DNA from: Bacteroidota bacterium
Lineage (GTDB): Bacteria; Bacteroidota; JABWAT01
Reading direction: 5' to 3'
Length of the DNA stretch: 64,000 nucleotides
Assembly (NCBI GenBank): GCA_013360915.1
Contig: JABWAT010000001.1
Location: forward strand, 5,259-69,258
The notes beneath the pieces were generated by a model that saw only the letters and a list, made by a program, of their open reading frames with translations, did no database searches and was not told where the DNA came from. The position numbers and the translations under genes were made by a program. Shown here in pieces: positions 1 through 64,000 of this stretch; position 1 is the first letter of the stretch; each line of letters begins with the position of its first letter.

Positions 1-1
1 T

Positions 2-451
2 GAGAAGGTTGGTATTGATTTGTCCGAATTCAAATTCAATACTGCTGTTGCCTCCCTCATGGAGCTGATGAATGAGTTTTATAAGTGGGAAGAGAAGGAT
101 CGGTATCCCGGGTTGCTGAAGCATTGTGTGGTCAGGTATCTTGAAATTTTCTCTCCCATTGCGCCACATCTGGCTGAAGAGTTGTTAAATCAGATTGGAT
201 TGGATGGGTCCGTTTTTGATCGTTCGTGGCCATCTTTTCACCCTGAAGCCACCAAAACGGACACTGTTACGATTGTCGTTCAGATCAATGGGAAATTGCG
301 TGGTCGGGTAGAGGTGAATCGGGACGCTGATGAAAACCAGGTCCGGCTCATCGCTGAGGCTGATGAAACAATCGCAAGATTTCTGACCGGTACCCAGCTG
401 ATCAAGTCGGTTTTCGTTGCAAACAAATTGCTTAATCTTGTTGTGAAGTAA
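2..451 (+). CDS. leuS: leucyl-tRNA synthetase, C-terminal fragment (5' end lies outside the window)
   Basis: The frame is open from the window edge. The C-terminal sequence ...TIVVQINGKLRGRVEV...SVFVANKLLNLVVK matches the typical bacterial LeuS C-terminal domain. Stop is TAA at 449-451. Confidence 0.8.
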   Translation, partial: EKVGIDLSEFKFNTAVASLMELMNEFYKWEEKDRYPGLLKHCVVRYLEIFSPIAPHLAEELLNQIGLDGSVFDRSWPSFHPEATKTDTVTIVVQINGKLRGRVEVNRDADENQVRLIAEADETIARFLTGTQLIKSVFVANKLLNLVVK

Positions 452-461
452 GGAGTGACTG

Positions 462-818
462 ATGAAAAAGTATGGTGAGTTGGTGTTGGAAGAAGGTTTT
501 GCAACCGAAGAACAGATCAGAACGGCGCTTGAGTACCAGAAAACCAGTGACACTCTGCTTGGCAAAGTACTGGTTGATATGGGTATCATTACTCTTGAAC
601 AGCAATATGATCTGAATCATTTACATAAACTTCCCGATAATCAGGGCAAGCGTATTGGTGAGTTGGCAGTCCTGAACGGATTTGCAACTGAATCCGACAT
701 TGAAAGGGCATTGGCCTTTCAAAAGAAGGTAAAAGGATTCCTTGGTGATATCATGATTGAACTTGGTTATATCACCGCTAAACAGCATGAAATAATTCTG
801 GCGATGCAACGTGACTAA
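462..818 (+). CDS. small protein made of two tandem MshEN / GspE-N-terminal-like domains (putative c-di-GMP receptor)
   Basis: AAGGAG sits 6 nt upstream of the ATG. There are four copies of xLGxxhhxxGhhxxxxhxxxLxxQ, arranged as two units of 24 aa, a 5-aa spacer, then 24 aa. The stop overlaps the purM start. Confidence 0.65.
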   Translation: MKKYGELVLEEGFATEEQIRTALEYQKTSDTLLGKVLVDMGIITLEQQYDLNHLHKLPDNQGKRIGELAVLNGFATESDIERALAFQKKVKGFLGDIMIELGYITAKQHEIILAMQRD

Positions 819-1830
819 ACAAACTGGTGAACCGATAACCTATAAAATGGCCGGTGTGGATATTGATGCCGGCGAAGAAACAGTAGAGCGGATCAAACCG
901 CATGTAAAGAAAACTTTCACTCCATCAGTCCTGAGTGATCTTGGAAGTTTCGGGGCCTTGTTTGATGCCCGTTTTCAGGGGTATCATGAACCTGTTCTTG
1001 TATCTTCGGTCGATGGTGTGGGCACTAAATTAAAAGTGGCTCAGGCCATGGGGATTCACTCCACCATTGGACAGGATCTGGTTAACCATTGTGTCAATGA
1101 TATTTTGGTTTGTGGTGCAAAGCCACTCTTTTTTCTTGACTATTTTTCCACAGGAAAACTGGTTCCGCAGACAGCCGAATCGGTTATTGCAGGCATGGCC
1201 ACCGCCTGTAAGGAAAATGGGTGTGCACTGATCGGCGGAGAAACCGCCGAAATGCCAGGCATTTATGACGGTGAAGATTACGATCTCGCCGGCACCATCG
1301 TGGGTCTTGCTGAAAAGCAGCTTCTTCTGAAAAGGGAGCGGGTCAAAGAAGGGGATGTCATGCTTGCAATCCCATCAACCGGATTGCATACCAATGGGTA
1401 CAGCCTGGCCCGTCGGGTGGTTTTGAAAAAACATGAATTTACCGATTATGCTCCCGAGTTGGGCACTTCATACGGCGAGGCACTACTGGCTGTTCACCGT
1501 AGCTACTTCCATTCCGTTTTCCCGCTTGTCGAACAAAAACTGATCAATGGAATGAGTCATATCACTGGTGGCGGGCTGATTGCCAATACACGCCGGGTGA
1601 TTCCGGATACACTGGATCTGGATGTGAATTGGAATTCCTGGGAGCGTCCTGTTCTGTTTAAAGTGATTCAGGAGTTGGGATCGGTACCGGAGGAGGACAT
1701 GCGCCGTACCATGAACCTTGGAATCGGTCTTGTGCTGATTGTTGATCCGCAAAATGCCGGTCGCGTTCAATCCCATCTTGAAAGCGTGGGAGAAAAAGTA
1801 TTGCGGATTGGCCAGATTACAAAAAAATAA
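811..1830 (+). CDS. purM: phosphoribosylformylglycinamidine cyclo-ligase (AIR synthetase)
   Basis: N-terminus ...YKMAGVDIDAGEETVERIK, followed by DGVGTK and GGETAEMPG motifs. Length is 339 aa. The GTG start gives an N-terminal length like E. coli PurM. Confidence 0.95.
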   Translation: MTKQTGEPITYKMAGVDIDAGEETVERIKPHVKKTFTPSVLSDLGSFGALFDARFQGYHEPVLVSSVDGVGTKLKVAQAMGIHSTIGQDLVNHCVNDILVCGAKPLFFLDYFSTGKLVPQTAESVIAGMATACKENGCALIGGETAEMPGIYDGEDYDLAGTIVGLAEKQLLLKRERVKEGDVMLAIPSTGLHTNGYSLARRVVLKKHEFTDYAPELGTSYGEALLAVHRSYFHSVFPLVEQKLINGMSHITGGGLIANTRRVIPDTLDLDVNWNSWERPVLFKVIQELGSVPEEDMRRTMNLGIGLVLIVDPQNAGRVQSHLESVGEKVLRIGQITKK

Positions 1831-1851
1831 ACCAGACAAGAGAGAACCACC

Positions 1852-2499
1852 ATGGCAACATTGGCAATTATCGCAATTCTGGCTTACCTGCTGGGGTCAT
1901 TTCCCACCGCTATCCTTGTAGGAAAGTGGTCCAGAGGAATAGATATCCGGCAACACGGCAGTGGAAATGCCGGGGGCACCAACGTATTCCGGGTGCTTGG
2001 CTGGAAACTGGGCGTGTTTGTCATGCTCGTTGATATGCTAAAGGGACTGGTTGCCACAGTATTTCTTTCTCAGATTTCTCTTGGAGGGGGAACACCCGAA
2101 CTCAGTGACACCATTCTGAAAATCGTAGCAGGAACCTTTGCCATTATAGGCCATATCTGGACCGTATTTGCAGGATTCAAAGGAGGTAAAGGGGTTGGAA
2201 CGGCCGCAGGATTTCTGTTCGGACTGATTCCTCTGGCAGCAACAGTTGGCCTGATTGTCTTCTTTACTGTTTTCCTTTTGACCCGGTATGTCAGTCTTGG
2301 TTCAATGATTGCTGCCATTTCCATACCATCCACTTTATTATTTCAGCGATTTTTCCTCGCTGAATCGGTTGATCCTATCCTGATTTCAATAACCGTTCTT
2401 CTGGCAGCATTAATCATTTTCACTCATCGCTCCAATATCAGCAGACTGATTAAAGGCACCGAGAACCGGATTTCAAACCTGAAGGGGGGAAGCCAGTGA
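1852..2499 (+). CDS. plsY: acyl-phosphate:glycerol-3-phosphate acyltransferase
   Basis: GSGNAGGTNVFRVLG and GGKGVGTAAG motifs, a multi-TM profile and a length of 215 aa. Confidence 0.95.
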   Translation: MATLAIIAILAYLLGSFPTAILVGKWSRGIDIRQHGSGNAGGTNVFRVLGWKLGVFVMLVDMLKGLVATVFLSQISLGGGTPELSDTILKIVAGTFAIIGHIWTVFAGFKGGKGVGTAAGFLFGLIPLAATVGLIVFFTVFLLTRYVSLGSMIAAISIPSTLLFQRFFLAESVDPILISITVLLAALIIFTHRSNISRLIKGTENRISNLKGGSQ

Positions 2500-3527
2500 C
2501 TGATTCAACCAACCGGGCAAAGCTTACTGTATTGGGTGCTGGTTCCTGGGGAACCAGTCTGGCCATTCTGCTGGCGGAAAAGGGATATGAAGTTCAGCTG
2601 TGGGAACGAAACACAGAATGGGCAGAAGAACTGAGGACCACTCGTAAAAATGAGCGTTACCTCGGTTCAGACGTAACCTTTCCTGCGCAATTGGAAATTG
2701 CCACATCCCTTGAAAGTGCAGTTCAGGATGCAGAGATGATTGTTCTGGCCACACCGTCCCATACCATCAGAAGCCTGAGTTCACAACTCAAAGGAAAATT
2801 GTCTGATCGGGTGATACTGTGTAATGTGGCCAAAGGAATTGAGATGGACACCTTTCTGACCATGTCGCAGGTAATCCGTTCAGTTCTCCCCGAAATACCC
2901 GACTCCAGAATCTCAGCACTTTACGGACCTTCACATGCAGAAGAAGTAAGCAGGGGACTTCCTACCACCATTGTTGCCGCAAGCCGTGATCTTGAAACAT
3001 CCAGAAAGATCCGGGATTATTTTACCACACCACGGTTCAGAGTATATTCAAATTCTGATCTTCTAGGCGTCGAAATCGGAGGATCGGTTAAGAATGTGAT
3101 GGCCATTGCGGCCGGAATCTCGGATGGTATCGGATTTGGTGATAATGCCAAAGCAGCCCTGATGACCAGGGGCATGCATGAAATAACACGACTTGGTATT
3201 GCGCTTGGGGCACAAAAAGAAACGTTCGCAGGTCTGACCGGAATTGGTGATCTGATCGTTACCTGTATGTCCCGACATTCCAGAAACAGGCATGTTGGAG
3301 AGCAGATAGGAAAAGGGAAGACACTGAAGGAGGTTTTGGATAGTATGATCATGGTGGCTGAAGGAGTGAATACAACCCGGTCAGCCTATGGTCTTGCTAA
3401 AAAACTGGGAATTGAAATGCCGATAACCGAAGCAGTTTACCAGATCCTGTTCGAAAACCAATCTCCCAGGGAAGTGGTCAAGGCCCTCATGACCCGGTCT
3501 GCCAAGGATGAGGATTGGGGAAATTGA
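2496..3527 (+). CDS. gpsA: NAD(P)H-dependent glycerol-3-phosphate dehydrogenase
   Basis: Rossmann motif VLGAGSWGTSLA, plus GSVKNVMAIAAGISDG and GIGDLIVTCMS motifs. It overlaps the plsY stop by 4 nt. Confidence 0.95.
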   Translation: MTDSTNRAKLTVLGAGSWGTSLAILLAEKGYEVQLWERNTEWAEELRTTRKNERYLGSDVTFPAQLEIATSLESAVQDAEMIVLATPSHTIRSLSSQLKGKLSDRVILCNVAKGIEMDTFLTMSQVIRSVLPEIPDSRISALYGPSHAEEVSRGLPTTIVAASRDLETSRKIRDYFTTPRFRVYSNSDLLGVEIGGSVKNVMAIAAGISDGIGFGDNAKAALMTRGMHEITRLGIALGAQKETFAGLTGIGDLIVTCMSRHSRNRHVGEQIGKGKTLKEVLDSMIMVAEGVNTTRSAYGLAKKLGIEMPITEAVYQILFENQSPREVVKALMTRSAKDEDWGN

Positions 3528-3603
3528 TTTAAGCCTCAGAAGGTTGTAAATTTAATAATTACAATCTCTTAATCCCCTGACACCTTTTTTAAAGGGCAAC
3601 TGA

Positions 3604-4875
3604 ATGTTCAGATTGTTTGTTTTATCCGTTTTTATTCTTCTGATTTCCACGATTACGCTCTCTGCACAAGAGACCGAGTCGCCGATAACCACTACAGTTG
3701 TTCCTACCGAAGTAGACACACTTCGTCCACAAATCAACAATGGTCTCAGAATCGCCAAAGAAAAACTGGGTCTCATAGACCGCATGCTGTCGGGGGTTCC
3801 TATTCCGGTAGACACCACCGCAACTGGTGAACCCATCCCGCAAAAAGATCTCAGAACCTTAATTAAAGAAGCAGACTCTGTACTTTCTGTACTGAGGCTC
3901 CGCATCGAGTTATTGCCCCGTGATGACGATTACACAAAGGCGAATAAGACAGAAATCCAACAGTTTCAGTCTGTTTCAAAATTGTATCTGGTAAGATCAT
4001 CCGATGCCCACTCACCTGTTTCAAAATTACAGGATGATACCGACAACAAGTTGATTCTTGCACTTAGGATTATTCAGGGAGAGGACACCACAACACAGTC
4101 ATTGAGTAACCAGGAAAAACTTCAGTTGGCGCGTGGTATGGTTCTTGAAGCAGATTCTCTGCTGCGCAGTTCGGAATTGGCCATCCCCGCACTCGATTCT
4201 GCCCAGCGGGAAACGGATTATCTCAGAGAACGACAGATCCGATTGACCCTTTTTATTGCCGATCTCAAAAATCTGACCGCTTCCGCTGGCATGAACTCAA
4301 CTGTGGCAACCCGGAAATTGATTGAACCAGGTGCGCCCTGGACTTTTGATTCAAAGCCTGCCCTTACCACCGATCCGAGAGTCAATCCGGTAAAGGCTCT
4401 TCTTGAACAATCCCTGAACGAGTATGATGAGGTGTTCAAGACCGTGCAGAAGGATACCATGGTGTGCCAGTTCCAGGTTCCGGATAGCTGGTTGGGTTCT
4501 GAAAAGTTTAAGGGCACTGTCATTTCATACCGCAGCCCCAACGATAAAATTATCCTGACAATCAATCAACTGACCGCCAGTGTGGATTCCCTCCAATTCT
4601 GGGCCAACATTTATGAAGCCTCCTCTTACGGAAAGAATCAGCTTTTAGGGAACTATACTAAAATTCCGGCCCAACGGCTTCAATCTCTCGGCGGAGATCA
4701 ATCCTACCTTGCCAAGTACCATTTCAGAGACAAAGAGGTTGCCACTCTTTTCATTCAGAAAAATGAACGGATCATTTCAACTTTTGTGGAATATCCGAAT
4801 GGCAGTCTGACCGAAAAAGAAGCGGATCTGATCAATGTGATTATGAATTCCGTCCGCTTTAAAGAAAGCCTCTGA
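3604..4875 (+). CDS. hypothetical secreted protein
   Basis: A long ORF (423 aa) with an N-terminal signal-like segment MFRLFVLSVFILLISTITLSAQE. I recognise no family motif. Confidence 0.65.
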   Translation: MFRLFVLSVFILLISTITLSAQETESPITTTVVPTEVDTLRPQINNGLRIAKEKLGLIDRMLSGVPIPVDTTATGEPIPQKDLRTLIKEADSVLSVLRLRIELLPRDDDYTKANKTEIQQFQSVSKLYLVRSSDAHSPVSKLQDDTDNKLILALRIIQGEDTTTQSLSNQEKLQLARGMVLEADSLLRSSELAIPALDSAQRETDYLRERQIRLTLFIADLKNLTASAGMNSTVATRKLIEPGAPWTFDSKPALTTDPRVNPVKALLEQSLNEYDEVFKTVQKDTMVCQFQVPDSWLGSEKFKGTVISYRSPNDKIILTINQLTASVDSLQFWANIYEASSYGKNQLLGNYTKIPAQRLQSLGGDQSYLAKYHFRDKEVATLFIQKNERIISTFVEYPNGSLTEKEADLINVIMNSVRFKESL

Positions 4876-4888
4876 ATCCTTTCCTTTC

Positions 4889-5527
4889 ATGAACCTGTCC
4901 GAAGCCACTCTCTCCCGGTTGATACAGCAGGGAGAGGGGGTCAGTCTTGAATTCAAGCGAAAAATAAACCATACCCGCAAAATCGCAAAAAGCATCATTG
5001 CGTTTGCAAACACCATTGGTGGAATGCTCATTGTCGGAGTAGATGACAATGGTCGGATCTATGGGGTGGATGATGAAAAATACCCGGCTGACACAATCAG
5101 GAAAATGGCTGCTCAGGACTGTTTCCCTGCGGTGAATTGTACCATATCATCCCTGAAACTGGATGGTAAGTATATCATACTGATCAATGTCCCTGAGAGC
5201 ACCAATAAACCCCACTATCTTCTGGATCGGTCCACTGGTCCGGGGCCTGCGTTTATCAGACTTGGAAGTAAGACCATTGAAGCCAGTCCGGTACAGATTT
5301 CAGTGATGCGTCAGAGTAAATCACCAGGTGTCAGCATTGATTATGGAGATGCAGAAAGGCTCTTGTTTGATTATCTGCGGCAGTACGGGACTATCCGGTT
5401 TGATAAGTTTGTTCTTCTGAGTGGATTGTCAGAGGAAGAAACCTCACGGCGCCTGGGTCGGTTGATACTGATCGGTATGATCCGCTCCGTCTTTGTGGAA
5501 TCCAAAGAGTACTTTACACTGGCCTGA
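4889..5527 (+). CDS. AlbA_2 (Schlafen-like, divergent AAA_4) domain putative DNA-binding protein
   Basis: N-terminal E(G)xxLEFKR...IAKSIIAFANTIGGMLIVGVDDNGRIYGV is the typical AlbA_2 core. The C-terminus looks like a winged helix. Confidence 0.6.
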   Translation: MNLSEATLSRLIQQGEGVSLEFKRKINHTRKIAKSIIAFANTIGGMLIVGVDDNGRIYGVDDEKYPADTIRKMAAQDCFPAVNCTISSLKLDGKYIILINVPESTNKPHYLLDRSTGPGPAFIRLGSKTIEASPVQISVMRQSKSPGVSIDYGDAERLLFDYLRQYGTIRFDKFVLLSGLSEEETSRRLGRLILIGMIRSVFVESKEYFTLA

Positions 5528-5531
5528 TCAG

Positions 5532-6449
5532 TCAATCCTCTTTTGACAGCAGATCTTCATAAATCAGAAGATAACTTTCATATCGTCTCACCGAAATCTC
5601 ACCATTTTCAACGGCTGCTTTGACAGCACATACCGGTTCATGGGTATGGCTGCATTTGGAATATTTACAACCATCGAGATAAGGAACCATTTCTCTGAAG
5701 AAATGGCTGAGTTCCCAGGCTTCAACATCGTGCAGGGCAAATTCACGCAATCCAGGCGTATCAATAATATCGGTTCCTGGGGCCACTTCATGAAGTTCAG
5801 CAAAACTGGTGGTATGCTTGCCCTGATCCCATTTAACCGAGGTAATACCAATTTTTACTTTGCTTTCCGGGATCAGTTGTTTGATGAGCGTCGATTTTCC
5901 CACGCCACTCAATCCCGTCAGCAGGCTCATTCTTCCTTCAAAAAGGTTTTTAATGGAAATTGGCAGGGGAGAGGACACAAGGTTTACCAGATGAATGGAA
6001 TCGGCAGACTGAAGGTAGCTGTCCTCAATTTCATCTTGAAGGTCCTGCAGGTTCTTAACCAGATCTGTTTTGGTGAAAATCAGATGAACCGGGATGCGGA
6101 ATGCTTCAGCACTGACCATACAGCGATCAATAAACTGGTAGCGTATGGTCGGACTCTTAACTGAACTGACAATGACTAACTGATCAATATTTGCAGCCAG
6201 GAGTTGTTCCTGGTTTTCATTTCCAATCGCCTTTCTGCTGAATTTATTCTTGCGGTCATGGACCGCCGAGATGGTAAGTACCTCATCATTATCGAGGTCA
6301 ACCCAATCGCCAACCACCACAGGGTTGGTGCTGGAGCTTTCCAGCAGACGTAATTTTCCACGTAACTGGGCATGTAGAATGCCTTCATTGGTACGGATCG
6401 AATATTGGCTGCCGACCGACCGGACAACGAGTCCTTGAATAAGTGTCAT
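5532..6449 (-). CDS. rsgA: ribosome small-subunit-dependent GTPase A
   Basis: Circularly permuted GTPase motifs (TKTDL, GLSGVGKSTLI, DTPGLREF) and the C-terminal zinc motif CKYSKCSHTHEPVCAV. Confidence 0.9.
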   Translation of the reverse strand: MTLIQGLVVRSVGSQYSIRTNEGILHAQLRGKLRLLESSSTNPVVVGDWVDLDNDEVLTISAVHDRKNKFSRKAIGNENQEQLLAANIDQLVIVSSVKSPTIRYQFIDRCMVSAEAFRIPVHLIFTKTDLVKNLQDLQDEIEDSYLQSADSIHLVNLVSSPLPISIKNLFEGRMSLLTGLSGVGKSTLIKQLIPESKVKIGITSVKWDQGKHTTSFAELHEVAPGTDIIDTPGLREFALHDVEAWELSHFFREMVPYLDGCKYSKCSHTHEPVCAVKAAVENGEISVRRYESYLLIYEDLLSKED

Positions 6450-6506
6450 TGGTTTACTAACATTGTCAGAATCACTCAGATCAAATACAGATTAACCGGA
6501 GAATAC

Positions 6507-6869
6507 ATGGCTAAAATTCTTGTGGTCGAAGATAGCATAACAAACCGTAAAGTAATAGTCTCCTATCTGCAGGGACTGGGACATCAGACCGTGGAAGCAG
6601 GGGACGGTATTGAAGGAGAGGCCGTGGCTCTGAAAGAAAAGCCGGATTGCATCGTTCTGGATGTGGTCATGCCCAACCGAAACGGATTTGAATTGCTTCG
6701 TGATCTTCGAAAGACGCCTGGATTTGAGAAAACGCCGATCATCATGCTTACCAGCAAGGATCAGGACAGTGATAAATTCTGGGGAATGAAACAAGGAGCC
6801 AATGATTACCTGACAAAACCATTCTCAGAAGAGGACCTTGGTAAAGCAGTCGGGAAATACGTCAAGTAA
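6507..6869 (+). CDS. stand-alone CheY-like response regulator receiver protein
   Basis: MAKILVVEDS..., the DVVMP phospho-acceptor region, LTSK and the KPF motif. I chose the internal ATG at 6507 because the longer ORF start at 6405 overlaps rsgA. Confidence 0.85.
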   Translation: MAKILVVEDSITNRKVIVSYLQGLGHQTVEAGDGIEGEAVALKEKPDCIVLDVVMPNRNGFELLRDLRKTPGFEKTPIIMLTSKDQDSDKFWGMKQGANDYLTKPFSEEDLGKAVGKYVK

Positions 6870-6873
6870 TAAT

Positions 6874-6888
6874 GCCGGATTTTCCGGC
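6874..6888 (+). terminator. weak hairpin downstream of the response regulator
   Basis: GCCGGA-TTT-TCCGGC lies 5 nt after the stop and is followed by a T-rich tract (TTATTCATACTTT). Confidence 0.4.
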
Positions 6889-7010
6889 TTATTCATACTT
6901 TACATAATATATATTATATGGTATTCAGCGGACCAATGTAAAATCGTATTTTTGGATTTTATTGTATTTTTTATTATTTAAGTCCACCAAACAAATGATA
7001 GGAACTGATT

Positions 7011-7466
7011 ATGTCGGTTGTTTTTTCCCGGTCCTGTGAGTATGCACTTCAGGCGGTTATGTATATTGCCATGCAGCCTCCCCGGCAGATGGTATTATTA
7101 AAGGATATTGCTGAAAAAGTAAATATTCCAAAACACTTTCTGGGCAAGATCCTCCAGAAGTTGGCGAAGGCTGGATTGCTGGACAGTCAGAAGGGACCCA
7201 ATGGTGGCTTCTCTCTGATAGATTCTCCCAATCAGATTACCGCCCTGATGATTGTGGAAGCCATCGATGGGACTGAATTGATAAATCACTGTGTGGCTGG
7301 CTTCCCAAAATGCGATCGTGAACACCCATGTCCTTTCCATGATGAGTGGTATCCGATCAGGGAAAGCATCAAGACCATGCTTGAACGCGAAACCGTTGAT
7401 AAGCTGATGATTGATGCAAAAGCAGGTAAACGGGTTCCATTTCTGAAACCAGGATATTTTTCCTGA
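7011..7466 (+). CDS. Rrf2-family transcriptional regulator with a putative Fe-S cysteine triad
   Basis: N-terminus SRSCEYALQAVMYIA with a wHTH typical of Rrf2. The cysteine cluster is CVAGFPKCDREHPC (C-x6-C-x5-C). Confidence 0.85.
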   Translation: MSVVFSRSCEYALQAVMYIAMQPPRQMVLLKDIAEKVNIPKHFLGKILQKLAKAGLLDSQKGPNGGFSLIDSPNQITALMIVEAIDGTELINHCVAGFPKCDREHPCPFHDEWYPIRESIKTMLERETVDKLMIDAKAGKRVPFLKPGYFS

Positions 7467-7480
7467 TTATGTAAAGTAAT

Positions 7481-9721
7481 TCACCGGTTATACAAATTGC
7501 GGATTCTATTGTAGTATGGATCCGCAATTTCTTCCCAACTGAATTCAGTTTCTCCTGCACGCCACATACCATTCCCGGTCACTTTTCCGATTTCCATACA
7601 AGGCACATTGTGCTCGATAAAAAAGCTTCGGACTGAATCTGCCTGAGCAGGAGTTACCTCAATCACCACCCTGCCCTGATCCTCGCTGAACCAAAAGGTA
7701 GCCGGCTCCATCGTACCTTGTTGACTCTCGAGTCCGAGTGATCCGGTTTGACGGTTAATGAACATATCGGCAAGACACATAAACAAACCACCATCAGAGA
7801 CGTCATGTGCCGATTGAATCAGACCTGCTGCTATGGCTTCGAGCAAGGTCTCATGCAGTTTCTTTTCTTCCTGAAGGTTGATATGAGGCGCATCACCCGC
7901 CACAACTCTATGTACCACTTTCAGGTACTCGCTTCCGGTGATGGAGGCCTGTGGCCTTCCAACCTGGAATAAGACATTTCCTTCTTTCTTCAATGCAAGA
8001 GTCATTGGCGGAGTGGCCTCGACATTTTCGATCAGCCCCAACATGCCGATGGTCGGTGTCGGGTACACAGCGGCTTCAGGACTTTCATTATAGAAACTCA
8101 CGTTGCCGCCGGTTACCGGTGTATCAAATACCCTGCATGCTTCACCCATACCAGCCAGGGCCTCTGAGAACTGATAGTAAACCTCTGGTTTATATGGGTT
8201 ACCGAAGTTCAGGCAATTGGTTATGGCCAGGGGGCGTGCACCTGTGCAAACCACATTTCTTGCGGCTTCGGCAACTGCAATCTGACCGCCTTTTCTTGGA
8301 TTGAGAAAGACATAACGGCCATTACAGTCAGTTTTAACGGAAAGAGCTTTTCGGGTTCCCTTAATCCGGATCACTGAGGCATCAGTGGTTCCGATTTCGG
8401 TCATTGTATTTGTCCGGACCATAGAGTCATACTGGTCAAATATCCATTTTCTGGATGCCAGATTCGGACTTTCGAGTAACTGAAGGGCCTCCTTACTGAA
8501 ATCGTTCAGTTTGTAACCAGAGAGGTCGGCTTTCTGGATGGTATCGAGCCACTCCGGACGTTTTCTTTCGCGGACATAAACCGGAGCTCCGCCTCCCAAC
8601 ACGAGTGAGTGAGCCGGAATATCTGCTTTTTTCGTTCCATCCCTGTAGATTTCAATGCGACCGGTATTCGTTACCTCGCCAATGATAACCGCGTGGAGGT
8701 CCCACTTGTCGAAAATCTGAATAATCGAATCTTCCCTGCCCTTTTCAGCAACGATCAGCATTCGTTCCTGTGATTCGCTCAGCATCAGTTCGTAAGCAGT
8801 CATGTGGGACTCTCTGGCAGGCACTTTATCCAGATCTATTTTCATGCCAACCGAGCCCTTTGCGCTCATTTCGGAGGTTGAGCAGGAAATCCCGGCAGCC
8901 CCCATATCCTGAATTCCGATGACATTGCCGGTAGCTATGGCCTCCAGAGTAGCCTCGAGAAGCAATTTCTCGGTAAAAGGATCGCCTACCTGAACACTGG
9001 GACGTTTCGCGTCTGACTCTTCAGAAATTTCCTCAGAGGCGAAGGTGGCGCCATGAATTCCATCCCGACCGGTCGCCGAACCGACGATAAGAACCGGATT
9101 TCCTTCACCGCGTGCGATGGCGCTGGCGGTTTTCCCTTTCTCGACAATTCCGACCGACATGGCATTTACAAGCGGATTTCCCTGGTAACAGTCTTCAAAA
9201 TAAACTTCACCAGCAACGGTAGGCACACCAAAGGAGTTACCGTACATGCTGATTCCCTTAACCACCCCTTCGAGAAGAAAGCGGGTCCGCGGATGATCCG
9301 GATTCCCAAAACGAAGAGAGTTAAGCGATGCGATGGGCCGTGCTCCCATGGTAAAAATATCACGGTGAATTCCACCGACACCAGTTGCTGCTCCCTGGAC
9401 CGGTTCTACCGCGCTGGGATGGTTGTGGCTTTCAATTTTAAAGGCCACGGCAAGGTTATCACCAATATCAACCAATCCGGCATTTTCCTCACCGGCATCA
9501 ACCAATAACCTTCCACCGCTTCTTGGAAGTTTTTTTATCTCCAGAATCGAATTTTTGTAACTGCAGTGTTCGGACCACATGACCGAAAAAATTCCAAGCT
9601 CAGTAAAGCTTGGCGTTCTTCCCAGAATGGAGAGAATTTTTTGGTATTCTTCATCGGTTAAACCGTGTTTTTTAACCAGTTCCGGGGTGATTTCGGGTTC
9701 TGTAAAGACTGAGTGACTCAT
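7481..9721 (-). CDS. purL: phosphoribosylformylglycinamidine synthase subunit II
   Basis: 746 aa with ...EHCSYKNS..., ESHNHPS and duplicated AIR-synthase-like domains. Confidence 0.95.
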
Positions 9722-11019
9722 AGGGAGTTCCGTTTGCGGGATAATTGAATAAGATGTGCGGCCGAAGCAATAACTGCAAAAATACGAATGAGGATGGTGA
9801 TGGTAAAAACCAACAGAATATTGGATTCCCTGTCAGGGCTCCAGGATTCGGTGACAGCGCCCCCGAGCCAGGTTCCCAGAAAATAGGCCAGACCGGATGT
9901 GGTTGCATAAACTGCAATCCTGATGTTCCTGAAAGGTTCAGACGGCTTTCCCAGACTGATGGTAGCATTGGTCAGCAGAAAACCGCTGTAACAAACGCCG
10001 ATCACCACCGCATCAAGAAAAAACAGCCACAGCGTTGATTGGTTGATGAATAGCCAGAGAAAGGATGAAGTCAGCAATCCACTCAATGAGGATAAAAGGC
10101 TCACATGGACTCCGAAACGATCCAATATCCGACCGAAAATTTGGTAGGAAATGATGCCGATACCCAAAATCAGGGATTGATACCATGCGAAGGTTGAATA
10201 GGAAATTTTTTGCTCCTCAACCATATAAATCGGAATAATCATAATGACCATCCCGACGGATAACAGTCCGGTCGAAGACACAAAAACCGTTTTCATAAAC
10301 GGGCGATCGGCCAGTACCATTCTGATACTGGCTAAATTGAGGGGCTCCCTGCTCGTTTCCGGTTGTTCCCGATGGGTTTGCCTGGAAAACAGAAAAACCG
10401 TTATCAGGCCAAAAAGCACGCTGATGGCAAGCAGAGTGGCATAGCCTGCGGACAAATCGCCATTGGAAGTAAACCGGTCGAGAGTCCAGCCAATCAGCAC
10501 ATGGTAAGCTGCAGACACCATTGCTGTAATTCCCTGCCGGAATCCGAAATACTTACCTCTTACACCCGGGACAACCAGATCGCTCATCCAACTGTTCCAG
10601 CCATGTGCAAGGAGCTTATCCAGAATAAAATAGGAAGTGAAAATGAGGACAAACAGCCAACCCATCGAAGCCGGATTTCCAAACAACAGAACCCCGATTG
10701 GGATGAGCCACAGTGACCGTGCCAGCAAGGCGAGAACCATCACCCATTTTTTACGGTCAATGCCCCTGTTCAGAATCCAGACATTCACGAAATAAAAAAT
10801 CTGAAACAGGAAGGAAAAGCTTGAGAGGATGGAAACGGTTGTTTCTGATAGTCCGAACAGGAAACCAAGTCCCATCAGCCAGGCATTCTGCAGCAATAAA
10901 TACTGGAAATTTGCAAGAACACCTTCAAGCGTCGAAATCTTCAACCCTTGCCGGATGGAGTCGGATGAATGCATGGAAAGTGGCAACGGTTTTGTTACCA
11001 CTGGTTTGCGGAGAGACAA
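9718..11019 (-). CDS. MFS-type transporter
   Basis: 433 aa with about 12 hydrophobic segments in a 6+6 organisation and a central loop. It overlaps the purL start by 4 nt. Confidence 0.65.
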
Positions 11020-11029
11020 CTGATGGCTA

Positions 11030-11572
11030 TCAGTTAACCGGGGTCGGTGAAATAACCTTTGATTTTTCTTCCGGATTCTTATAGTGATGGAGAAACTCGA
11101 GACGATCTTTCAGATCGGAGGCTGGTGTCATGAGTTTCTCCTTGCCGAAAATGGCAGAGTCCCGGTTATTGAACACAATGTCATATTCTTTGCTCATGAC
11201 AATGGCTTCTTCGGGACACACTTCTTCACAATAACCGCAGAAGATGCAGCGGAGCATATCGATTTCGAAGACCTTTGGAAACCGTTCCTGATTGCGGCTG
11301 GTTTCATCGGCTTCCACATAAATGGCCAGAGGTGGGCAGGCACGGGAGCAAAGCCCGCAGGCCACACAGCGTTCAGTACCATCTTCTTTCTCTACGAGCA
11401 CGGGACGGCCTCTGAAAACAGGAGGGGCAATCCATTTTTCTTCAGGATACCGGAGGGTGACTACCGGTTCAAACATCTGACGGAACGTATACCACATTCC
11501 CTTGATGATTTCAGGCAGGTAGATTTTCTCGCTGAAAGTGAGGCGCTGGTCGATGTTTACGGTTTTGTTCAT
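11030..11572 (-). CDS. nuoI: NADH-quinone oxidoreductase subunit I-like 2x[4Fe-4S] ferredoxin
   Basis: [12 protein letters not shown] and [12 protein letters not shown] motifs in the NuoI-specific context (RYPEEK..., [15 protein letters not shown]). Length is 180 aa. Confidence 0.85.
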
Positions 11573-11649
11573 GCCCGATTCCGGTTTTTCAAAAGAATAA
11601 ACTGTGAGTTCTGTAGTTGGGTTCCGCGAATATCCGGAAAAGCACCGGA

Positions 11650-12549
11650 TCAGTCAATTGAAGATGGGGGTAAAATCTGGCTAACCAGAAGGTCCACGGT
11701 TTTATCAACTTCGTTTTCTGGGACCCTGGTGCTTCCAGCACCTTCATGGCCGCCTCCACCCAATGATTTAAGTAGGCGTCCCACATGCAGCTTAGAAGAC
11801 CGGTTCAGAATACTTTTTCCAAGGCTGATTTTAACAAGGGAGGGATTCAGCCGATCACGGGTCAATTGCAGCTGAATATTGCACGGTTCAAACATGGCAA
11901 AAGGCAGAAAGCGGTTCGAAATCCACTCTCTGTCATCCACATTCCGAAAATCAGTAATCAGGAGGTGGTCCTTCATGGAAGAATGAGCAAGAATCGCCTG
12001 CCGGTACTTTTCCTGTGAGTTCAGAAAAAAGGCAATCCGATTCATGACTTCCTGATTTTGCAGGCAGGTTTCAGGTTTTCCCGAATCAAGCAAGTCGATC
12101 AGGAGATTCCAATACTCATAATCGGTAGATTCCCGGGAAGGAACAACGGTAAAGGAAACCAGGACATAGTCTTTTGGTGAAAGGATGTCATCCCTGTCCA
12201 GTAAGGCACCATCGATTTTATCGGTTTCCCGGGTCAGATCGTTAAAGCGTTTCAGTGAAGGGACGGTGGATTTAAAGGCTTCCCAGATAAGACCTGCTGC
12301 AGAGGGAGCCACTTCAAAAACCCCTCTGAATTCATCTGGAATGTCATTGGATGCATGGTGATCGAACCACCAGGAGCACGCAGGATGATAAGGAAGGTTT
12401 GCGATTATGTCGGATGGCAGCACCGGGAACAAACCATCCTGAATATCCTTTGGTTCTGCGAACAGTACGGACTCGATGGGAAAGATGTGTTTCAGGTAGA
12501 CCGCGCAAACCAGACCGTCAAAATCGGGTCTGATAATCAGTCGTGGCAT
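11650..12549 (-). CDS. DHH/DHHA1-family phosphoesterase (NrnA-like nanoRNase candidate)
   Basis: DHH motifs RPDFDGLVC and FDHHASN, plus the DHHA1 motif GGGHEGAGS near the C-terminus. Its ATG shares one nucleotide with the upstream TGA (TGATG). Confidence 0.75.
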
Positions 12550-13535
12550 CAGCCCTGATTATCCAGATTTTTTTCGGTAACCATATCGATAAACTCCTGA
12601 ATCAGGCGGGGATCCCAGCTTCCCTGTTGAGTTTCCTTCAGCATAATATCAAAGGTGGTCCGACGGTCAAGTGCTTTCCGGTAAGGTCTTTCCGTGGTAA
12701 GTGCATCGTAAAAATCGACGGTTGAAACGACCCTTGCCACCAGGGGAATTTCTTCACCTTTCAGTTTATCCGGGTATCCTGAGCCATCCCAACGTTCCTG
12801 ATGGTGTCTGATACAGGCAAGAACAGGTTGAAGCGTTTTCAGAGGAGAACAGATTTTCTCGCCTTCTTCCGGGTGAGTCTTCATCACCTCGTATTCCTCA
12901 ATGGTAAGACGCCCTGGTTTCAGCAGGATTGAATCGCTGATGGCTATTTTGCCAATGTCATGGAGAATACCACCACGGATGACAATTTCAATTTCCTGGG
13001 TGGACAAACCGATGCGTTCTGCAAGCAGCCGGCCGTAGTATGCTAACCGGTCGCAGTGTCCTTCTGTATATTCATCTCTGGCTTCAACCGCCCGGGCCAA
13101 AGAGAAAATCACCGTTTCTGCATTTTCAAGCTGGTCGGTGAAATACTTGGTTTTCAGCAGGGACCTGACTCTGGTAATCAATTCGGTCCGGTTGAATGGC
13201 TTTCCGAGAAAATCATCCACTCCGATATCGATGGCCTTGATTTTGGCATCAAAATCATACAGGCCGGTGAGCATGATGATCGGAATCAGCCGTGTATCGC
13301 GGTTACTTTTCAGAACTTTGGAGAGCTCATAGCCATTCATACGTGGCATCATCATATCGACAATGACCAGATCGGGATTCTTCTGGCCGATTTTGACCAG
13401 CGCTTCTTCCCCATCCTGAGCGGTTTCCACAAAGTAGTTTTCTTCTTCGAGACAGTCCTTCAACAATGACAAAACCGATTCGTGGTCATCAACCACTAAG
13501 ATCCGGCTTTGATTTTTCGGTAAAAATTCGAGCAC
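12549..13535 (-). CDS. response regulator with an HD-GYP output domain (c-di-GMP phosphodiesterase type)
   Basis: N-terminal receiver domain (ILVVDDHES, DLVIVDMMMP, KPF), then HDIGK and HHERWDGSGYP motifs. Confidence 0.9.
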   Translation of the reverse strand: MLEFLPKNQSRILVVDDHESVLSLLKDCLEEENYFVETAQDGEEALVKIGQKNPDLVIVDMMMPRMNGYELSKVLKSNRDTRLIPIIMLTGLYDFDAKIKAIDIGVDDFLGKPFNRTELITRVRSLLKTKYFTDQLENAETVIFSLARAVEARDEYTEGHCDRLAYYGRLLAERIGLSTQEIEIVIRGGILHDIGKIAISDSILLKPGRLTIEEYEVMKTHPEEGEKICSPLKTLQPVLACIRHHQERWDGSGYPDKLKGEEIPLVARVVSTVDFYDALTTERPYRKALDRRTTFDIMLKETQQGSWDPRLIQEFIDMVTEKNLDNQG

Positions 13536-13597
13536 ACCTTGTCCCTGTTTTGTTTCTAAAAATAGGTCGTAATTCCCCGAAACTCAACCAATCCGGA

Positions 13598-14518
13598 TTA
13601 TTGCTTACGGGTGTGGATGATATTTCTGAGAAACCCTTTTTTTCCTCGTCTGATCATGGGGGTTTGTGAGAAGGTTTTTCGGAATCTGGATGAAGACAGG
13701 TTTTCAATATGCTGCAGATCCATTGTTTTCCAGATTCCTTCACCGGGCTGGTCAGGTGACTTTAATTGATTGCCAAACTTCTGATTCCACGGACACACTT
13801 CCTGGCAGATATCACACCCCCAGATCCAACCGTTCGTATCAAAGCCGTCCGGCAGTGTTTCCTGCTTATTCTCGATGGTCTGATAGGAGATGCAGCGATT
13901 TGAATCGATGGTGCCAGGTTTGATGATGGCCTGTGTCGGGCAAGCACTCATACAGGCATTGCAGGTGCCGCAATGATTGGTTTGGTAGGGTTGATCTGCT
14001 TCAAGGTCGCGGTTCAGTAAAAGCAAGCCGATGTTAAACCAGGAGCCTTGTTTTGAAAGCAGCAGAGAATGTTTACCAATCCAGCCCAATCCCGCCAGCC
14101 GAGCATATTCCCTTTCGAAAACAGGAGCAGAATCAATGGCAATCCGGTATTCAAGTCCGGAATCGGTTTCTTTAAGTCGGCTGGCCATCCAATCCAGTTT
14201 CTCACGCATGGTGAAATGGTAGTCCGGACCACTTGCATACCGGCTGATCTTGCCCAGGTTTGTCCGGGGATCCGAACTGGTCTCGGTGAGGTAATTCCAC
14301 AGTACAACCACCACGGACCGAATGGGAGGAAACAAAAGCCGGATATCCTCACGGAGGTCGGCATGGCGTTCCATATAATCCATTCCGGCATGATGACCCG
14401 ATTGAATCCAGTCGAGAAGGGACTGACGGTGATTGTTTAGGAGAACGGGGTGGGTGATTCCGCAGGCGAGGAATCCGGCCTGATCAGCCAATTGCTTAAT
14501 CAGGCCGGCTGTAATCAT
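13598..14518 (-). CDS. queG: epoxyqueuosine reductase
   Basis: CGTCNACMSACP and CDICQEVCPWN ferredoxin motifs in the QueG context. Length is 306 aa. Confidence 0.88.
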   Translation of the reverse strand: MITAGLIKQLADQAGFLACGITHPVLLNNHRQSLLDWIQSGHHAGMDYMERHADLREDIRLLFPPIRSVVVVLWNYLTETSSDPRTNLGKISRYASGPDYHFTMREKLDWMASRLKETDSGLEYRIAIDSAPVFEREYARLAGLGWIGKHSLLLSKQGSWFNIGLLLLNRDLEADQPYQTNHCGTCNACMSACPTQAIIKPGTIDSNRCISYQTIENKQETLPDGFDTNGWIWGCDICQEVCPWNQKFGNQLKSPDQPGEGIWKTMDLQHIENLSSSRFRKTFSQTPMIRRGKKGFLRNIIHTRKQ

Positions 14519-14533
14519 CGAAACTCTGAGTGT

Positions 14534-15040
14534 TTACGGTTTGGTGGGAATTTCCACTGTCATCTGAATGCGCTGAAGCGGATTATCTCGCTGATCTCGT
14601 TGCTGTTTCACAATCTGATCTGCCACATCCATTCCCTCGATGACCTCTCCAAAGACGGTATATTGTCCATCAAGAAACTGGTTATCGGCCACATTGATGT
14701 AAAACTGGGATCCGCTGGATTCCCTTTTTGGATTCACCATGTCTGGTTTTCGGGCTGCAGCAACAGATCCCCTTGAATTCGGGAGTGATATTTCTGCGGG
14801 AATGGTGTAATCGGGACCACCCATTCCATGCGAGCTCCGGTCTTCCTTTTTAGAATTCGGGTCTCCGCCCTGGATCATAAACCCGGGAATGACCCGGTGG
14901 AAAGTGCATCCATTGAAGTAACCTTCAGTTGCCAGCTTAATAAAGTTTTTTGCATGCAACGGAGCCACATCTTCACGCAGACGGATGGTGATTTTTCCAA
15001 AACTGGTGGTTATGGATACGGTTGGAAGAAGCTGGGTCAT
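14534..15040 (-). CDS. cyclophilin-type peptidyl-prolyl cis-trans isomerase
   Basis: FHRVIPGFMIQGGDP, GSQFYI and VFGEVIEGMDV motifs. Confidence 0.92.
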   Translation of the reverse strand: MTQLLPTVSITTSFGKITIRLREDVAPLHAKNFIKLATEGYFNGCTFHRVIPGFMIQGGDPNSKKEDRSSHGMGGPDYTIPAEISLPNSRGSVAAARKPDMVNPKRESSGSQFYINVADNQFLDGQYTVFGEVIEGMDVADQIVKQQRDQRDNPLQRIQMTVEIPTKP

Positions 15041-15043
15041 TTT

Positions 15044-16858
15044 TTAATCCTCATATTGTACAGCAAAGCCGAAGGCGTACGGACCGGCGTGTGATCCCAG
15101 AACCGGAGAAACCTCGGCGGTAGGGATATCAATTTTTGGCATAACTTTCCGAAGGGCGGCTTCCAATTCAATGGCAGATTGAATATTGGCGGCATGGACC
15201 ACTCCCAAACGCTTGATTTTCCGGGATGTGTTCAACTTTTTCAGGAAATATCCAATGGCCGAACGCCGGGACCTGACTACATCCACCTTTTCAACTTTAC
15301 CATCCGGTTTAAAAGTAAGGATTGGCTTCATGCCCAGCAGCCTGGCGATAAATCCACGAACTTTCGAGAGTCTTCCCCCTTTGATCAGGTACTCGACCGA
15401 ATCGAGATAAAAATAAATTTCGAATTTCGTCCGGATGGCATCCTGTTCATTAACGATCGTTTCTACCGGAACCCCGGCCCGAAGTCTTTCAACCACTTCC
15501 TCGAGCATGAAGCCGGATGCCAGAGACAGGGTTCGTGTGTCAAAATCGAACACCTGCTTACCGGTCCCGGATGACTCAACCTGTCTGGCAGCGGTCAATC
15601 CAGCCTGGTAGGTACCCGAAACAGCAGAACTGAGACTGAACCACAACACTTTGTCTTTCTTCTGAGAAGCAAGGGTGAGGTCTTTCAACAACCGGCCCGG
15701 ATTTGGTAATGAAGTACTGGGTGTCAGTTTCCGGTCTGCCCTGAGGCGGTTGTAAAACTCTTCTGTTGTAATGGTTTCCTGATCCAGGTACTCTTTTCCA
15801 CCAAGAAAAACCTGTAAAGGTGTAACAGTGATGTTGTATTGCTTTCGTGTGGACTCAAAGACAGCACAGGATGAGTCAACCACGATGCTGACAGGTAACG
15901 GATTTTCATTCTCGCCCCAGGTATCGGCATGCTGAGCCCGCATATCCTCATGTTTTTTCTGAAGCACGGTACCATAGGATTCTGCTATCTGGAATACGTC
16001 GTGAGGGGTATTTGTGTGGAGATGAACCCTGATTTTTGTCTTGCTTCCTGCAACAATGATCGAATCGCCATAGGACAGAATCCGGTCCCGTAGTTCATTC
16101 TTTTTAAGGTCTTTTCCTTCAAGAAGAAACTCGGTGCAATATTGGAAATGAATTGATTCGGGGTCAAAGACCACATTGGCATGTGCTTCCATCTCCATAT
16201 CGGAAGCATCCAGTTCGGCAATGGTTTCTTCCTTGACGCTGCCGCTCAGAATGAATGCAGAAACACCCTCTATTATATTCACAAAGCCAGACGCACCAGA
16301 ATCCACAACATTGGCCTTTTTGAGCACTTCCAATTGGTTTGTGGTCTCTGCCAGGGCCCTTTTTAGATCAACCAGTGAGGATTTGATCAGTTTCCGGTAA
16401 TCAGCCTCTGCTTTTGCTAATCGGCTGACCGATTCGGACCAACTTCTCATGACGGTCAGAATGGTCCCTTCCCTGGGTTTACTGATGGCATCCATGGCCA
16501 TCTGAACCGCGTTTTCAATGGCAAGGGCGAAATCACGGGTATCTGCCTTGGACTTTCCCGTGAATCCCTCTGAAAGTCCCTGGAAAAACTGAGCCAGAAT
16601 AGCTCCGGAGTTTCCTCTGGCTGCCATGAGTGCACTTTCAGCAACGGCATTACTCATTTTATAGAGATGCGGTTCGTAGGAATCATACGCACGCTGAAGA
16701 ATGGCCCGCATGGTGGCGGCCATGTTGCTGCCGGTATCACCGTCAGCAACCGGGAACACATTGATCTTATTCAGGTGGTCTTTGTGCCGGATCAGATTCA
16801 GGGAGCCGGCAATCACAGCCCGGCGTAACCGGTGTCCGTTGAGGTAATGAATAGACAT
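15044..16858 (-). CDS. DAK2 (DhaL/FakA-like) domain fused to a DegV (FakB-like) fatty-acid-binding domain
   Basis: The N-terminus has DGDTGSNM and GNSG, as in DhaL/FakA. The middle has YCTEF...RVHLHTN, as in the FakA central domain. The C-terminal ~280 aa carry DegV signatures (IVVDSSC, TSLPNPG, LSSAVSGTYQ). Confidence 0.85.
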   Translation of the reverse strand: MSIHYLNGHRLRRAVIAGSLNLIRHKDHLNKINVFPVADGDTGSNMAATMRAILQRAYDSYEPHLYKMSNAVAESALMAARGNSGAILAQFFQGLSEGFTGKSKADTRDFALAIENAVQMAMDAISKPREGTILTVMRSWSESVSRLAKAEADYRKLIKSSLVDLKRALAETTNQLEVLKKANVVDSGASGFVNIIEGVSAFILSGSVKEETIAELDASDMEMEAHANVVFDPESIHFQYCTEFLLEGKDLKKNELRDRILSYGDSIIVAGSKTKIRVHLHTNTPHDVFQIAESYGTVLQKKHEDMRAQHADTWGENENPLPVSIVVDSSCAVFESTRKQYNITVTPLQVFLGGKEYLDQETITTEEFYNRLRADRKLTPSTSLPNPGRLLKDLTLASQKKDKVLWFSLSSAVSGTYQAGLTAARQVESSGTGKQVFDFDTRTLSLASGFMLEEVVERLRAGVPVETIVNEQDAIRTKFEIYFYLDSVEYLIKGGRLSKVRGFIARLLGMKPILTFKPDGKVEKVDVVRSRRSAIGYFLKKLNTSRKIKRLGVVHAANIQSAIELEAALRKVMPKIDIPTAEVSPVLGSHAGPYAFGFAVQYED

Positions 16859-16915
16859 CAGGAATGGTTCCTTTTTGCTTAGTACTTCCCTTCAGCAGGA
16901 TTTTCCACCGGTAGG

Positions 16916-17812
16916 TCAGTGCTGAGGATGAATGAGGTTGTAAACATCAAGTGGGTGATTTACAATCAGGCCATGAATGTCATGCTGAATCACTTTTCCG
17001 CAGGCATTCAGTTCAGATTCTTTATCAGTATAATGATGCTCTGTGTAGGCCAGAATGGAGGTTTCAAGTTCATCCTTAACCAGAGTTTCAAACTCCTTGT
17101 CAACCTTGGATATAGGAACGATGATGTATTGGGCACTGAGTTGTTTAACCTTACTGATCCAACCCCTTTCATCGGGTTGGTCGGTAAGCACGCCCAGTTT
17201 CATATCCTGACTGTAATGTCTGAGTAAGTCCAGACTTTCCCAGTTGAAGGAGGAAAACAGAACATGCCGGGGATCGATCCATGAGTCGACCTGCATGTAC
17301 AGCCGGTTGACGAAGTTTTTCACAAACTCACCCTTCAGAAGCGGACTGATCTTCAATTCTATGTTGAGGAGGAAATCAGCAGAGTCTTCCGGAACCAGAC
17401 TCAGGATATCATCGAGGGTGGCAATTCCCACTCCCTTGAATTTTTTATTATACAGGACGCCGTAATCGACCTTCTTCAATTCTGCCATGGGTAATGTGGA
17501 AATCCGGGCTTTCGGACCTCCGAAACGACTCAGATCTTCATCATGAAAGACGATGAGTTCGCCATCCTTGGTAATCTGAACATCGATTTCAGCACCATCA
17601 ATGGTGCTTTCATCCAGACAGGAGGCAACCGCGTTAACCGAGTTTTCGGGAAGCAATCCACTGTTTCCCCTGTGACCGATCACCATGATTTTGTGCCGGG
17701 GGGCAACGATTCCCTGTTTTGGTTTTTTCGGTGCTTTCTTTGTTTTTTTTGTATCTGTCATTTTAAAAGTTGACGTAATTCCTGGATTGGTCCGTATTGC
17801 GGCCGCATCCAA
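16916..17812 (-). CDS. glycerophosphodiester phosphodiesterase family protein (cytoplasmic, Lys-rich N-terminus)
   Basis: VIGHRGNSGLLPENS plus the E-D-H pattern of the GDPD domain. The start is uncertain; the alternative ATG at 17761 would give MTDTKK. Confidence 0.8.
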   Translation of the reverse strand: MDAAAIRTNPGITSTFKMTDTKKTKKAPKKPKQGIVAPRHKIMVIGHRGNSGLLPENSVNAVASCLDESTIDGAEIDVQITKDGELIVFHDEDLSRFGGPKARISTLPMAELKKVDYGVLYNKKFKGVGIATLDDILSLVPEDSADFLLNIELKISPLLKGEFVKNFVNRLYMQVDSWIDPRHVLFSSFNWESLDLLRHYSQDMKLGVLTDQPDERGWISKVKQLSAQYIIVPISKVDKEFETLVKDELETSILAYTEHHYTDKESELNACGKVIQHDIHGLIVNHPLDVYNLIHPQH

Positions 17813-17961
17813 TGTTTAAAGTCCGGGCGCAGTTTGCTCCGGAATCTTAATATAAGTCTATTCTGGTACGTGATTCAATAGCTGATATGAAAAATTTTCG
17901 CTTCATGTAATCTTCATCTGTATCTGATTATATTTGATAAACAGAGAATGTTGTCAGTTAT

Positions 17962-18801
17962 ATGAATCCTTCTGCCCTGCTGACATTGATAGAGGACCCC
18001 GATCCTGAAATAAGGAAGGAAATCGGTCGTTTCTTTCAGTCGAATCATGACTTTTCTGCATTGGTTCAATTAGAAGTGATCATGGGAGAGGTCAGTTCTG
18101 AGTCCTCTGAATTCATACAGGAACTGTACCTTGAGTGTAAGGAAGCGTGGTTCAGGGAAAGTCTGATCCGGCTGGTTTCTGAGGACAGGTTACTGGACCA
18201 CCGGCTGCTGGGTGATGTACTGATCGGTATGAATGTCCTGTTTGCCGAACAGAATCAGGCCCTGGATGCCCGGATGGTCCTGGATAACATCATTCAGGAA
18301 TGTATTGAAAACAGCCATCCGTATGATACCGACTGGGACAAACTGTCTGCAATCAATCAGGTTCTGTATGTAAACCACCGTTTTACGGGAAATCATTCTA
18401 ATTACTACCACCTCTCTAACTCTGATTTTACTTCGTTGCTGAAGACCAAGCAGGGTATCCCGGTCAGTTTATCCATGTTGTACCTGATCGTCGGACGGGC
18501 TTGCGGGATTAATCTTCATCCGGCAGCGCTTCCGAGACATTTTATGTTGTGCCTCACCAATCCGGATCTGGTCTTTATAGATTGCTATAATTCCGGAGCA
18601 GTTCTCAACCCGGCCGACATCAGCCAGTTTTTATCAGAAATCAACATTCAGGAGCCCATTGATTCCTTTTTGTTTCCAACATCCTCTGCCGTGATCAGAC
18701 GCATTTTTCAAAATCTGATCTATTTGTGCAACAGCACCGGTGATGAAAAAATGCTCAGCAGACTCGGGGAATACCTCGCCCTGACCAACCAGAATGCCTG
18801 A
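17962..18801 (+). CDS. transglutaminase-like / SirB1 (YchA)-family protein
   Basis: The central region ...LLKTKQGIPVSLSMLYLIVGRACGINLHPAALPRHFML... resembles the SirB1 N-terminal transglutaminase-like core. Confidence 0.55.
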   Translation: MNPSALLTLIEDPDPEIRKEIGRFFQSNHDFSALVQLEVIMGEVSSESSEFIQELYLECKEAWFRESLIRLVSEDRLLDHRLLGDVLIGMNVLFAEQNQALDARMVLDNIIQECIENSHPYDTDWDKLSAINQVLYVNHRFTGNHSNYYHLSNSDFTSLLKTKQGIPVSLSMLYLIVGRACGINLHPAALPRHFMLCLTNPDLVFIDCYNSGAVLNPADISQFLSEINIQEPIDSFLFPTSSAVIRRIFQNLIYLCNSTGDEKMLSRLGEYLALTNQNA

Positions 18802-19999
18802 ATCTGATTTACCTGCCTGTTTCCTTTCACCTGACCGTTTTTTCTCTCATTTGTCAGCAATCGAAAAGGATCAGGAATCGGTCTTTCGGCTGGCTTCCAG
18901 CATTGAAAAACAATTTGAGGTAACGAATCCCTGGCGTCAGTGGATATCAGAATCCATTCAGTTGAAATCCAGACTTCAGAATAAAAACTTTCCCATGCCG
19001 TTCTGGATGATTTCCGGGCAGCGATTAGAAATGGCCACTCACTTCTCACTGGCCCGTTTTCATGCCTCGCTGGTTCCGGAGGTGGTTTCAGAGGTTCTGG
19101 ATATGACCATGGGAGCCGGCTTCGATACTGTTGCCTTTCTGATGGCCGGCTTACAGGTCAGTGGCTGGGAATCGGATGAAAGCGCCTTTTATCAAATGAT
19201 GGCCAATCGGGCACTCTGGAAATTGGATTCACTCAACGTCTTTCACGGGGATTCAACCAACCTGATTCCCGACCCCACTGTTTTTGTCTATGCAGACCCT
19301 ATGCGTCGTTCAGGGACAAAGCGAATGGCGGGTTATCGTCCCGATCCCTCCGGTTTGAAGGTGGCGGAAAAACAACCGGTCCTTATCAAACTTTCCCCGA
19401 TGGAAGATCCAACCATCTGGATCAATCGTGGGTTTAAAACCATTGCGGTTTCCTATGAGAGGGAATGCCGGGAGGTTCTGATTCACCGGAATCTGAATCC
19501 GGAAATTACTGCAAGATCTGTCTGGATTGATGGAGTCTGGTTTCAATCTGATCATCAGCCTGATCAGATTCCATCCCATTCAGAAGGACCCGACTCGATT
19601 TACTGGCCAGATCCTGCATTGCTCGTTTCAGGGCTGGCAGGGGTCACAGCAGAAGCTCTCAACCTAAAACCCATTCAGCCGGGGACCTGGCTTTGTCTTG
19701 GCAAAACAACTGGCGTGGAACCATTATTTATCCAATATTATTTGCTTGACAATCAATACTATAAACTAAGTTTCCTGGATCGCATGTTAGGAGGGTTGGT
19801 CCGGGAAAGACCTTTGATTTTCAAGAAGAAATATAGCCGGGTTGACATTGATTCTTTTCAGGGCAGGTATCAGAACCGGTCGGTTGATTACAGCCAGAAA
19901 CCCATCATCGTGCTCATTACAGATATTGGGAACAAATCTGTGTTTTATCTGTGTGAGCCAGCTGATCTGTCTCAGAACTCGTTCATCAAGCCCAGGTGA
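18794..19999 (+). CDS. putative class I SAM-dependent (RNA?) methyltransferase with a C-terminal extension
   Basis: Motif I-like VLDMTMGAGFDTVAFL and a post-motif ADPMRR. It overlaps the upstream gene by 8 nt. The family assignment is tentative. Confidence 0.5.
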   Translation: MPESDLPACFLSPDRFFSHLSAIEKDQESVFRLASSIEKQFEVTNPWRQWISESIQLKSRLQNKNFPMPFWMISGQRLEMATHFSLARFHASLVPEVVSEVLDMTMGAGFDTVAFLMAGLQVSGWESDESAFYQMMANRALWKLDSLNVFHGDSTNLIPDPTVFVYADPMRRSGTKRMAGYRPDPSGLKVAEKQPVLIKLSPMEDPTIWINRGFKTIAVSYERECREVLIHRNLNPEITARSVWIDGVWFQSDHQPDQIPSHSEGPDSIYWPDPALLVSGLAGVTAEALNLKPIQPGTWLCLGKTTGVEPLFIQYYLLDNQYYKLSFLDRMLGGLVRERPLIFKKKYSRVDIDSFQGRYQNRSVDYSQKPIIVLITDIGNKSVFYLCEPADLSQNSFIKPR

Positions 20000-21750
20000 A
20001 TTTTACCGGTACTGAAGGTATCGCCTTTTCCGAGAGCAAATAAAAACCGGGTAATGCCCACCGGTGTTCTGATCATCAGCCCTATTCCATACCCGATCAC
20101 TGACATTTCGGTTGGCTTCAGCCCTGCTTTTTCAATCCGTGGGGTCACCAGGTAACCGGCATCCAGGAAAGCCAGCAGGTAGCTTTCTTCTTCGAATGGA
20201 AAGCGGAGCTCGTTTACCAGAATTCCCTGCCGGATGGCGAGAAACTGATTCTCACGATAGCCTCGCATGGTGTTGATTCCGCCAGTTCGTATAAGGTCCG
20301 ATAGTTCTGGTTCTTCCACCGAACGGTGATTGGCTCTGAGGGATCCATACCAGATCAGCTGATTTCCCACCGGTTTCCAGACTGACAGCGTTGCATCAAC
20401 CTGTAACCACGGGTTTGATTTCCTGACTGAACGGACCGCTACCACGCTATCCGGTCCGGTGATTTGTTTGTTTCCATAACCCAGGGTTGCCGATACAGTG
20501 TGTCCGTTGGTGACCAGTGACTTCCCTTTCCGGTCATCATAGGTGATACCTGTCAGGAAAACCAGTTTTCTGCTGTTTAATACGGTTGGGCCTGTTTGTC
20601 TGGTCAGGCGATTTGAAAGTCCGGTGGTAAAGCCAGTTTCCAGTCCGGCCGAAATGGACAATTTGTCGATTCCAAAATAGTCGATACCACCCGAATATTG
20701 CTGGCGGATAAAGGTGGAATCCTGATTCAGCTGACCGGCTGCGAGTTTCAGGTCGATTGGAAATCCGAGAATCCATGGTTCAGCCAGATTGAGCCGGTAT
20801 TCCTGCGACCATTTGTCTTCCCTTGACCAGTACAAGTCAAGCCGACGGGCGTTCCCAAGGAAATTTTTCAGCCGGATATCAATCAATCCATTCAGAGAAG
20901 CTGGTTTGGATGGGCTTGCAGGCGAGTATCCGATGATCCCATCAAATCTGGAGGACGGTTTTTCCTCAACCTTAACGTACCATTGATAGTTGTTCTCGCC
21001 TGTGATCTGAAAAGTTGGTTCTGAAACAGATTTAAATAATTCACTGGCAAGAAGCCGGGAACGGATGGCAGCAGCGGTTTCGGGCGAATAAACCATGCCA
21101 TCCCTTATCCTGCTGATGCGTTCTATAACCCTGGTGCTTACTTCTTTATTTCCGTCGGCTGTAATGCCGCTCAGACGAACCCTTGAGGTGTCCTCAATCT
21201 GGATCAGAATGCTTACCGAAATGGTATCCTCATTGACCTTCCGAAACCTGAATTCAGGACGAAAGGTCATGAAGGGAAAGCCTGCTTCGGTTGCTACCGA
21301 CAACAGCCTGATCAGGTAGGCCTCGGCTACCGTTTGGGAAAAAACTGAACCTGTTACCAATTTACCGGTTTCTGGCGGTGGAAAAGCAGGTGGCGCAGAA
21401 AATGAAACCGGGCCACAAAGGCTGATTGGCCCTTCATCACCCCAAAGCAGCACCGAGTCCGAAAGAAAAGTAATCGAATCAACGCGGCAATGATAATGGC
21501 CATATCCGGCCATAAAATCAGACAAAATGGTAAATATTTCGTTTACAGGCTGGTTGCTGAACGGCACAGGAGGGTTTTGGTTCCACGCATGGCCCGGTTC
21601 CCCGAAACCAGAAATCTGAATTTTTTGTGAAAAAACAGGGAAAGGTGTGACCAGAAAGATTGTAAAGGTAAAAATGTAAAATAATTTCACTGGTAAGGCT
21701 GCGGGGGTCTGTTTCTTGCTTTTACCGGTCAGGTAAAATACTTTTGACAT
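19972..21750 (-). CDS. Omp85/BamA-family outer-membrane protein
   Basis: Signal-like N-terminus, a POTRA-like segment, the loop-6 motif GGINTMRGY, alternating beta-strand patterns and a C-terminal ...GLMNEF. Confidence 0.8.
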   Translation of the reverse strand: MSKVFYLTGKSKKQTPAALPVKLFYIFTFTIFLVTPFPVFSQKIQISGFGEPGHAWNQNPPVPFSNQPVNEIFTILSDFMAGYGHYHCRVDSITFLSDSVLLWGDEGPISLCGPVSFSAPPAFPPPETGKLVTGSVFSQTVAEAYLIRLLSVATEAGFPFMTFRPEFRFRKVNEDTISVSILIQIEDTSRVRLSGITADGNKEVSTRVIERISRIRDGMVYSPETAAAIRSRLLASELFKSVSEPTFQITGENNYQWYVKVEEKPSSRFDGIIGYSPASPSKPASLNGLIDIRLKNFLGNARRLDLYWSREDKWSQEYRLNLAEPWILGFPIDLKLAAGQLNQDSTFIRQQYSGGIDYFGIDKLSISAGLETGFTTGLSNRLTRQTGPTVLNSRKLVFLTGITYDDRKGKSLVTNGHTVSATLGYGNKQITGPDSVVAVRSVRKSNPWLQVDATLSVWKPVGNQLIWYGSLRANHRSVEEPELSDLIRTGGINTMRGYRENQFLAIRQGILVNELRFPFEEESYLLAFLDAGYLVTPRIEKAGLKPTEMSVIGYGIGLMIRTPVGITRFLFALGKGDTFSTGKIHLGLMNEF

Positions 21751-21793
21751 TGACTTTTTTGTCTCAATTTACTTGAACCCAGGGTGTTTCGCA

Positions 21794-24700
21794 ATGACTA
21801 AATTTTTCCTGTTCTCCGCTGTCATTACATCGGTGGCAACGTTATCATTTTCTCCGATTCAGGCACAGAAGCCCGGTCCTGGGAAAGGATCTCTCACCTA
21901 TGTTAAAAGAGGTACTGAGGGGGATGCTACTTACCTTCGGTCGGTAATTGAGTCTGACAAACTATTTGTGGTTTCGCAAAGTAAAGGGGTCTACACCCTG
22001 AAAGTCCACAATGGCGACAGCCTGACACAGATTTCGAACAATTCTGCCGAAGTTGGTCTGTTAACAGGGGGCATTGCAAAAAATGGTGATTTCCTCTACA
22101 TCACTGACAACTTGAATGGAATTCTGGTCTTTGACACCCGTGGTGAAAAATTGGAAAAGCTTTTCAGTTTTAAACCGGTGACAGAAGTATGGGATGTCGC
22201 AGTTAAAGGAGATATTCTCTATGCAGCAGAAGCCTCCGCCGGACTGACCAGTTATCAGCTGAATCCGGATGGATCCTTTACCAAATTAAGCAACTATAAA
22301 ACGGTTTCTCGGTGGTCCTGGGCCTGGAGAACACAGATTGTTAACGATACCCTTTTTGTGGTTGATAAGGAAGAAGGAATCAAGGTATTCGATATCTCCA
22401 CGCCTGCTTCCCCACGATATCTTTCTTCATTTAAAACCGGTGGTACACCGAAAGATATCATCAAATCAGGATCCCGGCTTTTGGTGGCAGACGGACCGGA
22501 AGGATTAAAGGTTTTCACCCTGAATTCCGCAGGATTTGCCCGTTTGATTGAATCAGTTCCAACCCGCGGGGATGCTCAATCGATCCTGCAGTCAGGGAAG
22601 TACTTCTTTCTTGCCAGCGGGACCGATGGTATCTATATCCTCTCCTACTCAGCAACTGGAAGTCTGACTGCCGATTTCCGGACAAAGGAAGAGGGTGAAA
22701 TCATTTCAATCACCAAACTTAACGAGAATGTGTTCGCCTCGAGCAGCGAAGGAATTCTTCTTTACAAGTATAACTCACCTCCAATTATTGAAAGCATTTC
22801 GAATCAGGTGGTTGATGAAAACGCTCTTTTAACTTTTGCAAGAAAAGGATTTGATCCTGATGGCTCAAAGGTGATTATCTCTGCAGAAAACCTTCCTGAA
22901 GGAGCAGAATGGAACATTGAGCAAGGAACTTTTACGTGGACACCTACCTACGAACAATCGGGAAGGTACCGCATCTACTTTGCTATCACCGAAGATACAG
23001 ATGCCGCTTTGTATGACGTTGATACAGTCACGGTTGTTGTCAACCATGTGAACCGTTCCCCTTCACTTGCATTGGTTGAACCTGTAACCATTCCTGAAAA
23101 CAAACCATTTGAATTGGTAATCAGTTCAGGTACAGACCCTGACCGGGAAGACGAAGGAAAGCTCGTTCATTTTGCAAGACAGATGCCACAGGGAGCAGCA
23201 TTTGACCCTGCCACATTGAAATTTTCATGGACACCTACCTACGAACAATCCGGTAACTACCCGGTTCAGTTTGGTGTAAATGATCCAGCAGGTCTTGAAG
23301 CGGTCGTCACCTTTAATGTGACGGTTACCCATGTCAATCGTCCTCCTGTACTGGCTGAGATTGGCCCCAAGACTGTAAATGAAAATGAAGGCCTCCCATT
23401 TATCGTTAAGTGGTCTGATCCTGATAAGGAGGATGATGGTAAACTACGGATGTCGACGACTGCTTTGCCCGAAGGAGCCTCATTTGATCTTGTATCCGGT
23501 TCGTTTAACTGGACTCCCACCTTTGAACAATCAGGAACTTACACAATTCGTTTTACAGTAGAAGATTCAGATTCGGATGGAGCTGGTATTCAATCAGATT
23601 CAGAAGAAATCACCATAACTGTTAACCATGTTAACCGCGCACCGGTGCTTTACCTTGTAAAAGATCAGAGTACTAAGGAAAATGAACTGCTGGAATTCAG
23701 GTTAACCGGGGCTGATCCGGATGTTGAAGATCTGGGCAAACTGGTTTTCTCAGGAAAAGACCTTCCGAAAGGATCTGAGCTTAAGGATTCTACCTTTATC
23801 TGGACACCAGATTTCTTCCAGGCGGGCACCTATACTCTTAATTTTAAAATTTCCGATCCCAGCGGGCTTACAGCCGCTCAGGACATGAAAATGACGGTTG
23901 AGAACGTCAACCGTAATCCGGTAATTGAACCAGTTAATGCAGTTCTTGATGCGAAAGAAAATTCACTCTTCACTTATCAGTTCAGAATTACCGACCCTGA
24001 CAAGGAAAAATTAACTCTTACCCTGTTACCTCTTCCTGCAGGGGCCACTTTTGATGCAGAAAAGCAGTTATTTACCTGGACGCCAACTTATGAACAATCC
24101 GGCACCTATGATTTAACTCTGGCTGCCAAAGACCCTCTTGATGGAACCGACCAGGTTACCTTTGCCATTTCGGTTGCCAATGTGAATCGTTTCCCTGTTT
24201 TTGCCGACATCCCTTCCCAACTGGTCGCCGAGAACAAACCGTTAATGCTAACGGTTACCGCAACCGATCCGGACAGACAGCAAGTCACTCTCGACATTAC
24301 CGGACTGGTACAGGGAATGGACTTTAATGTCATGACAGGTTCCTTAAACTGGACACCTGATTTTGAGCAGGCCGGTTCCTACACCGTTACGGTAACTGCC
24401 ACCGATGAAGAAGGAGCCAAAACAGATAAGCAGGTTCAGATTACGGTTTCAAACGTTAACCGTCTGCCTGAATTCACTCCTGTTGAACCTGTATCGGTAA
24501 ACGAAAATGAAGCACTTCGGCTGGTAATTGTTGCCCAGGATCCTGATCGTCAGGTATTGACCTATTCTTCTCAGGATCTACCTCAGGGTGCCCGGCTCGG
24601 TTCACAGGATGGGGTTCTGGAATGGACTCCCACCTTCGAACAGGCAGGTCCGTATACCATCCAGGTAAAAGCAACAGATCCGGAAGGCGGATTTTCGGTT

Positions 24701-25303
24701 CTGCCCGTCAGCGTTTCAGTTCAGAATATTAACCGGAATCCCGTGCTTAGTGATGTGAAGGATATCTCCGGCGATGAGAACCAACGCATTTCGGTAACTT
24801 TTAAAGCAGCCGATCCAGACCGGCAAGCGCTCACCATCCGTCTTGATGGCGAATTACCTGCTGGTGCTACTTTCGATGTAAAAACACTGGTTTTCACATG
24901 GACCCCTGGATATACTCAGGCAGGCAACTACGGGCCGTTTACACTGACCGCTGTTGATCCTGAAGGCGCCCAGGCTGAGGCCACTTTCAATCTGACAGTG
25001 AAGAACATCAATCGTAAACCTGTTCTTGCCGTGAACGGAACAAGAACGGTTATGGCTGGTGAAGCGATTCGCCTTACTGCCACTGCCTCCGATCAGGATG
25101 AAGAGACCCTCTCGCTTGGTGTTAAAAACAATCCGGCCGGATCAGGATTTAATCCGGCTAACGGAGAGTTCAGCTGGGATAGCACGCTGCCGGGGACCTA
25201 TACCATTGATTTCACAGTTAATGATGGTATCGATACTGTTACGGAATCGGTAACCATCACCGTGAATCCGAAGCCGGTTGCACCTCAGGGTGGAGGAAAC
25301 TGA
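21794..25303 (+). CDS. secreted LVIVD-repeat beta-propeller protein with 9 cadherin-like / putative-Ig (He_PIG, dystroglycan-type) domains
   Basis: The ATG at 21794 yields the signal peptide MTKFFLFSAVITSVATLSFSPIQAQ. LVIVD-like blades are present (LFVVDKEEGIKVFDIS, LLVADGPEGLKVFTL). Repeated units of the form NRxP...DPD...LPxGAxFD...F(S/N)WTPxxEQ(S/A)GxY...V(T/S)V.NVNR follow. Confidence 0.8.
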   Translation: MTKFFLFSAVITSVATLSFSPIQAQKPGPGKGSLTYVKRGTEGDATYLRSVIESDKLFVVSQSKGVYTLKVHNGDSLTQISNNSAEVGLLTGGIAKNGDFLYITDNLNGILVFDTRGEKLEKLFSFKPVTEVWDVAVKGDILYAAEASAGLTSYQLNPDGSFTKLSNYKTVSRWSWAWRTQIVNDTLFVVDKEEGIKVFDISTPASPRYLSSFKTGGTPKDIIKSGSRLLVADGPEGLKVFTLNSAGFARLIESVPTRGDAQSILQSGKYFFLASGTDGIYILSYSATGSLTADFRTKEEGEIISITKLNENVFASSSEGILLYKYNSPPIIESISNQVVDENALLTFARKGFDPDGSKVIISAENLPEGAEWNIEQGTFTWTPTYEQSGRYRIYFAITEDTDAALYDVDTVTVVVNHVNRSPSLALVEPVTIPENKPFELVISSGTDPDREDEGKLVHFARQMPQGAAFDPATLKFSWTPTYEQSGNYPVQFGVNDPAGLEAVVTFNVTVTHVNRPPVLAEIGPKTVNENEGLPFIVKWSDPDKEDDGKLRMSTTALPEGASFDLVSGSFNWTPTFEQSGTYTIRFTVEDSDSDGAGIQSDSEEITITVNHVNRAPVLYLVKDQSTKENELLEFRLTGADPDVEDLGKLVFSGKDLPKGSELKDSTFIWTPDFFQAGTYTLNFKISDPSGLTAAQDMKMTVENVNRNPVIEPVNAVLDAKENSLFTYQFRITDPDKEKLTLTLLPLPAGATFDAEKQLFTWTPTYEQSGTYDLTLAAKDPLDGTDQVTFAISVANVNRFPVFADIPSQLVAENKPLMLTVTATDPDRQQVTLDITGLVQGMDFNVMTGSLNWTPDFEQAGSYTVTVTATDEEGAKTDKQVQITVSNVNRLPEFTPVEPVSVNENEALRLVIVAQDPDRQVLTYSSQDLPQGARLGSQDGVLEWTPTFEQAGPYTIQVKATDPEGGFSVLPVSVSVQNINRNPVLSDVKDISGDENQRISVTFKAADPDRQALTIRLDGELPAGATFDVKTLVFTWTPGYTQAGNYGPFTLTAVDPEGAQAEATFNLTVKNINRKPVLAVNGTRTVMAGEAIRLTATASDQDEETLSLGVKNNPAGSGFNPANGEFSWDSTLPGTYTIDFTVNDGIDTVTESVTITVNPKPVAPQGGGN
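22775..25270 (+). repeat. array of 9 tandem ~92-aa cadherin-like domain repeats (protein-level, diverged)
   Basis: Unit boundaries are marked by VNRSP, VNRPP, VNRAP, VNRNP, VNRFP, VNRLP, INRNP and INRKP. Each unit carries a WTP(T)(Y/F)EQ(S/A)G(T/S/P/N)Y core. Confidence 0.8.
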
Positions 25304-25393
25304 TCTTCCTGAATTGCAAGGGTTGAATTTCAGGATGGGTTTTATATTTTTGTCATGTCGTTCGTCCACCATTAAACTTGTATCGAGGAAGTT

Positions 25394-25648
25394 ATGCCCT
25401 ATATCATTTGTGAACCCTGTGTAAGCACCTGCGACACGGCATGTGTCGAAGTATGTCCGGTCGATTGTATTCAGCCTGCTGAAGGTTTTGATCAGAAAGA
25501 GGGAAAGCAGTTATACATTAATCCGGATGAGTGTATTGATTGTGGTGCCTGCGAACCAGAATGCCCGGTTCAGGCCATTTTCCAGATTGACGAAGTTCCT
25601 GATAAGTGGAAAAACTACATTGAGATAAACGCTAACTATTTTAAGTAA
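25394..25648 (+). CDS. ferredoxin (two Fe-S cluster motifs, 7Fe/8Fe type)
   Basis: [17 protein letters not shown] and [12 protein letters not shown] motifs. Length is 84 aa. Confidence 0.9.
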
Positions 25649-25669
25649 GCAAGTGAATCTTCAGTTAAC

Positions 25670-25696
25670 AAAAAAGGCGCTCTGAGCGCCTTTTTT
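25670..25696. terminator. bidirectional intrinsic terminator (ferredoxin / pta)
   Basis: The sequence is AAAAAA-GGCGC-TCTGA-GCGCC-TTTTTT, lying between convergent genes. Confidence 0.7.
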
Positions 25697-25723
25697 GTTT
25701 TTGTCCTAAGGTCTACCAGCTGG

Positions 25724-26713
25724 CTATCTGTTTTCCTTGGCTTTTACTGCACAAACGGCAGCAACAGTAACAATGTCTTCCGCCTTGCATCCCCTCGACA
25801 GGTCATTCAACGGTTTTGCAAGCCCCTGAATAATGGGTCCAATGGCATCGGCCCCACCCACACGTTCGGTGATTTTATAACCGATATTTCCTGCATCGAG
25901 GTTCGGAAAAACAAACACGTTGGCCTTCCCTGCTACTTCAGATCCTGGTGCCTTCCGCTGACCAACAGCGGCCACCCATGCCGCATCGAATTGTAACTCG
26001 CCATCCACGGCCAGCCCGGGACGCATTTTTGTGACCAAAGCAAGAGCATCGGTAACCTTGGTGACCGCCTCATGAGCTGCACTTCCCTTTGTGGAAAAGG
26101 AAAGCATGGCCACCTTGGGGATTTCACCTGTGAGGGCCTGGTGGGTGTCTGCAGAGGCAATCGCAATATCAGCCAGTTGAGCGGCATCAGGGTACGGAAC
26201 GACTGCGCAATCTCCGTAGGTTACCACTTTTCCACCGGGTAAATTCATCAGAAAAACAGAGGAAACCGTGCGGTTTCCTTCTCTAAGTCCAATGACCTGA
26301 ATACCTGCACGAAGCACATCTGCTGTTGTTGTGATGGCTCCTGCAACAGCACCGTCTGCATCACCCCGACGCACCATCATGGCTGCAAAGAATAAAGGAT
26401 CCTTCATTCTCTCACGGGCCTGTTCATGCGTCTGCCCTTTTGCCTTTCTTAGGTTAAAGAACTCATTAGTATAATCGGAGTTTCGATCGCTTGAAGACGG
26501 ATCAATAATGGAAATCCGGGAAGACAACTGGATGCCATTTTCAGTGGCGGCCTTCTGAATTTCATTATGGTTGCCGACCAGAATGCACCTGCAAATCGAT
26601 TGGTCTGTGAGAATGGATACTGCCTTCAGTGTTCGCGGTTCGGTGGCCTCAGGAAAGGCGATTCGCTGATTGTAACCTTTGGCTTTTTGGGTGATCTGAT
26701 CTATAACTGACAT
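25724..26713 (-). CDS. pta: phosphate acetyltransferase
   Basis: The N-terminus ...RIAFPEATEPRTLKA... and the DGELQFDAA and NVFVFPNLDAGNIGYK motifs match the PTA_PTB family. Confidence 0.9.
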   Translation of the reverse strand: MSVIDQITQKAKGYNQRIAFPEATEPRTLKAVSILTDQSICRCILVGNHNEIQKAATENGIQLSSRISIIDPSSSDRNSDYTNEFFNLRKAKGQTHEQARERMKDPLFFAAMMVRRGDADGAVAGAITTTADVLRAGIQVIGLREGNRTVSSVFLMNLPGGKVVTYGDCAVVPYPDAAQLADIAIASADTHQALTGEIPKVAMLSFSTKGSAAHEAVTKVTDALALVTKMRPGLAVDGELQFDAAWVAAVGQRKAPGSEVAGKANVFVFPNLDAGNIGYKITERVGGADAIGPIIQGLAKPLNDLSRGCKAEDIVTVAAVCAVKAKENR

Positions 26714-26720
26714 GTGCTTC

Positions 26721-27431
26721 CTATTCTGTTACAGCGATGGTGGCAACGGACAATTTTGAGGCAGGCAGCGCATCAGACAGCAGTTTGCCAACCTGCCCGA
26801 TGGTGGCCCCGGTAGTGATAATATCGTCAATAATGAGGAAATGCGGACTGTCAAATTTGGCCAATGATTCGATTGAATTCAATTCCATATCCTGTTGTTT
26901 GTTTTTCCAGCGGGATAAACGGTCCAACCTGGTTTGTGAAGTGCGCAATGACGATTTGAGAATCAGATTCTCGAGCAAAACAGAGTTCTTCAGTTGGCGG
27001 CAGACTCCCCGGGCGATCAGACCAGCCTGATTATAACCACGTTCAATCTTCTTCAGCGGATGGATGGGGACCGGTATCAACCAAAGTGGACCGGTCATAC
27101 CTGCAGAAACCAATTGTTCTCCCAGCATTTCACCCAGCCATTCCCCAATGCCCGGTCTGTATTGATATTTTAAAGTGTGGAGCAGAGTCTGAATGGCCGC
27201 ATTTTTTTGAAACCAGTATAAGGTGGTGATACTTTCTGTTTTTAATTTACCCGCTAACCGGGTTGTGAGGACCGAATTCAGATCCCCTTCTTTTCGGTAG
27301 ACTTTCATGCCCGTCAGGCAGGAAATACATAAAAACGGGTATTCAGAAGTGGTAAGCACCTTACAGTGGTAACACCTGGATGGTAATACCAGATTCAGTG
27401 CTGAGTTGGCGTACCGTCGGATTGGATTCAT
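26721..27431 (-). CDS. ComF-family protein (phosphoribosyltransferase-like)
   Basis: N-terminal Cys pairs (CYHC...CISC) and the PRT motif FLIIDDIITTGATI. Confidence 0.8.
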   Translation of the reverse strand: MNPIRRYANSALNLVLPSRCYHCKVLTTSEYPFLCISCLTGMKVYRKEGDLNSVLTTRLAGKLKTESITTLYWFQKNAAIQTLLHTLKYQYRPGIGEWLGEMLGEQLVSAGMTGPLWLIPVPIHPLKKIERGYNQAGLIARGVCRQLKNSVLLENLILKSSLRTSQTRLDRLSRWKNKQQDMELNSIESLAKFDSPHFLIIDDIITTGATIGQVGKLLSDALPASKLSVATIAVTE

Positions 27432-27496
27432 CTTGTTATGTCTGAAACGGGATCGGCAATAAAAATACGATTCTGAACGCGGGTTTTCAGACTTTT

Positions 27497-30400
27497 TCAG
27501 AAAATGGCCCGTACTTCGGCCTTCAACGTATGAATTACCGGTTCCTCATTGATTTTCCGTCCATCGTAGGTAAAAAATGCGGTCACCATCTGACTAACCT
27601 GATAGTCGAAAAAGAAACTCCAGCGCAGCAATCTTCCACCCGGATTCCCATTGGTTAGTTCATATGGAACCTGATTCACACCTTCAGGTGATTTTAAAGA
27701 GGTTTGGCTCCATTCCCCTTCGGCTCTGAGGCGACCTTTTTGCGGAATGGACCAGATTAACCGGCCGGTTTCGCTGAGAATGAATGCATTTTGATCCTTC
27801 CGGCCGGACTGCCACCGGTAATCGGCATTTGACTTCAGGCCCGCTTCCCACCCTGCCAGAAAACGGTAGCTGACATCGGGGACAACTGACAGGCTGTTTA
27901 TCAGGAAGTCAGGTCGTAAGCCGGATGCACTCTCGTATCCGGTGACAGAAAAACCGGCATCGGTTCTGGTCGTCCAATTCTGCCAGGGACGGGCATTTAA
28001 CCGGATGGAATACTCCTCATAGCGTCGTTTTTCGCTGTCAATTGAATATTGCACCAGACTTTTTCTGGTCTCATAACGGAACCGCCAGTTCATCAGCCGG
28101 TTATTTGGATCGAGATAGAAATCCTGAATCAATTGCCGGAGTCCGGAAAGTGTATTGGGTTCCTTGAAAAATGTACTCAGATTTAAAAAGTAGATATCAG
28201 TTACCCGGGAGGTTTTTGATTTTTCCTCGATTCGAAGAACCGTTTCTGATGTCCAACGCTGACGGATTTCATCGGGTAAAACAGAAAACACCGGATGAAG
28301 AGAAGGATTCAGGTTTAGTCTCCACTGTGTTTTAAGATCCACGATTGGTTCGAGTGTTTCTCCGGGGTAGGTCCTCAGGATATAGTCTCCGTCATCGAAA
28401 CGGGTCAATTCAAATTCATTGTCTTCCGGTATCCCATTCTCATTCCTGTCTACCCAGATGTAGTTACCATATCCTGGCTGCACCTTCACAAAAAACCGGT
28501 CCATCCTCGACGTTTTCTGGGTGTTAACCTGGTAATCCCAGTCAAGCACTACGGCTTCATCAAAAGGTGCCCACCGGGCAGACATATCCACCAGAGTTGC
28601 TTCTGTGTTCTGGTTCCCCTGTTCACGAAACGGTTTAGTAAAATATTTCCGGTAATGGGTTACCATAAGAGATCCGGTCAGGGGGTCATCAGAAAGGGTT
28701 CTTGCCTCCAGTTTTCCAGTCCAGGCCGAGGCAGAAGGAGTCAGACTTCCGGCCACGGGTTCCGATTCGTTCCTCACCTTTAATGATGAATTGGCTGAAT
28801 AACCAGAGGTCGTGAGCCTGAGGCCTCCGGTTCCTTCAACTGCTCTGAATGAACCAGTCAGCAATGAATCAACGGGGCCCCGGTTTTCTCTGTTTTCATA
28901 TAATCCCGAGAAAAATGGAGACAGATGCTCAAACCTGAAATCGCCATCCAGGGCATGTTGGGTCCACCTGGTTGAAGCACGGGAAAGGGACTGCCTGGAT
29001 TTGGAAACGTTAACCCGGTAATCAGTAAAGAGCGGATTAAACAGGTACTGACTGATCTGACCCTTTATCTGGTCGGTCGATAAGTCATTACCCCTGGAAA
29101 ACCGGCTGTAAGAGGTTTGAAGAGTCAGCGTTTTTGATTGCCAGCTGGTTCCTGCTTCCCATTGTCTTTCCAGGGAGGATTCGAGCGGGTCCACGCCCAG
29201 ATTGCGGTAAAAATCAACATCCTGATTCCGGTCAGGTGACTGATAACCGGCTCCCTGGTATCTCTGAAATCCGGAAACAGACCACACCCCGCGTGCTGCA
29301 GTCAAGCCGGGGAAAGACAAGGAATCAGAGTTCCATGACAGCCTGTTAATGACCGCTCCGTCATTGGATTGCTCGTTGCTACCTTCCGAGAGCAGGTTTC
29401 GGTCCACGGAGGAAACAGACCATTCATTAATCCACTTTAAACCGGCAATGGGTGTCCAGATGGTCCGGGAATTCACCGATTGTGAAGAGACGGGAACCGG
29501 TAGGAAATAAACTGGTTCATAATTCCCACCCGATTGTGTCCATTCATAGACACCAATGCTCCGACGGATGTAGGACCCCCTGCCTTGCTCCACTTCGGAA
29601 AACCGTATGTTATACAAGGCCATCGGATGTCCTGGTGCATAGCGATAAACCGCGATCAGTCCCTGAGTGGTTAATGTATCTGCCTTCAGGTAAAATCCAA
29701 GGCTTTTGCCGGTCACAGGTTCCCGTCCCACCGAATCAATACCTGACCTGAACGCCTTTGTTTGATCATTTCCTGCCTGCCGGATGATGTCCCTGTCGGC
29801 CCGGGTTAATTCTGCCTCAACCGGAGTATTTGGATTGTCGGCTTCACGAAGGAAATGTATGGTTGATTGAAAGGCCCCATCAGACAGCCGGATCCCCGCT
29901 TCACCCGAATAGAAATCCCGGGCGAACTGCCGGTCGGAATATTCAAAATCCACGGTGACACGTGAAGCTGAGGTTATTAGATTGGCAGGAGTAAAGCTGA
30001 TCTCGCCTGAGGCATAGTCAATCACATAATCGTTGCTTTCACCCCGTGTGAGCTGAACACCATTCAGATAGACCCTTTCTGAACCTGCCAGAACCAGGAT
30101 GAATTTTTCCTGCTTTTTACCCCTCAGCCGGTAAGGTCCCTGACTCCCATCTGTTCCATTGAACGTATTTGATGTCCAAATTCCCTTCATGTTTGCAAAT
30201 CCTAATCCCGTCCGGAAAGTGGACCAATCGGCCTGCAAATCCAGGCCCTGTAATTTTCGGGTGTAGGAGGAAAGTTCATATCCTGCACGTGTGACCTGAT
30301 AGTCCCCCAACGTCATCTGGTAAATGGGATGTTTGAGCCGGATATATACCTGGTCTATTTCCTGAAGGGTTTGCGTGTTTCCCTCCGGTTGAATCGGTAA

Positions 30401-30958
30401 GTTTTCGTCGGTCAGGATCGCTGCGATTTCTACATCGTCGGTCAGTTGTCCTTCCAATTCAAGCCTGAATCCGCTGTTGACGGCCAGATCGCGGTTCGAT
30501 CCCAGGGTCACACCCCGGACGAAGGAACCCGATTTACGCAACTTTCGGTCACTTCTCCATTGCTGGAAGAAATCGGGTCCGGTTGGTTGTTCAGAAACAG
30601 CCAGATTGGCATCGGTGGGTGTTTTCCCAAGGGCATACCGACGGTATTCCTTCTGGAAAACAAATGGATAGTACCGGTAACGAAGGTATAGGGTGTCTGC
30701 CGGATGGTTTTTCAGCCAATCATCTAACCCCCTTACAAGCAATGTACCTGTTACCTGGTCATACAGAACCGAGAGGGTGGTGTCTGTAACTGAAAGTGAA
30801 AAGGAATCGGGAAGAAGTAATTCGGACCGGCCGGTTGAGACCGGATTACCAACCTGACCATGTAATGCCACTGAATCCTGATTAGCCACCCAAAGCTGCG
30901 AGTATGCATTAAATGGGCAAATTATCCCTATCAGGAAGAATATATTACTCCATTTCAA
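27497..30958 (-). CDS. large hypothetical outer-membrane beta-barrel protein (1153 aa)
   Basis: Signal peptide MKWSNIFFLIGIICPFNAYSQ, a long run of amphipathic beta-strand-like segments rich in Y/W/R, and a C-terminal ...AEVRAIF. I recognise no family. Confidence 0.6.
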   Translation of the reverse strand: MKWSNIFFLIGIICPFNAYSQLWVANQDSVALHGQVGNPVSTGRSELLLPDSFSLSVTDTTLSVLYDQVTGTLLVRGLDDWLKNHPADTLYLRYRYYPFVFQKEYRRYALGKTPTDANLAVSEQPTGPDFFQQWRSDRKLRKSGSFVRGVTLGSNRDLAVNSGFRLELEGQLTDDVEIAAILTDENLPIQPEGNTQTLQEIDQVYIRLKHPIYQMTLGDYQVTRAGYELSSYTRKLQGLDLQADWSTFRTGLGFANMKGIWTSNTFNGTDGSQGPYRLRGKKQEKFILVLAGSERVYLNGVQLTRGESNDYVIDYASGEISFTPANLITSASRVTVDFEYSDRQFARDFYSGEAGIRLSDGAFQSTIHFLREADNPNTPVEAELTRADRDIIRQAGNDQTKAFRSGIDSVGREPVTGKSLGFYLKADTLTTQGLIAVYRYAPGHPMALYNIRFSEVEQGRGSYIRRSIGVYEWTQSGGNYEPVYFLPVPVSSQSVNSRTIWTPIAGLKWINEWSVSSVDRNLLSEGSNEQSNDGAVINRLSWNSDSLSFPGLTAARGVWSVSGFQRYQGAGYQSPDRNQDVDFYRNLGVDPLESSLERQWEAGTSWQSKTLTLQTSYSRFSRGNDLSTDQIKGQISQYLFNPLFTDYRVNVSKSRQSLSRASTRWTQHALDGDFRFEHLSPFFSGLYENRENRGPVDSLLTGSFRAVEGTGGLRLTTSGYSANSSLKVRNESEPVAGSLTPSASAWTGKLEARTLSDDPLTGSLMVTHYRKYFTKPFREQGNQNTEATLVDMSARWAPFDEAVVLDWDYQVNTQKTSRMDRFFVKVQPGYGNYIWVDRNENGIPEDNEFELTRFDDGDYILRTYPGETLEPIVDLKTQWRLNLNPSLHPVFSVLPDEIRQRWTSETVLRIEEKSKTSRVTDIYFLNLSTFFKEPNTLSGLRQLIQDFYLDPNNRLMNWRFRYETRKSLVQYSIDSEKRRYEEYSIRLNARPWQNWTTRTDAGFSVTGYESASGLRPDFLINSLSVVPDVSYRFLAGWEAGLKSNADYRWQSGRKDQNAFILSETGRLIWSIPQKGRLRAEGEWSQTSLKSPEGVNQVPYELTNGNPGGRLLRWSFFFDYQVSQMVTAFFTYDGRKINEEPVIHTLKAEVRAIF

Positions 30959-31757
30959 GCAAATACGTCAATAATAGTCGGTTAGTGAGGATAAAAAGCT
31001 GATTTCCCTTTGATACGACATCGAGGACCTGTGATCCTTCGGGAAGACTCAATTGCTGCCACTCACCGGTTGATTTTTCCCTGAGGATTCTTCCATCCTG
31101 ACGAACGAAACAGAGGGTTGATAAAACAGAAGCAGGAGTGCCAAGCGAATCTGGAAAGGATTGAAGCGTATTTCCGAACCCATCAAATTCCTGCCAGGTT
31201 GCACCTGCTTGGTCATGAACAAACAACCGGTTCTCTGTCAGAATCAACCGGTCAGGTTGAATAAGTCGTCCAAGTCCAGCATCAATATCACCAAGTAAAG
31301 AAGTAATGGTCTGGCGCGGATTCAACCGGATGATTCGTTTGTTTCCTGTATCCAGAATAAACCAGTCTCCGCCCGGAGTGACCACGACACCTCCCGGATA
31401 TCTGAACCGTTCTTCCTGTCCGTCAAACGGGATTCCTTCCATCTGCCCAATCAGGCCCAATTCCCGGCTGAGTGTGGTAATCCGATGATTATTCCGGTCG
31501 GCCACATGAATCAGAAGATCATTGCTGCACCACAAGGAAACCGGCTGATTTAAAAATTGAGCCCCAGTTCCCTTTCTTCCATATTGGCCGATCAATTGCC
31601 CGTCTGCGGATAACCGGTAAATGGTATTTGCTGTTGAGGAGAGCAAATACAAATCTCCCGTCACAGAAATTCCGACTTTTTCGGAATGGTCCGGGACTGT
31701 TACAGTCCGGACGGGATGGATGAGCAGACTCTGAAGAATCAGAAACAGACAGATCAT
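30945..31757 (-). CDS. NHL-repeat beta-propeller protein (secreted)
   Basis: Hydrophobic N-terminus and repeated NHL-like blades (VADRNNHRITTL, ILDTGNKRIIRLN). The 3' end overlaps the downstream OMP gene by 14 nt. Confidence 0.7.
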   Translation of the reverse strand: MICLFLILQSLLIHPVRTVTVPDHSEKVGISVTGDLYLLSSTANTIYRLSADGQLIGQYGRKGTGAQFLNQPVSLWCSNDLLIHVADRNNHRITTLSRELGLIGQMEGIPFDGQEERFRYPGGVVVTPGGDWFILDTGNKRIIRLNPRQTITSLLGDIDAGLGRLIQPDRLILTENRLFVHDQAGATWQEFDGFGNTLQSFPDSLGTPASVLSTLCFVRQDGRILREKSTGEWQQLSLPEGSQVLDVVSKGNQLFILTNRLLLTYLLEME

Positions 31758-32683
31758 GACCGATAAGTTTCTGAAAACCAGCGAAGGGTTTCAGGCAAAC
31801 CATCTTTAAGCGTGGTGGATGGGGCCCACCCCATTTCCGATTTGATTTTTGCACTGGAAAGCACGGATCGGCGCTGTTCTCCGGCCTTTGTTTCAGCATG
31901 AACCTCGTTGGCACCGGTTCCAAGACCGCTGTTGATCAGATGGAACAATTCGTTAACCGTGGTCTCATGACCCGTGCCTACATTGAACACTCCGGACCCC
32001 TGATGATTCAGAGCCAGGAGGTTTGCTTTCACCACATCGCCAACAAATGTATAGTCTCTTGTCTGCAGGCCGTCGCCATTGATAACCGGTTGTGCTCCTG
32101 CCAGCAATTTTTTCGCAAAGATGGCAATCACACCAGCTTCACCATGGGGATTTTGCTTCGGACCATAGATGTTGCCATATCTGAGTGAAATGTAGGAAAG
32201 TCCGTAGACGGTGTGATAGTAGAAAAGGTATTTTTCAACGGTCGCCTTGCAGATACCATAGGGCGAAACGGGTCGGAGCGGATGGTTTTCATCGGCCGGA
32301 AAGTAATCCTGCTCTCCGTAAATGGCCCCACCAGTCGAAGCAAACAGAACCTTACGGACTTCGTATTTTCTACATGATTCCAGCAGGTTGATGGATCCCA
32401 GAATGTTAACCTTTGCATCAAACATCGGGTCGGACACACTTTTCCTGACATCCATCTGAGCCGCCTGATGAACCACAACCTCCGGACGGAAATCGAGAAA
32501 AATCGTCTCGATGGCTCTGTCGGCAATGTCCATCTCAATAAACCGGGCTGAAGAATTAACCTGGTGACGAAATCCGGAGTACAGATTATCGACCACACAA
32601 ACCTCATGTCCGGCTGCGATAAATGCATCGGTCAGGTGACTTCCAATAAATCCGGCACCGCCGGTCACTAAAATTCTGCTCAT
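31754..32683 (-). CDS. NAD-dependent epimerase/dehydratase (GalE / UDP-sugar epimerase-like SDR)
   Basis: ILVTGGAGFIGSHL Rossmann motif and the YxxxK catalytic motif (SPYGICK). Both ends have 4-nt overlaps. Confidence 0.85.
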   Translation of the reverse strand: MSRILVTGGAGFIGSHLTDAFIAAGHEVCVVDNLYSGFRHQVNSSARFIEMDIADRAIETIFLDFRPEVVVHQAAQMDVRKSVSDPMFDAKVNILGSINLLESCRKYEVRKVLFASTGGAIYGEQDYFPADENHPLRPVSPYGICKATVEKYLFYYHTVYGLSYISLRYGNIYGPKQNPHGEAGVIAIFAKKLLAGAQPVINGDGLQTRDYTFVGDVVKANLLALNHQGSGVFNVGTGHETTVNELFHLINSGLGTGANEVHAETKAGEQRRSVLSSAKIKSEMGWAPSTTLKDGLPETLRWFSETYRS

Positions 32684-33954
32684 ATCAGCCTGTTTAATCC
32701 TTTTTTTCCAATGTCATGACGAAAGTGCATTCCCTCAAAAGAAACCGTTTTAAGGTGGTCATAGGCAGCTTTCAGACTTTCCTCCAATGTGGGACCATAC
32801 GCACAGCTGTTTAAAACCCGGCCACCCGAGGTGACGACTCCGTTGTCTGAAAGTTGGGTACCTGCGTGAAAGATAACCCGATGGTCAGAATCTGCCCCAT
32901 CGAACCTGATACGATTTCCCTTTTCATACTCATCAGGGTAACCAGCAGCGGCAGCCACAACCACTGAAGCATAGCCAGGTTTGATCTGAATCTGATCTGG
33001 CAAGGAAAAGTTTGCAATTCCGGTCATGACCGGCAACAGGTCAGATTCTACCAGCATCATTTCAACCTGGCATTCCGGATCACCAAACCGGACATTGTAT
33101 TCGACCACTTTCGGTCCCTCCGGCGTGATCATCAACCCGACATACAATATTCCATTGTAAGGGTGTCCTTCACTTGCCAGGCCTTCAATGGTAGGCTTCA
33201 CGATGGTTTGCTCTATCTGTTTCAGCAAATGATCATCAACGACCGGAGCAGGTGCATAGGCTCCCATTCCACCTGTGTTTTTGCCTGTATCTCCATCGCC
33301 AATCCGTTTATGGTCCTGAGCCACAGGAAGCAATTTCCACCGGATTCCATCGGTCAGAACAAATAAAGTGGCCTCTTCCCCCGCCATAAACTCTTCAATC
33401 ACAAGGGTGGTACCAGCTGAACCGAACTGACGATTATCAAAGTAAAGCCTAACCGCTTCGGAAGCTTCTTCGTAACTGGTTGGGATTATCACTCCCTTGC
33501 CCGCGGCAAGACCATCTGCTTTCATGACCAGCGGATAGGCAGAGGCATGTAAAAACCGCTCGAGTTCCTGCCGGTCCTGGTGATAAAAAATCCGGTAGCC
33601 GGCTGTGGGAATCTGATGTCGCTGCATGAATGCCTTAGCAAAGGATTTACTACCTTCAAGCTGAGAACACCATGAATCGGGACCGACGGCCGGGATTCCC
33701 TTTTTCCGCAATTCATCTGCAAGACCGAGGACCAGAGGCTCTTCGGGACCAATTACAACCAAACCGATTCCGAGATCCCTGATGGTTTCGACCAGTCTGC
33801 TTATTTCGTTCACTTTAACCGGAATGTTGGTCCCCAGTTGTGAGGTCCCCCCATTTCCTGGTAAAAAATACAGACCGGTGCATCCCGGTGACTGACTGAG
33901 TTTCCAGCCGAGGGCATGTTCACGACCACCCGATCCGACGATTGCAATTTTCAA
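32680..33954 (-). CDS. purD: phosphoribosylamine-glycine ligase
   Basis: LKIAIVGSGGREHALGWKL and the ATP-grasp core. I prefer the TTG start at 33954, 4 nt after the sixA stop. The ORF-track ATG at 34014 would overlap sixA by 56 nt. Confidence 0.9.
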   Translation of the reverse strand: MKIAIVGSGGREHALGWKLSQSPGCTGLYFLPGNGGTSQLGTNIPVKVNEISRLVETIRDLGIGLVVIGPEEPLVLGLADELRKKGIPAVGPDSWCSQLEGSKSFAKAFMQRHQIPTAGYRIFYHQDRQELERFLHASAYPLVMKADGLAAGKGVIIPTSYEEASEAVRLYFDNRQFGSAGTTLVIEEFMAGEEATLFVLTDGIRWKLLPVAQDHKRIGDGDTGKNTGGMGAYAPAPVVDDHLLKQIEQTIVKPTIEGLASEGHPYNGILYVGLMITPEGPKVVEYNVRFGDPECQVEMMLVESDLLPVMTGIANFSLPDQIQIKPGYASVVVAAAAGYPDEYEKGNRIRFDGADSDHRVIFHAGTQLSDNGVVTSGGRVLNSCAYGPTLEESLKAAYDHLKTVSFEGMHFRHDIGKKGLNRLI

Positions 33955-33958
33955 TGGA

Positions 33959-34432
33959 TCACCCTGTTTGAATCTGATGTATAATTTGTCCGCTGATAGT
34001 ATGTCTATCTGCAAGATAGTCTATGATATAAATGGAACCTGTTGGAACCGGAACCCGCTTTCTGCACCACTGCCAGATCAGGTCACCGATGAGGGGCTGA
34101 TGACTGACAACCATCATCAGGTCACTGTCAAAGGCTAACAGATCCAGGGCGGCAGCAGCCGGATGGCTGTTGTAGTGCCAGGCCATGGAATCGGTCCGAT
34201 TGTGAATGGGGCTTTTCTGATACAGACAGTCCATCATGAGGGCCGCCGTTTCCCGGGCTCTTCTGACCGGACTGCTGATCATGAACGAGGGAAAAATTCC
34301 GGTTTTAATCAGTTCTGAGGCAGACAAGGCAATTTCCTCTGTTCCCCTGACACTGAGTCCCCTTTCAGAATCGGAAACCCCGTTTGAAAACCCGGCATCA
34401 CCATGTCGCATCAGGATGAGAATTCGCCCCAC
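33959..34432 (-). CDS. sixA: phosphohistidine phosphatase SixA-like (histidine phosphatase superfamily)
   Basis: ILILMRHGDA, SSPVRRARETA and VVSHQPLIG motifs. Length is 157 aa. Confidence 0.8.
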   Translation of the reverse strand: MGRILILMRHGDAGFSNGVSDSERGLSVRGTEEIALSASELIKTGIFPSFMISSPVRRARETAALMMDCLYQKSPIHNRTDSMAWHYNSHPAAAALDLLAFDSDLMMVVSHQPLIGDLIWQWCRKRVPVPTGSIYIIDYLADRHTISGQIIHQIQTG

Positions 34433-34519
34433 TCTTTAATCTTTCATTAATCACACTAAATTGATTTTGAACCGGAAGATAAAGATTTTTGTATTCCATT
34501 TGAATTTTTAACCATGTAA

Positions 34520-35836
<1,317 letters not shown>

Positions 35837-35855
35837 TCACAAACGGATGATGATA

Positions 35856-35890
35856 AAAAGGGGTCTGCAAGGACCCCTTTTTTTGTTTTT
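35856..35890 (+). terminator. intrinsic terminator after eno
   Basis: GGGGTC-TGCAAG-GACCCC followed by TTTTTTTGTTTTT. Confidence 0.75.
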
Positions 35891-35916
35891 ATACTTTTCA
35901 GTACCTTTACCAATTC

Positions 35917-36255
35917 ATGAGAATACCTGACTACCTTCAGAAAACCCTGACTGCCATTGCCCGGCAATTCAAATACCGCCCTGTCCTGTCAACTGTCGTG
36001 GTTGTGTCTGTTCCCCTGACATGGAGTTTGTTATTTGGTGACAGTGGTATTTACAGGCGGATTGACCTGGAAATTGAAAATCGTAAGCTGCGTGATGCGA
36101 TCACCCTCGAGATAAAAAGGCAGGACTCACTGAAGGTGGTAATCAGAAAACTGAAATCCGATAAAAGATACCTTGAAGAAGTGGCCAGGAGCCGCTATGG
36201 CATGGTTAAACCAGGGGAGACGCTCTATAAAATTCAGGTAGAGGAAGAAGACTGA
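35917..36255 (+). CDS. ftsB: septum formation initiator family protein (FtsB/DivIC-like)
   Basis: A single N-terminal TM, a coiled coil, then the RYLEEVARSRYGMVKPGETLYKI signature. Confidence 0.7.
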   Translation: MRIPDYLQKTLTAIARQFKYRPVLSTVVVVSVPLTWSLLFGDSGIYRRIDLEIENRKLRDAITLEIKRQDSLKVVIRKLKSDKRYLEEVARSRYGMVKPGETLYKIQVEEED

Positions 36256-36266
36256 TTCCATTACAC

Positions 36267-36320
36267 AAAAAAAAGCCCCCGGGTTTTCATGGAATTTCCA
36301 TCGACCCGGGGGCTTTTTTA
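36267..36320. terminator. bidirectional intrinsic terminator with a nested palindrome
   Basis: An A8 run, then the 11-bp stem AGCCCCCGGGT/ACCCGGGGGCT enclosing an inner TGGAA-TT-TCCA palindrome, then a T6 run. It lies between convergent genes. Confidence 0.75.
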
Positions 36321-36331
36321 TTTAACAGAGT

Positions 36332-36973
36332 CTAACCGTTTGCTGCAACCAGTGTATCCAGTTTATCGAGGATCTGTTTGACATAATCCTGCGACTCCGG
36401 ATCGGGTGCGAAGGACTTATCAATCAATTGAATAAACTCAACAGACTTAGCGTAATCCTTGAGTTTAAACTGTATCTGGGCGCCAGTCAATGCCCCATCA
36501 CTGTGATTGATTGAGTTGTCATACTGGAAAACGTAACTGGGCCTTTCTGTTGTGAGAAATGTTTTCAGTTTGGCCAGCATGTCGGATGTTGGCATGATTG
36601 CATGATCGACGGTGTTATCCAGATCGTACAATTCAATAAAGGAATACGGTATGATCGCTTCCTTTTCATCGTTCATGCACATGGTGAGATATTTTACAGC
36701 TGAATCGGGTTGATTCAGGCGATAGTATCCCCATCCCAGAGCCAATTCTGCATTGGGCAACCGCTTACCATCTTTTATCAGTTCGAGGTAGGCCTGTTTA
36801 AAGGTTTCCAGGGCACTTGCATAGTTCCCGGATTTAAACTGGGCCCAGCCATCATCGACCTTATCCTGAATGGTCGGATCAACTTCTTCTTCTCCGCAAG
36901 AGATGATTCCGGCAGCCAGAGTGATTCCGACAAGTAAACGGAGAATGTATTTGGTGATTACAGTAGAAAACAT
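36332..36973 (-). CDS. TPR-like lipoprotein
   Basis: Lipobox LAAGIISC. TPR-like helices (GNYASALETFKQAY, ELALGWGYYRLNQPDSAVKY). It starts 10 nt downstream of the giant T9SS gene. Confidence 0.6.
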   Translation of the reverse strand: MFSTVITKYILRLLVGITLAAGIISCGEEEVDPTIQDKVDDGWAQFKSGNYASALETFKQAYLELIKDGKRLPNAELALGWGYYRLNQPDSAVKYLTMCMNDEKEAIIPYSFIELYDLDNTVDHAIMPTSDMLAKLKTFLTTERPSYVFQYDNSINHSDGALTGAQIQFKLKDYAKSVEFIQLIDKSFAPDPESQDYVKQILDKLDTLVAANG

Positions 36974-36983
36974 GGTACTCTCC

Positions 36984-39900
36984 TTACTTCACAAGAGTCA
37001 TTTTTAAAGTTTTGACCACATTACCAGCAATGATCTGGTAGAAATAGACTCCGGAGGAAGCCACTCCTTCTGTGGTTTTTCCATTCCAGGTAGCCGTATG
37101 GAATCCGGCAGGTTTCAGTTCATTGTTCATCAGAACAGCAACTTCCTGTCCCATCACGTTGTAGACCCGGATGGTGACTGCCGTTTCAGCCGGCAGCGAA
37201 AATGGAATGACCGTTGTTGGGTTGAACGGATTCGGGTAGTTCTGGCTCAGAACCACTTCGGTTGGTAACTCGGGGCGGTTCTCGTTGTAGAACAGTGCAA
37301 GCGTTCCTGTACGATTAATGGAGGCAGTAACCTTTCCATTTTTGCCCTGTCCAGGCAGCCAGTTCCATTCTTTGGTCTCCTCATTCCACTGGTAAGCAGA
37401 CACAAAGCGTTCATCCTTCCATTCAGGCTGATGAGCATAACTCATTGAAATCTGCACTGATTTGTTAAAGGTCAGGTTCCTGTTAAACTGAACCATTCCT
37501 CCTACCGGCTTCATATCCATGTCAAAGGCATACTTATGATCCAGATCTGCATAATCAAGTGCCAGATAGCTCGTGGTGTTCACCACTCCTGATGGAAATT
37601 CGAGCTGGATTTTGAAATCTTCCAGAGGAACGGTATGCTTTCCACCCGGCGAGAGGCGAAGAATATGCAAACGTTTTTCTGCAAGCCCGGTATTTCCTGC
37701 TTCATCCTGTCCTGAAACACTGAATATGAACAGACCCGTATCAAGATCGTGGAAATAGGTCATGTAGATCCGGTAACCCGAATCAAAGAGCATATGTTCT
37801 TTCGGATTGACTGTCTCTCCGGACAAAGTGGCCGTAACAGCAGGCTCTCCAACCAAATCAGTGCCATATGAATAAGCCAGTGAAAGGTTGTTGCCCAGTG
37901 CATTATCAGTTGAATGAAGCATCCAGGCAGTTACTGCTGGTGCAATACCATCGACAACAAGAGTCCTGCTGGCCGGATTGGAAACACGGGTTCTTCCGGT
38001 CTGATCACGTGCGGTAACCCGCCAGTACACCGTTCCATCTGGTAATCCATCAGTAAATGTATGGTTCAGACCTGTGACTTCGGCCGTTTTCAGGATGTTG
38101 CTGAATTCGGAATCTGAAGCAATCTGGATCGTGTAGGTAATGACCTCATTTTCATCGGGATTAAGTGCATTTTGCCACGAGAAAACCACATTCTGACCAG
38201 GTACTTCTGCGTGATTGGCCGGTGCAATTAGCCCGAACGAAACCGGGCCAACAACTTTCACCGTGATTTTTATCGGAATTTCGACCAGCTCACTTGAAGG
38301 GTCATTGCTGTAAACGCGAATGGCAGACTGATGAACCGTTCGTGAAGGACCGGCGGTAAAAGTCAGGGTTATGTCCTGTGAGGCTTCCGGACTGAGGGTA
38401 CCACTCGAAGGATTAGCTGTAAAAGTGGTACCGCCATCATCTACATATAAAAGCATGTTAGCAAACAGGCGGTTTGTCGATGCATTATGACTTGTGGACA
38501 TGCCAGGGTAAATAACAGCACCAATCACATTTCCTGCAGGATTCACAGCAATAACCCGGTTACCATTCCCATCCGAGGCAAGCAGGGTTCCTCCTGCATT
38601 GAGTTCCGGATTGGAATAATTGGAGTTCCACCAGTAACTGGGTGTTCCATCCAGTCCACTGAATATCGGGTGACTTGGAAATGGCAAGGTGGACATGTTC
38701 AGTGAACCACTTACATTTTGCTGCGGTCCGGGAGTAAATGGCAAATACCCACCGGCAAGGATTCCTCCCTGAATTTTCCAGTTGTTACTTAAGGCATAGG
38801 TGCTGATCACAACCCCTCCGCCCTGATCCACATAGGCCTTCAGAGCATCACCAATGGCAACAGGGTTGGAAAAGTTGTTGTTGGTCCAAACAAATACTCC
38901 TGCATAAGGGGTCAGTTGTTCAACCGTCAGGGTTGAAGGACTCGAAAGTAAATCGAACTGATCGGATGTAAACTGGCTGGTGGCCACCAGATTATTCCTC
39001 ATATTCTCAAGTGCGCTTTGACTATCGGCCGCAAGAAGAAGGTATCGCTTACCGGATACCTGCCGTTTTGGAGAATCCAGTCCGGATACAAAGGTTTCTC
39101 TCCAACCTGCCGGAGATTGACCCGTAGCAGTTATTCCATCCGGAACCGGTTCACCCGGTCTGGATAGTACCTGAATCGGCCCATTGAGGCTCCATAAAAG
39201 GTCAGTTCCGCCGGTATTCTGAATGGTAAGTATTTTATTTGCCGTTTCGCCAGCAATCATTTCGAAAACCAGAGAATCCGGCATCACCTTAATGACCGGC
39301 GGGTTAAAGGCGATTCCACTGAGGGAAACCGTTTTTTCAGGAAAGTCCTCATCATTCGAGAGAATGGTCAGAGAACCAGAAAACTCACCAATTTCAGTAG
39401 GTGCAAACATAACATCAAGAACTTTTGATGAATCCGGATCCAATGAAAAGCTCTCGGTGAAACTGGTTTGAAATACCGACGATGATGAATTTACAGAAGT
39501 AACCTGTAAGGGTTCATCTCCTTCGTTTTTAATGGTCAGCGATGCAGAATTGATGGTTCCGACTTTGGTCTGAGAAAACTGGAATGAAGTGGGATTAAGA
39601 GACAGCACTGGTCCGCCCAGGACATGGAGATCGACCGTAATGGTTTCGACTTCATTCTCAGGATCATTGCTGAATATAGACAGGGTGGAAGTATAATCAC
39701 CTGCCTGTGAGCCAGCTTTTATTTTCAGATTGACCACCTGACTTTCACCAGGTAATATCTCACCTGAAGCTGGTTCAAGAGAGAGACGTCCTCCGGATCC
39801 TCCTGCCACATGAAGCAGCATATGGGCAAACAGCCGTTGTGCTGGCTCATTGGCCTGGTTCAGAAATCCTGGGAAAATAACTGCGGCTATTACCGATTCG

Positions 39901-42900
39901 TCATCATTGATACCAACCACTCTGTTTCCGTTGGTATCAAAGGCCAATACTCTTCCCCCTTGGTTTAGTGACGGGTTTGAATAGGAAGAATTCCACCAGT
40001 AAACCGGATTGACTTCAATTCCGTTAAACACAGGATGATCTGGTTCTGTTAAAGTGCTCAAGTCAATGGTACCGGAAACACTGGTTGTCGCCGACGGAAT
40101 AAAGGGCAGATATCCTGCATTCAGAATACCACCCTGAATGGACCAATTGGTTGACAATGCATAGGTGCTGACGATAAGCCCACCACCCTGATCCACATAG
40201 TCTTTAAGCACATCGCCAAGGGCGGTTGGATTGTTAAACGATCCATCAGACCACAATAAAATGGCATCATAGTCTTTTAACTGATCCAGGGTCACCGAAT
40301 TCGGATAGGCAAGAAAATCGATGTCTTCAGGAGCAATCAATCCGGTAGCGGTTATGGAATTCTTTGCATATTGCATATAAGTCTGGTTTTCGGCAGCCAT
40401 GAAGAGAAAACGGTTCCCGGATGAGGCTTTTTTCCGGTTCGACCCCATGACCCATTTTTCAATACCGTCACCCGCCGCCAGCCCGGATGCGGTTCCATCA
40501 ACCGCATTAAATACCGGTTCATGATACTGCTTACCCATGTCTTCAAGAACCGGTGGGGTAATGCTCCATGTAAGAGGTGCCAATCCTTCGTTCTTAATGG
40601 TAACTTCAACAATACTGGAATCACCAGGATACAGCTCAGCCTGTATGAAATCAGGATTAATCATAATTGCAGGTGTATAAAGTCCCAACCCTTCGAAAGC
40701 TACCTGATAGGAACCACTGTCAGGATCGTTGCTGAATAGGGTGAAGAGACCGGAGACCAACTGATCATCTGTTGGAATAAACCATGCATTCAGGACTGTA
40801 TCCTCATTTGCTTCCAGGTTAAAGGAGCCGGAAAACATGATTCCGGCCAATTCTGAATTGGAACCAACATCGGTCACAGAAAGTGTTTCTTCCCCTTCAT
40901 TGGAAATGGTTACCAATGCATAGGAAGTGTCTCCCACATAGGTGTTTGGAAAATATACCGTCGAAGGAGTCACTGTTATATCCGGATACCCGATCACATG
41001 AAGGCTGACTGTCAGCGTTTGCGATTCCATTTCAGGATCATTGCTGTAAATCCGGAATGTTGGAGAATAATTACCTGGCTGAAGTGAACCGGTCTTCAAT
41101 TTCAATTCCACGGTTTCACTTTCATCGGGTTCCAGAATTCCTGCCGTGGGATTCAGACTGAGAAGACCACTGTTTCCGCTGACATGCAACAACATGTTTG
41201 CAAACAGCCGATGAGTATTCAGATCCGAACTGCTCATAAACCCGGGAAATATCACTGCAGCCATGATGTTTTCTGAGTCATTGATACCAACCACCTTGTT
41301 TCCATTGGTATCGAAAGCAAGTACCCTTCCTCCAGTATTAAGAGAAGGATTTGAGTAATTCGAGTTAGACCAATAAGCGATATTGCTGGTGATTCCTGTG
41401 AAAACCGGGTGGTTGGGTTCTGAGATTGAACCTTCTGAAATGGTGCTGGAAACACTGGTCGTTGATGATGGAAGGAAAGGCAGATAACCGCCGTTCAGAA
41501 TTCCACCGGCAATGGCCCAGTTCGTTGTGAGCGCGTAGGTGCTGACAATGACCCCTCCGCCGATATCGGCATAGTTCTTCAGAACATCACCGATTAAAGT
41601 CGGATTTGAAAATGAACCATTGGACCATACCAGAACTGCGCTGTAGGGCACCAATTGTTCGATGGTCAGCGTGGACGGATTTGATAACAGATCGATCTGA
41701 TCTGACCCAATCAGTCCGGTGGCTGTAATATTTGATTTGGCATTTTCCATGTCTGTTTGGCTGTCAGCAGCAATAAACAGGTACTTTTCTGAAGCCATCG
41801 ATTTTGAGTTCCGGGCAGATCCGGAAATAAACATATCCGTTGGGCCTGCAGCAGAGAAACCGGAAGCGGTGGTCCCTGTGGCATCGGGAACCGGGAGTGG
41901 AATCGTTCTCCTTTTTTCAGAATTCAGATCATCCTGATCAATGCTCCAATGAAGCGTTCCGAGTCCGTTATTGGTGATGGTCACTTCAAATGTGGTAGAA
42001 TCACCTGAAAAGAGATCTGCAGAGAAGGAAGTTGGGTCAACGTTGAATACCGGGTTGTGGTATCCGAATCCAATCAGTTCAACCCCATATTCCGGACTTT
42101 TTGGATCATTGCTTATAATGGTCAAAGCTGCAGACACTTCCCCGGCAGTAAGCGGATCAAAGGTGATTGCAAGCTGAGCGGTGTCATCCGGAGGCAACAG
42201 GAAGGGCTCAAAGCTTTCCGGGATAAAAACATCGGGCAAGGAGCTGCTTGCCGAAGTCACAGAAAGTGTGTCAGTTCCGGCGTTCATCACATCCAGATAT
42301 AAAGTAAGCGTCTGCCCGACCAGAACTTCACCAAAATTAAGCAGACTGGTTCCTGTCTGAATATTGGGTACTCCGGGAATTTCCATGCTGACCGGGACGG
42401 AAACCGTCGGATTCATTGCATCATTGGTATAAATCTGAAGAGAACCCTCATAAAGTCCGGGTTGACGGGTTCCGGATTTGAATTTTACTTCGAAGTCATA
42501 TGAATCGCCAGGATTAATGGATCCTTCTTTAGTAAGTGCGCTGAACCAACCGGAAGCACCGCCAACCTGAAGCAGCGAATTGGCCAGAAGGCGGTAAGCT
42601 TTTGTATGGGTCTCACCGAGGAAGCCCGGATAAATAACAATACCCATCACATTGCCAGCCTGATTAATTCCAACGGCCCTGTTGCCATTGGTATCGGTGG
42701 CCAGCAGGATTCCATCTCCGTTCATGGCTGGGTTTGAGTGATTTCCGTTCACCGGGAAAGTGATGGTTCCTGTAATTCCTTCAAAAACAGGGTGCCCGGC
42801 ATTTTGCTGCAGGCTGAGATCGATCGTGCCAGACACACCCTGGGAGGGACCGGGGGTGAATGGAGATTTTCCGCTTTGAAGAATTCCACCGGCAATGGCC

Positions 42901-43538
42901 CAGTTATTTGTCAGGGCGAATGTGCTCAGCACCACTCCACCACCCATGTCTACATAGTCATTCAATGCATTTCCAATGGTGGTTGAATTACTGAATGAGT
43001 TATTGGACCAAACAAGAATGGCCGTGTAAGAACCAAGATCAGTTGCCGAAAGGGTCGAGGGCGGACTGGCAAGCAAATCGAACTGTTCAGTGGTAAAGAA
43101 GCCGGTTGCAACCAGATTGTTCCTCACCGTTTGGATAACAGACAGTCCATCTGAGGCCATTAACAAATAACGGGGGCCTGCAGACACACGGGCACCTGGT
43201 TTGAGACCAGATTCAAACTGGGTGGTTACCAATTCTGCCCCACCCCCTGTTGCCTTGACTCCGCTGTTGTACGTATCGCCCGACTGCCTGAGTAATTTAA
43301 ATGGCGCTTCGAGATTCCAATGAAGAGTGTCATCTCCATTATTGGTCATTTTAATGATTTCTGTGATGGAATCACCGGGAGAAAGAATAACACTCAGTGA
43401 AGTGGGTGTAATGCTGATCCCCGGGCCCTGAGCTTCTGATTTCCGCAGAATCTGGTCACCAGGGGCGGAGGCTGCAGACAGAAGAGGTAGCAGCAAAACA
43501 AGTACTGCACTTATGACTCGGTAAAATGGAGTTTTCAT
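36984..43538 (-). CDS. giant secreted multi-domain protein, T9SS cargo (2184 aa from the ATG at 43538)
   Basis: The signal peptide MKTPFYRVISAVLVLLLPLLSAASA begins at the internal ATG at 43538. The body holds four large repeats, Ig-like / choice-of-anchor-D-like domains and a type-A T9SS C-terminal domain. Confidence 0.85.
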   Translation of the reverse strand: MKTPFYRVISAVLVLLLPLLSAASAPGDQILRKSEAQGPGISITPTSLSVILSPGDSITEIIKMTNNGDDTLHWNLEAPFKLLRQSGDTYNSGVKATGGGAELVTTQFESGLKPGARVSAGPRYLLMASDGLSVIQTVRNNLVATGFFTTEQFDLLASPPSTLSATDLGSYTAILVWSNNSFSNSTTIGNALNDYVDMGGGVVLSTFALTNNWAIAGGILQSGKSPFTPGPSQGVSGTIDLSLQQNAGHPVFEGITGTITFPVNGNHSNPAMNGDGILLATDTNGNRAVGINQAGNVMGIVIYPGFLGETHTKAYRLLANSLLQVGGASGWFSALTKEGSINPGDSYDFEVKFKSGTRQPGLYEGSLQIYTNDAMNPTVSVPVSMEIPGVPNIQTGTSLLNFGEVLVGQTLTLYLDVMNAGTDTLSVTSASSSLPDVFIPESFEPFLLPPDDTAQLAITFDPLTAGEVSAALTIISNDPKSPEYGVELIGFGYHNPVFNVDPTSFSADLFSGDSTTFEVTITNNGLGTLHWSIDQDDLNSEKRRTIPLPVPDATGTTASGFSAAGPTDMFISGSARNSKSMASEKYLFIAADSQTDMENAKSNITATGLIGSDQIDLLSNPSTLTIEQLVPYSAVLVWSNGSFSNPTLIGDVLKNYADIGGGVIVSTYALTTNWAIAGGILNGGYLPFLPSSTTSVSSTISEGSISEPNHPVFTGITSNIAYWSNSNYSNPSLNTGGRVLAFDTNGNKVVGINDSENIMAAVIFPGFMSSSDLNTHRLFANMLLHVSGNSGLLSLNPTAGILEPDESETVELKLKTGSLQPGNYSPTFRIYSNDPEMESQTLTVSLHVIGYPDITVTPSTVYFPNTYVGDTSYALVTISNEGEETLSVTDVGSNSELAGIMFSGSFNLEANEDTVLNAWFIPTDDQLVSGLFTLFSNDPDSGSYQVAFEGLGLYTPAIMINPDFIQAELYPGDSSIVEVTIKNEGLAPLTWSITPPVLEDMGKQYHEPVFNAVDGTASGLAAGDGIEKWVMGSNRKKASSGNRFLFMAAENQTYMQYAKNSITATGLIAPEDIDFLAYPNSVTLDQLKDYDAILLWSDGSFNNPTALGDVLKDYVDQGGGLIVSTYALSTNWSIQGGILNAGYLPFIPSATTSVSGTIDLSTLTEPDHPVFNGIEVNPVYWWNSSYSNPSLNQGGRVLAFDTNGNRVVGINDDESVIAAVIFPGFLNQANEPAQRLFAHMLLHVAGGSGGRLSLEPASGEILPGESQVVNLKIKAGSQAGDYTSTLSIFSNDPENEVETITVDLHVLGGPVLSLNPTSFQFSQTKVGTINSASLTIKNEGDEPLQVTSVNSSSSVFQTSFTESFSLDPDSSKVLDVMFAPTEIGEFSGSLTILSNDEDFPEKTVSLSGIAFNPPVIKVMPDSLVFEMIAGETANKILTIQNTGGTDLLWSLNGPIQVLSRPGEPVPDGITATGQSPAGWRETFVSGLDSPKRQVSGKRYLLLAADSQSALENMRNNLVATSQFTSDQFDLLSSPSTLTVEQLTPYAGVFVWTNNNFSNPVAIGDALKAYVDQGGGVVISTYALSNNWKIQGGILAGGYLPFTPGPQQNVSGSLNMSTLPFPSHPIFSGLDGTPSYWWNSNYSNPELNAGGTLLASDGNGNRVIAVNPAGNVIGAVIYPGMSTSHNASTNRLFANMLLYVDDGGTTFTANPSSGTLSPEASQDITLTFTAGPSRTVHQSAIRVYSNDPSSELVEIPIKITVKVVGPVSFGLIAPANHAEVPGQNVVFSWQNALNPDENEVITYTIQIASDSEFSNILKTAEVTGLNHTFTDGLPDGTVYWRVTARDQTGRTRVSNPASRTLVVDGIAPAVTAWMLHSTDNALGNNLSLAYSYGTDLVGEPAVTATLSGETVNPKEHMLFDSGYRIYMTYFHDLDTGLFIFSVSGQDEAGNTGLAEKRLHILRLSPGGKHTVPLEDFKIQLEFPSGVVNTTSYLALDYADLDHKYAFDMDMKPVGGMVQFNRNLTFNKSVQISMSYAHQPEWKDERFVSAYQWNEETKEWNWLPGQGKNGKVTASINRTGTLALFYNENRPELPTEVVLSQNYPNPFNPTTVIPFSLPAETAVTIRVYNVMGQEVAVLMNNELKPAGFHTATWNGKTTEGVASSGVYFYQIIAGNVVKTLKMTLVK
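36987..37253 (-). other. Por/T9SS type-A C-terminal sorting domain
   Basis: VLSQNYPNPFNPTTVIPFSLP...VRVYNVMGQEVAVL...AGFHTATWNG...ASGVYFYQI...KTLKMTLVK is the canonical CTD pattern. Confidence 0.88.
38256..43418 (-). repeat. about 3.75 tandem copies of a ~457-aa (~1.37 kb) super-repeat inside the giant gene
   Basis: Unit starts are at about aa 70, 524, 984 and 1442 of the ORF-track protein. Each unit holds a short Ig-like domain (..TLHW.L), a ~200-aa alpha/beta module (RYLL.A.D...GGGV.(L/V/I)ST(F/Y)AL..NW.I.GGIL...HP(V/I)F.G...D.NGN(R/K)...PG(F/M)...RL(F/L)AN.LL) and an Ig-like domain. Units 1-3 also carry a choice-of-anchor-D-like domain. Confidence 0.8.
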
Positions 43539-43696
43539 GTTTCTCTTGTCTTTCGTATTGGTTAATAGGTGAAAACACTGCCTGATCATCGGGTGATCAG
43601 GCGGTTCTAATTTATCTCTAATCATAAAGTAGGTTCTTATTTACCTAAGAATCAAGATTGGCATGGAATAAGTTGACCTGCATCAAAGTGTATGGA

Positions 43697-44566
43697 TCAT
43701 TCACTTTTCAGGGAATCGATCAATTCATCAGCCAACAGCGGGTGGTCGGTAGCAAGAATCCGATAGCCTGAACTTAACAGACTCACCCAGGACTTCCGCC
43801 GGGTTGAATCTTGCAGAAGGTCTGCAGAACGGAAGGTGCCGATGATGGATGCAATGCCATTCCGATGCAGGGTATCGAGTAATTCTGCAGGTGGTTCCTC
43901 AAGTCCGGTAAATGCCATTACCTGCCCGACCGGAATCCCGGTTTGCCTGAACTGGTACCATTCGTCCAGGTTTCTGATCGTAACGGACAGATGCAGATCG
44001 GGGTTTTGCTGGTGAATATAAACCGCATCCTCACCACGGTAGGTAATTATCGTTGCACGATCCGCTGCACGATAATTTCCGAGTACCCTTAGGACTTGAT
44101 CAATGGGTACCGTTCGTTTGATATCAACGGCCAGGAGTGTACGGTCTTTTGCCCAAACAAGAACAGAATCGAATCTTGGAATCCTCAATCCGGTTTCAAA
44201 GCCCAGAGGATCAATCAGATTAACTGACTGAAGACTATCCCAGGTCCACGTGCTGATCAGCCCCTTTCCAGTCGATGTGCGGCCCAGAGTATCATCGTGA
44301 TAAAGGACCAGCACACTGTCGCTGGTCATGGCCACGTCACACTCAATCAGCATGAGTCCTGCCGATGATGAAACACGGAATGTTTCCAGCGCATTTTCCG
44401 GCAACCCTTTGGCGGGTCCTCCCCGGTGTGCACTTACGATGGGATATACGGGTGAATCTGCACTCAGTAACCGGTGAAGGTCGGCTGCCTGATCCGGAAA
44501 TCTATCATCAGTTCCCTGACAGGAGACCATTGAAAGAACCAGAAGAATGATTCCAACTGATTTCAT
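43697..44566 (-). CDS. glycerophosphodiester phosphodiesterase family lipoprotein
   Basis: Lipobox VLSMVSCQG and the GDPD motif VSAHRGGPAKGLPENALETF. This is the second GDPD paralogue in the window. Confidence 0.8.
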   Translation of the reverse strand: MKSVGIILLVLSMVSCQGTDDRFPDQAADLHRLLSADSPVYPIVSAHRGGPAKGLPENALETFRVSSSAGLMLIECDVAMTSDSVLVLYHDDTLGRTSTGKGLISTWTWDSLQSVNLIDPLGFETGLRIPRFDSVLVWAKDRTLLAVDIKRTVPIDQVLRVLGNYRAADRATIITYRGEDAVYIHQQNPDLHLSVTIRNLDEWYQFRQTGIPVGQVMAFTGLEEPPAELLDTLHRNGIASIIGTFRSADLLQDSTRRKSWVSLLSSGYRILATDHPLLADELIDSLKSE

Positions 44567-44615
44567 ATTATTCCTTTCTGTCGATTCCCATTCAGGAAGT
44601 TCCTACTTTTAATTT

Positions 44616-45563
44616 ATGTCTTCCAGTCTGATACCACTTTATATTTTTACCGGATTTCTCGGTGTTGGAAAAACATCGGCAATCCTTCATGCCCTCCGGC
44701 TTACTCCTCCTGGTCAGAAAACGGCCGTTGTAGTCAATGAATTTGGCGATATCAGTATAGATGGACCAACCATTTCCAGTGAAGGCCTTCCCTTTGCTGT
44801 TGCCGATGTTCCCGGCGGGTGTATCTGCTGTGCAGGAATGGAAATGCTGACTGAGCAACTTTCCTGGCTACTGAGGGAAAAAAAACCGGACCGGATTCTC
44901 ATTGAACCCAGCGGAATCGCCCGTCCATCGGATCTGCTAATCAAAATCCGGTCATCAGATCTTTCGTCCAAATTCGATTACAGACCGGTCATTGGCATTT
45001 TTGATCCTGAGTTGGTGGCTGATGACTCGATGCGGGATTCTCTGCTCTTCGATGATCAGGCCGGAATGGCCGATCTGATCTTTCTCAACCGGACTGATCT
45101 GTCATCATCAGATTCCATCGAATTTTCACTGAATTGGTTCAGGGACCATTACCCTGATCGACCTGAACCCGTTTCTGGGGTTCATGGCCAGTTCCCCTCT
45201 GACTGGCTGGAAAAAACCTTTGCGTCGACCTATCCGGTTAAGCACCAGTCCGGACACCATCCTGAGTCGCAGGTAAAAGGGCTGGGATGGTATTGGAATC
45301 AGGCGATTTTTGATGAACAGTCACTTTCAGAAGTATTTGAATCTCTGCTGGCCCACAGACAGACCAATGGCCTGATCAGGGCAAAAGGTATTTTTCTGAC
45401 ACCGGGCGGGCCGGTACTTTTTGAAATTGCGGGAAAAACAATGCATCGCCGTGCATCAGACTACCGTGTGGAAAACCGGGTTGAATTGCTGTTTTCCGCC
45501 CCTTCTATCGCTGATGAAGCCAGCCTGAAAGACCAATTCGATTCCTGCATCCGGCATGTCTGA
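44616..45563 (+). CDS. COG0523 / CobW-family G3E GTPase (putative metallochaperone)
   Basis: P-loop FTGFLGVGKTS, the metal motif GGCICCAG (CxCC), the ExSG motif (IEPSGIA) and NRTD. Confidence 0.85.
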   Translation: MSSSLIPLYIFTGFLGVGKTSAILHALRLTPPGQKTAVVVNEFGDISIDGPTISSEGLPFAVADVPGGCICCAGMEMLTEQLSWLLREKKPDRILIEPSGIARPSDLLIKIRSSDLSSKFDYRPVIGIFDPELVADDSMRDSLLFDDQAGMADLIFLNRTDLSSSDSIEFSLNWFRDHYPDRPEPVSGVHGQFPSDWLEKTFASTYPVKHQSGHHPESQVKGLGWYWNQAIFDEQSLSEVFESLLAHRQTNGLIRAKGIFLTPGGPVLFEIAGKTMHRRASDYRVENRVELLFSAPSIADEASLKDQFDSCIRHV

Positions 45564-46782
45564 TCAAAAGGGATTCTGGCGTTTTACCGTGCTTTTCCGG
45601 CAGCCGGTCCTGAGAGCGTATTTTTCGGGACAGCTGTTATCACTGACGGGAACCTGGATGCAGCGGGTTGCCGAATCCTGGCTGGCCTGGGAATTGACCC
45701 ATTCGGCCTGGATGCTTGGATTGGTGAGCTTCTGCGGATTGTTTCCTGGCATTTTCACCAATTTCCTGGCCGGTGCCCTCCTGGACCGGTTCAATAGGCG
45801 GCTGATTATTCTCACCACCCAATGGTTGCTTTCCATTCAAGCCCTCAATCTTGCCTTTCTCACGTGGCAGGATCTGATAACCGTCCCGCTTCTGATTATG
45901 CTGACCATCACCCAGGCGGTGATTTCGGGGGTGGATATGCCCGCCAGACAGTCCTTCCTGGTATATCTGACGAACCGGGAGTACCTGCCGCAAACCATCG
46001 CAATGAACTCGGTAACTGTCAATATCGGACGCATTGCCGGACCAGCCTTGTCGGCAGTGGTGATTCCCTGGTGGGGGCTTGAAGGGGCCTTCCTGCTGAA
46101 TGGTCTTTCCTTTATCTTCCTGATTGTGGTCATACACAGGCTCAACCTTTTATCAGAACAACAGGAAAAAGAACCCACGTCCTTTTTCAAATCGATCAGG
46201 GAAGGTCTGGTATATGTTTTCCGCCATCCGGTCATGGGTCCCTACCTGGTTCTGTTTGGTGCGTGTAATTTTCTGGCCATGTATTATGCATCCCTGCTTC
46301 CGGTTTTTTCTGATGAAAAATTTGGTGCAGGCTCACACGGACTTTCGATCATGCTGGTATCGGCTGGTGCCGGGGCCCTGGCAGGTGCTGTCTTTATTGG
46401 TGGCTGGGTCTCTTCGGATCGGGTGGCCACCGTTCTGCGATGGTCATCGCTCGTGCTGGCCCTTTCAGTGATAGGAATGGCGGCAGCACCCTTGTTACAC
46501 CTGGCTGTTATCGCCCTTTTCGCAGGTGGGTTTTCCATGATGCTCCAGATTTCGGGTACCAATATGCTCCTTCAGAATCAGACCACCGATGAGTACCGTG
46601 GTCGGGTGATGAGTCTGTACACTTTTACTTTCACATTGGGCACTCCGCTCGGGAATCTGTGGGCTGGTGCACTTGCAGAGGCTGCTTTTCCCGAACTTCC
46701 CTTCTATACAGGTGGTGTATTGTTGATTATCGTATTTTTTCATCTTAAATCGGCTCTGAAGAGGAGGACTCACCATGCTTGA
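45556..46782 (+). CDS. MFS transporter (EntS/MFS_3-like)
   Basis: About 12 TM segments. The N-terminus F(R)xxxxRxYFSGQLLSLTGTWMQRVA is typical of the enterobactin-exporter-like MFS_3 group. It overlaps the COG0523 gene by 8 nt. Confidence 0.75.
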   Translation: MSDQKGFWRFTVLFRQPVLRAYFSGQLLSLTGTWMQRVAESWLAWELTHSAWMLGLVSFCGLFPGIFTNFLAGALLDRFNRRLIILTTQWLLSIQALNLAFLTWQDLITVPLLIMLTITQAVISGVDMPARQSFLVYLTNREYLPQTIAMNSVTVNIGRIAGPALSAVVIPWWGLEGAFLLNGLSFIFLIVVIHRLNLLSEQQEKEPTSFFKSIREGLVYVFRHPVMGPYLVLFGACNFLAMYYASLLPVFSDEKFGAGSHGLSIMLVSAGAGALAGAVFIGGWVSSDRVATVLRWSSLVLALSVIGMAAAPLLHLAVIALFAGGFSMMLQISGTNMLLQNQTTDEYRGRVMSLYTFTFTLGTPLGNLWAGALAEAAFPELPFYTGGVLLIIVFFHLKSALKRRTHHA

Positions 46783-46966
46783 ACCCGAGGAATTCGAATT
46801 TTATGAATTGCTTCAGGCTTACAAAGACCGTTTTGGTGACTTCCCTCCCACTCACCATTTGCCCGAAAAGCAGGTCATGCTTCTTTTAAAAGAAGCCATC
46901 AGGGAAAATCAACCAATTACCACTGAATTTCTTGGAAGCAAAGGCTTAGGTGTTTCCGAATTCTAA
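46775..46966 (+). CDS. small acidic hypothetical protein (63 aa)
   Basis: The ATG overlaps the MFS stop (8-nt overlap), which suggests translational coupling. I recognise no motif. Confidence 0.4.
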   Translation: MLEPEEFEFYELLQAYKDRFGDFPPTHHLPEKQVMLLLKEAIRENQPITTEFLGSKGLGVSEF

Positions 46967-47090
46967 TGCCTATTTAACTGAACGTAATTCATCGGAATAA
47001 AAGACATTCGTATCTTTGTACTGTCTTTAGAAGTAATTGAAATTAAAGAACTTAGCGAGTAGACAAGTACCAATAAAGGAGTAAGGAGAT

Positions 47091-48926
47091 ATGCAAGTAC
47101 CATCCTACGTGAAAAACGAGAAACTCATTGAATGGGTTAAAGAAGTTGCTGCTTTAACCAAGCCTGACCAGGTTTACTGGTGCGATGGGTCTCAGGAAGA
47201 ATATGATCGTCTCTGCAACGAGATGGTCGAAAAAGGAACCTTCAAACGCCTGAACCCTGCAAAAAGACCAGGAAGTTTTCTTGCTTTCTCCGATCCGAGC
47301 GATGTGGCCCGTGTAGAAGACAAGACGTTTATCAATTCCATCCGTAAGACCGATGCCGGTCCCACCAACAATTGGGTTGAACCTTCAGAAATGAAGCAAA
47401 CCCTCAATAAATTATTTAATGGCTGTATGAAAGGTCGCACCCTGTATGTGATTCCTTTCAGCATGGGTCCGATCGGTTCCCCGATTTCTCATATCGGCGT
47501 TGAACTGTCTGACTCGGCCTATGTGGTTGTGAATATGCGGATTATGACCCGTATGGGCCGTTCAGTCGTGGAAGCACTTGGAAACCAGAATTTTGTAAAA
47601 GCACTTCATTCGGTTGGTGCTCCGCTTGAGCCAGGTCAGAAGGATGTTCCGTGGCCATGTAACCCAACAACCAAGTATATCTGTCACTTCCCCGAGGAAA
47701 GCACGATCATGTCTTACGGATCGGGTTACGGTGGAAATGCCTTGCTTGGCAAGAAATGTTTCGCACTCCGTATTGCCTCCACCATGGGCCGTGAACAAGG
47801 TTGGCTGGCCGAGCACATGCTGATTCTCGGTGTTGAAGATCCAAAGGGTGAAAAGACCTACGTTTCTGCTGCATTCCCCTCTGCCTGCGGAAAAACCAAC
47901 TTTGCGATGCTGATTCCGCCCAAAGAAATGAATGGCTGGAAAGTAACCACAGTCGGTGATGACATTGCCTGGCTGAAACCGGATGCAAACGGCACCCTGC
48001 GCGCCATTAATCCTGAAGCCGGATATTTCGGTGTGGCACCAGGTACCAACTATGATACCAATCCGAATGCCATGCGGACCATTGAAAAGAACACCATTTT
48101 CACCAATGTGGCCCTCACACCCGATGGCGATGTCTGGTGGGAAGGCATGTCAAAAGAAGTGCCGGATGGCCTCATTGACTGGACTGGAAAACCCTACGAC
48201 AAGGCTTCTGGTAAACCTGCTGCCCATGCCAATGCCCGGTTTACAGCTCCTGCTTCCCAATGCCCGTCCATCGACCCGAAATGGGAAGATCCGGCCGGTG
48301 TGCCTATCAGCGCCATCATCTTTGGCGGTCGTCGTGCATCTACCATTCCTCTGGTATACCAGGCATTTAACTGGAACTTTGGCGTTTACATGGCTGCTAC
48401 CATGGGTTCTGAAACCACTGCTGCTGCTTTCGGGCAACAAGGGGTGGTTCGCCGTGACCCGTTCGCCATGCTTCCCTTCATGGGTTATCATGCTGGTGAT
48501 TATTTCAATCACTGGCTGAATTTCGGACGGAAACTTCCTAATCCTCCGCGGATCTTTGGTGTAAACTGGTTCCGTAAGGATGAAAACGGAAAATTCCTGT
48601 GGCCCGGATTTGGTGAAAACATGCGGGTTCTCCGCTGGATCGTGGAACGCGTTCACGGACGTACCTATGCCATCGAAAGCCCGATCGGATGGGTTCCTAA
48701 ATATGAGGATATTGACTGGAACGGACTCAACTTCACCCGTGAAGATTTCAATAAAGTCATGGGAATCGATGCTGAACTCTGGAAACAGGAAATCGCCTCT
48801 CATGAAGAGCTCTTCATGAAACTCTATGATAAACTCCCGAAAGAGTTTACCTGGATGCGCGAACTCATGATGTCCAGTCTCTGGAGATCCCCTGCTCATT
48901 GGGAACTGGCTCCTGAACGTCACTGA
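47091..48926 (+). CDS. pckG: phosphoenolpyruvate carboxykinase (GTP)
   Basis: 611 aa with the kinase-1a motif FPSACGKTN and [18 protein letters not shown]. Two AAGGAG sites lie upstream. Confidence 0.95.
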
Positions 48927-48941
48927 TCAGATCAATGACAT

Positions 48942-48972
48942 AAAAGCCCGGTAAATGCCGGGCTTTTTTTTT
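48942..48972 (+). terminator. intrinsic terminator after pckG
   Basis: AGCCCGG-TAAATG-CCGGGCT followed by a run of 9 T. Confidence 0.78.
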
Positions 48973-48982
48973 ATCTTTCAGT

Positions 48983-50098
48983 ATGAAACCTTTTTTTGGA
49001 TCCGATCCGGATGTATTCCTGAAACAGGTCTGGCAAACCAGACCGGCCTTTTTTAAGGGAGGCCTCGGCAATCCCGCCCTTCCATTCGATCGATCCGGAT
49101 TCATTAAACTGTCCTCGGACAAACGCCTGGTGAGCAGACTTGTTCTGGCAGACACCCACTTCATTGTCGATTATGGCCCGTTTTCACCGCGACGTTTTCG
49201 CTCCCTTCCTGAAACAAACTGGACCCTTCTGATTTCTGAAACGGACCGGATTTACAGGGAGATCCACCAACTGAAATCCCACTTGCCCTTCATTCCGGGA
49301 TGGCGTATGGATGATATCATGATCAGTTATGGGGTTCCAGGCGGAACGGTTGGGCCACATATCGATGAATATGATGTGTTTCTGATTCAGATTGGTGGTG
49401 AAAAGCGATGGAGAATCACCGACTCACGTATTACTTCACCGGTTTACCGCCGCAATGAGGAACTCAGAATCCTCGAACAGTTTAAACCAGATCGTGAATT
49501 TATCTGTAAAACCGGTGATGTGCTTTATCTGCCTCCCGGTATAGGCCATGAAGGGACAACACTTGAGCCTGGCTTTACAGTTTCAATCGGTTTCAGAGCC
49601 CCTTCACTGAAGGAAGGTTTACCGGTACTGGCCGATCTTCTTCTTGCTTCCGGTTCAGACTGGAGATTCGGTGATAAAGGTCGTCAGCCTGACCGTGACC
49701 CGCATCTTCTGTCGGAAACTGATCAGGCCAGGATGAAGAATCTGATGGCTGAATTCAGCGGATCCGATGTTTTCCGGCATTGGGCAGGACGAATGGTAAC
49801 TGAATCGAAGCGGGGATTCGTCTATAAAAAGCCAAGGCTGAAATCGACCGATCTGCTGAAGGTGAAAAACCTCACGTGGGCACCGGGAGTACGCAGGGTT
49901 CTGATAGAAGGCCAGCCGTTATTACTGTATATAGAGGGAACCCACTTTCCGTTACCGGGTCATCCGCTCTTAAAACAGCTGATCGGCGAGGACTCCCACT
50001 CTGAAGCCATTGTGGATGCAGTTAAAAGGGATAAGGACCTGACCACTCTGGTCAAAACGTGTATCCGTAATGGATGGCTGATTCCGTCTTCTTCCTAA
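48983..50098 (+). CDS. JmjC/cupin-4 family oxygenase (ribosomal protein hydroxylase RoxA/YcfD-like)
   Basis: HIDEYDVFLIQIGGEKRWRI, with the HxD...H facial triad (a later H in GIGHEG). At 371 aa it is about the length of E. coli YcfD. Confidence 0.7.
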   Translation: MKPFFGSDPDVFLKQVWQTRPAFFKGGLGNPALPFDRSGFIKLSSDKRLVSRLVLADTHFIVDYGPFSPRRFRSLPETNWTLLISETDRIYREIHQLKSHLPFIPGWRMDDIMISYGVPGGTVGPHIDEYDVFLIQIGGEKRWRITDSRITSPVYRRNEELRILEQFKPDREFICKTGDVLYLPPGIGHEGTTLEPGFTVSIGFRAPSLKEGLPVLADLLLASGSDWRFGDKGRQPDRDPHLLSETDQARMKNLMAEFSGSDVFRHWAGRMVTESKRGFVYKKPRLKSTDLLKVKNLTWAPGVRRVLIEGQPLLLYIEGTHFPLPGHPLLKQLIGEDSHSEAIVDAVKRDKDLTTLVKTCIRNGWLIPSSS

Positions 50099-52527
50099 AA
50101 GTCATCCATCTCCTGCTGCTGACGTTCGCGCTGTTGCTGTCTGGCTTTGTAGTTTTCGCTGATGCGCCATGAAAGTCCGACAAAAACAGATCGGGACTGC
50201 CACCGGTTGAAGGACTCGCTCCGGACAACAGGTGACTGGGTCAGTACGGTACGGGAGCGGGAGTCAAAGACATCATTCACTCTTCCAGTCACAGCCAGGG
50301 CCCCATCGAGGAATTCCCTTCTCAGAGACATATCGACTCCCCAGCTTTCACTGACCTCGCGCTGGGGTTCAATGGTTGGTGCATCATAATTGCCAGAAAG
50401 CTGCAACTGAAGGTTCAGTGGCAGGGTTGTAAACAGATTCAGACGGGTCATCCAGGTAAAAGCCTCCGCATCAGAACCGTTTTGAACTCCGAAGATGCGG
50501 TTTCTGAAACCGGTCCAGCTTCCATTCCATCTGAATGCAGGGCTGATCGAACCGGAAAGACTCCATTCAATGCCGGTGTTTTCCCGGGTTCCTGAATTCA
50601 CTGGCCTGGTAAGCAGCACCCCTTCAGAAACTGTGCTGGTGATATCGGATATCAGATCGGTTGTTTGCCTGAAAAAAACGGTGGTTGTGGCCGTCACCCA
50701 TTGACTGTTCAAAGAGTAACCTGCCTCCCATGAGTTAATAAACTGGGGTTGAAGTGCAGGGTTTCCTGAACGAAGATTCAACGAATCGGCATAATCGACT
50801 GCAGGCAGGAGCGTCCGGTTGCCGGGCCGGTCAATCCGCCGCGAATAACTGATCAACACCTCATGTGCCGGAGAGAAGGAACGGGAAACATGTAAAGACG
50901 GAAACCAGTTCAGATACTGGTTCACCACTGGATCTCCGGCAGATCTTAGCGAGAAATCGGTAATTTCTCCCCGTAACCCAAATAAAACACTCCATTCGGA
51001 CCATTTCAGATTATAACTTGAGTAGCCTGCGTAGATCCATTCATGATAGGTATAAACATCATCCGGCCCGACCTGAAGCCAATCATCTGCTTGGGTGATT
51101 CTTGAGAAATTCCGGTTGAGAGGTTTCATTTGTCGTCCGGAAACCGATGTCCCGGCCTGAACCACATCGGTCCGAAGGACAGAGGAAGACCAGTTTCCTT
51201 CTAAACGAAGATGGGTCCCATCGTTAGAAGAAAAGGCTTTCTGGGACGCAGTCAGCTTCTGAACCGGGAAGAGGTCATTCTGGTCGATGATTTCGTTCCG
51301 GTCGAATCCGAACTGTCTTAAACTCAGGTCCAGATTCCAGTTATTGTCGGGGTTCTTATCACGATGAGTGAGTCCGACGGCGTACTGAAACATCAGCATT
51401 TCCCGCACTGCATCAGATTCCCTTGTGAAACTCCGGATCAGGTTCCGATCATCATCAGACAGGCTGTTTTCAGATAAAGAACGGTTGTCAAACGAAAAGG
51501 ATCGCTGATTCATAGAAACCGTCAGCGTTTTAGTTTCTGAAAATGTCCAGTCGGTCCCGATCCTGAAAGACTGTCCGGCCATGATATTCCGGTTTCGTGC
51601 AGACTGATCCAGAAAGGTGGTGCCAGTATTACCGGTTGTTTCCCGGGCAAGGGTTCCTGTTGATCTGAACGGATTGTACCTGCCATCAAAGGATCCGTAA
51701 AAATTCCAGCTGTCCCACCGGTAATTGCCATTCGCCGATCCATTGAAGCGTCCTTCATTTCCGGCATTGGCCTGCACGATGGTCTGGTAACCCGATTCCT
51801 GTTTATGTTTCAGAATAATATTCACAATTCCTGAAGTTCCCTGCGGGTCATACCGGGCGGAGGGATTGGTGATAATTTCAACGGTTTCAATGGAGGAAAC
51901 CTGTATGCTGTTCAGGATATCACCTGTACTCATCCCTTCCACCTGAGAGGGACGTCCATCAATCAGAATGGTCACATTGGGATTTCCTCTGAGAGAAATA
52001 TTGCCTTCATTATCAACAGACACCGAGGGAACCTGCTGCATGACATCGACAGCCGTACCATTCCCGCCTGGGATCAGGGCTGCAACGTCTACCACTTTTT
52101 TATCGAGTTTGTTCACAATCGGAGGCCGTTGACCGCTGACCACCACTTCCTGAAGATTTATTCCGGTTGGTCCCAACCGTATATCTTCCAACCGGACTTG
52201 TGGTTCTTTTGGGTTGACCCGTATTTCGTTAATCGTAGCAGGATCATAGCCAATAAAGGAAACTTTAAGCTGATACCGGCCATAGGGAACCTCGGACAGG
52301 ATAAATTCACCTGTCTTATCCGAAATGGTACCTGACTGCATAACCGAGTCCCGAACCCGGATCAGGACGATGTTGCTGTATTCCAGAGGATCACCACTTT
52401 CAGAATCAAGTATCCGTCCTGAAACGGACCCTGTTCCCGATGGACGACCACCGGTGGGAGACTGGGCAACGGCTAAAGTTGAAAAAAGCATCAGAAGAGT
52501 TAAAAGTCGGATTGTCATGATTGGCAA
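50095..52527 (-). CDS. TonB-dependent receptor-like outer-membrane protein with a CarboxypepD_reg N-terminal domain
   Basis: Signal peptide, a GSVSGRILDSESGDPLEYSNIVL... carboxypeptidase-regulatory fold, a plug region (DVMQQVPSVSVDNEGNISLRGN), then a long barrel. It overlaps the previous gene convergently by 4 nt. Confidence 0.8.
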   Translation of the reverse strand: MPIMTIRLLTLLMLFSTLAVAQSPTGGRPSGTGSVSGRILDSESGDPLEYSNIVLIRVRDSVMQSGTISDKTGEFILSEVPYGRYQLKVSFIGYDPATINEIRVNPKEPQVRLEDIRLGPTGINLQEVVVSGQRPPIVNKLDKKVVDVAALIPGGNGTAVDVMQQVPSVSVDNEGNISLRGNPNVTILIDGRPSQVEGMSTGDILNSIQVSSIETVEIITNPSARYDPQGTSGIVNIILKHKQESGYQTIVQANAGNEGRFNGSANGNYRWDSWNFYGSFDGRYNPFRSTGTLARETTGNTGTTFLDQSARNRNIMAGQSFRIGTDWTFSETKTLTVSMNQRSFSFDNRSLSENSLSDDDRNLIRSFTRESDAVREMLMFQYAVGLTHRDKNPDNNWNLDLSLRQFGFDRNEIIDQNDLFPVQKLTASQKAFSSNDGTHLRLEGNWSSSVLRTDVVQAGTSVSGRQMKPLNRNFSRITQADDWLQVGPDDVYTYHEWIYAGYSSYNLKWSEWSVLFGLRGEITDFSLRSAGDPVVNQYLNWFPSLHVSRSFSPAHEVLISYSRRIDRPGNRTLLPAVDYADSLNLRSGNPALQPQFINSWEAGYSLNSQWVTATTTVFFRQTTDLISDITSTVSEGVLLTRPVNSGTRENTGIEWSLSGSISPAFRWNGSWTGFRNRIFGVQNGSDAEAFTWMTRLNLFTTLPLNLQLQLSGNYDAPTIEPQREVSESWGVDMSLRREFLDGALAVTGRVNDVFDSRSRTVLTQSPVVRSESFNRWQSRSVFVGLSWRISENYKARQQQRERQQQEMDDF

Positions 52528-52571
52528 CAGATGGTTTTTGATTATAATTTTAGATACAACAACAATCCGGA

Positions 52572-53474
52572 ATGTTTAATTCGATGAAAACCATACTGCT
52601 GGGATTAATTTTTTTTATGGCCACTCCTCAAACACTGACCGATTTTCCACTGGTTAAGTCGGCGACTGGAAAGGTGGTCCGGTTATCGGTCCCCCCTCCG
52701 GATGGAAATCAGATTCTTCCCAGACCAATAGATGTCTGGTTGCCACCAGGTTATGGTCAGGACACCTCGGCTCACTATCCGGTTTTATACATGCACGATG
52801 GTCAGAATCTGTTTGATTCTGCCTTGTCTTTTATTGGTGTGGATTGGGGGGTGGATGAGTGGATGACCCGGTTGATCAACGAGGGAAAAATTCGTCCGGC
52901 CATTGTGGTTGGTATCTGGAACAGTCCCGAACGGGTTGCTGACTACATGCCGGAAAAACCAGTGAAAACCTTAAACCGATCCATCCTTTCAGAGTTATTT
53001 AAACGATTTACCGATCTGAACAAGAGTGATGATTATCTGAAGTATCTGGTTTTCACGCTTAAGCCTGAAATCGACAGGCAATTCAGAACAATGCCAGATG
53101 CCCCCAATACGATCATCATGGGATCGAGCATGGGAGGGTTAATTTCATTGTATGCCATGTGCGAGTACCCAGCTGTTTTTGGAAGTGCCGGTTGTGTAAG
53201 CACACATTGGCCGGCTGCTGACGGACTGGTGCTTGGATATCTGAAAACCAACCTTCCCAACCCCGGATACAACCGATGGTACTTCGATTTCGGGACTGAG
53301 ACGCTGGACAAGGATTACGAACCATTTCAGGTCAGAGCGGATACCATCATGCAACAAGCCGGGTATCAACCGGGTAAGGATTGGATCACCCTGAAGTTTG
53401 AAGGCGCCGATCACTCTGAACGATCCTGGAACAAGCGCCTGGACAATCCCTTGTTGTTTCTGCTCGGACGCTAA
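52572..53474 (+). CDS. esterase-family alpha/beta hydrolase (enterochelin-esterase/IroE-like 'putative esterase')
   Basis: YPVLYMHDGQNLF, the nucleophile elbow GSSMGG, a C-terminal H in ADHSE and an N-terminal signal-like segment. Confidence 0.78.
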   Translation: MFNSMKTILLGLIFFMATPQTLTDFPLVKSATGKVVRLSVPPPDGNQILPRPIDVWLPPGYGQDTSAHYPVLYMHDGQNLFDSALSFIGVDWGVDEWMTRLINEGKIRPAIVVGIWNSPERVADYMPEKPVKTLNRSILSELFKRFTDLNKSDDYLKYLVFTLKPEIDRQFRTMPDAPNTIIMGSSMGGLISLYAMCEYPAVFGSAGCVSTHWPAADGLVLGYLKTNLPNPGYNRWYFDFGTETLDKDYEPFQVRADTIMQQAGYQPGKDWITLKFEGADHSERSWNKRLDNPLLFLLGR

Positions 53475-54874
53475 TTCCGGCTCAGTTTCTCAATCCGTTT
53501 TCTGATTTCGGATTCACAAACTTTACAGAAGGCTGGTCGGTTTCTCGAAAACATGATACAATCGATTTCGGGTCTGTAAACACCTTTTGCCAGATAGCCT
53601 CCTCCCTCAAACGCACCGGTTATTCCCATCAGTGAATCAGGGGAGAGGAAAAACCTGGTGAGTTGCTTTTCATGGCGGAACAAGGCTTCCATCTCAGAAA
53701 CTGGTGCTCCCGACGCGGTCAGTTCCCTCCTCTTTTTCTGGATTTCCACCATGGCCGAGTCATAGCCCGATTGATTCCATGGAGTTGGAATCCGGACGCC
53801 TGGCGACAGCAAGGATTCCCATTTGGGCCTTCCGCCCGGAAGTGAGGACAGGTTTGGTTCACGGGGTTCCGGACCTGCCTTAACCACGTACGCAATCTGA
53901 GAAGTGTAGTATTCATCTCCCAATCCGGCGAATGAATGTCCGAATTCATGAATAAATACGTAGGGAGATTGTTCATTATCAGAGGCTGAAACCGCATAAA
54001 GGTTGTAAATACCACCACCTCCATATTTCCTGCTATTCACCAGAACCAACAAGACATCCCAGGGATAGGAAGCTGCCAGGTTCATGATCATTCCTGGATC
54101 TGAGCTGAGAATATACCGGTCAGAATTGAAAAAATTATAGGTAAAACCCAGAGGGCCCTGTGCCCATTTCTGATTAACCGGGTCCGGAATTCCTTCCGTT
54201 TCTGATGGGATCATGGCAGCACGAAGGTTAAACCGGTCTTTCATGGAGAGAAATGGTTCTGTGTTGAATAAATGACCGGAAAGACGGCCTGCGTCGTTAA
54301 AAAATTTCGCAGTATCAGCCTCGGTGTATCCATCCCCCAGAATCAGTACATCCACCTTTCCCTGGGGTTCTCCTGATAAAAAGAAGTCTCTTCCAACCTG
54401 TCTGACGGGCGGCGAGAATGGAACCAGACCAGAATCCGGAACCCTTAAGCTCAACATGGGATGAAAGATACCGAGAGAGTCATTCCAGACAGACAGAACC
54501 AGATCGGCTGACACAACCGGTTTTGGAAAACGAACCGATTCCCGAAAAATCTGAACAACCGAGTCGAGTCCATCCTGAGTGGTTTTATATTCACCGAAAA
54601 TGCTGTTGAATTCTGTAGCGTAGAGAACGGTTCCGGAGTTCATAATCTTCAGCTCGGCGCGGTAAAGTGCATGGCCAGCCAGTGAGTCTGAAAGGTCCTC
54701 AGGTCCGGGCCAGGGTCCTTCTGTTACCCATCGGTCCGGAACCACCTTTTCTTCCCAGGCATGCCCGACATGGGAATATTCAAAACGGATGGTGGTTGAA
54801 AAATCGAGGTTCCGTTGAGTGGAGCATGACAACCCCGTAAAAACCAGAATGAGTAATAAAAAAATTCTGAACAT
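53471..54874 (-). CDS. peptidase M64 (IgA-peptidase-like zinc metalloprotease)
   Basis: HEFGHSFAGLGDEY zinc motif. The internal ATG at 54874 gives the signal/lipoprotein-like N-terminus MFRIFLLLILVFTGLSCS. Confidence 0.82.
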   Translation of the reverse strand: MFRIFLLLILVFTGLSCSTQRNLDFSTTIRFEYSHVGHAWEEKVVPDRWVTEGPWPGPEDLSDSLAGHALYRAELKIMNSGTVLYATEFNSIFGEYKTTQDGLDSVVQIFRESVRFPKPVVSADLVLSVWNDSLGIFHPMLSLRVPDSGLVPFSPPVRQVGRDFFLSGEPQGKVDVLILGDGYTEADTAKFFNDAGRLSGHLFNTEPFLSMKDRFNLRAAMIPSETEGIPDPVNQKWAQGPLGFTYNFFNSDRYILSSDPGMIMNLAASYPWDVLLVLVNSRKYGGGGIYNLYAVSASDNEQSPYVFIHEFGHSFAGLGDEYYTSQIAYVVKAGPEPREPNLSSLPGGRPKWESLLSPGVRIPTPWNQSGYDSAMVEIQKKRRELTASGAPVSEMEALFRHEKQLTRFFLSPDSLMGITGAFEGGGYLAKGVYRPEIDCIMFSRNRPAFCKVCESEIRKRIEKLSRN

Positions 54875-54967
54875 GGTAAAATCTCCCTTCAGGCAATATA
54901 CAACTTCTTTTCCTGCTTTGAATCGGTTAAAAACAGGCCGATATTCTGAACACGAACAACCCATATT

Positions 54968-55525
54968 ATGAATGCCCCTGCTTCTTTTCTCAACCCGCTG
55001 ATCCCTGTTTTCAGGTTTTGTCCTTCATGCGGTAAACAGACCTTCTCACCAGAAAGTGAAAAATCATTTTCCTGTTCTGCGTGTGGACTCCGTTATTTTA
55101 TCAATTCGGCCTGTGCTGTTGCTGTAATTCTGATCAACGACAACGGAGAGCTTTTACTCACGCGACGTGCCTTTGAACCAGCCAAAGGTTTACTGGATCT
55201 TCCCGGCGGATTTGTGGATATCGGCGAACCTGCAGAAGCAGCGATGAGACGTGAAATCCGGGAGGAATTGGGTTTGGAGCTTTCCTCTCTATCATTTCTG
55301 TGTTCCCGACCCAACCGGTATGATTATGCAGGGGTTACCTATTATACCACCGATCTGACATTTACTTCCCCTCTTCCTTCTGGCACCCATCTTTCACTTT
55401 CTGATGAAATCGATTCTGTGGAATGGGTCCGACCCGAATTGATTCCTTTTGACCGCATCGGTCTGGAATCGATCAGGGAGATTCTGCGTTACTATCAAAC
55501 CAAACAGACCGGAGCATACCGATGA
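54968..55525 (+). CDS. NUDIX hydrolase with an N-terminal zinc ribbon
   Basis: CPSCG...CSACG ribbon and the Nudix box GGFVDIGEPAEAAMRREIREELGL. Confidence 0.85.
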   Translation: MNAPASFLNPLIPVFRFCPSCGKQTFSPESEKSFSCSACGLRYFINSACAVAVILINDNGELLLTRRAFEPAKGLLDLPGGFVDIGEPAEAAMRREIREELGLELSSLSFLCSRPNRYDYAGVTYYTTDLTFTSPLPSGTHLSLSDEIDSVEWVRPELIPFDRIGLESIREILRYYQTKQTGAYR

Positions 55526-57561
55526 AAAAAATCACCTGGAGTTTTCTGATCATCCTGATCGGCTGGAGTGTCTCACTACATGCCTCGCTTTCCCCTGAAG
55601 CCCTGCTTTCTCTGAAACAGGTCAGTTCTGCAAGCATGCATCCGAACGGACAGCTGATTGCTTACACCCTGATGATTCCCCGTTCGGCTGGCGACAAACC
55701 CGGCCCCGCCTATAATGAATTGTGGGTTTATGATATCAAAACCGGCAAGTCACGTCCCTTCATTACCGGAAAGGTGAATGTGAGGTCGGTGGAATGGTCA
55801 GTCAACGGCGAGTCCATTCTGTTCCTTACCACGCGGGGTTCGGTTCCCCAGGTTTTTGGAATTTCATTGGCTGGCGGTGAAGCACAAGCACTGACCAACC
55901 ACCCAACAGCAATCAGGGCGTTTCGTGAATCGGGCGATGGGAAAACACTTTACTTCACTTCACAGGAACCCGAGGATCCTTCTCAGAAGAAATTGAAGGA
56001 CCAGGGATATGATTTCATTTATTTCGAGGAAAACTGGACACACATCAACCTGTATGAATCAAAACGTGATGCAACAGGGACCTTCGGCTCGGCCAACCGA
56101 CTGACAGACGGGATCACCGTCAGAGAGTTTGAACTCAGTCCGGACGAAAAAACGATTGCTTTTTCGGGAACCCCTAAAAACCTGATTGATGATGAATATG
56201 TGGATAACCGGATTTACCTCCTTGATCTTTCGACCGGTACCTATAACCGGTTCAGTTCAAACAAGGGAAAACTCGGCACTTTTTCATGGTCTTCCGACTC
56301 AAAGTCCCTTGTTTATACAGGTGCTTTTGATGAAAATGATCATGCAGTCAGCCAGTTATTTTACCATCCGCTTGGAACAAAAGAAGCGATTAATCTGACT
56401 CCCGCTTCTTACCGGGGACATATCAGTGAGGCAACCTGGGCAGATCCATCCACCATTTTGTATCTCGCCGCTGAAGGGACCTCCACCTCATTGTATTCGG
56501 TTTCGCCTGATGGTAAAAAAAGGCAGAAGGTGTTCGATACAGCGTCTTCCGGGTTGGTATTCAGCTTTCCAGATGAATCGCGTGATCGTAAACGCCTGAC
56601 CATGGTTGCTTCCACTCCAATGTCCCCGAATGAATTGTATATGGTTTCGCGGGGTGAAAAACCGGAACGGCTCACGGTTTCCAATCCTGTTCTGGCATCG
56701 GCCACCCTGGGAAAACAGGAAGTGATCACCTATTCTGCTTCTGATGGAGTTCAAATTGAAGGCCTGTTGATCTACCCCGTCGGATATGAAAAAGGGAAAA
56801 CATACCCACTGATCACCATCGTACATGGTGGACCTGAATCCCATTATTCAAATGGTTGGATTACCGGGTACGGGCAACCAGGACAGGTATTTGCTGCCAA
56901 GGGGTATCTGGTATTTTATCCGAATTACCGGGCCAGTACAGGTTATGGTCTTGAATTCGCCCGTGCTGGATTCGGAGATGCGGCGGGACGTGAATTTGAT
57001 GATATCGCCGATGGAATCCGGTTCCTGTTCAGGCAGGGCCTGGCCGACTCCCTTCGTTCAGGAATGATGGGCGGTTCCTATGGTGGATACGCTTCCGCCT
57101 GGTTTGGAACCCGTTACACCGATCTGGTCAGAGCAGTCCATATGTTCGTTGGTATCAGCAACGTTATATCCAAAACCGGAACCACCGATATTCCCCGGGA
57201 GGAATTACTGGTTCATGCAGGAAAGCCCATCGATGAAACCTGGGATTTTTCCCTGAGAAGAAGTCCCATCTATTATGCCGGACAGAGTAAAACAGCCTTT
57301 TTAATATCGGGTGGAACCGAGGATACCCGTGTGCATCCTGGTCAGAGCCTTGAAATGTACAGGGCATTGAAGCGACACAACCATCCGGCTGTCCGCCTGG
57401 TTCAGTATCCCGGTGAACCACATGGCAATCTGAAGCAAACCAGCCGTGCAGATTTTCTTTTCCGCACCCTTGCCTGGATGGATTGGTACGTCCGGGATCT
57501 GAAGCCGCTGAATGGACCGATGCCACCACTCGACATCAGTCATTCCTATGGGTTAAAATGA
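55522..57561 (+). CDS. S9-family serine peptidase (prolyl oligopeptidase / acylaminoacyl-peptidase type)
   Basis: Signal peptide, an N-terminal propeller, the catalytic motif GGSYGGY, then the later GTEDTRV (Asp) and EPHG (His). Confidence 0.9.
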   Translation: MKKITWSFLIILIGWSVSLHASLSPEALLSLKQVSSASMHPNGQLIAYTLMIPRSAGDKPGPAYNELWVYDIKTGKSRPFITGKVNVRSVEWSVNGESILFLTTRGSVPQVFGISLAGGEAQALTNHPTAIRAFRESGDGKTLYFTSQEPEDPSQKKLKDQGYDFIYFEENWTHINLYESKRDATGTFGSANRLTDGITVREFELSPDEKTIAFSGTPKNLIDDEYVDNRIYLLDLSTGTYNRFSSNKGKLGTFSWSSDSKSLVYTGAFDENDHAVSQLFYHPLGTKEAINLTPASYRGHISEATWADPSTILYLAAEGTSTSLYSVSPDGKKRQKVFDTASSGLVFSFPDESRDRKRLTMVASTPMSPNELYMVSRGEKPERLTVSNPVLASATLGKQEVITYSASDGVQIEGLLIYPVGYEKGKTYPLITIVHGGPESHYSNGWITGYGQPGQVFAAKGYLVFYPNYRASTGYGLEFARAGFGDAAGREFDDIADGIRFLFRQGLADSLRSGMMGGSYGGYASAWFGTRYTDLVRAVHMFVGISNVISKTGTTDIPREELLVHAGKPIDETWDFSLRRSPIYYAGQSKTAFLISGGTEDTRVHPGQSLEMYRALKRHNHPAVRLVQYPGEPHGNLKQTSRADFLFRTLAWMDWYVRDLKPLNGPMPPLDISHSYGLK

Positions 57562-57587
57562 AAAAGGGGGCCTTGCCCCCTTTTTTA
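57561..57587. terminator. bidirectional intrinsic terminator
   Basis: AAAAA-GGGGGC-CTT-GCCCCC-TTTTTT lies between the convergent S9 peptidase and the DUF2892-like gene. It overlaps the latter's stop. Confidence 0.72.
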
Positions 57588-57764
57588 CTTTTTCGTTGTA
57601 AGTCCCAAAGGAATATATAATGGACACCAGGCAATCAATGAGGTGGCAAAAAAGACCAGACCAATCAATCCCCACCAGGATTCAAAAACATAACCTGCAC
57701 CCATGATACCGATACCGGCAATTGCACGAATGATGCGATCAATGGTTCCAATATTCTGTTTCAT
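57585..57764 (-). CDS. small membrane protein, DUF2892 / YgaP-C-terminal-like (59 aa; missing from the ORF track because it is under 60 aa)
   Basis: My own translation is MKQNIGTIDRIIRAIAGIGIMGAGYVFESWWGLIGLVFFATSLIAWCPLYIPLGLTTKK. The N-terminal (N)xGxxDRxIRxxxG and C-terminal CP(L)Y are the DUF2892 hallmarks. Confidence 0.6.
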   Translation of the reverse strand: MKQNIGTIDRIIRAIAGIGIMGAGYVFESWWGLIGLVFFATSLIAWCPLYIPLGLTTKK

Positions 57765-57838
57765 CAGTTATTTCCTTTTTTTGGTAATGTTTCCGATTAG
57801 AGTGTAAAGTTTTAAAAAGGTGTCAGGAAAAGTCCGAT

Positions 57839-58168
57839 ATGAATCAAGACCGTCTGAATAAGTTACTGCAATTTTTGGAAAAGGATCCTGATGATTCCTT
57901 TACCCGTTATGCGATTGCGCTTGAATACCAGAAATCGGGACAGACAGAAGAAGCCATCCGGTATTACACCCGGTTAGCAGAAATCAATCCGGCCTATCTT
58001 GGAACCTGGTACCAATTGGGCTGGTGTTATGAAAAAACCGGAAATGAAGAAAAGGCCAGGGAAACCTACCGTCTTGGAATTCAGCAAGCACGACTGCAGG
58101 GTAACCAGCATACCCTCGCCGAACTTCAGAATGCGCTGATGAAACTGGAGTTGGGCGAGGATATTTAA
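57839..58168 (+). CDS. tetratricopeptide-repeat protein
   Basis: TPR helices (ALEYQKSGQTEEAIRYYTRLAEINPAYLGTWYQLGWCYEKTGNEEKARETY). Confidence 0.7.
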   Translation: MNQDRLNKLLQFLEKDPDDSFTRYAIALEYQKSGQTEEAIRYYTRLAEINPAYLGTWYQLGWCYEKTGNEEKARETYRLGIQQARLQGNQHTLAELQNALMKLELGEDI

Positions 58169-58174
58169 TTCATA

Positions 58175-59092
58175 TCAGTCGTCATTCCGGACGACCGGGT
58201 ACTTGTCCTTCAGAGAAGTTTTGAGTTTTTCATAAGCGGCCTGCCGGGTCAGGGCGATTGCCTTTGCAGACAGATCTGCCTCTTCGGGACGCACTTCACG
58301 CTTATCGGTCACCATCAGAATATGGAAACCACCGGGTGATCTGAAAATATCGGATACTTTATTTTTTTCCATTGAAAAAGCGACTTCTTCAATATGGCTG
58401 ATCAGGGTTCCACGGCGGATGTATCCAAGATCTCCGCCGAAACGAGCAGATCCATCTTCGGAGTACAACCTTGCCAATTTTGAAAAACCAGCTGTGCCAC
58501 TTCCTTCAGCTTGTTTTCTGACCTGATCGAGTCGGCGGTAAGCCGATTCAACCTGCTCTTTCGGGGCAGAAACCGGAACTTTCACCATAATCTGAGATAC
58601 TTTGATTTCAGGAAATACATCGGATTGTTTCAGAGAATCCATGATGGCGGAAGATGCAACGGTAATGGAATCGGTAATGGTAGCTTTCAGAAAGGCATTC
58701 ACTCGGCTGGCATCCCTCAGATCATTCATCCAGTCTTCCTCTGTGATACCACTTTCACGCAATTTTTGCTCAAAGACTGAATCGGACTGAACGGAGGCCT
58801 TAATCATCTGTGATTGGCGATTAACAAAGGCGGTGTCGTACTCGAACCCCGCTTCTCTGGCTGCAAGCGTCAGACGGGCATTGTTAATCATTTCCTCCAG
58901 CAACATATCAGTCAACCGGACACTATCCTCGCTGGAATAGTTGCCAATCCGTTCAAGGGCTTGTTTCACAGCCAACTGATACCGGGTTTTCTTAATGGGA
59001 TAATCACCTACTCTAAGCAGTTCATCATCCGATGTGCCCGAACAGGAGAATAAGATCAGGGTTGAGAGCGAGAGGTAAAGAAACGTTTTCAT
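58175..59092 (-). CDS. parvulin-type peptidyl-prolyl isomerase lipoprotein (SurA/PrsA-like)
   Basis: The ATG at 59092 gives MKTFLYLSLSTLILFSCSG (lipobox). The PpiC domain carries ...FGGDLGYIRRG... and GGFHILMV. The ORF-track N-terminal extension runs through the hairpin array and I rejected it. Confidence 0.85.
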   Translation of the reverse strand: MKTFLYLSLSTLILFSCSGTSDDELLRVGDYPIKKTRYQLAVKQALERIGNYSSEDSVRLTDMLLEEMINNARLTLAAREAGFEYDTAFVNRQSQMIKASVQSDSVFEQKLRESGITEEDWMNDLRDASRVNAFLKATITDSITVASSAIMDSLKQSDVFPEIKVSQIMVKVPVSAPKEQVESAYRRLDQVRKQAEGSGTAGFSKLARLYSEDGSARFGGDLGYIRRGTLISHIEEVAFSMEKNKVSDIFRSPGGFHILMVTDKREVRPEEADLSAKAIALTRQAAYEKLKTSLKDKYPVVRNDD

Positions 59093-59112
59093 AGACTTCC
59101 GATGAATTGATA

Positions 59113-59223
59113 AAATAAAAAAAGGGGAAGGTGTCCCCGTACCTTCCCCTTTGACAAACGGGATAAGGTGTCCCCACTCCTTATCCCTGACAGGTGGAGT
59201 AAAGTGTCCCCATACTTTACCCC
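59113..59223 (-). ncRNA. candidate structured RNA: three tandem hairpins with a conserved loop, the last doubling as an intrinsic terminator
   Basis: The three hairpins are 59121-59152 AAAGGGGAAGG/TGTCCCCGTA/CCTTCCCCTTT, 59160-59187 GGGATAAGG/TGTCCCCACT/CCTTATCCC and 59196-59223 GGAGTAAAG/TGTCCCCATA/CTTTACCCC. In minus sense, hairpin 1 is followed by U7AU4. Confidence 0.45.
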
Positions 59224-59278
59224 TTGCTATTGGTGATGCCAGGCTTGTAGGATCCCGACACCACACCAATTTGGAACA

Positions 59279-59307
59279 AATTTAAAAGGCGATGGTATGA
59301 TTGTCAA
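59279..59307 (-). promoter_or_regulatory. sigma70-like promoter candidate upstream of the hairpin array
   Basis: On the minus strand, TTGACA (59307-59302), a 17-nt spacer, then TAAATT (59284-59279). It sits 23 nt downstream of the rhodanese stop. Confidence 0.3.
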
Positions 59308-59329
59308 TACGGGCTGGTCAGGATTTTTT

Positions 59330-59740
59330 TTACAGCGAGGCATCTCCGCGCCAGACCTGGTATCCCCCGGCCAGATAGTAAACTTTACTGAACCTGTTTT
59401 TAGCCAGCAGAATGGCAGCTTTTTTAGAACGCGATCCACTTTCACAATAAATCACCACCGGACGGTCCCGGTAGCTTTGCAACCGCAGATCATCCGGCTT
59501 CAGTTGCTTCAGTTCAATATTGATTGACCCGCCGATTTTCCCAAGTTTCAGTTCAGGTTCCGTACGGACATCAACAAGAAGAAAATCCTTATTCGGCTTA
59601 TTGGTTTTCATGTACAGTTTCAGTTCGGCCACATTCAAACGCTCGAAATGTCCGCCTTTGAACCTGATATAAAACTGCTCGCTATATTTCCAAATGATAA
59701 TTGCCGCAACGGCCAGAATAATGATAATACTAAAATCCAT
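59330..59740 (-). CDS. membrane-anchored rhodanese-domain sulfurtransferase
   Basis: An N-terminal TM (IIIILAVAAIIIW) and the rhodanese active-site loop VIYCESGSRS. Confidence 0.85.
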   Translation of the reverse strand: MDFSIIIILAVAAIIIWKYSEQFYIRFKGGHFERLNVAELKLYMKTNKPNKDFLLVDVRTEPELKLGKIGGSINIELKQLKPDDLRLQSYRDRPVVIYCESGSRSKKAAILLAKNRFSKVYYLAGGYQVWRGDASL

Positions 59741-59770
59741 AGGTTTCCTGTCTGAAAGAGTGCAAAGATA

Positions 59771-62659
59771 CTACAGCCGGTGAAAATCCCCCAGAACCCC
59801 TTCTATTCCATCCTGACGCTGCTGCCATTCGGATTGCAATCCAATTTTCCTGATTGCAAAATCGGCCGTTTCGGTCAGGGTCCTGAATGAGTAAACTGGC
59901 ATATCGGGAAGTGTGGAAAGAAATTCACGGTTCTTCCCTGCCAGAATCCGGCTGTCCAAAACGGTTATCAACCCCTTATCTGTGTCTGACCGGATGAGTC
60001 TTCCTGCCCCCTGCCGGAATTTTAACCGGGCGATTCCATGGTACCAATTCCAGAAACCTGCACCTTCAACTGCCTGTCGGTGTCTGATTTCAGGATCATC
60101 AACCGGGCTGAAAGGTAATTTGACAATAATGACCTGGGAACAGGTGGAGCCCGGAAAATCGACACCGGTCCAGAGGCGATCCACACCTATCAGAACCGAC
60201 TGCTCCAGATTGGTGAATTGTCTGATCTGATCCACACTCGCTCCTTCCTGCCGGATTACGAGGATCCCGGTCTGTTCGAGCGGGTCGGCAATGGCCTGGT
60301 AGATGGCTTCCATCTGCTCGTAACTGGTACACAGGATCAGAGTTCGTCCATTGGTGACCGCACTTAAATACCCACAGGTCGCACTAACCTGGCTGATCCA
60401 TTGGTTCTTCAATGACGGATCACCGGCCCGGAAAGATTGAATCCAGGTGGTGACCCCAATGGCCGCCTGTTCCTGATAGTGAAAGGGTGATTCGATGACG
60501 TTGGTGACGACGGGTACGGACCGGATACCCAATTCATTGCAAAAGAAATCGAAGGACTGGTCCAGCGTCAGAGTTGCGCTGGTAAAAACCCAGGAGGGCA
60601 CCTGATCGAACATGTGACCAGAAAACTGATTTCCGATATAAACAGCCTTTTTGCCAAGATACCAGTCCTTTTCCCTGAGCAACAGATAGTGACACCAAGC
60701 TGAGGACGGATAATCTCTGGAAAACTCGGACAGGCCGGAAATGACCTGATCGAGACGGTTTATAAAAACCAGAAAAGTGGGATTGACGGAAGGTCTGATG
60801 GATAACGTACCCGCCTCTTTCCATTCCGAAATCAGTCCACGGATATCCTGAAGGGGTTCAAGAAGCGGCTTGATCCAGGCCGTTAAGGAATAGGACGATT
60901 CAATCTCAGGAAAATCGGGAAGGTAAGCGGTCGACTTCCCTTTCATATGAACCGAAAACCATCGGTTTACCTGATGAATACCCTCTTCAACCTGATGAAA
61001 CAGGGTGGCCAGATCGAAGCCGGCGTTGGGATGCCCATTCACACTGAGGCCTGTGTGCCAGCCCGGCTGATGCCGGCTTCCCCTTGCAAGCGAAAGCAAC
61101 CGCCAGCAGTCACGGGCCCCTACCTCGGTACTCATACTGCTTCTCAGAAAACCCGGAAACAAGTCGGCTTCATCAACAATGACCGTCCTGCAGGTTTCCA
61201 GCAGAAAATCTGGCATGTTAAAAAATTTGGCGTGATTGATAATCACCAACTGTGACCGCCCCGCTTCTTTCAGAACCTGATCATAAACACAATGACCAAA
61301 ATACTCACAGGTCGATTTGAAACATGACACATCAGAACGGACCATTTCAATGATATCGGACAACCCCGGGATCATTTGGTATAAGGCTTCAGGAATAGAT
61401 TCCAGATCCACATAATCCCGGTAGGCCGTCAGGTGTATGAGATAAACCAGAACAAAATAGTCCGCCTCATTATGCCGACCGATTCCCTCCTCGGTCAGAA
61501 GACGCAACCGGCGCCTGACCGATCCCAGACAGCAATAATTCTGCCGGCCCTTCAGAATGGCGGTTTCAATGGAGCGGAATGCTTCGGGGAACCATTTTTT
61601 CAGTGACCTGATTTCCTTCCAGAAAATCTGGTGCTGGAGGTTCTTCAAAGCGGTTGAAACAATGATACGCTGGCCCGGATTTAACCGTAAAAATTCCATG
61701 GCGGGAATCAGATAACCAAGGGATTTACCGGTTCCGGTACCTGCTTCAATGAGCAACGGATCCCCCTGATTGATTGCACTGACAACAGAGCCGGCATATT
61801 GAATCTGCTGAGGTCTGGCCCGGAATTTTCCAGAGGTTTTCGCGGGAAGACCGGTCTGGAAATAATCGACGACCAACGCTTCATTCACCGGTGCCATGCT
61901 CATGGCAGGCATTCGCTGATCGGCCCCGGGTTTCATTCGCAGTAAATTTCTCAGATAGGCATCCAAAGAAGTCAGTTGTACAGACATGAGTCCGGCCTGA
62001 TCGCCTCGGATGGCTTGAAATTGATCCAATCCGGCGAGCACGGAAGCAAAAAACCGGAATAATCCGGAAGATTCTTCCAGTGGTTTCATCAACGTGGCCA
62101 GAGTGGCCAGGTGCTGGTCGGTGCCGATCGCATGGTTATAGAATCGGAGAAGATCGGTCAACCGGTTCATCTGAGGTGCTTTCCCGGGCTGGTGCAATGT
62201 ATGATGGACCAGCGACCACAGATCGGAGGGGTGTGCACTCTCGCGTTGGGGATGAGTGATCTGAAACATCAACCGAAGATCGATCCAGTTACCCGCCGGC
62301 CAGGCTGGATTGTAAGCTTTTAATCGCCGGATCAGGGAAGGTTCATTCCAGAAGAGAACGAAATCGGAGCCGGCGATTTCCTGTTCAAGCAGCGCCAGCA
62401 TTCCGGACCGGGTGGCCTGCCTGATTGAAAAACCGGCCTCTTCTGCATGTTTCTTTTCTGATGGGGTGAGCGGATCTGAATCGGAGCAGAAAAGCTGAAG
62501 TTGGGTGGTTTCCCGGTCACTGACCATGTCGGATACCTGAATACGGGTGATCCGGTCGGTAAACCGGGAAGGTCCCGTCTCGGTTATTTCCACCAGCGTG
62601 ACCCGAATGACCGGTTTAAACATTTCCGGCGTCGTCATTGAAATTGCCCGGTTTCTCAC
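59771..62659 (-). CDS. dinG: DinG/XPD-family Fe-S ATP-dependent DNA helicase with an N-terminal DnaQ-like (apparently degenerate) domain
   Basis: Walker A EAGTGTGKSLGY, DEAD-box VIVDEADL, Fe-S cysteines (NYCC...C..C....C) and C-terminal helicase motifs (TSATL, GxxWxGVD, LxQxxGRLIR). Confidence 0.85.
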   Translation of the reverse strand: MRNRAISMTTPEMFKPVIRVTLVEITETGPSRFTDRITRIQVSDMVSDRETTQLQLFCSDSDPLTPSEKKHAEEAGFSIRQATRSGMLALLEQEIAGSDFVLFWNEPSLIRRLKAYNPAWPAGNWIDLRLMFQITHPQRESAHPSDLWSLVHHTLHQPGKAPQMNRLTDLLRFYNHAIGTDQHLATLATLMKPLEESSGLFRFFASVLAGLDQFQAIRGDQAGLMSVQLTSLDAYLRNLLRMKPGADQRMPAMSMAPVNEALVVDYFQTGLPAKTSGKFRARPQQIQYAGSVVSAINQGDPLLIEAGTGTGKSLGYLIPAMEFLRLNPGQRIIVSTALKNLQHQIFWKEIRSLKKWFPEAFRSIETAILKGRQNYCCLGSVRRRLRLLTEEGIGRHNEADYFVLVYLIHLTAYRDYVDLESIPEALYQMIPGLSDIIEMVRSDVSCFKSTCEYFGHCVYDQVLKEAGRSQLVIINHAKFFNMPDFLLETCRTVIVDEADLFPGFLRSSMSTEVGARDCWRLLSLARGSRHQPGWHTGLSVNGHPNAGFDLATLFHQVEEGIHQVNRWFSVHMKGKSTAYLPDFPEIESSYSLTAWIKPLLEPLQDIRGLISEWKEAGTLSIRPSVNPTFLVFINRLDQVISGLSEFSRDYPSSAWCHYLLLREKDWYLGKKAVYIGNQFSGHMFDQVPSWVFTSATLTLDQSFDFFCNELGIRSVPVVTNVIESPFHYQEQAAIGVTTWIQSFRAGDPSLKNQWISQVSATCGYLSAVTNGRTLILCTSYEQMEAIYQAIADPLEQTGILVIRQEGASVDQIRQFTNLEQSVLIGVDRLWTGVDFPGSTCSQVIIVKLPFSPVDDPEIRHRQAVEGAGFWNWYHGIARLKFRQGAGRLIRSDTDKGLITVLDSRILAGKNREFLSTLPDMPVYSFRTLTETADFAIRKIGLQSEWQQRQDGIEGVLGDFHRL

Positions 62660-62678
62660 TGGAGGTTACTTTTGCATC

Positions 62679-63185
62679 ATGTTAAAATGGATCATCGTCT
62701 TATCAGTATTCGGAATCAACCTGACCATTGATCAGGTTTCAAAATCCTTGGCCCGTCTCCATCTGGAGTACCTGGTTTCCACCAGCTACTTTTCGGATTT
62801 CTTACGGATAATCTACGTGGAAAATACGGGGGTTGCTTTGTCCTTTGGCAGTGACTGGTCTCCGATGGTCCGGTTTCTCTTATTTAATGTTCTGGTCCTG
62901 ATTATTCTGATTGTCCTGATTGTTTATCTGATCAGAACGTTTCATGAACAAACCACTCTGAAACTGATTGCCTTCTCCCTGATCTTGTCGGGAGGAGTGG
63001 GCAATCTCATTGACCGGTTCATGAGAGAAGGTGCTGTGACTGATTTTCTGAATGTCGGATTTGGCACCTTCCGGACGGCCATCTTCAACTGGGCCGATTT
63101 TTGTGTTACCACCGGATTGCTGATCCTTCTGGCACTCAGCATTATTGAAACGATCCGGTTGCGCCGGCAGGAGAATCCCGCCTGA
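62679..63185 (+). CDS. lspA: lipoprotein signal peptidase II
   Basis: The internal ATG at 62679 follows GGAGG. Motifs are DQVSK, NTGVALSFG, GNLIDR and FNWADFCVTTG. Length is 168 aa. Confidence 0.9.
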   Translation: MLKWIIVLSVFGINLTIDQVSKSLARLHLEYLVSTSYFSDFLRIIYVENTGVALSFGSDWSPMVRFLLFNVLVLIILIVLIVYLIRTFHEQTTLKLIAFSLILSGGVGNLIDRFMREGAVTDFLNVGFGTFRTAIFNWADFCVTTGLLILLALSIIETIRLRRQENPA

Positions 63186-63205
63186 ACCATTTCCTATTCT
63201 GGTTT

Positions 63206-63352
63206 ATGGCCACCGTTCGTGCCGGATTCATTGCGGCCGGGCTCTGGCTACTCTTTGCTTCCGATTCCACAGCCGACCCGTTTCTCAGAATTTTATTCGG
63301 AATTGTGCTGATTCTGTTTGGTGCTTTCAGGCTGATCAGGCAATTCAGTTAA
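63206..63352 (+). CDS. possible small two-TM membrane protein (48 aa)
   Basis: My own translation is MATVRAGFIAAGLWLLFASDSTADPFLRILFGIVLILFGAFRLIRQFS. It has two hydrophobic helices, no recognisable family and no strong RBS. Confidence 0.3.
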   Translation: MATVRAGFIAAGLWLLFASDSTADPFLRILFGIVLILFGAFRLIRQFS

Positions 63353-64000
63353 AGCTCCACTTCCAACCCCTTCACCCCATCGGGCAGCCACCAACCCTGA
63401 ACCGGTTCCCAACCTGCTTCTGCAGTCCAGACGATCAATCCATTCACGACTATCTGAACAGGCCGGTCCCCTTCCACGATCCTGAAAGAAGCCCGTTCTC
63501 CCGGATTCAGAAAGCGGGTGGAATGGTCATGCCGCGAGCCAACGGGACAAAACGTACCCGGCACGACGGACACCCACCCGGCCACTTTATCAAAAGCCTG
63601 TTCCGGGTAATAAAACGTTGAAGCCCCGTTCATGAGGTGGTTTTTAAGGATTTCGGCCGACTCATCCCCGGTCAACTGAACCGATGTCCCCGGCCGGAGG
63701 ACACCAGGAGTTCCTTTCACAACTACCTTTGCTGAAAGCGGATGCAATGCACCGATATCTGCAACCAGACCCACCAGGCGCTCATGGCCATTTATCTGTT
63801 CCATTGGGACCATGTTAATAGCCAGATCGGCTTTAAATGTCTGACTTCCCGCCGATTGAACCATCAGGTCTGTCAGTTTCAGGTCGGCCAGCAACGGGCC
63901 ATTAAACGGAATTGCTTCATACCCTTCCGGAGACCCGTTCTTCCAGTTTCCCGAGGCAATATCAACCAATGAGCAAAGGAACAGATGAAGGTTTAACTGC
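63349..64000 (-). CDS. hypothetical protein, 5' end probably outside the window
   Basis: The frame stays open from 63969 to the window end. The ORF-track start is only a TTG. I recognise no family motif. Confidence 0.5.
   Translation of the reverse strand, partial: QLNLHLFLCSLVDIASGNWKNGSPEGYEAIPFNGPLLADLKLTDLMVQSAGSQTFKADLAINMVPMEQINGHERLVGLVADIGALHPLSAKVVVKGTPGVLRPGTSVQLTGDESAEILKNHLMNGASTFYYPEQAFDKVAGWVSVVPGTFCPVGSRHDHSTRFLNPGERASFRIVEGDRPVQIVVNGLIVWTAEAGWEPVQGWWLPDGVKGLEVEL

Follow-up and report, generated by a model that had tools for sequence, protein, structure and literature searches.

The locus, from an uncultured Bacteroidota-type bacterium, lies on the minus strand of the window, the whole 64,000-nucleotide stretch that was analysed. 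The longest open reading frame spans 36984..43625 (−) and encodes 2213 aa; a start at 43538 (MKTPFYRV) gives a 2184-aa protein that has a typical signal peptide. We favour the latter start because a terminator-like hairpin at 43577-43605 falls within the 29 extra upstream codons. The features, with amino-acid positions counted from this start, are as follows.

43577..43605, no strand: terminator-like hairpin separating the upstream GDPD gene from start codon 43538
36984..43538, −: whole gene, secreted surface protein of 2184 aa (stop codon 36984-36986)
43464..43538, −: signal peptide, aa 1-25 (MKTPFYRVISAVLVLLLPLLSAASA), read from the translation
43305..43430, −: unit 1, N-terminal half of split HYDIN/ASH-type Ig, aa 37-78 (spliced PF22544 27.1 bits)
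43182..43304, −: unit 1, low-complexity linker into the module, aa 79-119 (unit 3 equivalent pLDDT <50)
42555..43181, −: module copy 1, aa 120-328, triad-less GATase1/ThuA-like (motifs, profile, alignment)
42369..42554, −: unit 1, C-terminal half of split Ig, aa 329-390 (spliced PF22544 match)
42054..42368, −: unit 1, choice-of-anchor D / ASH Ig, aa 391-495 (profile search)
41934..42053, −: unit 2, N-half of split Ig, aa 496-535 (intact: BACON_2 positions 2-39)
41172..41795, −: module copy 2, aa 582-789 (motifs, profile, alignment)
40986..41171, −: unit 2, C-half of split Ig, aa 790-851 (spliced PF22544 31.0 bits)
40674..40985, −: unit 2, choice-of-anchor D Ig, aa 852-955 (profile search)
40554..40673, −: unit 3, N-half of split Ig, aa 956-995 (unit model and spliced match)
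39798..40421, −: module copy 3, aa 1040-1247 (motifs, profile, alignment, unit model)
39612..39797, −: unit 3, C-half of split Ig, aa 1248-1309 (spliced PF22544 32.2 bits)
39300..39611, −: unit 3, choice-of-anchor D Ig, aa 1310-1413 (top-scoring copy)
39180..39299, −: unit 4, N-half of split Ig, aa 1414-1453 (spliced PF22544 41.4 bits)
38433..39056, −: module copy 4, aa 1495-1702, the copy modelled (profile, AlphaFold2, Foldseek)
38244..38432, −: unit 4, C-half of split Ig, aa 1703-1765 (self-comparison, spliced match)
37239..38243, −: non-repeated beta-rich C-terminal region, aa 1766-2100 (weak SusE / Ig_Rha78A_N-like matches)
36987..37238, −: type-A T9SS C-terminal sorting domain, aa 2101-2184 (TIGR04183 37.6 bits, cutoff 23)
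36332..36973, −: TPR lipoprotein gene, 213 aa, 10 nt past the stop (lipobox IISC, TPR matches)

The length, signal peptide and T9SS domain agree with the sequence-only reading, and these signals show the gene product to be a predicted Sec- and T9SS-exported surface protein. The TPR-like lipoprotein gene reported 10 nt downstream is likewise real. No terminator-like site lies within the 10-nt gap, and this gene is probably co-transcribed with the giant gene. It is not kept beside the closest homologues of the giant protein, so that any functional link between the two is conjectural.

Comparison of the protein with itself in 100-aa chunks gave repeat offsets of ~461, ~458 and ~455 aa (E 1e-10 to 1e-48). 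The super-repeat is thus ~458 aa long and present in 3.77 copies, close to the ~457 aa and ~3.75 copies first noted. The units cover aa 37-495, 496-955, 956-1413 and 1414-1765, corresponding to 38244-43430 in the window, with bounds at most 12 nt from the 38256-43418 given earlier. DNA identity between units was just 65-72% over short stretches, and the longest exact word common to them had 26 nt; the four module copies are, judged from these sequences, old and diverged. In four independent Logan assemblies (SRR25608333, SRR10914231, SRR10914233 and SRR25608324) the gene was collinear and gap-free at 99.98-100% identity, and we therefore do not regard the four-copy structure as an assembly artefact. 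The motif blocks read from the letters were recovered as well. A regex search found (R/K)(Y/F)L(L/F).A(A/S)(D/E), HP(V/I)F.G(I/L), RL(F/L)A(N/H).LL and the core of the long block, GGG(V/L)(V/I)(L/V/I)ST(F/Y)AL, in all four copies, a single time each, and W(S/T)(N/D), (T/D).NGN and (I/V)(Y/F)PG were seen in all four in the copy alignment.

The module had been described as flanked by Ig-like domains, three to a unit. Instead, it is nested inside a single split Ig, its two flanks being the halves of that domain, and each full unit contains two Ig domains. When linker and module were removed in silico, a single contiguous PF22544 match was obtained over the junction (27-42 bits, cutoff 25.5) in all four units and in three foreign ones; in unit 4, sequence positions 1-94 of the spliced domain aligned to positions 1-98 of the 100 in the profile. 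In the intact proteins the BACON_2 matches of the two flanks are complementary: the segment ahead of the module covers positions 2-39, the segment behind it 39-81. The unit model places four and five strands on either side of the module and shows the linker as disordered (pLDDT <50 in unit 3). The order within a cassette is therefore Ig N-half, ~45-aa disordered linker, ~208-aa module, Ig C-half and choice-of-anchor-D Ig, the last of which is missing from unit 4. The likeness of units 1-3 to choice-of-anchor-D / ASH domains was confirmed, NF012200 matching the whole protein with 136 bits in four stretches. Both Igs of each unit belong to the HYDIN/ASH/PapD-like and choice-of-anchor D families (PF22544, PF15780, NF012200), and the unit model resembles ASH domains arranged in tandem, as in ciliary central-pair proteins and in Porphyromonas gingivalis 2QSV. 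In contrast to ordinary HYDIN/ASH Igs, one Ig per unit is broken at about profile position 40 by a ~250-aa insertion made up of linker and module. Spliced matches and model together show the module as a predicted autonomous fold, nested in a loop of one split HYDIN/ASH-type Ig domain.

The fold of the module had been guessed to be of the class-I-glutamine-amidotransferase / ThuA-like type, and the model of copy 4 supports this (AlphaFold2 pLDDT 97.1, pTM 0.93). Foldseek returned 86 PDB matches at E ≤1e-3, headed by the GATase domains of GMP synthase and ADC synthase; class-I GATase domains and the ThuA-like structures 4PXY, 4JQS and 4E5V matched at E 1e-6 to 1e-5 with TMq 0.58-0.66. Strand order is identical to that of the top structural matches GuaA, PabA/ADC synthase and HisH, and the HP(I/V)F-G and (I/V)(Y/F)PG blocks correspond to the GATase blocks 'HPLF-G' and 'QFHPE'. 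Unlike the catalytic GATases, however, the module lacks the Cys nucleophile, the His and the Glu, with aromatic, Pro and Gly residues in their place, and has no synthase partner domain. With ThuA (PF06283) and its structural relatives from Bacteroides uniformis (4PXY, 4JQS) and Parabacteroides merdae (4E5V) it shares a triad-less, GATase1-like alpha/beta/alpha architecture (Foldseek E ~5e-6 to 1e-5) and the Y/F-x-D/E-x-GGG-hydrophobic strand motif, yet the TM score is just ~0.6, identity 14-16%, and the alignment covers no more than the initial ~60-75% of the profile.

Single copies scored 15-27 bits against ThuA, below the cutoff of 33.4, over profile positions ~21-143 of 209. Summed over copies the whole protein reached 67.6 bits, and the consensus of the module family just reached the cutoff with 33.8. 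ThuA was the best and the sole recurrent Pfam match (19 of 42 family members); no Pfam model covered the module and NCBIfam gave no match to it in the profile searches. The earlier statement that the module fits no named family thus largely holds, and profile searches did not assign it to a well-characterised one: the ThuA match is borderline, and the molecular role of ThuA itself is ill-defined.

In the HisH HMM alignment the (Y/F)-P-G of the module sits opposite the catalytic H-P-E. Among 129 foreign modules there was no conserved Cys column. The nucleophile would fall at residue 85, a position that the model, and not an alignment, places just after beta-4 and at which only 63% of 133 modules have Thr. 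Class-I amidotransferases have a Cys-His-Glu triad; the module lacks it and, on sequence and model, is predicted to be catalytically dead. Other positions are well kept: W56, Y86 and Y182 are aromatic in 91-95%, and conservation amounts to 88% for S/T57, 86% for N/D58, 91% for D76 and Y103, and 74% for D161 and H128, with Asp at 128 in another 18%. W56, S/T57, N/D58, D76, Y86, Y103 and Y/F182 would line the old catalytic cleft, where the central sheet has its C-terminal edge; their exposure and clustering are deduced from the topology. The fairly conserved H128 and D161 could make a different catalytic or metal site, which counts against the binding role favoured below.

The module was considered unusual for T9SS cargo, and a survey of its distribution had been proposed to see whether it always accompanies a T9SS sorting domain. 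The description as unusual did not stand: the module belongs to a large, widespread and unnamed set of predicted extracellular domains (2,727 clusters at 50% identity, >12 phyla), common in secreted and surface proteins, often multi-copy (up to 10 per protein) and not tied to T9SS. Homologues carry PEP-CTERM, VPDSG-CTERM, T9SS CTD, dockerin or RTX export signals, or else lipoprotein signal peptides together with collagen-like linkers, and the co-occurring domains comprise VWA, cadherin-like, PKD, fn3, LTD and Big_9. In 17 homologues searched against Pfam and two contig look-ups, a single catalytic domain was found, a subtilisin (in P0008), and no neighbour gene recurred across 80 genome loci. 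Stand-alone PEP-CTERM proteins such as Microcystis WP_375328685.1 are 30-45% identical over the full ~200 aa and keep the conserved residues, but have one module, no Ig host and an exosortase PEP-CTERM anchor in place of the T9SS CTD. The Microcystis protein, labelled 'PEP-CTERM sorting domain-containing protein', is named after its anchor and its module is unannotated.

We favour, with about even confidence for and against, a function of the module as a multivalent, non-catalytic ligand-binding unit, probably for polysaccharide. That a GATase1-like domain can serve in carbohydrate binding has a functional precedent in Aspergillus fumigatus Agd3, whose N-terminal domain founded CBM87; this extracellular, triad-less GATase1/ThuA-like domain has conserved aromatics at the same sheet edge and binds galactosaminogalactan (PMC7229062). 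Carbohydrate binding was also proposed for the ThuA-like domain of PelA (bioRxiv 10.1101/2024.06.28.601253). Agd3 acts on exopolysaccharide and has one such domain appended to a CE18 deacetylase, whereas here four copies are Ig-nested and no catalytic domain is present. Searches of a PDB copy, whose Agd3 content is unconfirmed, with the module, the four-copy and the 42-member profiles gave no Agd3- or CBM-annotated chain at E ≤10, and the parallel with CBM87 is therefore one of analogy, not homology. Most likely, the former catalytic cleft would bind a polysaccharide; this may be exopolysaccharide made by the cell itself or by a neighbour, or else a glycan from the environment. With four modules raised on Ig stalks, the protein would act as a multivalent adhesin or matrix tether, and after PorU-type removal of the CTD it may be kept on the outer membrane or shed from there.

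Rather unlikely, in our view, is a homotypic oligomerisation or lattice unit comparable to domain B of GH42 beta-galactosidase, in which the four copies of a chain would cross-link molecules to form a surface layer, or join cells into flocs, via protein-protein contacts and not by glycan binding. The GATase1-like domain B of GH42 and second domain of GlmA serve in oligomerisation and not in ligand binding, and both appear among the weak matches of the module family, through Pfam hits of members to Glyco_hydro_42M and GLMA_2nd and a PDB-profile match, in the Y-x-D-x-GGG region, to a beta-galactosidase. PEP-CTERM proteins, a class that takes in floc-forming proteins such as PepA, make up many of the stand-alone members, and the multi-copy architectures, with up to 10 modules, are also consistent with such a role. 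Every GH42M and GLMA match was, however, far under threshold (E 0.05), and the most conserved positions fall in the ex-catalytic cleft, whereas a large flat interface would be expected.

We consider it improbable that the GATase1/ThuA scaffold carries a new active site here, making the module an enzyme, e.g. a hydrolase or lyase on an extracellular polymer, in which His128, Asp76, Asp161 and tyrosines replace Cys-His-Glu. The conservation of D76, H128, D161 and Y103 given above favours this, and unrelated active sites can occur on ThuA-fold domains, as in dimethylformamidase with its 2-Tyr-1-carboxylate iron site (PMC7686228). Also in favour, ThuA is part of the ThuAB 3-keto-disaccharide-forming system (PMC8121099). 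Against it, a conserved nucleophile is absent, H128 and D161 give way to other residues in roughly one member out of four, 4-10 repeats of one enzyme per chain are uncommon, and the architectures are of the adhesin type, with modules repeated on Ig stalks and with partner enzymes, redox partners and ThuB-like genes all but absent from the vicinity.

A genuine ThuA orthologue for trehalose/disaccharide oxidation, displayed at the surface, is most improbable and largely refuted by the membership tests. The summed and consensus ThuA scores and the ThuA-like structures in the Foldseek list speak for orthology, but every copy is sub-threshold over part of the profile, the module is extracellular, repeated and Ig-nested, the window neighbourhood contains no ThuB-type oxidoreductase, sugar transporter or thu-type operon, and no gene recurs across the 80 related loci. 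Equally hard to credit is a four-copy structure due to misassembly, for which no point speaks and which the divergence of the units and the collinear assemblies contradict, or an inert spacer, a reading at odds with strong purifying selection on particular cleft residues across the 2,727 clusters.

A further observation concerns module copy 1, where a Lys occupies the position of the family's conserved Tyr103; it counts against the ligand-binding role preferred here.

The 2184-aa giant surface protein is made of tandem units of ~458 aa, each with one copy of a ~208-aa alpha/beta domain, called the module in the following. The gene and its immediate surroundings comprise these features (window coordinates, or residues where marked aa):
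36984-43625, minus strand: longest open reading frame, 2213 codons
36984-43538, minus strand: 2184-aa protein starting at the Met of MKTPFYRVISAVLVLLLPLLSAASA (43538), with a typical N-terminal Sec signal peptide as read from the translation
38244-43430, minus strand: super-repeat, 3.77 copies
aa 37-495: unit 1
aa 496-955: unit 2
aa 956-1413: unit 3
aa 1414-1765: unit 4, shorter
43577-43605: hairpin with a 13-bp stem, scoring as terminator-like on both strands
43697-44566, minus strand: GDPD gene
The hairpin lies between the GDPD gene and the likely start, within the 29 extra codons of the longest frame, and therefore favours the start at 43538. In other assemblies the gene was called either from the long start, giving 2213 aa, or from a Leu further downstream, giving 2170 aa; homologue entry P0007 is the window's own protein with a later start. 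As judged from its sequence, the protein bears the export signals of a T9SS surface protein: the NCBIfam model of the type-A sorting domain, TIGR04183, matched aa 2101-2180 with 37.6 bits (cutoff 23), and Pfam PF18962 scored 23.7 bits, below its cutoff of 27.

Comparison of the protein with itself in sliding 100-aa chunks resulted in three diagonals that run in parallel and are offset by ~461, ~458 and ~455 aa (E values 1e-10 to 1e-48). Four of the motif blocks listed in the sequence-only reading were found by regular expression once per copy, and the other three were seen in all four copies of the module alignment. The giant repeat protein described in that reading was thus rendered accurately, from the reading frame and its 2184 residues to the repeat and the T9SS C-terminal domain. 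At the DNA level the units were only 65-72% identical to each other, over short stretches, and the longest exact common word was 26 nt, so that an assembler would have found nothing to collapse or expand. The same gene was collinear, ungapped and 99.98-100% identical in contigs from four sequencing runs (SRR25608333, SRR10914231, SRR10914233 and SRR25608324), one of which contained the full 2213-codon frame. On these two independent grounds the four-copy structure is not an assembly artefact, the outcome that the sequence-only reading had named as a refutation. That the module is a mere spacer is likewise highly improbable.

When searched against Pfam, the whole protein scored 67.6 bits with ThuA (PF06283), exceeding the threshold only because the four copies sum. 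Single copies reached 15.4-27.4 bits against a gathering score of 33.4, over profile positions ~21-143 of 209, and thus fell short of domain-level ThuA membership, i.e. more than 33.4 bits across most of the 209-position profile. The consensus of 133 family modules scored 33.8 bits with ThuA, barely at the cutoff of 33.4 and over positions 3-158, and 20.4 bits with DUF7408. DUF7408, DUF4159, DUF2194, GH42M and GLMA_2nd all stayed sub-threshold, and their matches therefore allow placement in a superfamily only. No NCBIfam model described the module; the matches to 'NF038129 family PEP-CTERM protein', floc PepA and similar entries concerned C-terminal tails only and were below cutoff. Sequence searches of the PDB with one module, the four-copy profile and the 42-member profile gave nothing significant, the matches to lacto-N-biosidase, proteasome beta and HisH (E 0.5) being at chance level, and literature searches on DUF7408 and on PEP-CTERM combined with GATase-like domains returned no reports.

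The AlphaFold2 model of copy 4 (aa 1495-1702), computed with a 42-sequence alignment, showed a beta-alpha-beta sandwich with a pLDDT of 97.1 and a pTM of 0.93. Foldseek against the PDB matched this model to GMP synthase, ADC synthase and archaeal GuaAA GATase domains (E ~1e-6, TMq 0.58-0.66), followed by the 'putative ThuA-like' structures 4PXY, 4JQS and 4E5V (E 5e-6 to 1.3e-5, TMq 0.58-0.60). The GATase1/ThuA-like fold guessed from sequence was therefore right. The module is predicted to share the GATase1 alpha/beta/alpha fold of class-I glutamine amidotransferases, but it is devoid of their Cys-His-Glu triad; with the solved ThuA-like proteins it has a structural likeness, whereas a profile-level match is absent for single copies. 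Within a known superfamily it forms a new branch that no model describes, and its arrangement is a nested one.

This arrangement was reflected in the model of a whole unit (pLDDT 79.7), in which four confident strands are followed by a disordered linker of 40-45 aa (pLDDT <50) and the module, and directly thereafter by another five strands and an entire Ig domain. In the intact protein, the stretch ahead of the module matches positions 2-39 of the BACON_2 profile, and the stretch behind the module of a homologue matches positions 39-81. Because of these complementary matches, linker and module were deleted in silico and the spliced sequences of ~100 aa were scored against the HYDIN/VesB/CFA65-like Ig model PF22544 (cutoff 25.5 bits). 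Spliced units 1 to 4 reached 27.1, 31.0, 32.2 and 41.4 bits, and those of three homologues 38.7, 38.7 and 42.4 bits; all seven matches ran as one contiguous stretch across the junction over nearly the full profile. Each unit therefore consists of one split ASH-type Ig domain, in a loop of which the module sits, and one choice-of-anchor-D Ig domain, the latter recognized by NF012200 in four stretches (136.2 bits, cutoff 45, NCBIfam) and lacking in unit 4. The module had been described as flanked by Ig-like domains; it is nested instead, and the domain boundaries are corrected accordingly. With the model of the whole unit, Foldseek matches were confined to tandem ASH/Ig domains and have no bearing on the packing of the two Ig halves. 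The whole cassette, i.e. the repeat unit with its split Ig domain and module, was also present in the homologues P0008 (two copies), P0118 and P0130 (four each), P0027, P0071 and P0047 (three each), as well as in P0026 and P0013. It is a clean example of domain insertion, an Ig domain with a nested alpha/beta domain, which domain-boundary predictors will mis-split.

The catalytic triad of the module is absent. In a weak profile alignment the (I/V)(Y/F)PG block aligns with the catalytic QFHPE of HisH, and the His and Glu positions are occupied by (Y/F) and G of this block. The nucleophile position, judged from its place just after beta-4 in the model, would be residue 85, a Thr, Ala or Val, with Thr in just 63% of modules, and no conserved Cys column was found among 129 modules from other proteins. 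In these 129 modules the best-conserved positions lie around the old catalytic cleft (module numbering):
W56: 95% aromatic
S/T57: 88%
N/D58: 86%
Y74: 100% aromatic
D76: 91%
G78 and G79: 98% and 94%
Y86: 91% aromatic
G96: 98%
Y103: 91% aromatic
P105: 89%
Y/F/W182: 91% aromatic
P183: 87%
Selection acts on the former cleft residues throughout the family. According to the model, W56, Y86, Y103 and Y182 (91-95% aromatic) sit just after strands beta-3 and beta-4 and the last strand. Module copy 1 (window 42555-43181) has a Lys at the position of Tyr103 (SGKSPF), whereas the other three copies and the family have GGYLPF, with the Tyr 91% conserved; copy 1 may have degenerated or diverged.

Searched exhaustively with a profile, 1.84 billion representative proteins yielded 2,727 clusters (50% identity) at E<=1e-3, of which 1,099 were at <=1e-10 and 112 at <=1e-30. 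A word-indexed homologue search, with only 6 proteins, badly under-represents the family when compared to this number. Members range from stand-alone proteins of ~255 aa (signal peptide, module and a PEP-CTERM or VPDSG-CTERM tail) and lipoproteins with collagen-like linkers to tandems of two to four modules and giants in which the copies number up to nine or ten. Their partner domains were VWA, cadherin-like, Big_9, PKD, fn3, LTD, Reelin-B, RTX repeats, dockerin and T9SS C-terminal domains, and the sole catalytic partner was the subtilisin of P0008 (17 homologues against Pfam and two contig look-ups). The family keeps adhesin-type company. A scan of species-representative genomes seeded from the four-copy alignment gave no match, so that the window's own genome is not part of this collection; it succeeded with an alignment centred on LADYVDAGGGVV. 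For a single 8-residue seed, ADYVDAGG, 374 matching stretches were confirmed there. The best 80 loci include Calditrichaceae, Chloroflexota, Latescibacterota, Bacteroidota, Planctomycetota, Verrucomicrobiota, WOR-3, Krumholzibacteriota, Acidobacteriota, Gammaproteobacteria, Microcystis, Acidimicrobiia, Zixibacteria, Armatimonadota and one Thermoplasmatota MAG. Abundance, varied architectures and wide taxonomy show that the module is neither rare nor T9SS-bound, and its designation in the sequence-only reading as unusual was overstated.

Several members stand out individually. P0008 (locus L090 5224-16302, JGI 3300037479) is the nearest relative apart from the protein itself. This T9SS protein of 3,692 aa combines a fervidolysin-type propeptide, subtilisin S8 and a MAM-like domain with two of the same nested cassettes, which here are accessory to the protease. 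The highest copy number, ten modules, was seen in an ORF of >4,206 aa, open at both locus ends, in the Bacteroidetes MAG palsa_971 (L007 1-12618, PLUL01000065.1). The Thermoplasmatota archaeon MAG (L064 733-7848, DAIRED010000079.1) encodes a 2,372-aa module protein, due either to cross-domain spread or to bin contamination. Local paralogue clusters of two or three module genes in tandem occur at loci L009, L031, L034/L058, L039, L072 and L080, in genomes of Planctomycetota, Acidobacteriota, Anaerolineaceae and WOR-3. Five members of the 42-member alignment (P0065, P0078, P0082, P0091 and P0121) make up a subfamily of stand-alone proteins in which the module is preceded by a lipoprotein-type signal peptide and a short collagen-like G-x-y stretch (e.g. 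GAPGAPGPAGKPG); Pfam Collagen matches 7 of the 42 members, weakly.

A precedent for a function is found in Agd3 of Aspergillus fumigatus, the N-terminal domain of which has a GATase1/ThuA-like fold without the triad and conserved aromatics at the C-terminal edge of the sheet, binds galactosaminogalactan and founded CBM87 (PMC7229062). For the ThuA-like domain of PelA, carbohydrate binding has been proposed (bioRxiv 10.1101/2024.06.28.601253). The triad-less fold is common to CBM87 and the module as modelled; by model topology, the conserved aromatics of the module would lie at the same sheet edge and may line a cleft there. No sequence link to CBM87 (Agd3 residues 141-364) was found, and the module would therefore work like CBM87 rather than be a member of it; among the PDB matches at E<=10, by sequence or by profile, none was annotated as Agd3, and the PDB copy searched may hold no such chain. 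By analogy, the module cleft would bind a ligand, for which a polysaccharide is the likeliest candidate, and its presence in four copies would confer avidity. We tentatively propose, as a reading somewhat short of an even chance, that the module founds a new, very widespread extracellular carbohydrate-binding or adhesion family on a dead glutamine-amidotransferase/ThuA scaffold. It would occur in more than 12 bacterial phyla and possibly some archaea, with any anchor (PEP-CTERM, T9SS, T1SS-RTX, dockerin, lipoprotein), and attach cells to exopolysaccharide matrices; in a single lineage it would have been nested in Ig domains and multiplied into giant multivalent adhesins.

Among the alternatives, a homotypic oligomerisation unit, as in domain B of GH42, appears unlikely. 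An enzyme with a novel active site built from H128, D76 and D161 is less probable still. A true ThuA role is very hard to maintain, with single copies below the gathering score, and with the expected partners, a ThuB-type Gfo/Idh/MocA oxidoreductase and an operon for sugar uptake, found neither among the window neighbours nor recurrently across 80 loci.

Since fold and superfamily are already known, the module represents no new kind of biology. What is new is a large domain family of at least 2,727 clusters, for which neither Pfam nor NCBIfam has a model, and its main value lies in its breadth and the complete lack of annotation: pipelines name members by their sorting tags only, or 'hypothetical', and those of Microcystis in RefSeq are named just 'PEP-CTERM sorting domain-containing protein'. 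With a family model and the corrected boundaries, giant surface proteins now called 'hypothetical' could be better annotated, in their thousands. Should the module bind glycans or a matrix, it would offer a handle on how many uncultured lineages attach to flocs, biofilms and particles, among them Planctomycetota, Chloroflexota, Calditrichota, Latescibacterota, WOR-3, Acidobacteriota and bloom-forming Microcystis, and CBM87 would gain an independent counterpart as an amidotransferase fold reused for binding.

In the window, the neighbours of the giant gene are housekeeping genes (GDPD, CobW, MFS, FtsB, enolase, PurD, PEPCK). A TPR lipoprotein gene follows 10 nt downstream with no terminator-like site in the gap, which makes co-transcription of the two genes likely. 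It was absent beside the closest homologues, P0008 and P0009, and no neighbour family recurred in more than 7 of 80 related loci. Further genes of the window comprise:
21773-25303, plus strand: second large surface-type protein, 1176 aa, with He_PIG, Big_9, cadherin-like, PKD and LVIVD repeats; no NYPNPF-type T9SS tail by regular expression
27497-30958, minus strand: 1153-aa ORF with no Pfam match at E<=1e-5, upstream of an NHL-repeat protein and a sugar epimerase
53471-57561, both strands: two adjacent, opposite-strand genes for secreted-type peptidases, an M64 peptidase (IgA-peptidase-like, 497 aa, minus strand) and an S9 prolyl-oligopeptidase family protein with PD40 repeats (679 aa, plus strand)

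Follow-up and report, generated by a model that had tools for sequence, protein, structure and literature searches.

A putative small RNA with three GGGGA-loop hairpins in the rhodanese-parvulin spacer of an uncultured Bacteroidota lineage

The spacer between a rhodanese gene and a parvulin gene in the 64-kb window (by which we mean the whole stretch of DNA that was analysed) very probably encodes a real, independent and structured small RNA (sRNA) gene on the minus strand. As proposed by a preceding sequence-only reading of this DNA, the predicted unit is self-contained and comprises about 160 nt: it combines a conserved promoter and a conserved terminator with covarying stems, constant loops, and a body that outconserves the adjacent protein genes. 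The alignments demonstrate strong purifying selection, which is strongest on the three identical loops and on the loop of an additional 5' hairpin, P1. The RNA constitutes a well-supported new family, which belongs to a deep, uncultured branch of the Bacteroidota.

To our knowledge, little is understood of how gene expression is controlled post-transcriptionally in Bacteroidota; few sRNAs have been characterised, all of them in gut Bacteroides. [quoted passage not shown] The sRNA described here would provide a concrete bait for its partner and thereby an entry point to the RNA-binding proteins of Bacteroidota; its seed alignment and covariance model are suitable for submission to Rfam.

Architecture of the spacer

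Both flanking genes are located on the minus strand, at the positions given by the sequence-only reading. The upstream gene (59330-59740) codes for a membrane-anchored rhodanese-domain protein of 136 aa (Pfam PF00581, E = 5e-18), the downstream gene (58175-59092) for a SurA-like/PpiC-type parvulin of 305 aa with a lipoprotein-type signal sequence (Pfam Rotamase, Rotamase_3, SurA_N_3); 237 nt separate the rhodanese stop at 59330 from the parvulin ATG at 59092. The neighbouring proteins are ordinary ones (rhodanese, PpiC/SurA-type parvulin, TPR and YgaP-like proteins), without a defence or toxin match save for generic DinG homology. A link to type IV CRISPR systems via the DinG match of the upstream helicase was rejected: the match reflects generic DinG/YoaA homology, and neither cas genes nor a CRISPR array are found nearby. 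A coding reading of the spacer, according to which the parvulin ORF would extend in frame to 59269 and contain a repeated WGH, was discarded as well. Stop codons interrupt this extension in every ortholog; the hairpin region is therefore non-coding.

On the plus strand, the three tandem hairpins occupy exactly the intervals previously assigned to them. These are AAAGGGGAAGG-TGTCCCCGTA-CCTTCCCCTTT at 59121-59152, GGGATAAGG-TGTCCCCACT-CCTTATCCC at 59160-59187, and GGAGTAAAG-TGTCCCCATA-CTTTACCCC at 59196-59223. The units follow each other with periods of 37 and 36 nt and are mutually 64-72% identical. The heptamer TGTCCCC, which reads GGGGACA on the minus strand, is constant in all three loops, and the paired-position differences listed earlier (pairs 2, 5, 6, and 9) are correct; overlooked was pair 7 of the hairpin at 59196-59223, which is A·C on the plus strand and G·U on the minus strand. 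Within the 64 kb, TGTCCCC occurs at seven sites, fewer than the mean of 13.4 in shuffled sequences, and three of the seven are the loops of the array. Comparably long perfect hairpins are few elsewhere in the window, and none of them has a TGTCCCC loop. Together with the recurrence of the whole array in seven other lineages, this shows that its arrangement exceeds what chance would produce.

The promoter-like site TTGACA-17-TAAATT noted earlier at 59307-59279 is indeed present. Its -35/-33-like hexamer TTGACA (59302-59307, minus strand) is identical in the related locus L236, and the -10-like element extends, which had escaped attention, into a -7 box TAAATTTG (59277-59284, minus strand) of the Bacteroidota sigma-A type TAnnTTTG. 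A TAnnTTTG at -7 characterises promoters of the primary sigma factor of Bacteroidetes (PMC7366714); the promoter type thus agrees with the Bacteroidota label of the sequence. The sole exact match to TTGAC-N18-TAnnTTTG in the 64-kb window is the site 5' of the hairpins. In all aligned sequences but one, TTGAC(A/T) stands exactly 17 nt before the -7 box, the exception being L254 with TTGCAT. The -7 boxes of the orthologs conform to TAnnTT(T/A)N and occupy the same alignment position without gaps; the 17 nt in between are not conserved. Based on the positions of promoter and terminator, we infer that the transcript starts about 6 nt past the -7 box and ends within the U-tract, which gives a predicted sRNA of about 159 nt (59113-59271, minus strand).

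Read in the sense of this transcript, the first element is P1 (59229-59270), a fourth, conserved hairpin located 5' of the other three, which had been missed so far. Its stem has two tiers and is capped by the loop AUCCUACAAG (59244-59253), for which the family consensus is CCYRCU. Hairpin h1 (59196-59223; GGGGUAAAGU-AUGGGGAC-ACUUUACUCC), whose third pair is G·U, is connected by the linker ACCUGUCA (59188-59195) to h2 (59160-59187; GGGAUAAGG-AGUGGGGACA-CCUUAUCCC), in which an inner U-A/G-C pair closes a GGGA tetraloop. The linker GUUUGUC(A) at 59153-59159 leads to h3 (59121-59152; AAAGGGGAAGGU-ACGGGGAC-ACCUUCCCCUUU), which is the terminator stem and has 12 pairs in the terminator scan. The three U of the h3 stem are prolonged by the U-tract UUUUAUUUU (59112-59120, minus strand), which confirms the U7AU4 tail described before; according to the scan, h3 and its U7-8 tail form a strong terminator. 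In general terms, h1 to h3 are paralogous hairpins that have stems of 9-12 bp, linkers of 8-9 nt of the RCCUGUCA type, and YGGGGAC loops, the apex of which is able to close as G-[GGGA]-C.

Conservation and covariation among relatives

Relatives were collected by means of the 136-aa rhodanese, used as a single sequence and then as a profile; all of them belong to a single orthogroup, reached through this one protein. The rhodanese homologs were found at 94, 63, 59, 58, 54, 53, 52, and 49% identity, and cluster mates of two of them are labelled "Bacteroidetes/Bacteroidota bacterium" at NCBI. The host is known from metagenomes only, which is a practical limit. A word-prefiltered search for parvulin homologs gave a nearest match of 35% identity and was of no help for synteny. 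The same-strain contigs L001-L006 and L127-L129 are uninformative because they are 100% identical, and were left out.

Seven other lineages offered enough flanking DNA (L236, L246-249, L240, L253, L237-239, L254-255, and L250-252). In all of them, the genes for a DinG-like helicase and the rhodanese are followed, after a spacer of 236-371 nt, by that for a SurA-like parvulin; where the contigs reach so far, lspA is found upstream and a TPR gene downstream. The element is present in all eight lineages of the rhodanese orthogroup with sufficient spacer sequence. Every one of these spacers contains, in the sense of the genes, a promoter, P1 with its CCYRCU loop, three YGGGGA(C) hairpins, and a U-rich tail, which is weaker in L250-252 (AUUUUAU). 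Rhodaneses at 41-46% identity come with neither the synteny nor the hairpins. As far as seen, the RNA family, with at least eight lineages, occurs in one deep, uncultured branch of the Bacteroidota only.

The elements differ in how they are conserved. P1 folds in every ortholog according to RNAfold, despite lineage-specific stem sequences. The linker between h1 and h2 is conserved in the alignments with the family consensus RCCUGUCA, which GCUCGAA replaces in three lineages; between h2 and h3, UGUCA is kept in all lineages. The core GGGGGAAGG/CCUUCCCC of h3 is kept in most lineages, the stem of L254 being different. The loops vary least: GGGGA is found in 30 of 30 cases, GGGGAC in 29 of 30, and the preceding pyrimidine again in all 30.

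A covariance model of the units, R1, was built from four lineages and run on the related loci. It detected one copy per syntenic locus with scores of 95-129 bits; 209 unrelated loci, which had been preselected for the same loop word, reached at most 36 bits. The conservation of the pairing and of the core of the loop heptamer, which the sequence-only reading had expected of orthologous spacers, was found in the seven other lineages, and the stems covary. In the 10-sequence alignment derived from R1, 97% of 299 stem cells hold standard pairs. Double-sided changes were observed for 12 of the 30 pairs (32 cells), a value reached by none of 500 shuffles; if the partners were slid by 1-3 columns, pairing dropped to 53-59% and at most three pairs had double changes. 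An alignment produced by MAFFT only gave the same picture. Helix 1 is paired to 100% over the 10 sequences, with double changes in five of its 10 pairs; helix 2 is paired to 97% and has four such pairs. RNAalifold, applied to the full-length sequences, recovered all four hairpins independently, among them P1, where four of six pairs show double changes. The inner G-C pair of h2, which closes the GGGA tetraloop, was present in seven of seven sequences.

The substitutions also indicate the strand. Read on the minus strand, the stem cells contain 25 G·U versus four A·C combinations, which signals that the pairing works as a minus-strand RNA and not as a plus-strand RNA or a DNA cruciform. This asymmetry contradicts the alternative of a plus-strand transcript with UCCC loops, which had been considered earlier. 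Note that the folding energy does not separate the strands, as the plus strand folds about equally well (-77.2 vs -75.0 kcal/mol for the minus strand).

The comparison with L236 illustrates how sharply conservation is confined to the predicted gene. The sRNA body (59121-59276) is identical at 155 of 156 positions (99.4%), and the -35 and -7 boxes are identical to 100%. The corresponding values are 75% for the 3' end of the helicase gene, 83% for the rhodanese coding sequence, 73% for the segment from the rhodanese stop to the -35 box, 78% for the promoter spacer, 75% for the U-tract together with the 5' region of parvulin, and 76% for the parvulin coding sequence.

Mode of action and alternative readings

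Each loop includes a GGA and is similar to the AGGA-type ribosome-binding sites of part of the host genes; across the lineages, the number of loops is always three and their spacing is constant. A repeated, exposed motif of constant number and spacing on stable stems would be typical of a platform for a sequence-specific partner, and three identical loops at constant spacing strongly imply that this partner is specific and multivalent. According to the mechanism that we propose, a strong housekeeping-type promoter (TTGACA-N17-TAAATTTG) would drive the synthesis of an RNA of about 160 nt, which would present P1 followed by the three YGGGGAC hairpins and would be terminated intrinsically by h3 and the U-tract. 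The three identical, SD-like GGA loops would then act in trans as a decoy or scaffold of fixed valency for a loop-specific RNA-binding protein. Candidates for this partner may be one of the rare CsrA proteins of Bacteroidota, an RRM-1 protein of the RbpB type, or another protein. Taken as a whole, an independent sRNA with a loop-based role as protein decoy or scaffold is the best explanation, to which we give moderate credence.

Precedents exist for both types of named candidates. CsrA recognises GGA within hairpin loops and is scarce in Bacteroidota (PMC13443453). The RRM-1 protein RbpB of Bacteroides binds GUAGGAUA, and CsrA was not found in gut Bacteroidetes (bioRxiv 10.1101/2021.04.27.441718). 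A tblastn search of the 238 kb of window and syntenic loci, a sample too limited for a firm conclusion, gave no match to approximate queries for CsrA, FliW, Hfq, or an RRM consensus. Among the mRNA leaders in about 130 kb, none has the same hairpin. Known sponge RNAs contain many GGA sites in varying number, situated on short stems as well as in linkers. In the sRNA, exactly three GGA sites are present, all of them carried by long, stable stems; the linkers are free of them, and the conservation extends well beyond GGA. Because of the repeated loops, their likeness to GGA and ribosome-binding sites, and the precedents of CsrA and RbpB, the decoy is ranked first, followed by base pairing and, well behind, a role in cis; by analogy with these systems, a function as protein decoy or scaffold is proposed tentatively when it is judged by itself. 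More speculative, and in our view somewhat doubtful, is the idea that the sRNA is the first CsrB-like, protein-titrating RNA of fixed valency in Bacteroidota and that its loops represent the site of a new global RNA-binding protein, which normally resides on AGGA-type ribosome-binding sites. If this were true, the RNA would serve as a direct means of isolating that protein.

Alternatively, the same sRNA could act by base pairing, the YGGGGAC loops and/or the CCYRCU loop of P1 serving as redundant seeds, which would form kissing contacts with complementary sites, either C-rich (GUCCCCR) or G-rich, of target mRNAs or a second sRNA. The six to seven constant, loop-exposed nucleotides have the usual size of a seed, P1 offers a second conserved and accessible loop on top of a covarying stem, and RsaE/RoxS and RNAIII, in which C-rich loops recur, are a parallel. 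Moreover, Bacteroides sRNAs such as GibS pair without Hfq, ProQ, or CsrA (PMC7366714). However, three identical G-rich seeds call for a C-rich target of a generic kind, of which no example is known. The starts of neighbouring genes have no conserved complementary site in their vicinity, and judged by eye against the ORF table, the other TGTCCCC sites of the window resemble neither leaders nor starts. A 6-mer target prediction within 64 kb has no statistical power. Inspection of the alignment also revealed no covariation of the P1 loop with the G-rich loops; pairing within the molecule, either by kissing of these loops or between UGUC of the linkers and GACA of the loops, was rejected for want of consistent complementarity or covariation. 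We consider base pairing possible, if rather unlikely, as the mode of action.

Of the two options that the sequence-only reading had offered, the independent sRNA is favoured, and the 5' leader or attenuator of the parvulin gene is disfavoured by what lies downstream of h3 in the relatives. In five lineages (L246, L250-251, L254, L240, and L253), 68-115 nt follow h3, and a perfect TAnnTTTG is located 24-29 nt before the parvulin ATG. Parvulin thus has its own box past the terminator, which argues for a separate sRNA gene and not for a leader; parvulin would normally be transcribed separately. In the window and L236, the distance from the U-tract to the ATG has shrunk to 19 nt, and the sole promoter-like element is the degenerate -7-like box TATTTTAT (59110-59117, minus strand), which is situated 17 nt before the ATG and overlaps the U-tract. 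This short gap, together with the adjacency of sRNA and parvulin that is kept in all lineages, is what a cis-acting leader, whose gene is reached only when the terminator is bypassed, would lead one to expect. Yet the RNAalifold consensus contains no conserved alternative pairing that could serve as an antiterminator, attenuation needs no three identical loops, and h3 with its U7-8 tail terminates strongly. We therefore regard a mere leader as improbable; a secondary role in cis, or some read-through into parvulin, is possible in the lineage of the window.

Even less probable is that the hairpins are the passive 3' end of the helicase-rhodanese operon, i.e. a terminator with duplicated stabilisers and no function of its own. 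In the window, no terminator separates the rhodanese stop from the array, so read-through would end at h3, and terminators composed of A-run, hairpin, and T-run are common there. Against this stand the conserved promoter between the rhodanese gene and the hairpins, an apparent separate rhodanese terminator, which we noticed by eye upstream of the sRNA promoter in L237, and a degree of conservation (constant loops, 99.4% identity of the body versus 83% for rhodanese) that exceeds the needs of a stabiliser.

The element is also not a dispersed repeat in the sequences at hand. Neither the 64-kb window nor about 175 kb of syntenic loci contain a second copy of R1 at any locus, and a direct search of both revealed no other hairpin with a stem of at least 9 bp and a GGGGA loop. 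Being single-copy in all sequence examined, it is not REP-like; the many scattered copies by which the sequence-only reading would have recognised a REP-like element are not seen there. A scan of metagenomes yielded 89 loci with tandem repeats of various kinds in which the loop word occurs; their R1 scores did not exceed 36 bits. In viral contigs, the three-loop pattern matched collagen-like coding repeats and phage iterons instead of the sRNA described here, and stricter patterns gave zero or chance matches; for genome contigs, the matches listed for a two-loop pattern include chance matches in high-GC genomes. It is hence most improbable that the spacer contains a REP/BIME- or MITE-like dispersed palindrome, a DNA-level array of protein sites, or a plus-strand RNA with UCCC loops: multicopy tandem hairpins with related apices do occur in L023 (Ferruginibacter) and L052 (Algoriphagus), and the folding energies would suit a plus-strand RNA, but the former match R1 with at most 25 bits, and their T-runs and the loop word are found on opposite strands. 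Moreover, all eight lineages have the element at one and the same syntenic position, a DNA cruciform or a plus-strand RNA would contain A·C mismatches in place of the 25 G·U cells, and promoter and U-tract are both on the minus strand.

Comparison with known systems

In agreement with the sequence-only reading, which did not recognise a named RNA family, the models of Rfam 15 gave no match at gathering score over the window, and none to the sRNA of the window or of five orthologs when permissive E-values were allowed. The architecture resembles most closely that of CsrB, CsrC, RsmX, RsmY, and RsmZ (clan CL00106), which are likewise stand-alone genes with their own promoter and an intrinsic terminator and possess several hairpins exposing GGA loops that resemble ribosome-binding sites; the implied logic would be multivalent titration. 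The resemblance is architectural only. No model of the CsrB/Rsm clan matched the sRNA, with cut-offs of E <= 10 for the window and E <= 1 for the five orthologs, and the only CsrC match (17.5 bits; gathering score 61) concerns an unrelated terminator in L240. Furthermore, the CsrB/Rsm motif is A(N)GGA, whereas the motif found here is YGGGGAC, each lineage has exactly three sites on stems of 9-12 bp with linkers devoid of GGA, and CsrA is rare in the host phylum.

ToxI of type III toxin-antitoxin systems also combines a promoter, tandem repeats with a unit of about 36 nt, and a terminator directly before a protein gene. Its repeats are near-identical pseudoknot units, whereas the units described here are divergent hairpins; in addition, the gene downstream, which has a promoter of its own, codes for a SurA-like parvulin lipoprotein, and neither a PADLOC match nor a ToxN-like protein was found. 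With REP/BIME elements, the array shares the tandem GC-rich hairpins between two genes of the same strand. In contrast to these elements, it is single-copy, syntenic, and promoter-driven, and its constant loops, covarying stems, and G·U pairs point to selection at the level of RNA.

GibS (PMC7366714) is similar with respect to its TAnnTTTG at -7, its intergenic location, its Rho-independent terminator, and its origin from a phylum that is mostly devoid of Hfq, ProQ, and CsrA. It uses a long, single-stranded 5' seed, has no repeated loops, and shows no homology to the sRNA. RsaE/RoxS and RNAIII of Firmicutes, finally, repeat a short motif in several loops, one copy of which is located on the terminator hairpin, as is the case here. 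Their loops are C-rich (UCCC), whereas those of the sRNA are G-rich on the transcribed strand and C-rich in P1 only; the RsaE model of Rfam scored 13.9 bits (gathering score 79), on the wrong strand. The sRNA is a new family outside Rfam and a variant of the theme of sRNAs with repeated loops.

Translation starts in the window and the parvulin gene

In the upstream regions of about 46 genes predicted in the window, the motifs AGGA and AAGG are enriched about 3.3-fold at positions -20 to -4 before the start codons; examples are AAAAGGAGCC-ATG and GTAAGGAGAG-ATG. Unlike Bacteroidia and Flavobacteriia, the window lineage thus seems to rely on Shine-Dalgarno-like sites for some of its genes. In a mechanically compiled ORF list, the parvulin gene occupies 58175-59269 on the minus strand and starts at TTG 59269, which adds 59 codons running across the hairpins of the sRNA and encoding a repeated WGH, derived from UGGGGACAC. 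This extension is an artefact, as it is interrupted by stop codons in all orthologs; the true start is ATG 59092, which yields a signal peptide and a lipobox.

Probable intrinsic terminators

Perfect palindromes of 10-14 bp, each consisting of an A-run, a GC-hairpin and a T-run, are found at 25667-25699, 35855-35882, 48942-48967, and 57561-57585 of the window. Several of these are located at gene ends, and the palindromes look like bidirectional intrinsic terminators. The stem of the sRNA terminator (AAAGGGG...CCCCTTT) matches them in style. In L237, the most distant of the well-sampled relatives, the rhodanese gene appears to possess an intrinsic terminator of its own. Reading by eye places it at L237:10470-10505, upstream of the promoter of the sRNA, as ACAGGG-TAAAT-CCCTGT with a T7 run behind it; the window lineage has no rhodanese terminator of this type.

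Hairpins at other loci

A long non-coding hairpin array was observed on the minus strand of the Ferruginibacter MAG contig JANMAV010000125.1 (L023:1-536), where it follows a gene cluster and extends as far as the contig end. The apices are GTG-TCCC-CAC and variants thereof (GTGAGGACAC, GTGAGTACAC), T6-7 runs follow several hairpins, and the spacing between two of the copies is 37 nt. The array, which resembles a multicopy set of hairpins or sRNAs, had no Rfam match, and R1, the covariance model of the sRNA, assigned it a score of only 25 bits. A cluster resembling it, with at least six hairpins, lies within a single intergenic region of Algoriphagus mannitolivorans DSM 15301 (L052:7100-7700, minus strand). 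These hairpins have the form CCATTGTGAGTG-TCCC-CACTCACAAT with varying apices (TCTC, AGGA); the cluster is without an Rfam match, the sole one in the locus being a tRNA elsewhere.

Furthermore, a tandem hairpin pair, GGAAAT-AGGTAAGGTGTCCCC-NGATTTCC, recurs among contigs of several different metagenomes (L152:7290-7400; L177:8150-8240; L219, L211, L182, L191, and L207). It has the 13-nt word GTAAGGTGTCCCC in common with the strand complementary to the stem and loop of the sRNA, which is probably due to chance.

Other proteins encoded in the window

The DinG/YoaA-family helicase encoded at 59771-62659 on the minus strand, which adjoins the rhodanese gene in all relatives, carries an N-terminal extension of about 270 residues. 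No cas genes or CRISPR array were found near it; its best PADLOC match is the type IV CRISPR-associated DinG (Csf4, E = 5e-89). At 15044-16858 (minus strand), a single protein of 604 residues combines a DAK2/YloV (FakA-like) with a DegV (FakB-like) domain; the two components of fatty-acid kinase are normally separate proteins.
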